This document shows, piece by piece, positions 1 to 64,000 of a stretch of 64,000 nt of DNA. Source of the stretch: Klebsormidium nitens (lineage: Eukaryota; Plantae; Klebsormidiophyceae); NCBI GenBank assembly GCA_000708835.1, contig DF237158.1, forward strand, positions 72,999 through 136,998, written 5' to 3'. The position numbers and the translations under genes are program-made. Under the pieces are notes generated by a model that ran no database searches, was not told the origin of the DNA, and saw only the letters and a program-made list of their open reading frames with translations. Each line of letters starts with the position of its first letter. The stretch's first letter is position 1.

Positions 1-165
1 ATGCGGTTTGGAGCACCACCCCTACCTTTGGATGCATTGTGTCCTATCTAGGCGCTCTGGCAATGGCGAGTCAATGCTGACTACCGCAGAACCCTCGAAC
101 TTAAGCTTGGGCGCCTGGCGCAATGACGCCATATCAAGCCGTGCTGTCGCAGATGGGAGCCTCAC

Positions 166-3100
166 CTGGCCGCCCTGCGCTCCATCGATTTCGGCCAGCA
201 TCTGGCTGACCACCCGATCCATGACGCCCCCCGAGTCGCCCGCGGCCCCACGCGCGGGCGCCAGTGCGTCCAATTCGTCGAAGAACACCACGCACGGCCG
301 CGCGGCGCGGGCCTGCAAGCGGGGCAGGCTGGGAATTGTTGGCATGGGCAGCGAGTACAGACCTTATACAAACCTTGGGAAGAATGCAGAATGTCTCGCA
401 GGACCCTCAGATTTTAAAGTGGAGATGCTGCCAGCCCATGTGTTTTGACACGAACCTGCTCTCGCGCTCTTCTTATTCGCGTCAGTTTGTTTCGAAGCAC
501 AGAAGAGCCGTCAGCACGAAATGCAGCCGGACTAGACATCATACCGAAGCACTCTCAAGCTGGAGTGCAGAGCGCCTTGTTGCTGTACGCGTAACGCCAG
601 ATTCCGCCGCTCTCCATGCTTCGAAAGCAGCCCACCTTGGCAAAGACGTCGCGCACGTTCTTCTCGCTCTCGCCGATGTACATGTTGATCAGCTCGGGCC
701 CCTTGACGCTGAGGAAGTTGAGGCTGCACTCGGTGGCGACGGCCTTGGCCAGCAGCGTCTTGCCCGTCCCCGGGGGCCCGTACAGCAGCACGCCCGACCG
801 CTGCCGCAGCCCCGACGCGAACAGTTCGCGGTGCCGCAGCGGCAGCTGCACCGTGTCCAGGATCGCCGCCTTCACGTCCTCCAGCCCGCCCACGTCCGAC
901 CACGACACGTTCGGCACCTGCGCATGGGCGGCCGTGGGGCTGGACGGCGGCGAGCGGCATGAGAATCTCGAGGAGTGCTGTTTCATAAAGGAAAGGATGC
1001 ACAAGCGAACGACGGCGGGAGGAGCCCTCAAGGCCCCGCGATTTTCGAGACCACTATCAAGTCTCAATTTGAAGGCCGGTGCAACGAGTGTCAACGCTGC
1101 ACAGACCACGCCTTGACGACCTGCTGGCAGTGGCCCTCTTCTAAGGAAAGCAGGACGCGCTATTGCAGTCGGCAAAGCAAGAGTGGCGCCTGCGTGGCCT
1201 GACGAGCGCTACTGTTGCGCTTTTCGTCCCTGGCTACCAGCGCAGGGCCGGCCTCACCTTGGGAGTGCCGATCGCCGACGCTGTCCGTGACTTGGTCCGC
1301 CCAAACGCGCCCTCCAAATCCTCCGCTGTCACTGCCACGTCAGCATCCCCGCCCTCGGCCGTCCTTTCTTTCCGTGTGAGATCCGCGGCCGCAGTCTCCC
1401 CTATTGGCGTCAGCTCGGACCTGCGTGATCCCCCTGGAAGTCTTCCGTTTTGCCGCATGACAGCCCCCACCCCTGCATCTGCGGCAATCGCTCTGAGGTC
1501 TCGGGGCACGGCCCCCACCGTCTGCAGCGCGATCGACTGTACACTAGCCAGCAGCTTGCCTCGCGGGTCCCCGGCAGCATCGCCTCCACCGCTCTCCGCG
1601 TCTGCCGCTGGCAGGCCCAGCGCATGGCGCAGGATGCGGCCCCGTGTGCCCTCGTCCGGGGGCTCCAGCACGATCTCGTGAGTGAAGCACCGCCGCAGAG
1701 ACGTGCTGACGTCATCGGCCGACTCGGCGGCTGCAACAACGATCACCAGCCGTGTCGCGCTTCCCCCGGCTCCCCGGTTCCTTCGAGCGCTCGGCAAAGG
1801 CCCCGGGGCCCTGCTTCCTCTCCCCGAGAAGCCAGCCCGCCCGTTTCCAGCCCGCCGGTCCGCTTCAGACCGAGTTTCTTCGTCGCTCCCGTCGTCTGAC
1901 AGGTCGTCGGAACCAGCATCGCCAAGTGAGGAGTCGGAGTCGGACAAAGTATCGGTGCCACTCGACTCGTCTTCCGAGTCGTCGTCCTCTTGGTGGGCCG
2001 CAGCTGCCGCGTACCTTTTGACGCAAAAGCGCAGAGCCTCCGCCAGCAGGGACGGGCCGGAGTCGCCCCTGCCCGTAGGCTGACCTGCGCGAACGGCGGT
2101 CACAAATTGGAAACCTGGCAGGGACGCTGCTGTGGTGGTCGAGGGCCAGGCGTCATCTAACGGATTGTACTGCCCCCAGTTTCTCCATGCTCGAAATTGT
2201 ACTGGCCGAATGATTCACCGTGCTGAAGGTCGGGCTTCGGGTTTTCCGCAGAAGTGGTCAATGCAGTTTTTGCCGTACTTACATATCGAGGGCGCCCCAA
2301 GTAGCAGCAGACCTTGGGACGAAGCTTCTGAAATGGGCAGCAATCGTTGCGACGTACTAAAGGAGCTCAAATAGAATTTAAATGAAGCATTGCAGGGCCA
2401 CTAGCTTACTCATAAGCTAGTAGCCCTGCAAAACGGAACTGCATGGGATGGCTGCTTGGCAACGCTTGCCCTACATAAAAAGTTGTCAACAAAGACCGAC
2501 TCTTTCAAGCACGCATCAAACAGCATTTAAGATTCGACGTGGGTCAGGACCCACCTGTTTCCATGCTGGTGCCAACCGCTCCCCCAAAGCGGCTGAACGC
2601 TCCGAATCGTCTCAGCAACAAAATCGCTGGAGAGTAGTTGCTGGCCGTCTCGAAAGCTGCTGCGAGCGTGGAGGCGGCCTTGCCTTCCGACTGGTTGACC
2701 AGGTCGTAGCAGTTGTACTCCACCACGTGAATGCCCAGGCTCTGCGCCAGGAAGCAGAACGCGCGTTAGGCAACAGCAGGCCCGAGCAGTACATGAGACC
2801 CATGCATGTGTACTGGTTGAATATTGTTGGATGAAGTTGGGTTTCTCAGACGAAAGGTAATGCATGTGTCCACTCAAGAACTATAACTTGCTTCACTGTG
2901 TGGGTTCGATCGAGAAGAACGAATCCACTCAACAGACTCACCGTGCTCTAATAGTGCTTTGAAGCAACCGGCACAGAAGTCAACCCTGAGTCAAGTGGAG
3001 AGAGCCTGTTCAACAGGAACACTCTAAGCACTACTTAAAAGAACGACAGTGCTTCTCTTGGGCTGTCCTGAAGGAGAGCATTCCGAGCAGGCAGCCCCTT

Positions 3101-4717
3101 TTCCCCACCCTCCGCCTGTGTTGCCGGCTGGCTCACCTCCGCCGCCGCTCTGGCTGCGCTCCTCTTCCCCACCCCGGGTGGGCCCAGCAGCAGCACCGCC
3201 GTCCTGAGCTGCAGCCCGCGCGCCGCAGGGTGCAGGCTGGGGGCCAAGAGGCGAGCCACATCCTGGACCACAGCAGGGGACACCGCAAGGGGAGGCGCAG
3301 CCCTGCGGGCGGAACCAAGGCTAGGTGGCAGCGCATGATTCGTGCTGCCGACCAGGACCAGTGCAGTTTGGTCCCTCTGGATGGCCAGGAAACGCTCGGA
3401 CTCAGGTTCCAGCGACTCGACCTTGAAATAGACTGGTCGGGAAAGAGATGCTCCTAGGGACGCTGCTTCGGGAGAAGACACCCCAGGACCAGTCGAACTT
3501 ACAACTGTCCCGTTGGAATAGGTGCGCGAGGGATTGAGCTCTTCGGCAGTTGCCTCTTCGGCCGTTGGACTCGACTCTCGCACTTGGACCACAAAGACAT
3601 CGCCTGGGCAAAGAAGCTGGGGCTCAGAGAAGTACTCCGCCAGTGCGGAGTCCACTGCAGCTTCAGAGTCTGTGCTCCCCGGTTCTGAAGTTGGGCGCAG
3701 AAACGTGGAGGTGGGGACACGAATCTGAGAGATGCGAGCGTGCGAAGCCACAAGCGGCGCAAACACCCCACGGTGCGCGGTAGCAGTAGCATGTGATGGG
3801 GGTCCCAGAGGTCTTTGGTTGTACGGCCGAAGAAGGAGATCTGCATCGGTTCCAACAGAACCAGTCTGGCGTGCGTGCGATGGGGCAGTTGAATCTGAGT
3901 GGCCCAAGCTGGTGGTGGGACTGCCCTCGCTTGCCCCTTGCTTTCCTAGATAGGGCCGCAGGTGCAAGAGGAGGCCAAGATTGTATGCTAGCAGGGGGGA
4001 CAAGTAAGCAGAGCGGTGAGATTGAGTGCCATTTGCTGTCTGCGGGCGTTCTCTACTCACGCCAAGGTCGTCCCCGGCAGCAGGGCAGGCTTCAGGGCTA
4101 ACTCCTGCTGGGTGAAAGGCCCCTTGAGGGTCTACACTGAGGGCACAGACTCTGGCAAGACGGGTCTGCTGGCTGCCCAGTGCAGTAACTTGCACAAGTT
4201 GGCCCCCACACAGCCCCGCTTCCCTCAACACCTCCAGAGTGAGCCCAATCACGGCATTATGGTCAGGGACAAGGCTAGCAGAAGCCCCAGCTGCAGCCTC
4301 AAGCTCCAACGCAGCACTGGTGTCCTGCGCACGCCAACATAGAATTTTCTTCTTCCGCGCTCAGATTCTCAAACGGCATGCGTGGCTGCAAGCATTGAAG
4401 AACAAGCTTCCAGGCAATCCACACTTTCTGGACAGCACCACCTAGCAGGCACCAACACCTAATTCTTAGCATGAGTGTTCTTCTTCAATCAAAATGCCAG
4501 GCAAGAAGCGCAGACTGTGAGCTGGGCAGCTGTACGACCGTGCTCTCACCTGCATGATTGCAGCTGTGAGTTGCGCAGCTGGCAGCTGCCTGCGGTGAGC
4601 CTCGTCCCCAGCTGGTGGAAGGGCGTCCCGGTCTGCAGCATCCTGAACGTACCGCTCAACTTGAGACAGGACCTCGGAGGTGGTCCTTAGTAGAAGCGGT
4701 CTTCTAGCCCCCGGCAT
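166..4717 (-). CDS. PEX6: Peroxisomal AAA+ ATPase PEX6; 5' seven exons, gene continues past the left edge of the window
   Basis: In-phase GT-AG exons 4717-4550, 4324-3137, 2741-2555, 2084-1258, 917-636, 312-166. The D2 AAA module reads [16 protein letters not shown]...[55 protein letters not shown] and [39 protein letters not shown]. The degenerate D1 (GPPGVGKR...RRCFTHEI) is typical of PEX6. Exon count given here is what I traced (six listed); further exons lie outside the window. Confidence 0.95.
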
Positions 4718-5449
4718 TGCTCTTCAAAGTCGCAATCAATGTTGCTCATCAACATAAAGCACAACAAATCCCCTGCTAGCATTGGAACGTTCAATTGAGG
4801 GGATCCTCCACAAGGGCAGACGCAGCAGCACGAACATGGAGGGATTGGTAGCTTTGCCGAACAGCTTCCCTCCTCACTAGCTCATGTATATGCTCTAGAT
4901 AGTCTGTCGAACGCCCATCACAAGCATCGGGGAGTCCTGTCCTCCAGAGCTTCCAAAATCCTGTGGCTGCGTCTAGTGCAAAACTCGTATAGAGCCTGTG
5001 CCAGCATGGCGTCCAGGGGCTTGTATACAGAGGCTATCCAGGCTGGTCTGCCGGTAACGTTGGGCCTTGTCTACCGTTACCGGCGTGCAGTCTCACACTC
5101 GGAGTCCTGGAAACCGTCCGATGGCCGGCAGAATCTAAACGGCCGCGTCAGCACGCACGGCCGGGCATCCTTCGGACGGCAAAGGACAACTCTCGAGAGA
5201 TTCACGGCTTGCAACATAATGGCGACCCGCAAGTCTGCAGATGGTCTGGCAGAACGCTGCGAATGCTGCACTTTGAGAAGAAGTTGACGAAAGAGGAGCC
5301 TGGGCGGCAGGTTTTCCGAGTCCAGCACGAGGTAGAGAGACGTTCTTCAAAGCACGGCAAGAAAAGCGCCCAAGCCTGTGGAGGCTGCACCGGTTCTTCT
5401 CGCGAAAGGGGAGCTGTTACCTGGCCGTCACGAGCCTCTAGCTGGCACC

Positions 5450-7041
5450 ATGAGCTTGACCGCCCAGCTTGCCAACATAGGGGTCGTGGCTGCTGGCAGT
5501 GAGGATGACAAGCCTGTGAGGGGAGAATGGAGCAAGCGAGCCACGGACGCTCTTGTAGAGAGCTGGGGCAACAAGTTCCTGCAGCAAAACAGGGGCAACC
5601 TCACAGATTTGCACTGGAAAGGTGAGTCCAAGTTCTGGGCAAGCATTCTTTCAAGCAGATCAGGTCTTTAAAGACGACATTGCCTTAGCTGAAAATAGTT
5701 GTCGGCTGTCCTTCCTGCAACTGCTGCAGGTCATCAGGGATTGTTCTTGGAAAGCTGCCGATGTGTCCTTGGGATTTGGCATGGGCACTTCTCATGCAGG
5801 CTTGCCATGTTGTCTTTCCTTTGCCTGGGGGTCTGTGACGGACTTAGTTGCATCATTCAGCTGCTATTGTGAGATGCTTCACCTACCCCTTTTGTATGCT
5901 TTGATTTTTTCTAAAAGGTTTACCCTTCTTGTTTGTTCAGAGATTGAAGAGGAGGTCAATGCTCAGTTAAACGAGGCGGAAAAGAAAACCGTCATCCAGT
6001 GTCAGAACAAGGTCGATGGGCTGAAGAAGAGGTGAGCAGATGCAGTGGGGGACAGCTCTCAGGTCTCTTTACGTGAGGGGTGTAAGGCCAGCCCTTAAGT
6101 TCACTGGAGCAGCCTGAGTGGCATGGGCAAACAGCGGCATCACAGGTTGTATGGCTGCCCAGAGCCTGTTAAGCTTCTGTTTTGAAGAACTTACCTCATT
6201 GAATGCTTGCTGTCAAATGTGGCTGTGCCTGAATTCGCTGCTCCTTGATAGATGTGACAGGGCTCTCAGTCCTCAAATGAATGCAGCCTAAAACATGGCT
6301 GCTCAAGGCACAAATATGGGGCAAGCTGCACTTAATATATTTTGTCATTCATTCAAGTCTTTGAATGCCACCATGCGCAGGTACAAGAAGGAGAAGGTCA
6401 AGCCGGGGGGCACGTACTGGAGCTACTATGACCGGCTGGGGGAGCTGATTGGGTCACAGCCGAAGCAGAGAGCCCCGGCGCCTCAGCATCCCCAGGGAGG
6501 GGCGGGGGGCAAGGTGGTAAACATGCACCACGCCCCCCACCAAAGGTCGTTCAGGGAGGAAACCGCAGCGCGTAAGTGCCATAGTAAATGGGACGTCATC
6601 TTCAAAGACGGGGGAGACTTCTTTCCATACAGCTCTCCAGGGCCGCAGCAAAGTTTGAAATGTTGAGTTTCACTTTGCCAGATTTGGACCGAGAGGGTCG
6701 GGGCACTCATGATTTGAGGGTCTAACAGTGTCATCTGTGTAGTGACGCATGCTAGCTAGCTTGATTGATTCTATTTGGTTTGACCATGACAGTACAGGAA
6801 CTCAAGTGGTGGTTTCAGTCTATGATCCAAACTAACGCTTTCTCTCCATACAGTGCGGCATGGCCTGGACAACGTGGCGCAGGCTGTCAGGGAGTTTGCT
6901 GTTCTGTATGAGAGAGTAGAAGCTCAGAAAGCACAGGCCTTGGTCGAGCATGAAGAGAAGAGGCAGAACTTTGAGAGGGAGCTGGAGGCAATGAGGATGC
7001 AGGTGCGGCTGCACGCGCAGGCGCAGGGCTACCAGGACTGA
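5450..7041 (+). CDS. Trihelix transcription factor, SIP1/ASIL-like (Myb/SANT-like DNA-binding domain plus C-terminal coiled coil), ~213 aa
   Basis: Exons 5450-5621, 5941-6031, 6381-6571 and 6854-7041 join in frame. Sequence EWSKRATDALVESWGNKFLQQNRGNLTDLHWKEIEEEVN...KTVIQCQNKVDGLKKRYKKEK...WSYYDRLGELIG, with C-terminal helix VAQAVREFAVLYERVEAQKAQALVEHEEKRQNFERELEAMRM, matches the SIP1-clade pattern. Confidence 0.9.
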
Positions 7042-9261
7042 GAGTAAGGTTCCTTGAAGCCTCTTCTACTTTACAAACTGGCTGAGTGCCAACAGCCTCT
7101 CTCTGCACATTGTCTGTAATATTCATTCTCTGGGCTCTTTTAATCTCTTGACGCACTTTATTTGATGCTGTCTCACAGGGTCGTTTGTGGTGTTGGAATC
7201 TATCTGCGGTGTTTCTACATTGGAATAAAGATAAAGGAAGCGGTGAGAACTCGAGATGAAAGAAGCCGTCACCTGGGATAGTGCTTGACCCTTTCTAGGA
7301 AGCTAAATTCTGCACCCTTTTGTTTCGAACCCCAGGTGATATTTGATGTTGTTGGAGCCCAAGCTAGAGCGCTTCATGTGACCTTTTTCTGCAAAAAACT
7401 TGTCGTTCATCATGATGGGTACTATAACAAAACAACTACCTAGATAAGGGTCACTATTTGAGTATTCAAAATTAGCAAGTTAGTGGCCTTTGTCCGTGTA
7501 CAAATATGTATTGAATTGGGCATCTTACGGAGACGTTGATCTCAATAAAGTCCCACGAGCCTTCGGGCGAAAGCAGGCAAGAAGGGTCATTCGTTCCTGT
7601 TGACATTTGATGGCAAGTATTGGTGATAACAGTGGTCCCTCAGCTTAACTGGCTTGTTGCTTATTGTCACATTGTCACAACTAGAGTTCAAAATCTTTAC
7701 AAGATCGAGCAATAGAACTAGATCTAATAATTGTATGTTTTCTCTTGATTGCCTCAACAAGGTCGCAGTTGTTTCTCCGCACATATGCAAGCGATATCAC
7801 ATATGCATTCGGTATATCCATACCGTGTAATCTGCTATCAAACATGAAGCAGACCTGTTGGAGCCAGTGGCCCCGGTCATAGTCCCATGAAAAAGTCCCG
7901 AAAGCTCATGCATGCAAGATCCCGAATGCTTCCATCTCACATGCTGTAATCTCCAACGTACAGACGAATCATTGTAACGGCCCCGCAATGGACGACATTG
8001 TATGGCCCATGTCCAACCCGCGAGCCGGTCCTCAACGGGCCGCAACATGTACACTTTGTACGAGGCTTCGAAACCAAGGATTGGTTTTGAATGCCGATCG
8101 CGCGCGTATCAGTGGCCGGATGTCTTAGATCCTCAGCCTGACATGTGTATAGTATATTGAGAATCTTGCCATTGAATCTCGCGGAGCAGCGACCTCCGTT
8201 GGATCGCGGAAGCTCCGCCTCATCCGATCGTCGAGCAGGCCAGCTGGATATTTCTTGGTCAGTGGGCTGCACAGAGGCTTAACAGCCTTAGCAGCTAGGA
8301 GGCCGTAAGAAGCTCGCAAATGGAGGATTAAGCTGTGCGCATAGTGTTGTGAGGCGCTGTTCCATTTTGAGTGAAGCTGTGTGGCTTTTGCGGAACGCCT
8401 GAAGGTCTACCTTCTTAGCCGCAACGATGTTCAAAATGTATTCATGTAGCTGGAGGTGCGGTAAAGGCAGCAATTGTGCAGCAATCTTGTCTGAAGTGCG
8501 GGAGTGCGGCAGCTGGCAGGACCGACACCGACATGTATAGGGTCATAGGGTTTGATAGCACGGTGTCCTGACGTTGTGCCTTCAAGACATCGTGGCCGTC
8601 GTGCCATATTCGCATCCAGCGCACCATGCTACCATAAGATGCAGACGACGGAGAACTTTGAATGATTGAATAGATATTGAAGTCACTTGCTTGAGAATCA
8701 TCGTCTTCAGAAAGTTGCATGGGATTGCAGTAGAGATGTACCAGAAATGACAATTGCCCGGGAATGGTGTAATGGTGGCAAGTCCTTGAGGCGTCCTTTC
8801 AATTAATCTTCTTCCTTCCTAGCTGTTTATACCACACGGCCATGATGCCCATAACGCGCCCATGACGCGCTTTGCCACGGCATGATCGTTAGCTGCTCAG
8901 TGGGGGATCGGAGCGTTGCCTTCAAAGGAGAAAACGGTGGAGTTCGCTGATGTTTAACATGCAACACACTGCTAGCTATGATACTATGAGATGGGTTTAA
9001 GTAAGTTGAGCCATTGTGAGCCTTTGGCATCATCTTGACATCGAGCGACTAAGCGAGCATCGAGCGATCGAGCTTCCGTCACAATAAAAGCATCAGCACA
9101 CTGCCATGATGCGGCTACATGGCTTGAACACTGATGCAATTGAATGATAGTCTGATAGGTAAGTCGACTAGCCTTGAGGACAATGCTACAAATTACAATG
9201 GTTGTTGGAAATCTAATGTAAACCCATGCACATTTAAACATTTCGTCAATGATGCATGCAG

Positions 9262-9379
9262 CCTGGCAGACTTGGCTTTTTTTTTTTTTTTTTTGGGGGT
9301 TGACCGTCTGGCACATGCAGCTCGTCAGGTGGAAACTGCAGACTAGTATACGCCTCAAGGGCAACCTGGCAGACTTGGC
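9262..9379 (-). mobile_element. Short retroposed insertion (5'-truncated LINE/SINE end or small-RNA retrocopy) with A18 tail and 15-bp target-site duplication
   Basis: Perfect direct repeat CCTGGCAGACTTGGC at 9262-9276 and 9365-9379. It flanks T18 (9277-9294) plus a 70-bp body (9295-9364). Confidence 0.75.
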
Positions 9380-10359
9380 AGGTCCAAGGATACAGGCAGT
9401 TACATTCTTACAGGCTACTTACAGCAGGCGGCTAAAGAGGGGCTAAAGGGGCTAAGTTCTAACGTTGGCAGCTACCGGTACGCCGATCTCGAGGTACGGT
9501 ATGGGCCGGGTGTCACATGCGTGCGCCCCGTCCGGTCGTGCGGCCGGGCATTAAAATCTATCTGATCGAGATCGGAGTTTTGACGTCATCGGGGTTTCCA
9601 GGTATCACGGAAATTTGATCAAGTCAATGCTGCGATAAACACGCACATCGTACGACGTTATGGAAATATGGATACGTTATGGGATACGGTTATAACTTAT
9701 TCCTACGACACCATCATGGATCGATGGTCGACGGCTTCCAAGAAGTCGAACGGTGAAGCTATTGGTACAAAAGACACTACCGTACACGTAGGTACCTGGT
9801 ACAGTGGTACCTACGGTACTACCTACCTACTTACCGTACCTGTCCAGTGCTTTAATTGTATCGCTGCTCGCAGGTGCTAGGTGCCTACCGGTACTTGGAT
9901 GTACGTAGGTACAACGGGCAATGCCTACCGTACTGTTTCTGACGAATAAAAGCACCTACCGGTACCGTTGCTGCGGGTCGAGTCAACTCTCGACCCATGC
10001 TTCGCGACGCGGTACCTACCGTTATTAAGTACTGGGTCCTGGGTACCTTGCTCAATTGGATACCGTACGAAAGAGTGCCCGAGTCTGGTACCAGGTAGCT
10101 ACGCATCGGCCAAGATCGATTGTACAAGCCGGGGATCCCCCTCAAACATCTCCCGGTACGGTACGGGTACCTACCTAGGTATATGCAATCTTAATTGATG
10201 TACCGCACGGTCCGCACCTAGCTGTAGGACTTAGGCTGCTGTCATGCTGGTGGTTCTTTTGCCCCTTTGCTAACCGATACCGGTACCGGTATTGTTATTA
10301 GGGTCGTACGCCCGGGAGGTTCAAAGTTGCCCGGCCATCTAATCGGCCCGCCAGATCTA

Positions 10360-10435
10360 GCCTGAGTTTCGCTGGAGTTTGATTTGAGTTCCGAAATCCG
10401 ACGTGGCACCGGCCAAACTCAGGCGAAACTCAGGC
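10360..10435. repeat. 22-bp imperfect inverted repeat built from GAGTTT/AAACTC submotifs
   Basis: GCCTGAGTTTCGCTGGAGTTTG (10360-10381) versus CAAACTCAGGCGAAACTCAGGC (10414-10435): 20/22 match, 32-nt spacer. More AAACTC copies occur near 10465-10480. Confidence 0.6.
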
Positions 10436-11988
10436 AGGAAACGACCCAAAATGCACTTTTGGGCAAACTCCGGTTAAACTCAACTCTGTTAGAAAAAGAC
10501 CGGCAATTTAGGAACCTACCAAAGGGGCTGGGTGTATCGTGTCAGCCCTTGGGCCGGGATTCGGAAGGTAATGGGTACGTACCTTTGTCAGGCGGTCGTT
10601 TGCATACTAGGTACAAGTTGTGGTTGGTAGTACGGTACCTAGGTACCAAGAAATTGATTATCAAAATCCGGGCAATTCCAAGTTCCTGGGTCCTACAGCT
10701 GCGGCACTGTGTGCTCTCGGCCCTCGGGTCGTCGTCGGTAGTTTGAACAGTACGTACCTGGCTCCGTACGGTCCGTACTACCAAACCGTATCACCGGAAT
10801 CTCGTTCTCAATTTCACTTGTACCGCCAACCCGGTCAATAATGACTCCGAAAACCTCTTGGGTTCAGTTGGCAGAGCAACCGGCAGCTACAGCAGACCGC
10901 TCACGACCCTGAATCGCCCCACGTGGAGGTCTGGGCAAGTGGTTGGGAGGGCGCAGGGAAGTTTTAGAAGTTTGCGGGCGAAGCTGCTTTTGACCGCTGG
11001 GGACGAATACTGATTCTCGATTGCATGATTTTAAGAAACGCTCCCGAGGTTTTCTGCCCCACTGGGTTGAAAAGGAACGAGAAATATGTGCAAAATCCAA
11101 ATATGAGCGTTGTGAGCCTCTCCTGCGACTCATGAACAGAAGGCGGTGTAATCGTGTAACGGTTGTCGGCTTCGAGAAACCCGGAGAGTATAAGCGAAAC
11201 ATCGAAACGCATCTTTGTCAACTCGCGACCGTCGGATGCTGCTTCGGAAGACGGAAAGAGATTCAATTGGACGGCTGCATTTCGTTCGGAAGTTAGTGAT
11301 GGGATCTTCGAGGCTACCGCGCGCGCTGCTTCTGCAGTCCGAAGTTCTCGCTGCAGTTTTAAAGGTGTATCGTATGCGCAAAGTGGACTCCGGATTGTAA
11401 CAGGCGCAGTCTAGTACAGGCCGAAATCCGCATCATTCATCTGTGGCGCCGCTTTGACGTCTGGTCTGACAGACTGACAACCTTTCACGGCTTGTAAAGC
11501 ATGGCGGGTCAACGTCGTCTTCAGAGAAGTCGAGTTTGCTGCAATTCCTGCTTTGCGTGGATTCGTGCTTGGCGCCTGACAATCCGCCTCCGTAGCCTGT
11601 GGGGTCGCAACACATGGGGGGCAGCCATCATAGCAGCACTTTGCTATCATCCTTTGCCGCACGGAATGCTCTTTCACAAAAGGAAGGTGTTGGGGTCAGG
11701 CGTCCTTCAGGGCCCAGGGCGAGGTGGTAGAAGAAGTGATTGCTGCAAAAAGCACATCTTTGCAACACTTGTTGCAAATCACCGAGGTCGCATCAAAGTT
11801 GTGTTGAAAAATTTGCTGTCCTTATTCCGCTGGGGTTCAAGGAAGCAGGCATCTCGTGTCAGAGCCGGTTGCTTCAAGGAATAGTTGTTGTGTCCCAGTT
11901 TCGTTGGTAATCCTGTGAAGGTGGGCCATCGCAGTGTGGAGGGGTGGCAGCAGAGAGGAATCTGTGAGGCCGAGTGTAAGGCCAGGGA

Positions 11989-13881
11989 ATGAGGATGGCC
12001 GGGAATAGCGCTGGATCAGCATGTGCTGCATGCAAATTTCTTCGCAGGAAATGCACTGCACAGGTATGCATTCCTCCTAAAACTGGGAGCATAATCCTTT
12101 TATGCTGGGGCTCCCAATTGCCCTTGAATGGGGGCAACTTTCGTCAGGAAATGTTGTCATTGTAACCTCCTTTGATTGGTGGTAGCACTGGCATCAGAAG
12201 TTGGCCTTCCCCGTACCTTGCATGACGATTGCCCTGTGTTTGTCTACCCTGCAAAAGTCTCCAAACATCTTCTCGTTTTCCTGCAGTGCTTGTTTGCTCC
12301 ATATTTTCCCCCCGATCAACCACAGAAGTTCGCAAATGTCCACAAGGTAGGGTACAGACCTGGGACTCCTGATTGTTAGCGCCTTCTAGTGATCTTCTTC
12401 TGAGGAAGTGGTTGCTCAAAATAAAGCCCATTTTGATTGTGTGCATTGCAGAGAGGGCTCAATCTTTGGAAGACAGCATTAGCAACAATTCCATTGCACA
12501 AGAGGAGGTTGTATGCTATTACAACGATTACAGGTAGTTCCATAGGAAGGCGGTCCTGAAAAGCGACGCTTCAGTAGTCTCTGCCTTGCTGGGGTGCTGA
12601 AGAATTCCACTTGGAAACATGTGTTAAGGTCACCCGGACTGGGATCTACAATGCCATGATTTTGCTCCTCCCAAGACTTTTTGGTTCTCTGAACCATTCT
12701 GGCTCTGCATGGCTGTGTTTTGGCGGGGTGATTGCACTGTCCTCGAGTAGTTTACCACGTACCTCCATATAGTTTACTGCGTCAGCAGCTTTGACTAGGC
12801 ACTGAGCACAAGTTACCTCAAAATTTTGCAATGAAAACGTGCACTGCTCAACAGCACTCTGACGAAGCTGAACCAACGCCAAGATTGTAGCGGTGTCGAT
12901 TCCGAGTCTTGCCGCTTCAGCGATCTTCTGTACGCGGGGTGTCTGTGGCGAAAGCACTTGCCTGGACCTATTGCGTAGGGTGCGCTGGCAGGGAGCTTGC
13001 TTGTCAAATCAGGTCCCTTGATCAAAGTTTCCTTTTTTATAGGCAGTTACGGTTGTAGAAACAAATCTTCTGTGTAGGTTAATCTGAAACCTCAATGCAA
13101 AAGATATTGTCCGTATATTCTAGGGAAGTACCAAAACTTTTTACACCACCCTGCAATCTTTCACTGTGGTTTCACCTTGACCTGAAGCACTGATTCATCG
13201 TGCTGGTCTGTTACTGGAAGAAGTCAATCATTTGGCTTTAGGAAGTGCTTTTGACCAAAATTTGGAGTCATTTCAATCTTTATTCAAGTAGAGAGACACG
13301 CTTATCTCTGTTGTGTTTTGTGTTGGGCGACCCTCCGGCCCCATCAGACAACCCGATAGTGAGCCTTTCAGAAGGACGTTGGCTTCTATGCAGCTTTATC
13401 GACCTGTTTCGTGGCTCTGCTGCACAAATCTTGCTTCTGACATCTTTGAAACTCCGCTGTTCAATTCCGATGGGTCAGGCCCATACCTCGCTTGTTTTTT
13501 TTGCTGCAGATCTTTGGTGTGGCCAACATCACGAAGCTGCTGTCCGAACTGCCCCTCCATCAACGAGAAGACGCTGTCAACAGCCTGGCATACGAGGCTG
13601 ACGCGCGTGTCAAAGATCCCGTGTATGGCTGCGTTGGGGCCATATCAGTCCTTCAGCAGCAGGTTGCCCAGCTCTCTGCTGACCTCGCTATCGCCAACGC
13701 AGAGCTGGCCAGATACCAACAACGCGGCCCTGCGCAGGGGGGGCTACAACAACAAGCGGGGCCTTCGGATCCGCTTGCGTTTGCCACGCTGGCGGGAACC
13801 ATGGCTGCGCTTGGGGGCATGCAGGGGCAAGGGGGTTCAGTAGGACCACTCCAACGACCTCCACACGGACGGCAGAGCTGA
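11989..13881 (+). CDS. LBD: Class I LOB-domain (LBD/AS2 family) transcription factor
   Basis: Exons 11989/11995-12063 (MAGNSAGSACAACKFLRRKCTAQ), 12287-12346 (CLFAPYFPPDQPQKFANVHK) and 13510-13881 (IFGVANITKLLSELPLHQREDAVNSLAYEADARVKDPVYGCVGAISVLQQQVAQLSADLAIANAEL...). Has the CX2CX6CX3C motif, DPVYG and a complete LX6LX3LX6L zipper. An in-frame TAA at 11977 bounds the start. Confidence 0.95.
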
Positions 13882-14989
13882 TAGCAGGAGCAACCCTGAG
13901 GGATACGGTGTTGATGAGCCACAGCAGCCCGCCATCCAAAGGGTTTCATCACTGTAGACTAGGCAGGAAGGGTAGCATAGGTGCTAATCTTTAGGTGGAG
14001 TCAGCAGCAGCCTAAAAGAACTTGCCAAGGCGGGGTTGTTTTCTGCTCCAGTCATGCATATATGTGGATATTATTCCACTCTTTGTATAAGAGGACGGCA
14101 AGCAGATGATCCGGTAGACATCCTATAAGCTTGATGGATCGAGCTGGGGCTGCAAGGGAGCGGGAATTGTTGGATCTCTGTACCCTGCGGTGAGTGTGCA
14201 TAAGGACGACAATAGCTGCGACAGAGAGATAGAAGCAATGCTGGCTTTTCATGGCTTAGACGGACGTTCGTAACAGCTTTCATTAGCTTTGTCTGGTCCG
14301 GCCAAGTTATTTCTAGACTGAGATGAAGACGGGTACGAGCTTCAAGGCACAACAAACATCAGCTCGGTTCATAAATGGGGCCAGTTTGTTGGCGCAGATG
14401 GCAACGCAGAGAAGCTAAGTTCTCCATCAGAAGCATTGCAAGATTGGACTATGCTCGCTGGGTCTCTCTTTATTTGGATCTTTTGTGAGCGGGCAAACTG
14501 TAGTTTCAAGAGTAGCTATATCAATATTAAAGCAGGTAAAAATGATCTCGTTTTTGAGCACGTGATTCAGGCTCGACATTTCAGTTATTCCGTGCATCAG
14601 ATTGCATTTGATCATGCAAGCCATGCTGTACATCTGAAAGCGTTAGACCGGGGCTGCATCCCAGCGGAGATGATCAGCGAGCTCCCGCGTGCACTTACAT
14701 ATCGACGGTTAATGCAACTGAATTTATTCTTTATGCAGCATCTATATTGGCCATGGTTGCAATCTCTGTGCTACACTCTAGTTGTCACTGGTCCATTGCT
14801 AACTAGACTCCTTTGAAATCGACAGCATCTGGGTCAAGTAATCTGGCTAGCTGTGAGATACGTTTAACTTCGTACTCTGTAGATCTTTAATTTCACTGGG
14901 TATACACGAACGAACAATTTTGATTGCTTCTAGGAAGGATTGACTAGCACATGGCGGCCGCCATGCAGGCTGCAATCTGGCCTACAGCT

Positions 14990-15055
14990 AAGTAGTCGAC
15001 CGTCCACTCGAGTATAATAATGATGATATAGCTAGCCAAGTAGTCGACCGTCCAC
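14990..15055. repeat. 18-bp direct repeat, two copies (local duplication)
   Basis: AAGTAGTCGACCGTCCAC at 14990-15007 and 15038-15055. Confidence 0.7.
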
Positions 15056-16162
15056 GAGTACTAACACAGATTAGGCTATAGATGTTATTGAGCAAGGTTA
15101 ACACGTACGACCCGTCTGCATTTGTTTTACCAAAGCCACCTATTTGGTGCGCATGGTCCATGCCATGAGCTGGCCATGGAGCTGCTGCATTGAAGTAAAT
15201 TCTATATATTTGTGATGTGTCGAGCCATGTGAAGGCGCAACCGTGTCGAATACTGGTATAGCCGGGCCCGCCTATTCAGTGCTTCGGTCGTTCAGAATCA
15301 TTATAAGCCGCTCCGCTCAAGCTATAGCTAGCTTACTAAGATGCATCAAACCTGCGCAGCATGCACCGACGGCGCCGCGCCGCGAGACAAAAACTGATAT
15401 TCTACATGCAATCAAGCTGCATGATTGTGCTGTCACCACACGATGGAGATTGATTGCCACATACGACACATCATGCATGCTGAGTTCGTACTGCACTGGA
15501 CGCAGCTTGCAATCAACTCATTATCGTAATTTAAAACAGGCAGCATGATCATTGACGTTTGCAGTGGGACTCAGTCTGATTAAGTATATAAACATACCAG
15601 TCATCGCGCGGAGACAGATTTCATGGATTCCGCAGTCCGAGTCGAAGCATATGAGAAACGTACATGCGCATGCGCCGTCAGAATGGGCCGGAGCGATGCC
15701 TTCGCCTTCAATGACGCTTTCCACACCGCGCTCCAGGGTTGCATCGTTGGTCAACACCTCGGACGATTATTGGACCCTCGTTCTTATCTTTCGGAGCCTC
15801 TTTCTATGTAATTCTCGAATCCCGACTTGGAAGAGAAAGCCATGCACTGATGCATCTACCTATTCCAACGTCTTGGTATCGGATGGTCGGAGTGCAAGAT
15901 TTGCCCGAATGCTTCCAGCTAGCTACACTAAAATTTTTAATAAGCATGATTGGAATGTGACAAACGAAAGTACAGCCAGAAGTCTGGCAGGCGTCCTTTT
16001 TAAAATGACAAAGTAGCTCACTTTTTAATCCACACAAAACGAGCGACCTTGACTACTGGACCTTCTCATGTGGACTTGACAGAGGACCAGGCTTGGTACA
16101 GACTTCCAGTTCAGCATTATTCCCTGGTTGCTAGAAACATTCAATGCCTAAGAGCTGTTGCG

Positions 16163-17485
16163 CTACCGGGCCTCAAACTGGACGACTGCGCGACCAAGAG
16201 GAATAGATCAGGCTTAGACAGAAGCCTGAATAACAGGTCAAACAATTGCCGCCAAGACCATGCTTGCGTTCAAAAAGACATGCTGGAAGACAAGCAGACG
16301 TGTGACAGGTAGTTCGTAAAGCCGCCACATCAGATAGCTTTTGTGAATCACAACAAGCATCCAGACATGGAGCAAACAAGGATTTGACTTACTTCTCTTG
16401 GTTCGCTTTTTGTACAGAATCCTGTAACCACATTCTCGGCACTGAATCACATCGCCAGGTTTTAGGGTGCTGTCTGCTCCACAATCTGTGCAGGAGACCA
16501 GAGCATAATGGGTGTGAGGACCCAAAAGAGGCTTCACAATTCTCTGGACTCACAAGCTCATTGGCATGCTGCCCCCTTTCGATGCAAGAACTAAGGAGAA
16601 TGCGAAGTACCGGAGCTTTACCCCGAAAACTAATTGTCCAGGACTGGATCAGAGGCAGCAACTCGGCATGTGCAAAATGACAGCTTCTAAAGCACCCCAG
16701 CAACAAATAGTTTGAAGCACTGGCATCCTCAAGTTTGCGTTTGCGTCTAACAAATCAAACTGCTGTACAGGACTGCAAAGATAAGACATGGTGGACCCAA
16801 CAGCCCCAAAACCCGGAGTGTAAGCAAGGCTCAATGCCCCACCCCCCCTGAACTAACCGCCCGCTCCTCCAACTCCCACCAGCAACAATTGCAGAATTTT
16901 GAATACAAGCACAAACGATAGTGGGGCACAGTGCTTAAATTCATAATCATACAACTCTCAGAACATTTCGAGAAGTAGCTGGAGTTCAAGCGAGTCCCTC
17001 CTGTCCAGCTGCAACCGGCCTGCCATGACAGCCTCTCTGCTGTAAACAAGGTGCCCTTAAGTCATCCAAGTGCAGAGCTGGGGACCCAGCTTTGCAGTCA
17101 CAGCATACGACTCCAGTGTCAGACCCGGACCGTGCTAAGAGAGTTGCGTAGTTTGTGACAACTTTTGAAACGCATCTCATCAAAACAGTACTCCCTTGAA
17201 ACATTTCCCAACGTACAACACCTTTGAGGCATGCTCAATCTAGATAGCAGGGCACAGCAGAAGGTCAACAAATCTTTTTTCAAGTATCATGAAAAGTCAT
17301 TCAAGTGGAACTAGCGCGTCAGCATGTTCCAGCAATCGCAAGCAGCTTTTTCCAAAACACTGAAGATAAGTCATCCAGGAAGAATCACTGTAAGAGACAA
17401 TCAGCAGCGTTTAAATTGTCCTACCTCCACACAAGTAGGTCACTGGCTCAGGTGCTGTTGGCTCCTGTGGGCGTCCAGGATCCAT
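16163..17485 (-). CDS. RPB12: DNA-directed RNA polymerase I/II/III shared subunit RPB12 (RPABC4)
   Basis: Exons 17485-17425, 16485-16393 and 16185-16163 give [58 protein letters not shown], with the zinc ribbon CxxC...CxxC and the canonical C-terminus. Confidence 0.97.
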
Positions 17486-18352
17486 TCCCGCTCCCTGGGA
17501 AAAAGTGCGGCCGCAAATTGTCTGGTATGTCCAAGATGATGTTGCCGCGCAGCAACAAGATCGTGGTTGCTTCTGTCTCCTACAGGATTGTGGAAGCAAG
17601 GGATCAAATTTACTGTTGCTGGGTTGAGAATTTAAAGTGTTGTCGCACGCCCTATTTGTTTCCTCGCCCTCTTCTAAACAGAAGAGACTCGTATACCACC
17701 TTGCCTTCTGGCCGCACACCACTTCGACTTTGCAGGTTGCCTTGTTTAATGACAGTCTGCCTGAGGCTACAGGTTACAGCAGCCTCGTGACCCGTCACTT
17801 GTGAAGGACGAGAAGCTGGGCACAGGCCGAGCATGGGAAAGGTATGCGGACACAACTCTGTTTGAGCAATGCGAGCATACCAACGTTTTCTTTACCGGCG
17901 CCGAGAACGGCGTTACCATTGGTGCTTTTGGCGGCCGTCCGGGGCTGCAGACACTATACTACGTATGTCGCCGCGTAGGACACGTTCCTCAACTGCATTT
18001 CAACCGCTTGCGGTAACGGGGCCGGCAGCCAAACGGCGTAGGGCTGAGGGACTGGGTCCTCATGAATACTGCTGCATGCAGCCTGCAGGCTCCATCATTC
18101 ACATCATGCACCCAGCCTCCTCGTTCTCACACCAGGCCGGTCGAGGGATGAAGAGGAGAGGAGCCCTGTCCAAGAGAGGCGTACTTACGAGCCGCAAGAG
18201 CAAGACGGCTTTTCCTCCAACAAGGGGAGGAAACAAGTTTGGACAACTAGATGTATTCCTCCAGCGGCAGAAGTAAAGAAAAGGAAACCTGTGTTGCACT
18301 AACAATGTGAGAAGGACCGTTTACAGTCATTGTGCATTCAGTCTCATCAACC

Positions 18353-21300
18353 ATGGAAGTAACAGCAGGCAATTTTGAGTTGGTTATTCCGAGCATTGAA
18401 AGGGCAATCAGCAGATGCGATTTTGTAGCAATAGACTGCGAGTTTACGGGCCTGGACGTCAATGGGAGAAGGTGAGAAGTCATCTTGTAGCCCCAAGTCG
18501 GAAGCTAGTCGGCAGCTCAGGCGTCACTTATGTCCATGTATGTGTGTTGTCTTTCTGACCGTATCCTAGCGAGATGCCCAGCTTGGAATGCAGTCAATGA
18601 AGGATGCTGCGTAAGGAGAATCAATCGAGCTGGTCTTTTTGTGTTCAATCCCCTGCATCAATGCTTTTGAGTTCCTTCAGAACAAAGACGTTGCTAGGCG
18701 TGTTAGCTGGGCACTAGCTACAGCCTCATGTGCCATGGCAGATGCAGCTGACAACAAACTTTTATGTATGTGTCTTCTCCTTCCAGGAGAGAGGAATACT
18801 TCGATGATTTGGAACAAAGATATGCTCGTGTGCGTATGTCAGCGCAACACTTCCTTGTCATCCAGGTGATAAGTTCTGGCACTTCTTATAGTGAATTCTT
18901 GGAATCGTCACTGAGTGTTCACTGAGTGACTGGGCAGGAGCATAAGCAGCTCGCAATTGAACACTTGTGGTGCCAGCTTAAGTGTTGTGATTTACTCGAT
19001 GTATGGATCTCGTATTTGGCCAGTGATGCATCCCCTGATGCCTCTTTCTGAGTCTTGAGGGATTGTCAAAATCCGTGCTTACAAATCTATCCTGACTAGT
19101 TGCTCTGGTCTCATAGGTGGGGTTGTCGCTTTTTGAATGGTGTCCTTGTGAACAAACCTACCGGGCCAGCACATACAACTGCTACGTCTACCCCCGGCCC
19201 CATGGGTCTTTTGACCTCCGGTTCACGTGCCAGGTGGGTGGGACTCTGGTGGTGGTTGACAGCTGGAGTCCGAATGCCATGCCTTTTGTAACCAAGTCCT
19301 ACCGATTCAGGGCAGTTTGTGCTTGCTGGAGTAGCCCTTTGTCCTCACAATACGTGTGCTCTGCAGGCCAGCTCTTTGGAGTTTCTCAGCAAGCACAACT
19401 TTGACTTCAACAAGTTCATCTACGAAGGTGAATATTCAATACCTGTGGCAGCTACGCGGTGTCTGAGTTGCTGTCTGTTAAGTTTGCGTTGGCTGACGAT
19501 CTTTGCTGCAGTACACATGAAGCTCTGCCACATTAGGTCTGAATTCGAGCTTGGGTGGAGATAATGGTTCATGGCTTTCCTGGACGCAAGACGCTTGCTT
19601 GCCTGCAGGAAGCAGTTTTCTGTCTCGAGATTCCTTCCTGGAAGTGTATCGTCGAGCACCTTTTCCCACACAAGGCCCCTGTTCTGATGGGAGTGTCTAA
19701 GTATTTCCATGCTGCAGGTGTCCCCTTCATTAACCTGTCAACTGCGGAGGAGATGTACGCCAAGCTCGAGCAGCAGGCGTCCGCGGCTGCCCAGGCCGCG
19801 AACATTCCCAGCACGGGCGCAAGCGCGCCGGTCAACCGCGACATCCGGCAGGCACTCAGGTCCGAGGAGGACAAGCAGCGGCACCGCGACATCATCGACC
19901 GCGTCAGAGAATGGTTAGAGGGGGACAGCCCAGCAAAGGCCCGAGTAGATGAACGGGAAGACTCCCCCGAGGATGGAGTGGAGTCTGGTTCAAAGGGCCT
20001 GGCAAGTGACCAGGGGGAGGCGCCCAGTGGTGTAGCGCCTGGGGAGAGACAAGAGAGGGAAGAAGCGGGGGGGCAGGAGGAGGTGCCGGGGGGCAACGTG
20101 GACGTCTTCGTGTTTGAGCCAATGAATTCATTCTGGCGCGCAGTGGTGTACCAGACGATGGAGAGGGAGTTCGGCAAAGGCCGCTTTCTGATCGAGAAGG
20201 TTCCGGTGAGCTACTGACTCCGCCTCAGACTTCGTCATATCCAGGGCTAAGGCCGGCAGTGCTTGCCCCATCCGTTGGATCTCTCTATGCACCGCATACG
20301 CCACATCTCTCAGTCAATGCGCCACTGAGCGGTTCAACCAACGATGCCTTTAGCTCTGATGCTTGGATTGTTTGCTGTGCTAGAAGTCGACCAGCTTCGA
20401 ACAGCTTCCCTGCATCAAGTGTACAAGTTTCCGAACCTGCCCCGCACGCCCTTGGTGACCTTCTGTCTCCTGCCCTTCGCAGCAATCCTTCTCGAGCAAC
20501 CTGGAGTCCCTGCGCCTGGTGCGCTCCAATCCCGAGGCCGTACTGGAGGCAGAGCGTGTGCGTGCGGCCGAGAAGCGCGCCCGCCTGGACCAGACGGTGG
20601 GGTTCAGCCGCGTGCTGCGGGCGCTGTCGGCGGCGCGCAAGCCGCTGGTGGGGCACAACATGCTGCTCGACCTCGCATACATCGTGCACCTCTTCGTGCA
20701 GCCGCTGCCGCCCGCCTTCGCCGACTTCCGCGACCTTGTGAGTTGCGAAGTCGACTGGAACAAACCGAGGATGCAGGCTTTGGTCCTGCTATGGACTCCT
20801 TTATGTACGCACAGCCACTGTCCGCTTTTGCCGGAAGCTTTTTCTATCAGATTCTCTGCAAGTCTTCAGTTGAAGTTTATCTAGGACAAATCAATCTGTG
20901 TCCTGGTTTTTAAGGGCAGAGTCATCATAAAGTAGCTCGTAACTTTAGGGCCCTCCCTCCTTTAAGGGCAAAATGAGTCAGTAGCTCTTAAGATATTGAA
21001 TTCTTTTAGAAAGCACCCCCGCTGGCTAACATTAACTCGAGTACCGACGGTTAGCAATCATGTTGGATCAAGGAGCAAACTCATCCCTCAACATGAATAA
21101 GCCACTGTCAGCACTCCCTCTTCAGTGTCCGCTGTCGAACTGCTTCCAGACTTCTGCTGACATCGTTTGTCCTGGATTTAGAAGGCGCGTGGCAGTGTAT
21201 GAGAAGAACGCACGCATCTTGAACTTCAGCCTGCAGTCATGCAGGTGCCCTTTTCGAGATGGCTCGTTTTTTACATTTTGTCTCAATCGTATATCCCCGT

Positions 21301-23473
21301 CGGCCGAAAGCATCAAGACATCGTTTAACGGCCTCAAAAGCTAGTGGCAAACATCTGACACTTGGAGCACGATCCTCTGACCAACCAATTGCTGGCGATG
21401 CGCTTGTCCAGGTCGCCTCCTTCTTTTCCGGCGGCATCTTCGATACCAAGCACCTCGCCCTGCAAGTGCCCGACGCCTTTCCCCCATTCGCCGGCACCGC
21501 GCTGGAGGCAGTGTTCGCGGCCTTCAGGTCCAAGGTACAGCGTGGCCCGCGACCGGGCAGTGACGGGGATGAGACGTCAGAAGAAATGCCGGCAGCAGAA
21601 GAAATTGTGGATCAAGCGGCGCAACAGGTTTCGAAAGCGAGCCCGGGGGATGCGAGTGCGGAAGGCACCGTTGCTGTCCCCGGGGTAACGGTGCCGTGTG
21701 ACGGGTCAGCGTCGGCAGCCAGTGCGGGAGACGGGTTGGTGCAGCCCGAGGATGGTGGCCCCTACAGCCTGGCAGAGTCGCTCATTGAAGCCGTGGCGCC
21801 GCCACTCCTGTCTCAGAATCCGAGTAGCGCTGTGCATTTGATTGCCGATATCAACGACGTTGCCCTCAGAAGCGCCGTCCCTGCAACTTCGGAAGAAATG
21901 CAACCGGCCGTGCCTTTGAGGCCGGTAGACGCGATGCCGTCGATCGAGCACGAGGCCGGCTTCACCCGGTACTTGGAGTCCGAGGACGGCCCCCCCGAGT
22001 ATGCGCACGAGGCTGGCTTCGACGCGTTCATGACCGGGGTGGCATTTGTGGGGCTGGCCAAAGTGCTCGAGGCGCGGCGGGAGAAGCCGGACCTCGTGGC
22101 GCAGCGCCTCTTCCGGCGTACCTCGGAGGGTCGGGGGCTGTTTGGGGGCAGGCCGCGGCACCGACAGGGGGGACCCCAGCGCCAGGGTGACACAGCAGGG
22201 CCTAGTCAGCCAGTCCTGACGAGCGTCAAGATCGGAAGCTCGGTGTCGACTCAAGCGGCGGTGTTGGCAGACGGAGCGGGGACGGCTGCTGGTCTCGCGG
22301 ATAGTGCGCCCACGGAAACGGGCTCGTCACTCAAGATGGCGGTCTCGACGACCGGTGCTTCCTTAAACGTCACCGCGCAAGCGCTCGTTCCCCCTGCCGA
22401 GCCCGCATCTGCTCCTGCTCCCTTGGACTCTGGACTCGGCTGTCTGACGGTTGACAGCGGACTTGTGCCGACGGTGCGCGGTCCAGCGGCAGAGGCGCAG
22501 ACCCGTGCTTCAGACCCTGAGGAGTCTCTGGTGGATGCGGGGGAGGCGGAGGCGGCAGGAGCGCGCGAGCTGCAAGAGCTGGTGGAGCGGACCAGCAGCA
22601 GCCCGGTCAGTTTGGAGGCCCTGCGGCAGTACTCGTACCGCATCAATCTGATGGGCAGCGACATGCCGCACCTGCCACTGCAGGGGCCGCTCATCATCCC
22701 CGAGCGCGGCCACCTGTTTCACATCAGCGGGTTTTCAGAGGAGACGCGCAGCCCCGAGATTGCAGGTACGCTAAGGTGGCAAGCGCTGGAAGTTGATAGA
22801 GCCGAGCGCGCAACAAACGCCCACTTTTGGCCGTTTCGCTGTTTGTTCCCAGCACGAGTTTGCCCCGGTTGATCGTGTATGTCGATCCGTCTACAGTAGT
22901 ATGCCTTCAGGTCTCAGGATTGTTGAGGTTGCGGCAAGAGGAACGTGATTCGACAGAGGGCACATCTTACCAGGTTTTTGTCAGAACATGAGAATCTTGC
23001 ATTTGTTGCGCACTCCGTCGCGTTTGTGACCTTGAGAACGGGGGCTGGGTACAAAGGCTCCGGTTCTTTGCTTGCCCTGTGCAGGTCGCTTTGCGGACTT
23101 GGGCCTCGGCGCCGTGGACATCACCTGGATCGACCGCAGCAGCGCGATTGTGGCACTGCGCAACCGGGCCCTGGCCGACACCGTCATTGACAGCATGCTC
23201 GGGTCGGGATGGGATGTGGACATCGCACGGTGGGCAGACTTCCGGTTGCAAGCACAGTGCGCCCTTCCAGAGCCACGTGGCAGGCGGAAAGATGATGGTG
23301 CACATGCCCCTGGAGACGGCACAGCGCAAACTATCGAAGCTAGCCAGCCCAGAAAGGGGCGTAGATTGAATGGCGGTGAAAGGCAGGTTGAAGTGGTCGA
23401 CGACGAGGATGCGGAGCGCGATGGAAGGAGGGCCCAGAAAGCGCTTGCACGCAGGACATGCAGCATCTTATAG
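18353..23473 (+). CDS. PARN: Poly(A)-specific ribonuclease PARN (DEDD/CAF1 family with R3H-like insert and C-terminal RRM-like domain), ~953 aa
   Basis: Eight in-phase exons: 18353-18471, 18787-18865, 19117-19233, 19367-19427, 19718-20205, 20483-20737, 21412-22765, 23085-23473. Motifs: MEVTAGNF...FVAIDCEFTGL, ASSLEFLSKHNFDFNKFIYEGV, FEPMNSFWRAVVYQ (R3H-like), KPLVGHNMLLDL, IFDTKHL, HEAGFDAFMTG, FHISGF...ITWIDRSSAIVAL. Confidence 0.93.
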
Positions 23474-24192
23474 TTAATATATTGTACTGACCGTTGATCA
23501 CGTTATTTTCGTGGAAGACAAGGTCGGGCTGCAAATGCTTGCCAGTGCATGTGATGTATCAGGGGGCTGCATGGGTTGCGAAGACACACCTGACATATGC
23601 GTAAGCGTGCTGGCAGCATCTAGTATTACGTCACGGATGCAAGTCTATAAATGTCTGAACTGTCAGCTAGAAAGGAGCTCACTCAAGTCATGGCCTGGGC
23701 CAGGGAAGTGAACTTACCTAGGTCACATAAGGTTTACCGTAGGACCTACCTTAGTACCTATTGCTCTATGCTTTCCGTAGGCCCCCAGGCTTCATGGTTC
23801 GCTGATACAGTGCCACATGTTTTCGTACCGACTGCACCAAAGTCGCATACCCGGTTCTTGAACTCCGGTTTTGACTGCCGTTTTGTCAAGTCGCTTCCGA
23901 CTAGGTTAACTGTACAGGCATAGGTACCGGTATCAGAATTCTAGATGTGTACAAGGTTGTAGGTATGTATTAAGCACCGGCATTTGTGTCGTGCCGGCAA
24001 TCGCGGCCGCCGGGCCAGGTGGGGACCGGTGTGTGCTGTGCAAGTCTACCGGTACCTAGCTAGCTGGAGGAACTTGCCTCCCTACGGTTAAACTCCCATC
24101 CAGGTCCTCGCCCTGCATTCATGAGTACTTCCGAGCTCCCAATGGTTTCTTTCGAGTAGGTACACGTGTGGCGTCTTCTTTGCTGCATTCCA

Positions 24193-27100
24193 ATGGCGTC
24201 CGTTGATGGAAGCACTTTGAAATCTTGTCTCCGGGCGGCACGTGAAGCAATCAGCAAGCGAGAGTTCAAAGATGCGATCAGAGAGGCACGTGCAGCTTTA
24301 AAGCATGACAAGCGCAGCTATGATGCACTTCTTTACATTGGAAAGGCCGCTTTCTCCTTGGAGGAGTATGCACAGGCTGACGTTGCGTACCGGAAAGCGA
24401 TTGAAGTCAATGCCGCTGGTTTGCCAGCATGGCAGGTATGGTGTCGATGCATGTGCATCTACTTCTCGTGGGTCATCCTTCTATCTTGTCAACTCAGCTT
24501 CTTTGAAAGCCTTCCCCTCGCGTCAAGGTTCCGCAATGTCTACCAGCTTTGCAGCCCAATCTTCTACAGCATCACATGTCTCACGCCCGAGTTGCACTGC
24601 AATATGCATTTGTTTCCTGTCAGCTTGCGTGCTTCATGCGCTCTGCTCCTTCAAATGTAGGCAATCTGTCTTACCACCTCTATGCTTTCTAAGTCTCTGC
24701 ACCACCAGCATCAGATCAGCTGCTTATTTCATCAGCCTTACAGACCCTCCTTTCCCCCCCCTTCTCCTCTGGGTCAGCCTGTGTCTTCCCTTGCTGATGT
24801 GCCAGGGCCTGGCCGAGCTGCACGGAAGCACCGGGGACCATGAGAAGCTGGCGGAGGCGTGCGCCCACCTGGTGGAAGGCTGGGCCGCAGCGGGGCAGGC
24901 AGACAAGGTCAGCCATTTCCGCAGGAAGCTGGCGCAAGCACTGCTGGACCAGGGGAAGAGGGACGAGGCGCGCAGGCTGTGGAGGGAGGTCCTGACAGCT
25001 GCTAAGCAGGTATGGCATTGCACGCAGCCGCTCTCTAATTACTTCTATCGGAAGCATCTCTCCCAAGAGAGCCTACTGGACCTTCTCCCCAATTCTGATC
25101 TCCCTCATCCCGTTCATGTGCCACGGTAAAAGTCTCTACCAGTTGTTCTGAAAAGTGCACGAGTCCAAGAGGCGAGAAGGTTGGAGCCGCAGAGGGCCTT
25201 TGTAATACTGTCAAAGAGGGAAGCCATCATATTTGTCCCCGATACTGTTCAGTCTTGCAGTGGTGGCAACAATTCTGATAAGAGGAGGTGACAACTTCCT
25301 TGCAGGGCACTGAGGAGCGCACTGAGGCGCTCTGCGCCTTAGCTGAGCTTGAGATAGTGGAGCATGCAGAGTGGGTGGAGCGCGAGGTCCAGCAGCGGAG
25401 CAGCCGCCAGAAGAAGCTTGCCAAGCTGGCCGCCAAGTCAGGGCTTGCGGCGGAGGTAGGACCAGTGGACCTGGAAGCGATCAAGAGACAAGTTGAGGCT
25501 GACAGCGCTCCAGGTCTGGACAAGATCCTGGAAGTCATTGTAGGGGAGACAGCCTCGACAGCGCAGTATGCCAAGTACCATGTGTTGAACCTGCAGAGGG
25601 CACTGGCAAGGCTGCTGCAGGCACCGCCAGGTGGGCTGCTACATGACCCAGAGGTCGTCACTTGCTGTTTGCGAAATCCTCTGAGCTCACTGGCCTACTC
25701 CAATCGTAGGCAGGGAGAATTATGTGGAAAAGGTAGTCGGAAGGGCAAACTTATGAGGATGACATGGTCTTCTGATGTGGACCATGTTTGAGTCGCAACA
25801 AGGCGGAAGATGATGACGAAAGCATCTTGCAGATCCACCGGACTGTGAAATATTCGGTTCCTGCTGTTGTTTTCTTTGGTTGTATCGAGTAGACTTGGCC
25901 AATCTTCATTTCTCCACAGCCTACATCGTCTCTGTTTGCTCTGCAGGTAGCTTTGCAGAGCTCGAGAACCTTGTCCTGGCCCGCAGCCTACGCATGATTG
26001 CTGCCGGCACTTCGCTGGCGGAACCATTCCTGGTAGCGCTGGCCCTCTGCCAAGAAGATGCTGTTATGGACCTGCCCGCCTGGAAAGAGTTTGACCCTAA
26101 CCAGACTCGCGAACAGCTAGCCAGGCGCCTGGGGCTCATGTTCGTGCATGCTTTTCCGAACCACGGCCTGGGCTGGATTGCAACGTCGGCAAACCTTTAT
26201 GCCATCCAGCAAAGCAGGTACACATCTGTTCTTCTCAACTCTCCTTCGGTGTCCCAACGGCTCTGGTCTGATATTAGCCTGAGCGAGGTGGACCACTGGG
26301 CTGACTTTTTGACCCGATACGAAGGGGGTCAACAATGGAACAGCTCGCTGTTGCCTGTTGTCAACTTTCCTGATTTGTCTTGCTGATTTCAAGGAAAGTA
26401 TCAGGTCTGCTGGACTTGTATGCTTGAGGTTTTCCCTCAAAATGTTGACTCTCGTTGACGTGTCGTCGACCGCAGCGCTTGGATAAATCGAAGCGAGTTG
26501 CTGTGTGGTTGCAGCCCGTCTCCAGACCTGGATGCCGTCAAAGCGCACTGCCAGCTCGGCCTCAGGCTGGACCCCGACTCGCCCCACGGGTGAGAACCTC
26601 TGTTAACCTCTCTCCCCACGGAGAGAGCGTTCTTGGATGAAACCTTTGCACTTGAAGGAGTAGCCTCTCGAACCCGAATCGTTCAAAGGGCATGAGGTGC
26701 CATCTTAACTGCTTCTTTCCCTCAGTCGTTCTTTTGAACAATGGCCAACAGCGATCGGATCTTCGTTTCCCTTTACGCGACCCTGTCGTCAATGCCCATC
26801 TGTCGTCAATGACTTTCTGCAGGTGGCACGTTCTGGGGACGGTGCAGCTTGTCGAGGCGTCCGCCTCCGGGGCCCTCCAGTGCGTCCAGCGGGGCTTGGA
26901 AGCCGTGGCGAACCTGCGCGAGCGCTACGGGCTGCGCCTACGTCGTGCGGAGCTGCAGCTCCGGCTGCTGGAGAGCGCCGCGCTCGTCTCTGCCGGAAGG
27001 GCGGGCGACGCAGCGGAGCAGCTACAACTTGTAGAGGACGAGTGTGAGGTACAGCTGGAGGGGGCAGACCGGGACGAGGTGCGTCTGGCTGCCATTGAGG

Positions 27101-30100
27101 GGCAGGCACGGGCAGCGATGAGAGCAGCGGCAGAGGGGGCGCAGTTCGATCTGGCCCGGCTGGCGCTAGAGAGATTGCTGGCCGTGCAGCCGGATAACGC
27201 GTGGGCGTATGCACAGCTGGGGGATATCGCGCTGCGGGGCGATGACGCGGGGCCCGGCCTGGAGGAAGCACGCAGGAACTTCGAGAGAGCGGTCGAGCTG
27301 AAGCCCGAGGATGCCTCCTTCCACTTCAGCTTGGGGCAGGTGAGGCAGCTTTTTGGGACGTCTTCTGCTGTCAATTCTTGCCACAGCCAAACGTACTTTG
27401 GAAGGCTTCGAAGCATGAAAGCCGGGCTTACTTGTGAAACAGCAGTACCTCGTGTTTGAGGAAAATCTGTCGCATTGCTTCTGCTTCGAAACTTGTCGGA
27501 CAGCCGGGCCCATTGCGTGAGTGCGCATGGTTCTCATGCTGCGCCTGGAAGCCCGTGTGATCCTCCTCTCCTCCAAGCCTCCCCGTTTGTCCGTGTCAGA
27601 TCTACTGGCGGCTGGGCGGGCCGCTGAAGGAGGACCGCCAGTACGCGCATGCGCATTTCCTGGAGGCTGCGCGCCTCCAACCGGGCCTCGCTGGCGCGTT
27701 CACGTTCCTGGGTCGCTACTACCGCGAGGTACAAGCCGACGATCTGCGTGCGCGCCGCTGCTTCCAGAAGGCCGTGCAGCTGGACCCGGACGACCAGCAC
27801 GCGGGTAGGCCCCCAGCCGGCTGCCCATAGCCTTCCCTTTGAAAACGAAAGTTCTTCAAATAGGTTGTGCCTTCTTCCGCAGGGAGAGCTCTCAAGTACT
27901 TGGATAGGTATCTCGATGCCAAACACTTCTGGTCCTTGCTTGATTGTATCAAACAACATTTTCTCTCTGCCGCCAACGCTTCCGCCGCATGCGTGCCCGC
28001 CTCCGTGCAGGCACTGCTCTGGCCGACATGATGGCCGCCTCGGGCCAGCGCCGTGCGGAGGTGGCCATGTGCCGCGAGGCGTGCCAGCGCAGCCCGCGCG
28101 CGTACTGGGCGTGGCGGCGCGTGGGGTTCCTGGAGGCGCGGACTGGGCGGTGGCAGGAGGCGCTGGTCAATTTGCAGCACGCGCTGCGCGGGGACGCCAA
28201 GGACGGGCCGGCCTGGGAGGCGCTCGCGCTGGCGTACCAGAGGCTGGGCAAGTTCACCGCGGCGCTCAAGGCGTACGGCCAGGCCGAGAAGCTGGCAACA
28301 GCGGAGGGCAGGGTGCCCGTCTTCACGCTGCTGCAGGTGAGGAGGCAGAGAACAAACGGGGCAGAACGGCGCAGGAATCCGAGGCTGCCGAGCTCGTTGA
28401 GGATGCGGATTTTGCTTCCTCCCCTCGTGCAGGTCAACTTCTGTGGTCTCTCCTCTTCTAGATCAGCTTACAAGCTGTTTGAAACTCACAGGGTGCTGTC
28501 TGTTGCTTGCTTCCTGGGGGTGCAAGACGCCAGCCCAGTCTGAAAGTTGACTTCCATTCCATCCCCATCGACTCGCTGACCCGCGGTCCGCCATTTTGGC
28601 TCTGCCTGTGCAGGCTGCCAGCATCCAGCTGAGCCTCGCCAACTTCCGCAAGGCCAGCGACAAGTACGTGGCCGTGCTGCGGCGCGCGCCCACCCACGCG
28701 GCCGCGCTTGCTGGCCTGGCGTCCGCCTTGCTGGGCCAGGCGCGCCACTTCCAGCAGCAGGGCGCCGCGCAAGCTGCAGCGGACCTGCTGGTGGACGCGA
28801 GCAGGGCCGCGCAGCGGGGGGTCACCCTGCACGGGAACAGCCGCCCCCTCTGGAAGCTGCTGGGTGACATCGGCCTGGAGCTGGGCCTCGTGGCGCCCCC
28901 ACAAGAAGGCCACGTGTCCGAGGACGGCACGCCCTCAGCAGGCATGGCTCACGAGTTCCTGGGACGGCTGGAGGCTGCTCGCCGGGTGCGGCTCAGTGCT
29001 TTGCAGAAGAGCGCGCGTGCGTACCGGCACACCATCCACCTGAACCCGGGGGATGCCAGCGGCTGGGCGGACCTGGGCACGTGCCTCAATCACCGGGCGG
29101 ACTTTGCGCACCCAGCCAGCGAGGGAAAGCTGCGGCCGTTGCACTGGGGCTGGGGGACGGCGAAACTAGGAGCGGCGAGTGCTGTTGGAGCGCCGCTGGC
29201 GGACCAGGGGCTGCTGCTCAGGTGAGAAGGCGATGGGCCGCAAGAGGGCAAGTGCTGGAAGAGCACGAGGCGAGGGGAAACTTCTTGGCCTTGTTCAACA
29301 ACTTGCTTCAAAGCTGGTTCGCTGAAGCTATTGAGTCGCAGAGACCAGTACTGTAATGTCGGCGAGGGATGTTTTCCGTTTTGCTACCCGCTTTCCTGTC
29401 TTCGATGCCCGCTGTTTTCGTTTGTGCCACGGCTTTCTGTTTCTCGTCATGCACTCGGCTTCGTCTGCGGCAGCAGCAGCTGGTTGTGCGCCAGCGCATT
29501 AAGGCCCGTTCGCCGTGTCCGTGCAGGACGCTGGCTGAGCGGCTGGTGCTTGGCGGGCTGGCCCTGGACCCGACAGCCGGGGGTGTGTGGGCGACGCTGG
29601 GCGCAGTGGCGCAGGAGCGGGCCCTCCAGCAGCACGCGCTCATCCGGGCACTGCACATCAACCCCAAACTCAGTGCGGCCTGGATCAACCTCGGGCAGGT
29701 TAGTGCGCAATTTTGAGCAGTCGTGCTGCTTCTGGGGGGGCGAGAGTTCTGGCGGCAAGAGGCTAAAAGGCAGACGTTCGTCGATTGAGTACGAGCGTGC
29801 ATTCTGAGAGCGCCAAAACGTGGTCGTCTCTGGATGCAGGAGAGCCTTGGCAACACTTTTGGCCCCTGCATTGCTTCTGGATGTTCGTCAGTTTTGAAAG
29901 CTGTGTCTGGCGAGGAAGTATCTTCTTTCCATCCTCGCTGAGGTCGTCGGCTTTCTCTTTGAAAATTCGACATGCCGCAAGGCAAGGCTGGTCATTGATC
30001 TTCGAGCACAGCACGATATGCATTCTAACGGGGACCACTTACGGCTGGCTATATCTCACTCGACCCGCAGCTGTACCTGGCAGAAGGCGACTTTGCGCTG

Positions 30101-33100
30101 GCCCGCGCCACGTTCGACCAGGCGCGCAGCTGCGACCCCGTGCTGGCGGTCCCCTGGGCCTCCATGGCGTGCATGGAAGCAGCGGAGGCGCGCGACGCCA
30201 AGCAGCGGGAGGAGGCGCGGTCCACCGCGCGCCACGCTGTGCAAATGGGTCCCACCGCCACGGGGCAGCTCGGGTACGCGACGCTCGCGGCGGGGCTGGG
30301 CCAGCTGGGCAGCCCCGAGGTGTACATCGCGCTGAGGCAGGCCACGCTGCAGCTGCCGGCGGTGGCGGCGGTGCACAACCTGCTGGGGCTCGCGTGCGAG
30401 GCGCGGGGGCTGCTGCCGCAGGCGGTGGCCAGCCTGGAGAACGCGCGCGCAGTGGGGGCAGCGCAAGGGGCGGGGAAAGAGGAGGAAGAGGGCGTGGCGT
30501 TCAACCTGGCGCGGGTCCTGGCCAGGGCGGGGCGGCATGCGGAGGCGGTGCAAGAGTACGAGAAGTTGCAGAATGCGGGTGAGGGACGGACAGCTTCGGC
30601 TGCAGCAATACTGCGCTTCATCTTGTGAGCATCCAGACAAAGTGAGAGCCGTTTGGTTTCTCAGAATGAGGCTCAGCATCTCGTCACTTTCTGATGATCG
30701 CTTGCGCACCTGGAAAGGCGCCTCTGCTCCAGCAACGTCGTCAACGTCCGCGAGAAGTATGGTTCGAAGCTTGTGGGCCCGTTGCTGAGAGGTGCGTTGC
30801 TTGGCTTTGCCGCAGGAGCGATGCTCCAGGAGTCGTCTGCGCCTGCATGGCGGCAGTACGGCGTGTCCCTCTGGCGCACCGGCCGTACCGACGCTGCGAC
30901 CGCGGCGGTGCTGCAGGCCCTCCAGCTGGCACCGCCGCCGCTGCCTGACGAATCGCCTCCCAAGGCGCACACCGCAGCGCTATGCGCACTGGCGTGGATC
31001 CAGTACCAGGCAGCAGGGCCGGCCCAGGCGCTGCAGACGCTGCGGGAGAGCGTGCCCGAGTGCTGGCAGGACACGCAGGTGGGCACGCGGCAGGGGACGA
31101 TGCAAGGCGCCTCAAAATGGACGCGACAATGACCTACTGCTGGTACAGTGCAAAAGCCTCCGCAACGAAGAGCGTTTCTGGCTGTCCAACTGGCCTTCAT
31201 CTTGACTGTGCAGCTTGCCTTGCTAAAGGTTACGGTCGACGTCCACGAGCATCGGAGCATGTTTCTACTTTCCCCGCAGGTGGGCATGACGGCCCTGGCC
31301 CTGGCCACGCTGGCCCGCGACAACACGATGATCGCGTTCGCCATCAGCAAGTGCCCCGCCCTCTTTGAACACGGCTCCGCCCCCCGCAGCAACCAACTTC
31401 TCAGCTTAGCGCACAGGTGAGAGACGGCGAGATGTCCCAGGAAGACCCGACTATAGTGGTGGCTCTTGACGAAGAAACGAAGGGACGGTGCCAACTTGCA
31501 AGGACAATTATTAAGGAACTTTAGCCAAGGTCGCAGAATGTCTCTGGTGCATGCTGGGTTGACCGATGCTCTTACGTGAAGTGGTATCGAAGATGTTTGC
31601 AGATGTCTCTGCCGTGCAGAAGTGTGGGATGACAGTAGAGCGAATTAGAAAATATCAACGGCGGCCAAAGTCCTACCCGATCGATGCGTCCCTCGAAGAC
31701 ACGTCCTCTGATCGCTGCGCTTTTCGGAACAGAGTGGGATTCGAAGCTGTGCTGGATTCTTCTATGCAGGTTGCAGAAGAACCCTTCGCGCGCCCTCCTC
31801 CACCTGCGCACGGCTCTCCACTCTTCCCCCGACAGTCTCCGCCTCCGTGCCGCTCTCTCCGAGGCTCTGCGCCTGGACCGTCGCCCCGAGCAGGCCCGCC
31901 AGGTGGTGCAGGGAGCGACGCGCCCAGCGGCGGGCGGGTGGGGAAACTCCGACTCGGTGGAGGAACTAGGGGCGTGTGTGCAGGAGGCTGCCGAGGGCCT
32001 CTTCGCCCTGGGCTGGGCAGCAGAGCGGAGCGAGCAGAACGAACAGTTGTTTCGCGACCTGCAGCGGTGGGTCAAGCTCGATCCGGCGGCCCCCGGTGGC
32101 CGGGCGGTGCTGGCGCTTGCGGCTGCGCTGCGGGCGCAGGGCGGGGAGGGGCCCCAGAGCGGGCGGTGGGAGGCGGTGCACAGGCTCTGCGGGACGGCGC
32201 TGGAGGCGGAGAGGAGAACGACGGAGAGCAACCGTGAGGGAGCCGATGGGGAAACCCGTGTGGCGCTCTTGAGGACGCTGGACGCGGAGGCGTTGTGGCG
32301 TTCGCGGGTGAGAGCGGAGCGCGAGAAGGGCCGGCAGCAAGCACGGCTCCTGCTGGAGGGGGCGCGCGGACAGGAGGAGGAAGGACGCGCGCGCTTGCAC
32401 TTGGCGAGGAACCGGCGGACGGCGGGAGTGGAACTGGCGGGCGCGGTAGAGAGCGGGGGCAGCGTGCAAGAGCACCTCGCGCATGCAGCATCCCAGGTGG
32501 GGGCACACAGGCCGTGCCGCCGATCAGGAAGGTGGTTTGCGTCCGACGTCAGCCCTGCATTTGATACAGTTCATTGCTGCTGGTACAATGAGTCTTTCAG
32601 GGTGGCAGCGTATAATCCTCTCCTCGATTTGAGTGTTCAGTGTTAATTCATGCCTGTCTGAGCGGCATCAGCCTATTCGCAGGGGGCGAGCGGCCGCTAC
32701 GGAGACGCGCTTCAAACGCTCGAAGCTGCAGAACACGTGGCCGTTCTGTCGGGGCCCGAGCAGCGCTGCTGGGCGACGGCCGTGCGCGTGGCGCGCGCTG
32801 ATGTGCTGCTCAAGAGCGGCGACGCCGAGTCTGCGGCAGCCGTAGCGACGGACGCCGTCGAAGAGGAGCCGGACAACCCGCTCCTGCTGCTGCTGCAGGG
32901 TGAGGCATTGCGTACGAGGCGGGGTCGACTGGTGCCCGCGAACCTGGAGCAATCCTGGTATTGCCATGTCGTCGGTGAAATCTAGGTGTCAAACCCCGAG
33001 TAATTTATGCGGAAGTGCCCCGCCAATCGCTGAAGGAAGCTGTCTTTATTCTCTTATCAGGCGCGCTGCTGTCACTGGCGGCGGAGGGTGGTTCCGGCGC

Positions 33101-33673
33101 CGAGGCTGCAGCCGCTGCGCGACGCGCACTGTCGCGGGCGGTGCACCTGTTCAAGGGCGGCGGGCGGGGCAGCCCCTGGGCGCACTACCTGCTGGGCCAG
33201 GCGGAGCTGGCGGCCGGCGGCGGCAAAAAGGGCCGCGACAAGTGGGAGGCCGCCACGCTCACCGCCTGCCGCCAATGGCCTCACGGTAAGCTGCGAGCTT
33301 GAGTTAGAAAGTTGTGCAAGTCGTTCAGAGCATTTTGCGGTCTCAAGGAGGGTATCTTCTCCATGCTACAATGCCATTACGTCAAGTCCGACTGGATGTC
33401 AGTTCGTTCCAAGTGAAACGGCGCCAAACAAACGGCTCTGCTTCGACTGCTTGGATGCTCCTCACGTGAATGGCCTAACTGTGTGCAGAGGCCCCGCCGG
33501 CGGAGCTGCTGTTCCAGCTGGCGGAGCTGGCGGCCGCGTCGGAGCGCGTGGGCGGGGCCGGAGTGTGCCAGTACGCGGGCGCGGGGCCCCTGCTGGCCGC
33601 GGAGCAGTGGCGGCGCCGAGCGGTGCACGCGCACCCGGGCTTCAGCGCGTACTGGGCCAGCCTGCGGCACTGA
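24193..33673 (+). CDS. SKI3: Superkiller complex TPR subunit SKI3/TTC37
   Basis: Multi-exon TPR protein; first six exons checked for phase (24193-24435, 24806-25009, 25306-25630, 25947-26217, 26823-27339, ~27600-27804). N-terminus LKSCLRAAREAISKREFKDAIREARAALKHDKRSYDALLYIGKA...AYRKAIEVNAAGLPAWQGL. SKI3-typical AFTFLGRYYREVQADDLRARRCFQKAVQLDPDD and AWEALALAYQRLGKFTAALKAYG. C-terminal WRRRAVHAHPGFSAYWASLRH* (stop 33671-33673). Middle exon boundaries not all verified. Confidence 0.88.
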
Positions 33674-36035
33674 CGCGGGAGCCGCTATGGTGGACCAACT
33701 GGGGGCTGCGGTGGGCGCCAAAGTAAGGCAAACCTCTGACCTCTTGTAAACCCTGGTCAAGCGAAATGTAAATCGACTAGCCTCAATTCGATGTGCCAGT
33801 GTTCTTCCGGTGGTAGGCCTCGGCAGGTCCTTATCGTCCAAGTCCTTAATGCGTAGTCCATGATCCGCTTAAAGACGCAGTCCGGCTAGCTTAAGTTGTG
33901 TTGTGGAACCTTTGCGATCGAAAGGGTCCATTCCATAGGTTTATCACGCCTGCTCTTAGGGGCACTTCAGTAGGTTCCGCTGTTCGCCGGCTGGTCCTGA
34001 CTAAGGCCAATCTGCTGCTGCTTCAACTCCTGCTCGTCAGCAATGACCTGCTTTTGGGTCCACAGGCTTTTTTCCGTCTCTCGCCTTTCACAGATTTTGA
34101 CTTCCGTTTGATGACCCGTTTTCGTCGACCTTTCTGCAGTTTCTGATGGCCGAGCTCTTTGGAGCACGGACAGAGCAGCTTTGTGTTGGAAGGGAGGGTG
34201 GGAACTTACGAGATGAGGGGGGGAAGTCTGCACCTTTGGGGCGGGGAGAACGCAGGCCGTCGATTTTGGATACTTGTTCGAGCGAGATGCTCGAGGAGGT
34301 ACAACGCGCGAAGCGGAAACCCTTAGAGGCGCACAAGATTTCTTAGTTGACCACGGAAACGAGGGCGTCAACATTCAAAGCGATGGCGGCCTTATAATCG
34401 CGTTTGCGGGGTTTGAAAATGTGTCCGAAACGGACACGGCTGATGCGTAAGGGAGAGTCTGCATTTAGTGCGCGAAGGCGTGCCACATGGCAGCTTTGGA
34501 GCCGCCTTGAACCTCAAATGCTTCCTCGTGCCCATAAACGAGGACCGCTCTCTCGAAAATTTGCCAAATGCAACGCACGCGTGCCGACGATAGAGCCGAT
34601 AAGTCCGCCTTTGTGATCTTGTTGTGGGATTGCGAGCATAGCTTAGCACGATGGCCGAGCAGGGACTCATTAACCGAGGGTTCGACGGTCCGGTCAGATA
34701 GAACGCAGGTGGATGCTCAGACATGGACACAACAGTTCCAGACGGTCCCGTCGAAGAAGCATCAGAGAGGAGAAAAAAGGTCTAGTAAGTCAAAACAGAG
34801 CCGCAAGTTAAGATAGCGGAGACAGCAGAGACAGCCACGCACAAGAAAGCGACGGAAGGAAGAAAGTCGAATAGTGCTTGTTTGAAAGACTTCAGTTTGA
34901 TGAATCAACGGGGTGCTTTTGCTGAGTCAGCTCTTCTTGATCAAGGTTTGTCTGTCGAGCAGGCAGCAGATTGTTAATTTCTTCCAACGAGGTTTGTGCA
35001 TTTCGAACCAATGTGACGGTTCGATCAGATGCGTCACTCAAGCTGTCGAAGGATACAAATATACACCCTTAATTCCTTATCATGCTATGCATCCGTATCA
35101 ATGCATGTAGAAATGAACTTGAAAGTGTGAGTATGAGTCGAGTTCGCCATTGAAGGCTTGTCGATCGCTATTTCGATCCGGACGATTGAAAGTTGCATAA
35201 GCTGATGATGCATGCCGATGTCTGTCACTCAGACTGCAGACGCGATAAGTATGCATGCCGTACGTGAAAGGTCAAGTCCGGTCTGTCGCCTATTTCGCTA
35301 TATAAGGCAATCGAAACATCGGAAAATGATGCAAATGTGAACGGGATGAACTTGTAGCCAGTGTTCCTTGTCACGGAAGGTTACTCGGGTCAACTGGCAA
35401 GGTACCAAACTGTTTGAAAACAATTAGCTTCCGCATTGAAATTTCCTCACCATGCTTTCAGACGCTAACTACATTTAAAGCAACGCGACTGCTAACCCTC
35501 TCCATGCTCGTCGACCTTACCGTAGACTGTACCTAGCTCAAAAAGCTCTTGATAGTTGATTGCGTCCCGAGGAACGCGACTAATGATCGAGCCCCTTCCT
35601 GCAACCCACCGGTAAATGGTGGTCGCCAAACCCTCTTGAATAGAGGGATACTATTCTAACATATGCTCGTATACTGGCTTTTAAAGTCTGCGTGAAGCAT
35701 TTCCTCTCGGTACGCTCTGGCCCCACAGCTATTACCAAGAAAATATACCTCTTACCTCTGAGGTTCCAAATTTCTTAATGTCGTCGACTCCTCAGTCACG
35801 CCTCTGAAAGCGACACAGCAAAAGCTCTCGTTGAGAACGAGCAGTCTTCTGTAAGGTACTACGTACTTCGTTCAATTTACCGACGGGTTGATAACTTCTC
35901 TAGACGCTATACTCCGGTATTGTCTTATGTTTTATCAAAGTTTCCTCTACGAGTGATATGAAGGCAAATGAAATCACAGTACCAGTCAATCACCACTGGG
36001 CGTGCCTTGGGGAACGGCTCGCTTGGAGGATTGAA

Positions 36036-39000
36036 CTACCCCATGAAATCTGCAAGCACGTCGATGCGTCCGGCGTCAAGGCTATTCGTGTCAACGAGCA
36101 GAATGAACGAATCGACCTTTCTCTCATCCGACAGTGTTTTGAGAAAGCTATGCCGAATTCAAGACAAAGGCTTGGAAGACATTGTCCCGAGATGCATTTG
36201 GAAACGTTGCTCAATATCAGCATATGCGCAAGCACAGAGAGGGACATAGAAAACCTGTTGGACTCAAAGCTGCACCGAAGGCAGAAGGCAGAGTGGTTGC
36301 GAGAGCTTACGGCATGCGTTGTTGAACCATGCGCACGGCTTATTGCCATTCGTGCAGGCATTCTCATTGGGACAGTTGCAAGCGTTGCCACACCCCCCCT
36401 TGGGGTTGGTCGGCACGGGAGTGGGCGTGGCAACTGCGGGGGGAGACGACTTCGCAAGAGGAGGCGGGCTGGCAATCTGAACAGGGGGCGGGCTGGCAAT
36501 CTGAACCGGGGGCGGGCTCGCAATCTGAACCGGGGGCGGGCTAGAAATCTGAACCGGGGGCGGGCTAGCATTTTGAACAGGGGGCGGGCTAGCAACCTCA
36601 ACAGGGGGCGGGCTAGCGATCTCGGCAGTCGGCGGGCTAGGGATGGCCACAGGCGGCGGGTTGGCGTTCTCCACAGGTGGCGGGTTAGCGTTAACCACCG
36701 GCGGAGGTTGGCTGTCCGCAGCAGCGGGAGGGGGGTTCACTGAAGCAGGTGGCGGGTTCGCTGCGATGGGGGGGGGGTTAGCGGCAGGGGGAGGGAGGGC
36801 AGAGGACGAGGGCGTGAGAGTCATGCCCAGGATGACCGGGTCGTGGTCGGAGCAGCGGTACATCGAGGTGGGGCTGGCCAGGCCGGTGGGGCTCTGCAGG
36901 AAAAGAGGGTTCGAATTGGAGCCCGAAATATAGATATGAGGAGAACCGAGTTCGTACCACCAGGCACAAGCAGAAGCAATTTCGTCGTTCAGTAATCCTA
37001 TCTGATAGTCTGCTAGCGGACTAACATTCAAATTCAACGCCTGCTCAAGGATCTACAGCATCAAAGAGAATTGCATGCGTCTTCAAAGTCGGCGTCTTCA
37101 AAACCGGCATTGATTGCACAGATTGAAGCACGCAATTTCTCATGGTCATGTCCCTTGTCGGCCATTCCCGCTGGCAGAAAAAAAGTTGCCAAGTACGAAG
37201 GCTGCGAAAAAAACACTTCAAGCGAGACGTTCAAAATCTCACGGCCTCCTTTGCTACTCAGGGAAGGGTAAAGAAAGCTCTAATCGCTAACGCCTTTATC
37301 GCTCACGTCGTAGTGCAGCACGATCGGCTCATCCGCGTTGATGTGGAACTCGGCGACGTCCTGGACCTGCGGCGCGAGAGCGGACGACGCGAGCGCGTGG
37401 TCGAGGTAGCCGCTCTCGCCACCGAAGACGTACGAGTAGGCCAATGGGCCGATCTTGGCGGCGATCATGTTCACGAAACCGCCCGCCTCGAAGGTCTTGA
37501 TGGGGTCCTCCTTGGCGTACGCGTTCATGTCTCCCAGCAGCAGGAAGTCTGGGTCGTTACTGCCCGTGGGATCGCTGGCGAGCCACCTCACGATGGCGGC
37601 GGCGGCTCTCTGGCGCGTCAGGTTGCAGTTGCCCTGCACATGCAAAACCGTTGCAAAAGTGAGAGACATATACCCGTAGTCTGAGTACGAATATACCTTT
37701 CCCATCCACATATTTGACTTTGTAACCTGTTGGCCAGAGCGACCCTACGCGAGAAGCTCGTCAGCCTTTTGATGCTGAGTAGCGAGCTCCTATCAACCCC
37801 ACCGTAACTCCACGGAAAGACAAAGGGAACCATCAGATTCACCGGCTCTACAGCTCTTGAAAGAGCACAGGAGCTGCCTCTCGACTTCCAGGTATTTTGC
37901 GACAACACTGAATTAGAATCCTTATTGATGCCGAAAGATCGGACGCCTTCATTTCGGACACCTCGACTGTTTTACCCGGAGCACGCGTCAGGCAGTGCGT
38001 TACCTGTCCGTCCTTTTGGTCCGCGTCGCCGGAGCACGCGCTGCCCTTAGATTTGAGATGATTCGCAACCACGGTGATCTTGCCCCCCTGGTTGTCCGCA
38101 AACGTCTGGGCCACGGACGGCCGCGTGTTGTCGGACGGGAAGGTCGGGTCCACGTTCTTGGTGATGGCACGTGCCGCTCCCACGGGAGTCACGGCGGAAA
38201 CGCGGTACATCATACCCACCGTGATCGCATCGCCGCCGACGCACTGCCTGGCGCACTGCAGACGTAGAAAAGAGGTTATATTCAAGGGAGGGCTGTCTCT
38301 GCAAAATGATTGGCATCTGACCAAAGGTGAAAGACACCTGCCGGTGTCAGTAGTACGCAGTCAACGTCTGCCAAGTCGTGTCACTTGGCGGGCAATTTGA
38401 CCGCAATAGTTTGAAAGAATCTATTTATTAGGCGTCGAATCCCGTATGTGATGAGTTGATGGTTTGCTGCTGCTTGAAGGAAGCGCCGAAGTGATTTTAA
38501 ACGGCAAGGTTTGAACATAAAACTACAATTCCCACGGTGGCATTTCTTAGAGGCGTGTAATCAGTCCAAAACCTTTCGCAGCATGTAAATAAAATGGCAG
38601 AGCTCACGTTGGGATCCGTGCTGATGATCGAGGGGCTGCCCCCGTCCGGCTGGTTAACCCTGATGAAGGCATACGTTCCAGCCCCCACCGCGTTGTTGAC
38701 CGCATTGGTCAGAGTGGCGATAGCACTGCTCGGGCCGAAGCCGTTGTTCTGGAGCTCTTGGAACGCGTAGATGTCCCCGTTCAATGCGGTGATGGCCAAC
38801 ACTTCTTTGGCGAGTTGCGTGTCGAATTGCTGTAAAGAGGACAACAGCAACTCGTTTCAGCTGCAGTTTGTGTGCTTCCTTCAGGGAGCTGAGATGGCGA
38901 GTGATGGTGGACATCAAAGTCAGTCGACGGAAAGCACAGGTACGGAGTCGACATTCGATTTTGGTAACAAATGAATTCTGGCACAAATGAGATCTGCTGA

Positions 39001-42000
39001 CTTTGTGAGACGTCGATTCAGCTTTTCAGATTGTTCACAAACAAACTTTTGCTTTTGAGTATTGAGAAGCTCTGCTCGATCATGAAAACTCAGCTGGTAT
39101 CTGAGAGGACTCAAGCTCTTCAATCTGCGAACGGATGAGTTAGCGAGGTTGCAGAAGGAACGGCTTCAAAAAGGATGCCAGACGTTGAGCATATGATGTA
39201 AGCCACATTACCTGCTGCGTCTTGGCACCGCGGCAGTCGGAGGAGCTGCACCCGTTGGCCTGCAGCTGCGTGAAGAAGTTCTCCAGGTTCATGCCCACCA
39301 CTTTGAGGCTGCCCGCGACGGCAGGCCCGGCGGTCGGGCGCGGGTTGGTGCTGGGATCAAAGGTGAGCGCCGCAGAGGACGGGTTGCCAATCGGCTCCAC
39401 CAAGTACCCGAAAGAGCTGCCGTAGGACAGGTCGCCATTCAGGGGGCCGGCCAGGGTGTAGCCAACACGGATAGTGTTGCTGTCCGACAGGCCGGGGTAC
39501 GGGTACGGGGGCTTCAGCGGCGGGCTGGACCGCGAAGTCAAGCTCGACCCGTCGTCCACGAGAATGGCCTGCGCGTCGTTTGAGGCCGCAACGGCGTTGG
39601 CGGGAGCACCTGCAGGGAATGCCCAAGCACAGTTTATATTCGTTCTGGTCGCCCCCGTGACAGAAGAAATTGGATGCTTTTCGGGAGGTCGTCAACAGCA
39701 GCAACTCCAACCGAAAGAAAAAAAGAGATGCATCCGTGATGCATTCGTTCATTCTGTAACCCCACAATCAAGCCTATGAAAGAATCTCAAGTTCCTCGAA
39801 ACACTGATGCGAGATGCGGCTCACAAAGAGGTCTGGTTGAACGAGCTGACCCGACCAGAGTGCATGGTAAGGAACGGCGTGACCAATCGACAACTTCGCA
39901 GGTCCAAGTACAAGACTGCAACTCGGAAAATCTGTTCAAAGAGTCACTCACCGGGATCGGCCACCTGCGTGGGCACATAGCGCCTGCCATTCACGGACAG
40001 TTCGATCTCCCCGTAGAAGTCGTCGTTGTAGTTATCCGTCACAGTGAGCGTCTGCAAAGCACGAGATCCTGTCAGGGCCGTTTATGAACGGATACTGTCT
40101 TCCTTTCCAGCACCTTGACAAGAGCAGTGCACGGGCACCGGACTCTTGCCTTGCCCAAAATCTGGTCAGAAATTGATACGGGATGCTGCCAACGAAGACC
40201 CTTCTCATTCGTTGCTCTGTCTAAGCGTCCGTCAGCTGCTGACGAGCTTAAGCGCTGTATCTCCAAATTAGATCCCTTGGTTCAGAATCATTCAGAATCA
40301 TTCCCGATCTTAGGTTGTTGTTCGAGTTCTCGGCTGTTACTTTCACAGACAGAGACGTACTTAGAGGAAGTCCAAGAGATGAAAGGATTGATGCTTATGT
40401 CCAACTGCATCCAAACTCCCAACCTTTCCTCAACCGCTCACTCTTACTTAGTACCCCTAGCAAACAAAGATAAAAGACGAGACTCAGAAGATGCAACCTG
40501 CGAGAAAGAGCGGCAGCGCGACACGGGCGGCACATACCTGGGGGAAGTTGACCTGCATGCTCAGGTACTGGCGGAGGTCTGTCGGCAGCGTGACTGGCGA
40601 GATGGTCGGGGGAGGATTCCCCGAGCTGCAGATGGTGAGTGCGGTCACGGCGTTCATCTCGGGCAGGCCGTTGTAGTTCACGATCGTGCCGGACACCTGG
40701 ATGTAGTCCCCGGGGGCAGTGGCCGGGAAGGTGGCACGGCTCGTGCCGACGAAGTAGACGAAGAGGCCGTTGGACGTGCCCGCGGTGATAGGGTCGGCTT
40801 GGGCCTGCAAGCACAAGAAACAGACACATTAAGTCAGGCATGCGGATTCGTTTTCCTTGCGGACAAAAGCGCCGACAAATACGAGCAGCCGGTTCTTGTT
40901 AAAGGTGAGTTCAAAGGACTGCTCTGAGCCTGCCAGAACCGCTTCAGAACGAAGCGGCAGCCGAAGGACGACCATATGACTGCCGGTGCAGCTCCAAAAA
41001 CGGTCTTCAAAAGACCATTCAAACCAAGGGACGGCGAAAGAGTATCCAGCAGATTTGACAACTGAATACTTGTCTCGTAGCGGTCCATCTGAATTTAACG
41101 CCCTCTTTATTGAGAGGGATCTTTCAATATGCGTAACCAATCCCTACCAGACCCCATCCAAAGCGGCGAGTAATGTCCAACTACCCAAACACAAGAGTAT
41201 TTCTTTGAACGGCACTCACGTCGGGCGTCTGAATGAAGATCCCGTTGAGGCGGTTAGCTTCGTCGAACTCCCCGGTGACAATCCCCGAGGTAACCACCTG
41301 CTTGTCAGCGATGGCCTGGGCCTGACCGTTCCCGTTGATGGCATAGATGGGCGTCTCTCCGGCAGAGCCGCAAGTGCCCGTGGCTCCTCCAGCCGGGGGA
41401 GGGCTGGAGACGGTCGTGTCAACAGGGGGAGGGTTGCTCGTGCTAAGGGCCGGGGGGGGGCTGGACACCGTGGAACCAACAGGAGTGGGGGGGGACGTGT
41501 TACCTCCTGTTGGGGCAGTTCCGCGATAGCCTGCAAACAAGAGAGTAACTGATGAGTATTTTTTCTCTTGACTACTCACTTAGCCACTCAATGAAGGCCC
41601 CACCACCACGTTATCAATCATGAACAGAAACTGTGCTTGAGGCAATTAAAGTGAGGGGTCGAAACGAGAATGACGAGAATCAGTGCACCCAATAGGATTC
41701 TTCTCGCACATGCTTTTGTGACCAACATGTAACCCGCAGATTGCTCCTGTTAAATGGGCATTGCATGGAACACCAAAACTCAGACTACACACATCAAGAA
41801 GATGAACGGTGGTATCACCTGTTGATGTAAGGAGGCCATCCACCACAAGCTGGCTCGGGAGGTTCCCTGCGCCAATGATCCGCGGGCCTTCAGAGGAGGG
41901 GACGGCCTGGCCTGCGTACGCTGGGCCAAACGAGTTGGCGGCAGGGCTGGACCACGTGGTGGAGCCCGTGCGCTGGACGGAATATCCCACGGGGGTGCTG

Positions 42001-44509
42001 CTCGTCTCGCGTGGGCTCACGGGCGTGCTGCCATGGACAAACGCAGAGAAACATTGCTAGGTGCAAAGTAGACATCATCCCTCAGAAATGAGTTCAGCGA
42101 ACCTTGTTACGAAACTACAGAAACCAGGAAAAACCCATACGAATGTGAAAACGACGAGCAAGTGTAGGATCACCAAGTCCTGGATCAAATTGTGGGGCCG
42201 TCTGTTGGAGCGACGGGGGAACAAAAACGAGCTGCAATGTCGCTTCTAATTGAAAAGATACGCGGTGTTGCCGACCAAAAGGATACCGAATGCGAAGCAG
42301 AAGTTGATCGAAGAGCCACTCACGATGTTTCGCCAGAGGCAGGGCCGGTGTTGGCGGATGCGGTCACGGTGAAGGTGTTTGACGTGCTCGACCACGAGAT
42401 GAAGTCCAGCAGCTGACTCGCGGGGTCGGAGAGGGCCATCCCCGCCCCGCTGTTGGTCAGCCCGTCCACGGGGAAGACGACGACGATGGTGCCGGACTGC
42501 AAGATCGAGTCGAAAACAGATGTCAATTTGCTGAGACCAGATGTCGAGGAGGATACAAAAAATTGTCTCGAAGGTCTGGCACTCGGCTCTAAGAACAAAG
42601 ACCAGAATCTCGAAAGTACTTGAGTACAAGAAAGGCATTCACAACAGCTGACCCAGCCCGGGCATCTCACCGTGGTTGAGCCGGACGACCCATCTCCTCG
42701 CAGGATGGAGCCAGCCGGGAAAGTGAGGGTCGGCCCGCTGGGGAGGGGGCACACACTGGTGCTGCACAGCCCTCCCGCCCCCGCGTAGCGCGTCAGCTTG
42801 TAGCCAGTCACGTCAGTGCCTACAGGTCCGAAGATCTCAACCGCCTCGGCTGCAACAAAGAAACAAGCACGGTGAGTGCATGCACGATAAACTATGCTGA
42901 CTGCCAACCAAGCCAAGCTGCTGGCTTCTACGCAAGAAAAAGCCCATGCAACGCTCCCGAGTCTCAGGCGTGCATCATTCCAGCGACTTTGATTTGGCAA
43001 CGAGGGTTTCATTTGTCAAATCGTGGCCTCAAAACAGTGCCTTCCACAATCTCTCAACCCTCTTACACAGGTAACGGTACTCAGGACAATAGTTACAAGT
43101 GGGACACACAAGCAAGTTCCTGCCCTCCTCAACTCCATGCTGATGGCCCTAAGTCAAGCGGTGGGGCTGCAAAAATGGTCCTACACAGGCACTTCTCAGC
43201 CCTCCCAGAAAAGCAACGGACATCCATCGACTCTAGCTGTCAAGTGGATACCTCACCAACATCCGTGCCGTTATTATCCCAGTGAATCTCATCGAAAAAG
43301 ACAGCTGTCACTCCAGTCTGCGCAAGTGATCGGCGCTCTGGGAAAATTCTGTCGAGACAAGGACAGCAGGTGAGTTAGGCGGCCTTTTAGAGTGCAAGTC
43401 AGGCCTTGGATATCGCTGTCCTGAAGACATGTATGATTGACATTCCTGATTACTTGCTCAGGCATGAGTTGATGATCACCAAGGTTTTTCCCGGATCCCT
43501 TACTAGTTGAGCGCTTTTGGGGAGCTGCATGGGAAAGCTGGTGCATGAAAGTCCTGACCCCGTTCTCATTGCAGTGCTTGGAGCTCAGAAGGAAGAGCCT
43601 TCCTTGGGAGCAGCCTGAGGAATACTCCCATCAACAAAGTAACAACTCCTCTATCATAGTTCCTTACAGGAAAGGAACTACAAGCAAAAATAGATGAACT
43701 CTTTGGACTGATATACTGAAAGGCTGATAATCGCTGATAAGTTGCAGAAGTGTGATAAACCACTCGTCTCTCAGAATGGTGATGAGCTCACAGCCTGCAA
43801 CAGCAGCGACTTGCTACAAGCGAAGAATCCTATGTCTCTTAGAGGCATAGCGGGCAGCACACCAAATTGCTTGACAAGAGCCTGTTGTAGAGAATCTCAG
43901 CTTTTGAGCCTTTTACAAAGTTTCATAAAATTCTAGTATGATATAAGTTTTTGGCAACCAGGTAGTTTTGTTGCAAGTGTGAGATAGTGCACCCAGATTA
44001 CCACGAGTTGACTCTTTTGGCCAAACAGTACATGGAAGCACAAGTTGACTTTTATGGCCAAAAAGTAGCCAACTTACTCTTTGGTCAAACGATTCGTAAG
44101 CACAGCAACGATCACCCTGACAGCCAATTTGATCTCCCTGACTCTAAACATTCTTCGAGTGCCTTTGTTCAGCTTTTAGCTGCTGTGATAGTGTCAACTC
44201 GTTTAGGCCAGCACTCTATCCTTGAACATGGCTACACTAATCAAAGCACAGCTTGTTCTACGGTGAAGTCACTGGAGTCGTAAGACCACAACACTTACAA
44301 GTGACAACAATCTGACCCCAATGTGGGGCATCTGTCCTTTTGCAGCCAATCTAGAGTAAACAAAGGGGTCAATTGAAGGAACCAGTCTGCGTCCAACGTT
44401 GAAGAAATCAAGTTGAGGCGTCTTACCTTGCATCAGCGCCGGGAAAAAGCGCAACAGCCAACAGCGCCATCAGCATGACGAGGGCAGGGAGCCGCCCAGG
44501 CGCCGCCAT
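36036..44509 (-). CDS. Secreted ExeM/NucH-family extracellular nuclease: signal peptide, lamin-tail-like domain, Pro-rich linker, OB-fold, EEP nuclease, Ser-Pro3 stalk, Cys-rich tip; ~1070-1080 aa
   Basis: In-phase GT-AG exons 44509-44427, 43348-43257, 42849-42671, 42496-42324, 42027-41819, 41530-41220, 40804-40538, 40051-39952, 39609-39212, 38829-38608, 38255-38004, 37633-37307, then 36893-36311 plus 36049-36036 (or unspliced read-through to a stop at 36264). Family motifs: VFFDEIHWDNNGTDVAEAVEIFGPVGTD, TPIYAING, VVTSGIVTG..NGIFIQTPD, ILVDDGS, GMNLENFF, DIYAFQELQNN, GGDAITVG, RPSVAQTF, ANHLKSKGS, DGQGNCNLTR, LLLGDMNAYAKEDP, YSYVFGGESGYLDH, HINADEP, YRCSDHDP. Confidence 0.9.
36436..36800 (-). 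repeat. Coding 24-bp (8-aa) tandem repeat encoding [Q/E][I/V/N]ASPPPV, ~11 degenerate units, preceded by 7-aa A(A/S)NPPP units
   Basis: Plus strand shows repeated GGGGGCGGGCT(A/G)GCAATCTGAAC(A/C). Translation: VNANPPPV ENANPPPV AIPSPPTA EIASPPPV EVASPPPV QNASPPPV QISSPPPV QIASPPPV QIASPPPV QIASPPPL. Confidence 0.9.
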
Positions 44510-44935
44510 CTTTGTGGTGATCGAATTCGAGCTTTGAGCTGAACCGAAATGTCTGCAGACAATGGCCCAGACGCAGCTAAACAGATGCAGCCCTCCTTGT
44601 GTGGATGTTGCTGAAGTATGAGCTTGCTCAAGAGACTGCCTCCTGAAAGCAGCCGACACCCCTGATCGGGCCCTGATCAACCTTGCATAAGATTGTTGTA
44701 CGAAATTGGAACAGATCTCAATGCAAAGTACCTACCACCGGTGGTCAATTGGAGCAAGGCTCGTTAGGGAGTAAAAAAGTGGGAACAGAGAGCGACAGAC
44801 TGGCAGTGCTCTGCGGACTGGCTGAAGTGGATCACATCGACACGAAGTTCTGAATAAGCTGGAAATCAAAGCTGCCACATCGGCAGCAGTGCTTCAAGCT
44901 CGATCAGATACACTGGAATCCTTTTATTTGTGCTG

Positions 44936-44943
44936 GCATATAC
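44936..44943. promoter_or_regulatory. Candidate P1BS (GNATATNC) phosphate-starvation element upstream of the nuclease gene
   Basis: GCATATAC lies 427 bp upstream of the nuclease ATG. This is one 6-informative-base match; another chance match (GTATATCC) occurs near 7812. Confidence 0.25.
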
Positions 44944-45548
44944 CCGCTACAACAAGCTGTGCACACTGCAGACTCCAACTGGCAACAACTTGCTAAGATT
45001 CGATGCCAGCCGGGCTGAGACAAAAGCGCACTGGAGCCAGTAGGCTAGCCGCTAGGCATGGGTACCGTATACTGCAACAGAGTGTACCTATGTTGAACAG
45101 ACTGTGCAGTCACCAGTGTGCCCCGGGGGCAGTCCGCAATCATTGATTTGCATGAGGGCAGTTAAAGATGCTTCGGTAAGCGGCAGGAGGTCCGAGGAAT
45201 TATTGACGCTCTTGCCACAATTTTCGGAAATAGCTAGGTGTTATTATTAATTAAAGTTCAAACTCGAACAACAAAATAAAATAGGAGCTCACGTGAACCT
45301 GCTTAACCCAACTCTTATTTGCCGGTCGCACCAAAATACCTACTGACCCTATTAACTCCTTTGTACTAACCCCACCCGTCCTAAAGCTATAACCTGAGCT
45401 TATTTAAGTACCTACCTCGGAAAATCAGTACCAAAATCTGTCAATCTGAAGATCAATCTGCAACTGTTCAATAAAGAGCATCTTTGCGGCACCGGATCGG
45501 ATGCAATGATTACCGTGCCCGAAGGGCCATCATGCTGTCATGATGCGA

Positions 45549-45642
45549 CCACGTGGCTCCGCCCGAGAACAGACACGTGTGAAAAACGATTCCCGAATCC
45601 TTCCCGAGCGAAGATTCGATCGGCGACTTCCTCATGAGTCAT
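45549..45642. promoter_or_regulatory. Cluster of bZIP/bHLH-type sites: two G-boxes and one TGAGTCA
   Basis: CCACGTGG at 45549-45556, GACACGTGT at 45572-45580 and ATGAGTCAT at 45634-45642, all within 95 bp and ~1.05-1.13 kb upstream of the nuclease ATG. Confidence 0.3.
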
Positions 45643-45787
45643 GACACGGTATACCAGTCCGGTCTCCCAGTCCGAAGCACCTCAGAGACGGGATACCGTA
45701 CCTAGCTACCTAAGGTACTACTAGGGCCCTGGTCCTAGGCCCGTCTTGAAGCTTTAAAGGTGGTACAGGGGTGGTACGGTCTTACCT

Positions 45788-45838
45788 AGTTACCTTATGG
45801 TCTTAGTTACCTTATGGTCTTAGTTACCTTATGGCCTT
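45788..45838. repeat. 17-bp tandem repeat x3
   Basis: TAGTTACCTTATGGTCT TAGTTACCTTATGGTCT TAGTTACCTTATGGCCT. Confidence 0.8.
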
Positions 45839-46114
45839 ACCCGTGGTAGGCCTGTAGTGCCCCCTATACCCCTATGTTGACTTCTCTACAAGCCCGTGAA
45901 CTATCGAAGGCATGGGGCTATGGCGGGGCCGTAATTAACATGCATCGATTGAGAGGCATCACATTCTCCTGCACATGTGCCAATGTCAGACGGTGATCCT
46001 CTCAGGCACTGTCAGCGCAACCTTGGTGGCAGAGACGGCGGCTGGCCTCTTGCTCCAAGATAGTCGATCACCAACATGATGCAAAAGGACCTAGAAGAAC
46101 AGCTCCTGATGATA

Positions 46115-46330
46115 CATGGGCATCGTGTCCTAACATGTGTGCAGGGGCGTCCGGAACTCCGAAAATAAAACCGGCCACCAGCCCCCCCCTACCCTCTCGA
46201 TGCACAATTTTACCTAGGGGTAAAATTGCCCCTAGATGTTGCCCCCACCGGCCACCAGCCCCCCCCCAACGAGGGCCGATTTTCGGAGTTCCGGACGCCC
46301 TTGCACATATGTTCTGACACGATGCCATGG
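46115..46330. mobile_element. MITE-like non-autonomous DNA transposon (206 bp, 47-bp TIRs, candidate 5-bp TSD CATGG)
   Basis: Left arm 46120-46166 GCATCGTGTCCTAACATGTGTGCAGGGGCGTCCGGAACTCCGAAAAT versus the reverse complement of 46279-46325: 43/47 identical. CATGG sits at 46115-46119 and 46326-46330. Internal hairpin CAATTTTACC-TAGG-GGTAAAATTG at 46205-46228. Confidence 0.7.
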
Positions 46331-47380
46331 GCGATTGTATAAAACACCGGAATCCTATACTCACCACCTATTTTTCGGGGCTAAGGTCATGGGAAGGTCA
46401 TAAGGTCACCTACAGAGAAACCTACGTACGGTCATCGTGTGCTGTTTGATTTGCGCTTGAAGCGATCGAAAGTACCGTAGGCCGGGACGGTGTACCCGGC
46501 CTCACCGGCCCTACGATTGTATAGCTGCTTCCGAGCAATGTAGCATCCGACCGGACGATCCGAGTCTTCTGTAGTCTGCAGTGGAATTGCGCGGGCGGAT
46601 TGATTGTAGCATTGTCGGACATTACCGTCGGGGTCCGCCATTGCAAAGTACGATATATACCTGGAGATACAGCATAAATACAATATATAAGCTCATGGGT
46701 GGCTATAAGCTTAAATAATTAACTAGGGCCGCGAATTCTTATCGATCGTGGTCGAGGTTGACTGCACATGGTACTGAAGGGATCGGAGGTTTTACAATGA
46801 TAGAAACTCTCTATACATGGAAGAATTGTTTAGAGGGCCCCCCGCGGCGCGCCGCGTTATTTATAAGCTTTGCCATGAACACGGCTTGTGGTGTGGCCGG
46901 TCTTATAAGATTGTATTTGCTAGCGCATGTAAACATGGTACACCGTCGTGAATTATATACATATATGTTCCAGGATCGACGCTAGCATGAGCGGCTGTGG
47001 TTTTGATAATGGTGCGTATGCATTCGTCACAAGCGATGATCGAAAACAGAATAAACCCGGACCATATGTGGCTCTGACAGCTATACGAGGTTCACTTTTA
47101 ATGATCGAAATGACAAGCTGATAGTACTAACACCGTTGAACGGGTGTGATTGAGGACGGCATGATTCAATCACTTCGTGCCCCATTTTGACGGGGCCAGC
47201 CTCCCATTCCCGCCACTCAGAACTCACGAGCACTTGTCCGCAATTAGCAGTATGCAACGACCACTTTATGTCGATTGCGATACCCAAACTAATGAGCCTT
47301 TGTGAGGCAATTGGTTGCTTCGAAGCTCAACATGCCTGGCTGTGATGGGAGTGTCACGTTGTGAGAGTTGATATGGAGCG

Positions 47381-50300
47381 TCAATGTGAACCAGAGCGCG
47401 ATCCGGTGCTCATTGTCCCTGCACTGCTAGTACCCCCGGGTATACTGCTGGCTGCTTTTGCACGTTGCAATTGGCGGAGCCGGAACACGTCTCTTGGTGG
47501 AGGGCGGCTTTGATTGTTGGTGGAGTCTTCAAGGGCGGAGCCTGGGCATGCCAAGGACATAGCGGTTCCGAGCAACTCGATCTAAGAGCAGTCGGTGACA
47601 CTGGGGCGAGGCATCCGATAAAGACTTTAAGCAACTGCCTGACACTTAGGCTTTGGCAGCATCATTGAGATCGAGACGTCGAACCTTATTTTGGGATCCC
47701 CGCGATCCTAAGCAGAAGCTCTGTTGGGTGCTGTGCAAACCGAAGCGCCAGCGACTTACCATGCGACTGGTTTGCTGTCGTCGTTCACATCAGAACGAGG
47801 AAATTGTCACAGAAGCAGGCCAAAAGACAAGTCTAGCCCTGTTTTTGCCCTCACCTAGATCCGGCTGTTTCCGTTTCTGCCCTGGCGACGACACCCCGGC
47901 CGGCTGCGGCGGGGCCTCTGCCTCTCCGGGCTGGCGAGGCGGGCCCTCGGGGGGCGAGGAGAAGTCGGTGCTGAGAAGCGCGGCAATCACCATGTCCACG
48001 TCAGGGGCCGGCCCTGCAGCGACGCATACACGGCCTCAGGCCAGCCGCCTAGAAGAGCGCTGAGGACCAGAAAGAGTGTGCACCAGCAGAGGAGCGCACA
48101 GCTTGTTGTGCCCCCAGCAATTGAGCACCCCGCCTTGTGCTTGCAGGCAGCCCTGGATGCTGTCGGAGCGGCTACTCAAGCAAATCGAGGGTTGGAAAAT
48201 CCATGCGTTTTACGATCTGTCATGCGACTGCATCACTAACCAACACATAACACCCATGGCCACCCGCAACGGCGCAACTTTCGACAAACACAAAGAGCGT
48301 TTCGCTTCTGGCCGCAGATAATACGAGGTCACGTCAGGCGGGCGTGCGCTGACCGTGCAGTGGCGGGATTTGATGCAGGAAGTGGAGCACGAGGGGCGGC
48401 AGCTGCTGCACGAGCGCGTCGACCAGGAACTGCGGCACCGGGGCGGCCGGGGTCGACGACGGCCGGCTCACGAAGGAGGCGGTGGGGGGGAGGCCGGCCG
48501 GCAGCGGGGGAGGGGTGGAGCGGGCTGCGCGGAAAATGCCGGGTATCGAGCAACTGAAGGGTTTACGGTCGCCAACACCGCTTCCTAGGGCGTCCCCTAG
48601 GAAGTCAGAACACTTCATCTCGTGGTCAAATCATTCAGGAGCCGGGCAAGACAGACTCAAGCTGAACCACGAACAGCAAAACGTGATCCAAAACAGGGCC
48701 TGCACCATAGGGCCTGCACCATATTGGCTGTAGAACTTGATCAAGTTGTTGCGTTGTACAACCACTAGTCCTCCAGTCTGAGCCTCTCTTGAAACTAGAT
48801 GCGAGAACACAGTCCTTTCCCCGCGCTGCGCAAGGATGCCCGGCCCCCAGCAGCATGTCCGGGAGACGTCGCGCAGTGGCTCACCTTCCGGCGGGGGCCC
48901 AGGTGGGGGCCGCGGGGGGGTCTTGCGGCGCCGGTGAGCGGCCAGCCCGTCGCCAGGCTGCTGGCGAGACGGCTGCGGCTGCCCGGTGGGCGTTTCCCGG
49001 GGGTTTAAGGGCGGGGACGGGCCCTCCCCTGCAAACCGCAGAAGAAGCAACGGCGGGCTCAAAGGTGGACATCAACGAGCTGACTCGAAGGAGCCCCACG
49101 AAAGCAGATGCCGGAGTTAGTGCTACAAGGCAGGCAGCGAGCGGGGAGGTTGCACGAGTGCCCGGCGTCGACTGCAAGCTCGGCGTGGCCCTGGAGAGCC
49201 AGTCTCGGGATGGGGCGAGAGAGCCACATACCCAGTCCTCCGTCCTGGTAGTCGGAGGCGGACGCGTGCGCTGCTGCCGAGTGTGGCAGTGGAGGCCCAA
49301 CGCTCCCTGCACCGCCCAGGACACGACGTCAGGGGCTGACGCAAAACCATGTCCGTTCGACCGAGGGGTCTCCTAGCAAAGTGGAGGAGCTTAGGCAGGC
49401 TGAAGAGGAGGAAGAGGCATACGAATAGGAGGTGTAAGAGGATTGCCAGCTACTGACAAACGTGCAGAGCAAAGCTGCCTCTGCCTACACTGGGATTCCG
49501 CAAAAGAACACCAGGCAGCTAAGATGCTCACCAGGAAAGTTTAAAATCCAAACGCGACTTACCTCCGTTTTCGAACCGGCCACTACTGCTGGCCGGGAGA
49601 GGAGAATCTGATTTTGCTGCCTGCAAAAGCGAAGCCCCGCTGTTAGATGCATGGGTTGGTTCTACGGACGTTGCATCCTAGCAGCCGCACTAGTGACGAG
49701 GATACTGCAAAAAATGCACATGGTCGTTCAGGATCAACTCTTGATCTTGTGGCACTGCTCCAGAACACAGACGATCCCGACAGCTCGCCGCAGCCGCCGG
49801 CTGCTCGTCTATGCGGTGGCCCTGTGCGGGGGCGGTGCTCGCCTGGTGCGGGTGCATGAGCGCGAGCTCGTGCGGCGCGGCGGGCCAGAGGTCCATGAAG
49901 CGGTACCGGCGGACCAGCGCCTCCAGGCCGTCCTCCGCGCGCTCACCCGCGGCCACAGCGGCCTCGCGGCGCCGCTTTTCTACCTTGAGCAGGCTGCTCA
50001 AGTCGCCGTACGTGGCCTCGAACTGCACGAAGCGGGCCCACACCTGCAAACGGATAAAGCCGGCTTTTGCTTTGAAGGGCGGCAATAATGAGGGAACCAA
50101 GCTCAGTAACAGACGACCACGTGAGCACAGCAGATGCTACAACGATGCAACGGCAGATTTGAAAGTCTGCTCTTCGACCCAGGCTTTGCAGGGGACTTAC
50201 AACCGTGCTCTCCCCCCAATTCCAAGCGTGCTCGCTGGTTCTCCTGTCCAGGCTGACAGCTATCTGAGATACTAGATTGGCTTTGCCTAAAGCGACAAGA

Positions 50301-53300
50301 GGGCACGCTCACCTTGGCGGATGCTGCAGGTGCTATGGCATTAAGTGCCCTTTCAAAGAGCACCCGGACGTTGGTATCGTCGTTCTGATGCTGCAGGAAG
50401 TCGATGTACCTGCCAATACACATACACTCGTCAACTGGTCACACGGACGAAGTTCGCCCACGATGAAGTCCATGCACGGGGAAAGGATTAGCACGTGACC
50501 AGATTACAGGACTAGCAACAGCAGTCTGACAATTGAGCAAATGGAGCACGTGGAGGGCTGCCCGTAGCGGCCTAAAGAGCACTTTGCAACGAAACTGCTG
50601 GGATTCGTGTTTATGAAATAAAAGGCTATGCAAAATGGGGTGTCTGTCTATGTAAAATGGGGTGTCTTTCTGTTTTCCGTAGCAATTTGAGTGGTGGAAA
50701 GTTCAGATTTGCGATTTTTTCGAGTAAAAGGCTATGCAAAACGTGGTGTCTATCTATGCAAAACGGGGGAACGGGAGGCCGCCCGGTAGTGGCGTGCAGG
50801 TGCTCACTGCAGGACGTATTCCGGTTCGTGGAGGTACTTCTTGAGGCCGTACTCGAAGATGTTCCTGGCGGTCTGCATGGCAAGCGCGCGCACAGGTCAG
50901 CCGCCAAGCGGGGGCGCAACCATGAGCAGGCAAGCCCAGGATTGCGCCAGTGGATTGCCCCAAGAACGGCAACTCCTTGCAAAACAGCGTGCGCTGGACG
51001 GATGGCGCTGACTGGCCGGGTGGGGCGTGAAATGGCAAGCGGCACACGAGTAGCGGGCATGCGGTGCGTACTTTGGGGTCCTTGTTGGCGGCCAGCTCCA
51101 GCTTGGCGGAGGCGACGAAGACGTGGTGGGTGCACGCTGGCGACTTGGTGGCCGTCAGAAACACCTTGCGCGCGGCGGCCATGCCCTCCGTCCGCTGCAC
51201 GAACCGCATCAGCTGCACAGGAATGAAAGGCCCCGTAGGGCAAGCGCCTTTAGCCTCTTCCGTCGAATAGAGAGGGAGAACAGAAGTCGTCACACCGGGA
51301 TGCGCTCCGGGAGGATCCTGCACATCACTCTTCTGGAACTTTTCTCCTACGGAAATAATTGCAATCTCCTCCCGTTGAGACTTGAAGCGACTGCAATAAC
51401 AGAAGTCATAAGTTGGAGCAAAAGAGCTGCCTTTCTTTGCCACACCTGGATGTGCCCGAGCGCAGAGGCGGTCTCCTCCTTGTCTAGGAGGGAGCGGTAG
51501 AGTGCCTTGGCGGCGGGGCCGTTGCCGCGCAGCTCCTCCAGCTCAGCAAATGCGTAGTGCAGGGGCACGCTGGCAGGCAGGGCCCGCAGCGCGCGCTCGT
51601 ACACGCGAGCGGCCGCCTCGGGGGAGTCGTGCTCCGCGGTCCACGCTGCGTACTCGAACCAGGGGTCCGCGTAGTGGTACAAGTAGAGCAGGCACTGCAG
51701 GGCGGCGGAAAAGGAGGGGGTGGGGCAGCAGCAGCGAGAATGAGAACAAGAGTGGCATAACAAATGAGGCGCCGCTTCCGGATATTGTTTGGCAAGTATA
51801 GCGTGAAGGAGGGCGGCTCAGTCGCCTGAAGGACAAGATAAGCCCGCGTGGGCAGAAAAGATTGAGGTCTTTGTAGTGAGAGCGGTAAGCGAAGAGGGTA
51901 CCAGCAGCATACCTGTTCGTGGGCAAAAGTCACCCGCTTTGCCAAGGTCGTTGGGTTCAGCCGTTGCGGATTGGCCCTGTAATGGGATGGCAGGGACAAG
52001 GTGAGAGATCGTCTCCGATAATCCTTGTTTTCCTTTCGCACAACATGAATGGCAAGTCTGGAGCCCGCAAAGTCTCACGAGATCATCAAACAAAGCGCTG
52101 GGGATCGGCTCCCGCACGCTGTCCTCGGCATCCCTCCGCACCTTTCAAACGCGAGCAGCTGCTTCCAGGCCGCCAGCTGCTGGGCTTCCCGAGGCATGCC
52201 TCGCGGGGGCACGGCCAGGGCGGGGCGGGCTAGGCCGTCCGTCAGCGGCTTTCGCTCGCGCAGGGCGGCCTTGGCAGCGGCGTGCCGTGGCTGGAACTCG
52301 GCCAGCGTGACCTTGGCCTGTGCAAACAGCGGGGCGGTCAGGGCGGGGCTCTGCTATGAGCAACATGCTGCCACACGGACGGGCTGTGGGCTGCAAGACC
52401 AGGAGATGCGATGCAAAGGGTAGACGGGCACAAGTATCACTTGTAGGTGCACCTTTGTCAAAACCGACATAGGTAGATTCAACACGAATGGAGGTCGAGT
52501 CTAAGCAAGAGAGTCGGTGGTTATTTTGAAAAAAAAGGCACGCCTCAACACAGGTTCTAGAAGCGAGCTGCCACTACAAAAAGCTTGATTGTCTCACGCT
52601 TTGTTTGTTGGTCTCGTTCTCAAACGCCTCGTAATCACGCCAGAGCCCCTCCACCCCGTGCATGGGAATGACAACCGCTGCCTGGTAGACCGGACGCAGC
52701 AGCCCCGCAGTACGTGTCTCGTCCGAAGGCAGCGCCCCCGCCGTCTTCTTCACAAACGCGATGTACTGCTGCCACAAGGGTGCAGCTGACACGTCCTGCC
52801 CTGTACACGAGGAACAGGTGCAGGTAAAGCGGGGAGTGTCACATGTTCAACGCTCAGCTGCTTGTAGATGTCATCACATACAACAGCGCAGTTGTGCTGC
52901 TGGCCACTTGGCCGAGATTAACTTGCCGCGCGTTGAGACAAGCGGTGCAGGCCACGGCTTCATTGAAAGTCTCTGAACACTGTTAGGGCTGGTATTTGAA
53001 AGACTTGTTGTCATGGCTGCGTCGCCTGGCCCGGTACAAGAAGCTCCCCTCGCAATCAGACCTACGCCTGCTTCTCACCCGATGTCCGGCCGCTTCGGCT
53101 CACCGCCTTGCAGGGCCGCGAACCTCAACGGGTGGACCTTCGGCTGTGGCTTGCTCACCGATATGCTGGAGGGAGAAGTCATAGGCCTTGCGGATGTCCT
53201 CAATGCCGGGCCCCCCCCGGTCCTCGTTGGTGAGCGTGATGTAGCGCAGGTAAGAGCGCCAGAGGTCCAGGTCGCGCAGCAGCGGCAGGCAGCGGCTGAA

Positions 53301-54632
53301 CACCGCCTTCACCGCCTCGTCGTCGCCCACGTCCATGTGCGCCTCCGCATACAGCCGCCAGTACGGGGCCTGAAGGAATGCGAGGGAGGAAACTGGGCTT
53401 CAAAAGATCAGAGGAGCCCAAGAAAGCACGGAGTTGAGCAGAGCGCGAGAGTGTTCGCAAGGTGCGAGAAAGCTGCCAGATTGATCACATGAGGACATCA
53501 CATGCTTGGACGGGAACTTACTGAAGTTGGGAAGACCGAGAGGAGTTGTTCGTAGATTGCAGAAGCTTCGGAAATAGGGCGCCCCTGCAAAGTGGTTGGA
53601 TGATGATCAGCTTTTGGATCTGGGTCAAAAGAAGGCCCGCACGTCTTCATCAAAGAGTCTGCAGGAAGGTTGGGGACAAGGGCCAGTGGTCACCTCCGAA
53701 GCAAGCACTTTCAAAAGCAACAAACACAGCAGAACGGACAGGATGAGGATGGGCGACTTATCTCTAAGAGATAGAGCCAAGACAGTTGTGTACCTGCGCT
53801 TCCTGGGCCAGCTCTGCCCAGGCATCCGTGTCATACTGGCTGGCTGCCACCCTCTCGCGCAGCTCCGACCCCTGGTAGAAGGCAGACAAGAGCAACACGA
53901 AACAGCGATCTAAGTAGGAACCAGCCTCCGCAGACAATCAATGAACGCATCTGAACATCGGAAGGGCGCACCTCACATAGGAGAGATTGCTGCACGCGCC
54001 CTCTACATGGAAATAGTGAGTGCAAGTCTCTGAGACCCATTCCCACCACCACGTATTGCCAGTTGCACATGAGTACACCATATTGCATCTCTTGATGACC
54101 GCCCGCAACTGTGATCATGCCATCATTCATGGATGCCCTGACTCCAGCCCGTGCATTAAGGAATGCACATTATGTCTAGTGCACCCGCGCGCCGCATACA
54201 GCTTGTGGCTAGGAGTACGAGAGATTTTGGCGTAGTTTAAAATGAAACCCCGGGACGAAACCTTCTGCCCACTATTTTGTAAAGTTCGTTCATGGACACT
54301 CCCAACCAGTGTGGAGCACGCCCATTTTAATAAGAGACAACAACAAGCTGAGAATGTGGCTCGGAGCAAGATCAGTGCTGGTGACCACAATATAACATGC
54401 AGCATTGCTTCCAGAAGGAGCGCCTCCCATCCAAAGACATGTGTCATTTGGTGACATTGAAGAGAAGACGCAGGTTTGCTCCAGGATCGCCAACCTTTTC
54501 ATTTCTTGCAGGGGGAAGCACCGAAACATGGATTTGGGGCTGCCGGCTATCGCTGGCAACGACTTTAGACCCTGCCACCGTTGGTTCTTCCCCAGCCTCA
54601 GCCCCTTCCGTCTGCATGTCCGCGAGTGTCAT
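47381..54632 (-). CDS. CSTF77: Cleavage stimulation factor 77-kDa subunit (HAT-repeat, Suppressor-of-forked/RNA14 family)
   Basis: Exons encode QYDTDAWAELAQEAQ|GRPISEASAIYEQLLSVFPTS|APYWRLYAEAHM...VFSRCLPLLRDLDLWRSYLRYI, VIPMHGVEGLWRDYEAFEN, LMRFVQRTEGMAAARKVF, NIFEYGLKKYLHEPEYVLQ|YIDFL...NVRVLFERAL, LVRRYRFMDLWP, DVDMVIAALL, GQKRKQP and the terminal PPPRDVFRLRQLQRAK...SGSH* (stop 47381-47383). The first exon and ATG (54632 or 54617) are uncertain; the first secure exon is 53871-53794. Confidence 0.92.
50626..50769. repeat. Intronic 22-bp minisatellite, four copies in two pairs, within a CSTF77 intron
   Basis: CTATGCAAAATGGGGTGTCTGT-like units at 50626, 50648, 50732 and 50754 (last one partial). 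Confidence 0.7.
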
Positions 54633-55522
54633 TCCTAATTGGCTCTGTGGATTCAGCAAGAGTACACCGCCCCTTTCTCCACGAACCCAGGATATTCAAT
54701 GCTGTTTCAGCATTAGATTAGTTCGACAATTTGAAACAACGGATAAAGAATAAGCTGTCAATCGACCAAACCTCCTTGTGAAGGAAAACATGCACTTCTT
54801 CGGCGACGCACCCATGCCCTCCTATCTTCCTCCAAGTCCCCCGTTGTCCTTGAGGCTACTTAGCTCTATCGACTTCATGTGGACTTGAGCTCATTCTTCC
54901 GGAACCTACAAGTGCTCAATTGCCTTGACAATGAATCTGGCAGTGGTATACAACTGAGCAAATCCCAAATGCTGCAGTCTCTGTCGCGTCGGCGTCTCTG
55001 CCATTGCGCCACTGGATTGAGCGACGAGCAGACGGCATTCTCGCGAGGTTTGTATTAGCCCAACCCAGAATCTAAGAAGTCTTAGTGGCCGGTACAAACT
55101 TCATCCGCAGCCCGTCAAGAAGTACAACGTGTACACCATTACCAGGCTCCAACCGGGCTGCCACACAACCGTTACCGATAACTCGCGGGTGCTCGTGCAT
55201 TGCTTCATGTCGCCCTACATTTGAGCAGGCCCAGCCGGAGCTTGAGCCTTGACTACCTGAGCCTCTCCTGCTACAGCCAGTGCAAGTTGCTGAGCTCTTT
55301 GAAGTTGTCTGGCCGGCTTCAGAGTCAGAGGTTGGAACTTGGAAGGAGGAGGCGCACATTTTTGAAGGCAGTCTCAGGAGCAGACCTGTGCCAAAAGCTC
55401 TGGTTTGATTGTTCACAAATCCATTCTTGTATCAACATTACGTCTACACAAGGTTGTGTACGAGTGAGTAGAATTTTGCAGGAGGCCCTAGAGTACCCTG
55501 CTCTCTGTTGGTGGTTGTCATA

Positions 55523-58500
55523 ATGAAGCTCTTCATCGAGGTGGAGATAAGCCCGGAGGAGCTGCCGGCGGCTGCTGAACTTTTCAAAACCCTCCGGTAA
55601 GGGGAACTGGGAGATTGCTTAGGATGCAGGCTGCGCAAAGAACAACCCCTCTGTGGGGTACTCATCAATTAGTCTGCTCATTGCGTAGAGGTTGAGCTCT
55701 TGTCTGAAGACTGGTCTAACAAGAAAGGAGTTTTACGTACCACTGCGGTCCGTCACGTAGTTTTAAAGGAGAATCAACGCTCTTAATCTAGGACTTCCGC
55801 TTATCTTTCTCTTGTCTTGCGCTCACAAACATTACGTGTCCTACATTGAAAATTGCATCATTGAGATGCAGCAAGTCCTTGTATTTGGCTCGTTGGAGAA
55901 TTGCTTCCTGACCATACCTGACAGAATGAGCAGTTAGCTCGTTCCGTTGTTTTGGACAAATTGTTGATTGCATAAACTTGAGATGTCCAAACGGGCTTGA
56001 TAATGGTGGTGATTTATGTGATCGTGATTGAAAATATCTTTCTCTGTTTCTGTGGTTCAACGTGGGGTTTCCCTTCCTGTGCAAGGATGTCTTTGTCCAT
56101 GACTGACAGCGTTCTTACAGAATTGACTCCGAAAATTGCCTGTACAAGGCCGTTGCAGCAGCAGTCCAGCTTTTGGTCGAAGTTGGAAGGGCTAGAAGCG
56201 TCAATCAAAGAAAGGAATTGAGGGAAAAGCATGCTTCTCTCCCGGTCGCTGTCAGCGATCTGCGGAGTATTCACCAGGTTTGAATTCGTCTCTTTCAGGA
56301 CCCTGACCGAGCATGTAAAGATTCGCACCCCTGGCGCTGCCCCCAGCCACGCTGTTGCTGCGCAGCCGCCGCCTGTCCCGCCGCCTCTCCAGGTCCCCCC
56401 ACAGCAGACTGCGCCCCAGGCGCCGCCGCTGCAGGCCCCCCCTCCTCAAAACAACCTGGCCCAGGTGTGGCCGCTGCTGATCAAGAAGCTGTCCGACGCC
56501 AACCAGCTGAACCAGGTCGCTTCCGACATCACCAGGCTCCTACAGGCGGGAACAGACACCGACAAGGTGGGGCCGCTAGCCTGCCGCACAAGGCCCAAAG
56601 TCTGGTGGTGCCCAGAGGGCTTCGAAGTTGACATCCAAAACATTGGAGGACTGGAGGACGTGAAGAACAGAACGGTGTACTCCCAAGACGTTTCACTACG
56701 ATAGACAGTGGGGAAAGTCGTTTGAGTGATACAGAGCCTTAATGAGCATGCCCCATAAGTTTTTCTGCGGTTTATTCTGTCAACAATTTGTTTTCCGCTG
56801 TGCAGAGTTTCAAGGATTTCCAGCAAGCATTTGTGAATGTCGTCTTCGACAAGGAGCTCGTCATGCGCCAGCAGAGTGTGGTTCCCTACATGTACCTAGT
56901 GCCCAGGTGAGCGCGCCATCGACAGCGGTCTGAGGGCCTCCACCGTCAATCTGTACCAGCATGCTTTTGATCCATACTGCAAAGCGAGCACAACCAGAGT
57001 CTGCGCTTCTTTCCGTTCTCTACAATCTACAAGGATGCACTTGCCACTGGTGGGTTCCGTTGTTTGTCCACGTGATGGTATTTAGTACCGCTTGTCAGTG
57101 CGAGTTGTGAACTTGACAATTGGGTCCCCTTGCAGACTTCCTGAGCCCTTCAAAGGCAAGTTGAGAGATGATCTGATTCCTCGAGTAAGTGCCTTTCATC
57201 CAAAATCTTTCCATTTTTTGCAACCCATCTCCAAAATCGGATGATAGAAGGTTTTGTAACTTGCCAGACTTCTTCATTTGCTGTGATCCGGGATTGTTGC
57301 GGTTGCAAACAGGCAGTTGTTGGTCGTCACAAAGTTTGACATCGCCGTTTCGGCCTCAGTTGCATCGAAGTTCGAAGAATGATGAATGGCCCGGTGCCTT
57401 TCCCTGCTCTTTCTGCCGCTTACCTGTACTCGCCCGCTTTGCTGATTCGCAATCGCTGTCGTTCGCCTCAGGTTTTGAAGCACTTGACGGTCAAGCGGCC
57501 AGTCGATGCCAGCCGGGCGGACTTCTTTGCTCAGGCGGAAGCGTTCGCTGCCCTGGTCAACATGGAGTTTGTCTCGATCACGGGTGAGACAACCCCGCCC
57601 AGCACTGCACCGCCGTGCCAGGCCGTTTCAATCGTATGTCTCCTCGATCTTCCCCCACCCCGTTCTGCAGCGTACAGGGTCGGAGTTCGCACGGAGTTGT
57701 TGCTTCGGGCGGCATTGACTTGCAGTCGATTCCCTGTTGTCAACGATCTGTGTTCCTGTCCCGTGCTGTGTTGCCCTTGTGGCAGGTCTTCTCAGTTGCG
57801 TTACTTCCTGTTGCTGCAGGTGCGGTGACCACGATCATCACTCTGTTGAAGAAGCCGGAGAACCGGTGTGCGGCCATCACCATGCTCGGGAAGACGGTCG
57901 AACTCTGCCTGCAACAGGTACGCTGCTCAGAAACGACTGCGGGGAACCCGCCCCGTCAGAGTGGGATACTGTAATGAATTCCTTTGTCTGAAGCATCTTC
58001 GTTTACTTTGGAACCAGGTGAAGCAAGCGTTTTGCTCGATAAGAACTGATGGAAGGCCGGCCACTTGACGAGTCCTGAAGTTGTCGTCTACAGGAGTCCT
58101 TCCTCCGTACTATATCAGCATTGTGCTCTGACGAGATTGCGGTTTGCCCGATTCTGACTGTTGGCGCTCGCCGGCCTGGTGCAGTTGACGGAGAAGTGCG
58201 AGCCGGAGAGCCTGAACAAGTTGCGGGCAGCCCTGCTGGAGGTCACGGAAGATGCGTTCCAGTGAGCGCCGCGCTGCTCACTCTGGAGTTTACCGCAAAA
58301 GCTTGACTGAAGGACAGCTCGTGACTTGACCTCCTAAGAGTGGCATCACGCAATGCTTGTCGAGGCATCGTGACGGGGCAGTAGGCCAACCAGCTTTGGT
58401 CTGCTCACATGCTGTCTCTGCTTGCTCTGCTGCAGTTACGACGTGGAGTACATCGAGGAGAGCATGGGCTGGACGCGGCAAGCCAACGGGATGCCATCCG

Positions 58501-61500
58501 GGATGCCGGGGGAGAACGGGGCCTTTGCAGGTAGAGTGTATTGAGAATCAGCCGAGGGGGGCGCCAGAGAGCGGAAGAGAGGCACACCCGGTGGTGGCGA
58601 GAGCGGCATAGGCCACAGGCCCGGGTGTCGAATGCTAACAGTAGAAAGGAGGGAGGGAAAGGCACTCGAAGAGAGGCAGAGACGTTTTACAACTGAGCTT
58701 CTCTGGTTCTGAATTGAGGGACTGTTAGAAGTATCAGATTAGTGCCTTTACAGACTGTGTTGAGCGGACCGTGTGAAACATTGGTCACAATGATGTGGGC
58801 ATTCTGCTTGTTTTGGACCTCGGGGCGTGGCAATCCGCCGCGGCTTACCCACAAAGACTGTCCGAAAGCAACAAGCGAGCATACCAACCAGCCCCCATGA
58901 GTGACTCTCTTCGTCACGTCGTTTCCTGCTTCCCATGTTTGCCTTGGCACGGTTCTTGCCGATACTTCACCTTCATCTTTGACGTATGCTTTCTTACTCA
59001 TCCCTGATGCTGCCCTTCGCCCTCTGATGTTGTCCTGCTTCTTTGATGTTCCCCTCTTTTTCTTGTCGCCTGATCGTCCTCAAAGTACCGTCTTCCTTCC
59101 CTTGTACTCGCTTCAAACTGTAGTCTCGTCTCTTGGTCATGTCTGGCTCGTCTTTCTGACGCGTCAGTATTTGAGGAAGTTTGTCTCCATGCCTGCTGCA
59201 CGTTCACTGCTCGGTATCAGTGTAGTGTGTATTTACACGTGCCACCGGCAGGCTCCCCAAAGCTAACATTCTTTTGAAGAGAAAGCGACAGTACCCAGGT
59301 TTGCAGAGACTAAAGTTGGCGGCCCTCCCCGGCCGGGCTTGCTCGGCGATGCTGCCGTACTGTCCCCTTGGTGTGTCCTCTTTGTGGGCCGTGCGGTCTG
59401 CCTTGACCCGCGCGCTGCTCTCTTGCAAGTGCAGGCTCCACGGCGCTCCTCGAGGCCACACGATCGTATGCGGGCCACCAGTCCACCGTCTTTGCTTTGG
59501 CCTACGGTAAACCGCTATGTCGAGCTGTTGTTTTTGAGTAGATTTAGTTTTGATTAGACTTAAGTCTTTCAGAACGCTGTATCAACGATCGGTTCATCAG
59601 TGCCCTTAGGCGCTCCTCGCATAGACCTTGTCTCCTGACAATTGTCTTTCTGCTAGGGGCAGTCGGTTGTTGGCCGTGAACAGCTGCATTTGGGGCCATG
59701 TTTTTAGGCCTTGTATGTGCCCTGCACTTTGCCTTGCGATTCGCCCTCGGGCCCCCGTCTGCTTCCGTCCACGTACGACCGCCTTGGCCACGTGGCTCCG
59801 TGTGCGCTTATTTCCCCCAGATGTGGTGCGTGACCAGCTGGTGAGCGCCAGCCGCGACGGGACGCTGCTCGTCTGGTCGCCGGAGGGACAGGTGGGCGCG
59901 CACACACTCGCAGCACCGGCCATACCCGGTTCTCGAGGGGCTGGCATGCCGAGAAGTTAGTGGTCGCAAGTATGGGCTACTGTGTTTAACTCGGACCATT
60001 TGCAAGTCGCTTACACATGCTGCCCTTTTCGAGCTTGCCTGCTGTACGTTTCTGCCTCGAGGCTTTCGAGTTGTCCAGGAACTTCGCCCGGCCGTCCCCC
60101 GGCCGTCCGCCAGCTGCCTGCCTTGCCCGTGCAGGTGGTGGACACGCTGGCGGTGGGCGGCCACTACGCGTGCGGCATGGACATCAACCACGCCACCCGG
60201 ACGCTCGTCATGTGCGGAGTCACCAAAGTGCGGACCCGGGCTAGCGTCCGCCCTTTCTTTTCGCTCTTTTTGAAGTCGGTTCTGAAGATTCAGGTCCTCT
60301 TGCTATCTGCGTTCGTTGGCGCTTTGCATGGTTCCGTTGGAGGTTCACGTTCTTCCTTCGAATACTGCTGGCTCGGGAACTCTTCTCAACGTACTATCCT
60401 CTTGCTGTTGACTCAAGAAGAAGCTTCGTAAGCCCTGGTCGCTGGCACTTCCTCCTGTCCTTGGGCCTTGGCGGGCCTGCTGTGTCGTCCTTCTCGACTC
60501 TGATGGCCCCCCCGGCGGATGTCGCGTGCAGGACGGGTCGGTGCCGGTTCCCCCCCTGGTGACCTTGTACGAGGCGAACGCGCGCAGCTGGCAGGAGACC
60601 GGCTCCACGCTGCGTTCCAACTCCAAGCTCGTCTCCTGCATTAAGGTGTGCCACCGCAGCTCGTCCCTGTCAGCAGGCTGGAAGAGCTTTTCTACGCAAG
60701 CAACTGCCGGTCGTTGCACGGGTAAGGTGACAACGTCGTACTTCGACGTGCGTGTGGCAGTGTGGCTGTAGTATGGCGGGGCTGATGCGGCGTGCTGCGG
60801 TGCAGGCCCTGGGCGATCAGAGCGAGCACGCATTCGTGACGGGGGAGACGCTGCACAGCCCGGGGTGAGGCCATCACACCACGCCGGGCTGCAGGCAATT
60901 TGTTTGCCCCTCTTTTCGAAATAGAAATGCGATTGGATCAGCTTTGCAAGGAAAGACTTATTACTTTAGGCACTTGCATCCTTTGGGACTTCACAGATGC
61001 CACAGCTTCACCGAGCACCTGTTGGTCTTGAATACCCTTTGCATTTGCGCGTACGTAGACGCCATGGCGTGCTTTGGTGTTCCTTTCGCGTATGTCTGGA
61101 CCGCTCTCGTTCCTGGCTGTCCTCCAGGGTGGGCGGCAGCACGGAGGTGGTGTGCCTGTACGACGTGGCCCACCAGCGCACCAAGGGCGCCCCCTTCGCC
61201 GCCATCCAGCCCGTCCGCCAATACGCCGAGCACACGGTGAGCCACCGCGGGGACCCACGTGGCCGACGAGCACAAGCTCGGACCCAGCCGCGGCTGTGCG
61301 CTGCTGTGCCCCACAGGCTATGCGCGGCGTGTCTCGTTGCCAGCAGGCGGCACCGGTGTAGAAGCTCCAGAAGAGTCCCCTTACGAGGCCCTCTCGTTGG
61401 AGCTGCTGCGAATCTTGACTTTCTTTGAAACGGGACACAGTGCTCACCGTCTCACCTTGGTTGCGTTACAATCCAGGTCGCGCATCCTTTTGAAAGTTGC

Positions 61501-63221
61501 TGACATATTTCACCCTTGCTATTGTGGTCCTTATTGCTGTCCTGGGCTTCCAAAAACGCTCATGCCGAGCAACGCAAGAGAAGAGGGCATCAGCATTTGC
61601 CATGATTATTCCTCTTGAGGCAAAGCTTCCTTTTTGTCGTCTTCCAACGGCCCCCAGGATTCATCTTGCCTGGTGCGGTCTTGTGCAGAACCTGGTGACG
61701 TGCCTCTCGCTGTTCCCGCCCAACCCGAACGTGTTCTTCTCCGGCTCCCGCGACTGCACCGTCAAGGTCTGGGACAGGCGCAGTGACCGCTCCGTAGGTC
61801 AGCCGCCCGCCCCACCGCGCGAAAGCTTCTCTCTATCGCTGCCTGATCTACTTGGGCCACAGTAGCTTCTTCCGTGCCAAAGGACTCCCCTTTGTCCTTG
61901 TATGTCTTCCATTCGGAACCTTTGAAACGCCGATATCTTGCTAAAGAAAGCACTTTGTAAGAGCTAGCCACGCTTACATGCTGCCGAGGTCAACCACTTT
62001 GGGACCTCACGTGGCATTGCCGTCTCGCTCTAGTTGCGGGCCTGCGTGACGTCCCTTGTGCCCCCCCCCTTTGGTGCAGGCTGCTTTGGCGAGGCGCGGC
62101 CGGGCGGCGGCGTGCAGGCGCACAGCGCGATGGTGACGTGCGTGGACGCGCTGGAGCCGTCGGCCATTGTGTCGTCGGGCATGGAGGGCACCGTGCACCG
62201 CTGGGACTTCCGCAAGCTCGCCACGCAGGTCAGCGCGCGTAGCAGATTGCTAGCCAAGGGGACCCACGCAGGCAATTGCTTCAGGAATACCTGCGGGTTT
62301 GCTGATTTTGAGAGGATTAGAAGTATCGTTCTAGATGGGGGAAGCTTTGTGTCGTAAACATGGACTCTTCACAGGCCTACACTTTATCTGTGCTGACGCG
62401 GGCTTCCTCGTCCAATTTTGGTCCGAAGTCCCATCCTCAGCTTAGAGTAATATTTTTGGTTCGGCGTCTCATCTTCGGAATTGCTCGAGCCCATCTTCGG
62501 AATTTCGAAGCTTACGCGAACTGCTCTGCTATTGGCTGAGCTACCTCTCACTTCCGTCGTGCTGTCTGCCTGACCGTGTCCTGCGCGACTGTGGCGCAGG
62601 CCGGCGCGGGCAGCCCCCCTGTGTCGACGCTGCACGTGGACGGGAGCGCCATCATGAAGGTGGCCCTCCGAGATGCGCACACCGCCGCCGTCAGCACGCT
62701 GCGCGGCCTCTACACCGCCGACATCGCAGCACCCGCACCGCAAGGTGCGCCCCTGCCCCGGACTGCTGCATCCCCGTACGTTGGCGTTGCCACTTGCAGA
62801 CGCTGCTTCACCGTGTGTTGCCCTGATATTGTACTGCTGTACTTCTTGTCTTGTGCACCATGTGATTGCAACGGCGAGCGCTCCTCGAGAGCCTCGTGCT
62901 GACCCGAGGACGGCTTGGCCAAAGCCTTTCTGCCACCAGCACATCATAGTCAGAACTGCCCATCGGCGCTCTGGCGCGGCCTGCGCAGCCGTTGTCTGTT
63001 GCTCGTGTCTGCGGCTCTCGGCAGCAGCGGCCCGGGGCCACGACGACTTCCGACCCCCTCGCCAGTGACCGCCTGTGTGCATATGTGCAGCTCATGCGGC
63101 TACACCATTTGCCGACAAGCGGCGGGTGGGTCGCTATCACGACCTGCGCTGGGGCAAGGATCGGAAGCAGCTCTTTGCTGGGGGGGAGGACTGCCGCGTC
63201 GACGTGTATGCAGTCAAGTGA
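55523..63221 (+). CDS. Uncharacterised protein: short N-terminal alpha/beta motif, Pro/Gln linker, helical (MIF4G/HEAT-like) domain, WD40 beta-propeller; 18 exons, ~641 aa
   Basis: In-phase GT-AG exons 55523-55596, 56299-56566, 56806-56906, 57136-57184, 57472-57583, 57820-57917, 58185-58261, 58436-58530, 59435-59506, 59821-59891, 60135-60227, 60532-60645, 60806-60864, 61128-61236, 61689-61797, 62080-62228, 62600-62744, 63091-63221. WD repeats: YAGHQSTVFALAYD...LVSASRDGTLLVWS, EHTNLVTCL...FFSGSRDCTVKVWDRR, AHSAMVTCVD...SSGMEGTVHRWDFRK, LFAGGEDCRVDVY. The helical-domain fold assignment is my inference. Confidence 0.75.
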
Positions 63222-64000
63222 GGCACTCTCGCGCTATGTGGGCAGGGCTCGATCGGGGCTACGACATATGCATCCTCGAGATCATTCGTTTCTAGGTCGC
63301 ATGGGCATCAAAGAAGAGGCCGATCGAAGCGTCAGCTCGAATCTACACAAATGACGTGACATAATCAATTAGGTTTTCAGTCAGGTTCATTTTTGACTTC
63401 AAGAGTTTGATTGTGGGTATTGCTTCAAGATACATTTTAAGCAAATGGGTTTGTCGGTGCTTTAGCGTTAGGTACAAGGAGACTCCTGGTATGTAGGCAC
63501 CTTCATATACAAGTGATCATCGGGTTATCTTTGTTGAGTGCGCTCCTAACTCTGATTGGCATATGGTGACAGAGGTGGATTTGAAGCAGTACGCAAGAGA
63601 AAGCGCGGCAGTGACCCTTGTGCAGAAAGGATGGTCCAAGGTTCCTTTGCGCTTGGAATGCACAGGCGCCGCCGCCACATGGTCCGACCCCCGGGGTCAT
63701 TTACCAGATTAGGGTCATATGCATGTTTATAACTGAACATCATGCAGTATATAATCGAATCAAATGCAAGCGGGCAGCTAGGAGCCAGGCTGGCAGCTGT
63801 ACGTCGATGCGGACCGACGGTCCATATATGACTCTCTTGCATGTCTTCCGGCACGCGTGACCGGTTAAGAAGTTCTAAGCTTGATTCTTGCCGCCAATTA
63901 AGCTGGTTTGCCGCCATGACATATATGTTGCGGTGGGCCGGCCGGCCTTAGCTTGCCTTTTCCATCCAACGCGGCCCGGCGGTCATTGCAATGACACAAG

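Follow-up and report, generated by a model that had tools for sequence, protein, structure and literature searches.

A putative secreted nuclease of the ExeM/NucH family encoded by an intron-bearing nuclear gene of a green-alga-like eukaryote

A first-pass annotation of the window (the whole stretch of 64,000 nucleotides that was analysed) described a bacterial-type extracellular nuclease encoded by a gene with many introns. This locus raises the questions whether such a gene truly belongs to a eukaryotic genome, where it originated and what its product could do for an alga.

Gene model and genomic context

The spliced frame is uninterrupted on the minus strand from position 44509 to position 36264 (Table 1) and consists of 13 exons and 12 introns, giving a CDS of 3243 nt (stop codon at 36264-36266) that encodes 1080 amino acids. 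The rebuilt model agrees with the 13-14 exons, 12-13 canonical introns and about 1070 amino acids described previously. All 12 introns are of the GT-AG type, contain polypyrimidine tracts and range in length from 174 to 1078 nt. Their GC content (0.44-0.51) is lower than that of the CDS (0.65), in which GC3 is 0.79. The gene had been assigned to positions 36036-44509, of which the start at 44509 was retained; the CDS terminates at 36264 and not at 36036. The last junction was revised, as the acceptor of exon 13 was moved from further upstream to 36893 (cctcttttcctgcag) because the conservation with a related species (organism B) ends there (joint 36902/37301), because an orthologue on a eukaryotic metagenome contig (L001) agrees with this position and because bacterial proteins align without gaps over the junction. 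The donor of exon 5 is the sole phase-1 donor available, and the odd C-terminal extension is kept in L001. The acceptor of exon 11 (38255) is backed by both L001 (CAVQC vs CARQC) and organism B.

Table 1. Exons and C-terminal sequence features of the nuclease gene (positions in the window)
Feature	Position	Strand	Remarks
Exon 1	44427..44509	-	Start codon 44509, first in-frame ATG of open frame; donor GTAAGA
Exon 2	43257..43348	-	LTD-like domain begins, FFDEIHWDNNGTD motif; phase-consistent GT-AG to exons 1 and 3
Exon 3	42671..42849	-	LTD-like domain; alignment to bacterial N-terminal domains
Exon 4	42324..42496	-	LTD-like domain; L001 orthologous exon 1252-1473, 55% identical
Exon 5	41819..42027	-	LTD-like domain end and conserved segment; border backed by organism B
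Exon 6	41220..41530	-	Pro-rich linker, then start of OB (YhcR/YcgR-like) region; local profile match from aa 304
Exon 7	40538..40804	-	OB region; NF033681 21-110, E 4e-10; borders agree with organism B
Exon 8	39952..40051	-	OB-to-EEP connector; L001 exon 78% identical
Exon 9	39212..39609	-	EEP domain start, GMNLEN, N579, N582; NF033681 163-269
Exon 10	38608..38829	-	EEP domain, FQEL, E629; NF033681 267-330; L001 84% identical
Exon 11	38004..38255	-	EEP domain, NHLKS, H744, K746; NF033681 330-416, E 1e-20
Exon 12	37307..37633	-	EEP domain, GDMNAY, YLDHA, D797, N799, D840; NF033681 407-522, E 4e-42
Exon 13	36264..36893	-	EEP domain end, SDHDP, D887, H888, D889; NF033681 528-545; then Pro-rich repeats, Cys-rich tail, stop
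24-nt tandem repeat, ~10 copies	36455..36704	-	Tandem Repeats Finder; encodes SPPPVQIA-type extensin-like units
C-terminal six-Cys module	36267..36410	-	GGCGNxCNCPNENxCT...CAW...C; conserved between window and L001

The neighbouring genes in the window (PEX6, CAF1/PARN, TPR and a Suf/CstF77-like gene) are eukaryotic on both sides. In organism B the exons are kept at approximately 90% while the introns are replaced and, among the best-supported differences listed, 17 substitutions and 2 indels fall 3' of the stop codon (36133-36263) versus 3 substitutions in 36284-36396. On L001, where a split ribosomal protein gene lies next to it, the orthologue matches the window gene in all nine intron positions that are visible (4-12) and shows 73% identity over 549 columns. 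With a dN/dS of 0.12 at a dS of ~1.2 between them, the window gene and its L001 orthologue are under purifying selection. The gene is genuinely nuclear and intron-bearing and belongs to a green-alga-like eukaryote, because its introns are spliceosomal, its neighbours are eukaryotic and a second eukaryotic contig carries an orthologue that shares its intron positions; the earlier description of it as an intron-bearing eukaryotic gene stands. The family and its domain architecture are typically bacterial, which might point to contamination or a chimeric assembly carrying a nuclease gene of an associated bacterium. This possibility is practically negligible and is refuted by the intron structure; in addition, the gene is flanked by eukaryotic genes, its exon-intron structure recurs in organism B and L001, and the best identity to a bacterial protein is just 45%.

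RNA did not confirm the splice junctions of this copy: no contig derived from it was present among the small contig sets of three putative RNA runs. Two of these sets were without any match, and the third contained only a contig of less than 90% similarity in which the exon 12 and exon 13 regions are joined, read as the transcript of a paralogue. These data could mean that the paralogue is the expressed member of the family and that the locus in the window is unexpressed or becoming a pseudogene. Such a silent copy is improbable given the intact frame of 1080 codons with all catalytic residues present, the conservation of exons against diverged introns in organism B and the low dN/dS to L001; moreover, the runs are few, their contig sets are small and the assemblies lose rare transcripts. 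The second family member in the genome was missed in the first-pass annotation.

Family membership and catalytic core

The predicted protein is organized as a signal peptide, a divergent lamin-tail-like domain (LTD), a Pro-rich linker, the complete ExeM/NucH core (OB and EEP domains), SPPPVQIA repeats and a six-Cys tail. Its proposed assignment to the ExeM/NucH type was borne out by the NCBIfam model NF033681 (ExeM_NucH_DNase), which matches exons 7, 9, 10, 11, 12 and 13 collinearly over model positions 21-545; the simple sum of the six single-exon scores is ~371 bits, with the cut-off of the model at 300 bits. Exon 12 was in addition recognized by Pfam Exo_endo_phos (26.1 bits vs a cut-off of 24.5). 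A local HMM built from 109 bacterial cores, searched against the spliced protein, gave one near-full-length domain of 611 bits, aligning HMM positions 6-581 of 582 to amino acids 304-899, where the bacterial sequences themselves score 622-925 bits. Both profiles include the OB region that had been described (exons 6 and 7 in Table 1).

The EEP catalytic residues had been reported as intact, and all named motifs are indeed present. N579, N582, E629, H744, K746, D797, N799, Y801, D840, D887, H888 and D889 correspond to columns that are invariant in 109/109 bacterial sequences, and the columns invariant among these relatives are all retained in both the window protein and L001. By sequence, the gene belongs to the ExeM/NucH family, and its product is predicted to be a secreted nuclease. 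ExeM proper (NF033680, exonuc_ExeM-GG) was considered and rejected as an assignment: the exons score 38-59 bits each vs a cut-off of 1300, so that the algal protein is no equivalog, and it is without the GlyGly-CTERM sorting tail that serves as anchor.

The bacterial ExeM/NucH proteins of NF033681, represented by MAG proteins of Chloroflexota, Actinomycetota, Acidobacteriota and Myxococcota, share with the algal protein a collinear OB and EEP core (40-45% identical over ~600 aa), all invariant residues, an N-terminal LTD-like domain preceding the core and a secretion signal, which in the alga is predicted. They differ in that the algal gene is eukaryotic with 12 spliceosomal introns, and in that the bacterial Big_5, PKD and RTX repeats and T9SS or GlyGly-CTERM tails are replaced by the algal SPPP repeats and six-Cys tail. 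ExeM of Shewanella oneidensis MR-1 (871 aa) resembles the predicted algal protein in running from a signal peptide through LTD and OB (YhcR/YcgR-like) to EEP, and was found associated with the membrane instead of released into the medium (PMC6085458). It needs Ca2+ and Mg2+/Mn2+, and its activity depends on the OB and EEP domains but not on the LTD (PMC6085458); by analogy, this metal dependence is the likely chemistry of the algal enzyme. Xds of Vibrio cholerae and EddB of Pseudomonas aeruginosa also have the LTD, OB and EEP architecture, and partial EddB sequences were among the exon 12 matches. Residues D787 and H837, catalytic in Xds, are similar in kind to the D and H retained in the algal EEP motifs, a likeness that does not amount to a residue-to-residue mapping. 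Since the family includes both exonucleolytic (Xds) and endonucleolytic (ExeM) enzymes, the cutting mode of the algal enzyme is not predictable.

Origin of the gene

Bacterial relatives of exon 12 comprised 4031 library representatives from many phyla (E<=0.001), and two further searches at E<=1e-20 yielded 7899 and 7988 proteins. The relatives found are bacterial apart from close kin of the window, in searches that hardly covered annotated eukaryotic proteomes, and among the matches listed the bacterial ones are at most 45% identical to the window protein. The window's own protein did not itself turn up among the matches of any of these searches. Some bacterial proteins, P0048 (q31-872) and P0059 (q33-958) among them, are collinear with the window protein over the LTD-like region and the nuclease core that follows; these two pass NF033681 with 601 and 651 bits. 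In an unrooted tree, the window and L001 form one clade on a stem of 1.1 substitutions/site with no supported bacterial donor, a topology compatible with a root on the eukaryotic stem. In a second tree, a split with 99% support runs through the bacterial diversity, and the eukaryotic pair falls to one side of it. The horizontal transfer proposed earlier fits the bacterial affiliation and low identity of the other relatives, but the trees support no donor clade, whether of soil or biofilm bacteria or of others.

The very long stem lacking a supported bacterial sister, the introns shared with a relative diverged to a dS of ~1.2 and the poor sampling of eukaryotic proteomes could also be accounted for by vertical inheritance from early eukaryotes or Archaeplastida followed by near-universal loss, with no transfer into this lineage. 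That history has little to recommend it when set against thousands of matching bacterial clusters across many phyla, eukaryotic matches that, in these searches, are close kin of the window only, the retention of the entire bacterial multi-domain arrangement and the position of the eukaryotic pair in the second tree. An ancient transfer from a bacterium to an alga is plausible and provides the best reading of these comparisons; absence of the family from other eukaryotes is weakly supported by them. An event of the same kind has been proposed in Klebsormidiales for a different enzyme, PAL, which in the Klebsormidium/Interfilum lineage groups with bacterial sequences and is missing from other algae (PMC10849092).

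Terminal modules and possible function

The gene had been described as encoding a secreted protein. On inspection, the N-terminus resembles a classic signal peptide, with a putative signal at amino acids 1-27 of exon 1 (R6, then 16 hydrophobic residues at 8-23 with a mean Kyte-Doolittle value of 2.38, and A-D-A followed by R28). The lamin-tail-like domain was upheld in part. Amino acids ~40-217 align to bacterial N-terminal domains (33-40% identity, E 1e-16 to 1e-25), and Pfam LTD is reached only indirectly, through these bacterial homologues, of which 8/8 aligned domains score 20.7-33.8 bits, all under the cut-off of 34.3; searches with individual algal exon pieces gave no match to Pfam LTD.

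Behind the core, about ten repeat units translate as SPPPV(Q/E)xA. The repeat region has no match to Pfam extensin at E<=0.1, and L001 carries a different Pro/Thr-rich repeat at this position. The six-Cys module gave no Pfam match and no Atlas lead. Both the extensin-like SPPP-repeat region and the conserved six-Cys tail were absent from the first-pass annotation.

Taking all parts together, we consider it probable that this is a nuclear ExeM/NucH gene of bacterial origin whose product is secreted and degrades extracellular DNA (eDNA). In the following account, we infer which way the gene moved, as well as the secretion, wall attachment, activity and physiological role of its product. A bacterium would have passed to an ancestor of the algal lineage a gene in which LTD-like, OB and EEP domains were already combined. 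After transfer, 12 spliceosomal introns would have been gained and the codon composition would have become host-like; a eukaryotic signal peptide, Pro-rich spacers of the hydroxyproline-glycoprotein type and a small Cys-rich C-terminal module would have been added, and the gene would have been duplicated at least once. The protein is predicted to enter the secretory pathway, where the SPPP repeat may become a rod bearing glycans, and attachment in or on the cell wall may be through the Cys-rich tail, the LTD-like domain or both. Nucleic acid would be bound by the OB region, and the EEP domain would cut phosphodiester bonds by a two-metal (Ca2+/Mg2+) mechanism as in ExeM and Xds. The resulting degradation of extracellular DNA would most plausibly free phosphorus and nitrogen, a role for which Xds offers a model of nutrient scavenging, being associated with the cell surface and subject to PhoB-dependent induction when phosphate is low (PMC6746945).

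The same protein might instead be a wall-tethered nuclease directed mainly against bacterial neighbours, by dissolving the eDNA matrix of their biofilms on the alga, or against foreign DNA, with nutrient scavenging not its main task. Both ExeM and Xds shape biofilms through eDNA degradation (PMC6085458; PMC6746945), and retention of the enzyme at the surface is suggested by its extensin-like rod and Cys tail. A metal-dependent DNA-degrading activity with an unknown genetic basis is reported from lysates of green microalgae that are hard to transform (preprint 10.64898/2026.09.23.753703), which would also fit, but that work concerns other species and intracellular lysates. We regard this role as rather unlikely. 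Similarly tentative is the broader proposal that a streptophyte-type alga made a bacterial eDNA nuclease into a wall-tethered surface enzyme, with a catalytic head, an extensin-like rod and a new six-Cys anchor, which has since been duplicated and might control the surface microbiome (biofilm eDNA or foreign DNA) rather than scavenge phosphorus alone. If true, an alga closely related to land plants would have obtained an 'anti-biofilm' tool from bacteria.

The only solved chains found are PDB 9sf8 and 9sf9 (562 aa, endonuclease/exonuclease/phosphatase domain-containing), which match the bacterial OB and EEP relative P0041 over amino acids 30-533 (E 3e-16). They can serve as templates, although the match is distant (62 bits) and was made with P0041, not with the algal protein in its spliced form.

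Structure and eukaryotic setting of the gene

Three-frame translation of the minus strand showed a run of open segments with nuclease-like peptides, and on reading the sequence a single frame was maintained across canonical GT-AG borders through all exons. The final model of the nuclease gene consists of 13 exons and 12 introns (174-1078 nt) with a coding sequence of 3243 nt encoding 1080 amino acids, so that the uninterrupted frame and canonical introns described in the first-pass annotation needed small corrections only. The GC content of the coding sequence is 0.65 (GC3 0.79) versus 0.44-0.51 in the introns. The acceptor of the last exon (36893) has the best polypyrimidine tract, coincides with the point where conservation in a related species (DNA run X5) stops and agrees with the orthologue on L001, a JGI metagenome contig; with this acceptor the alignment to bacterial proteins crosses the junction without gaps. 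Starting the last exon at 37052 or 37040 (protein of 1133 or 1129 amino acids) was rejected, as this adds about 50 residues that are missing in bacteria and L001 and lie outside the region conserved in the related species.

Positions of the exons, the C-terminal motif and neighboring coding pieces (window coordinates unless L001 is named)
Feature	Position	Strand	Remark
PEX6-like coding piece	3035-4309	-	
CAF1/PARN-like coding piece	21259-22872	+	537-aa open exon
Several TPR-repeat pieces	24305-32646	+	GC-rich (0.59-0.65) block
Six-Cys C-terminal motif GGCGNxCNCPNENxCT...CAW...C	36267-36410	-	After Pro-rich repeat
Exon 13	36893-36264	-	Acceptor at 36893; NF033681 match
Exon 12	37633-37307	-	GT-AG borders; NF033681 and Pfam Exo_endo_phos matches
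Exon 11	38255-38004	-	GT-AG borders; NF033681 match
Exon 10	38829-38608	-	GT-AG borders; NF033681 match
Exon 9	39609-39212	-	GT-AG borders; NF033681 match
Exon 8	40051-39952	-	GT-AG borders, frame kept
Exon 7	40804-40538	-	GT-AG borders; NF033681 match
Exon 6	41530-41220	-	GT-AG borders, frame kept
Exon 5	42027-41819	-	GT-AG borders, frame kept
Exon 4	42496-42324	-	GT-AG borders, frame kept
Exon 3	42849-42671	-	GT-AG borders, frame kept
Exon 2	43348-43257	-	GT-AG borders, frame kept
Exon 1	44509-44427	-	GT-AG borders, frame kept
Suf/CstF77-like coding piece	50754-51443	-	
Six-Cys motif in L001	about 11860-11960	+	Conserved with window

The DNA run of the related species contains one or two versions at about 90% similarity; their exons can be aligned and their introns have been replaced. 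The alignment breaks within a few bases of the borders of exons 7-13 and near those of exons 5 and 6, and differences become dense directly after the stop codon. L001 is a eukaryotic contig of 58.6 kb on which gene calls are short and fragmented and the ribosomal protein L13 gene is split. Exons 4-13 of its orthologue are interrupted at the same places as in the window gene, with 55-78% identity per exon; exons 1-3 were not found within the 1.25 kb available upstream. Over the gapless catalytic exons, dS between the two genes is about 1.2 and both copies are under purifying selection, because dN/dS is 0.12. The eukaryotic neighbors in the window, the orthologue on L001 and the exon/intron pattern in the related species together bear out the earlier description of an algal gene with introns.

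Between 36100 and 42099, the related species shows two contig versions over several exons (e.g., depths of 153 versus 85 at 39118-39619), which may represent alleles, paralogues or separate strains. In contrast to most intron sequence, the 3' portion of intron 7 (39968-40263) can still be aligned in this species; it may evolve slowly or serve as a regulatory or alternative element. No RNA evidence for the window's own copy was found in the putative RNA runs. A contig of 1324 nt from one of these (run X8, same species) matches 36831-36888 and 37316-37358 at less than 90% identity, with 14 other letters separating the exon 12- and exon 13-region matches, and most likely represents a paralogous transcript. 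A search of 35500-45500 against Rfam gave no match. Opposite the Pro-rich repeat and exon 7, the plus strand has long ORFs at 35958-36743 (261 aa) and 40115-40927 (270 aa), respectively; they are by-products of the GC-rich coding strand and not genes, because their translation is repetitive (RGRAGNLN-type).

The nuclease core and the terminal regions

The NCBIfam model for ExeM/NucH family extracellular endonucleases (NF033681) matches six of the exons in order (7 and 9-13), covering model positions 21-545 of 546 with an E-value of 4e-42 on the best exon. Searched exhaustively with phmmer, exon 12 matched 4031 representative proteins (E ≤ 0.001; identity up to 73%), and the top bacterial proteins are collinear with the core (aa 299-900) at 40-45% identity. 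A local profile of length 582, built from 109 bacterial cores, matched the spliced protein as one domain with 611 bits (aa 304-899; profile positions 6-581), slightly below the self-scores of the training sequences (622-925). The claim of the first-pass annotation that the EEP catalytic residues are intact proved correct: all columns invariant across the 109 bacterial sequences are retained (N579, N582, E629, H744, K746, D797, N799, Y801, D840, D887, H888, and D889). The gene is a new eukaryotic form of a well-known bacterial nuclease family.

Residues 1-27 resemble a signal peptide. The following region (aa ~40-217, exons 2-5) shares homology with the N-terminal domains found in bacterial members of the family, and because those domains match the Pfam lamin-tail domain (LTD) with 21-34 bits, slightly below the cut-off of 34.3, it is a putative divergent lamin-tail-like domain by transitive support. 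Of the lamin-tail-like domain proposed previously, the homology to bacterial N-terminal domains thus stands and the link to LTD is sub-threshold. Downstream of the SDHDP motif, a 24-nt tandem repeat (36455-36704) encodes about ten SPPPVQIA-type units, followed by a 47-residue tail with six cysteines. The L001 protein ends likewise in a Pro/Thr-rich repeat and the same Cys motif. The tail has no Pfam match, and an ESM Atlas query with it gave no usable lead.

Relatives and origin

Among the matches listed, all named relatives are bacterial, including Fibrella/Fibrivirga, Chloroflexota (Anaerolineae, Roseiflexaceae, Limnocylindrales), Actinomycetota, Acidobacteriota, Polyangiaceae and Desulfobacteraceae; the window's own protein is also absent there and annotated eukaryotic proteomes are barely covered. 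Profile searches in which exon rows of the alga were added to a bacterial scaffold were dominated by bacterial proteins, with no eukaryote among the best 120 matches listed, an ESM Atlas query with exon 12 returned bacterial EEP clusters only, and scanning JGI metagenome contigs with the exon-10 and exon-9 alignments of the alga yielded no relatives. Four short protein matches of high identity (P0158, P0160, P0163, and P0179) were rejected as eukaryotic exons. The metagenome contigs behind them (L002-L005) are bacterial, because the neighbors are bacterial and the nuclease genes are contiguous and broken by frameshifts. On these ENA/JGI assemblies, bacterial ExeM/NucH genes are cut into two to four short gene calls that lie next to each other on one strand, probably through frameshift errors of long-read assemblies, and in protein searches such split calls resemble pieces the size of exons.

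Two maximum-likelihood trees unite the window and L001 proteins in one clade (support 100) whose stem measures 1.1 substitutions per site, and neither tree gives this clade a supported bacterial sister. The second tree places the pair on one side of a split of bacterial sequences supported at 99%. The trees are unrooted, so that the direction of transfer cannot be read from them. An old transfer from a bacterium to an alga followed by intron gain fits the sequence data, because a huge bacterial family faces one narrow eukaryotic lineage among the matches listed, the complete bacterial domain order is retained and nine intron positions are common to two diverged algae. A wider eukaryotic distribution of the nuclease family is possible; the window's own protein is in no match list, so a wider spread may go unseen. 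The horizontal transfer and intron gain proposed by the first-pass annotation are thus plausible and consistent with the overall pattern. For such a transfer, bacterial acquisitions in streptophyte algae are well documented, and the bacterial PAL specific to Klebsormidiales is a parallel case in the same algal group (PMC10849092).

Predicted function

In soils and biofilms, much phosphorus and nitrogen is stored in extracellular DNA, which also holds bacterial biofilms together. To our knowledge, ExeM/NucH/Xds/EddB enzymes have been studied so far in bacteria only, and our literature search found no report of an ExeM/NucH-type nuclease in algae or streptophytes or of such a transfer. ExeM requires Ca2+ plus Mg2+/Mn2+, and its OB and EEP parts are essential whereas LTD is not (PMC6085458). 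Xds is surface-associated, is induced by PhoB at low phosphate and has D787 and H837 as catalytic residues (PMC6746945). By analogy, the OB region and EEP domain would form the active unit of the algal enzyme, and its LTD-like domain may be dispensable or accessory. Bacterial members carry sorting or adhesion modules (Big_5, PKD, RTX, T9SS, GlyGly-CTERM), whereas the algal gene has a putative signal peptide, extensin-like spacers and a conserved Cys-rich tail in their place; because of this replacement, the enzyme is predicted to be tethered to the cell wall. The most economical role, again by analogy, would be to obtain phosphorus and nitrogen by breaking down extracellular DNA; alternatively, the enzyme may control biofilms or keep out foreign DNA.

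A conserved, probably duplicated and intron-rich eukaryotic version with modules of the cell-wall type would mean that bacteria share this means of exploiting extracellular DNA with a photosynthetic eukaryote near the land-plant lineage. The gene would also be a clean example of the 'eukaryotisation' of a bacterial gene after transfer, in which introns, glycoprotein spacers and a signal peptide are added, and its family is a candidate for the metal-dependent DNA degradation that makes some green microalgae hard to transform (preprint 10.64898/2026.09.23.753703). Solved structures of a family-related OB plus EEP protein of 562 amino acids (PDB 9sf8 and 9sf9) offer a possible template for modeling the algal enzyme.
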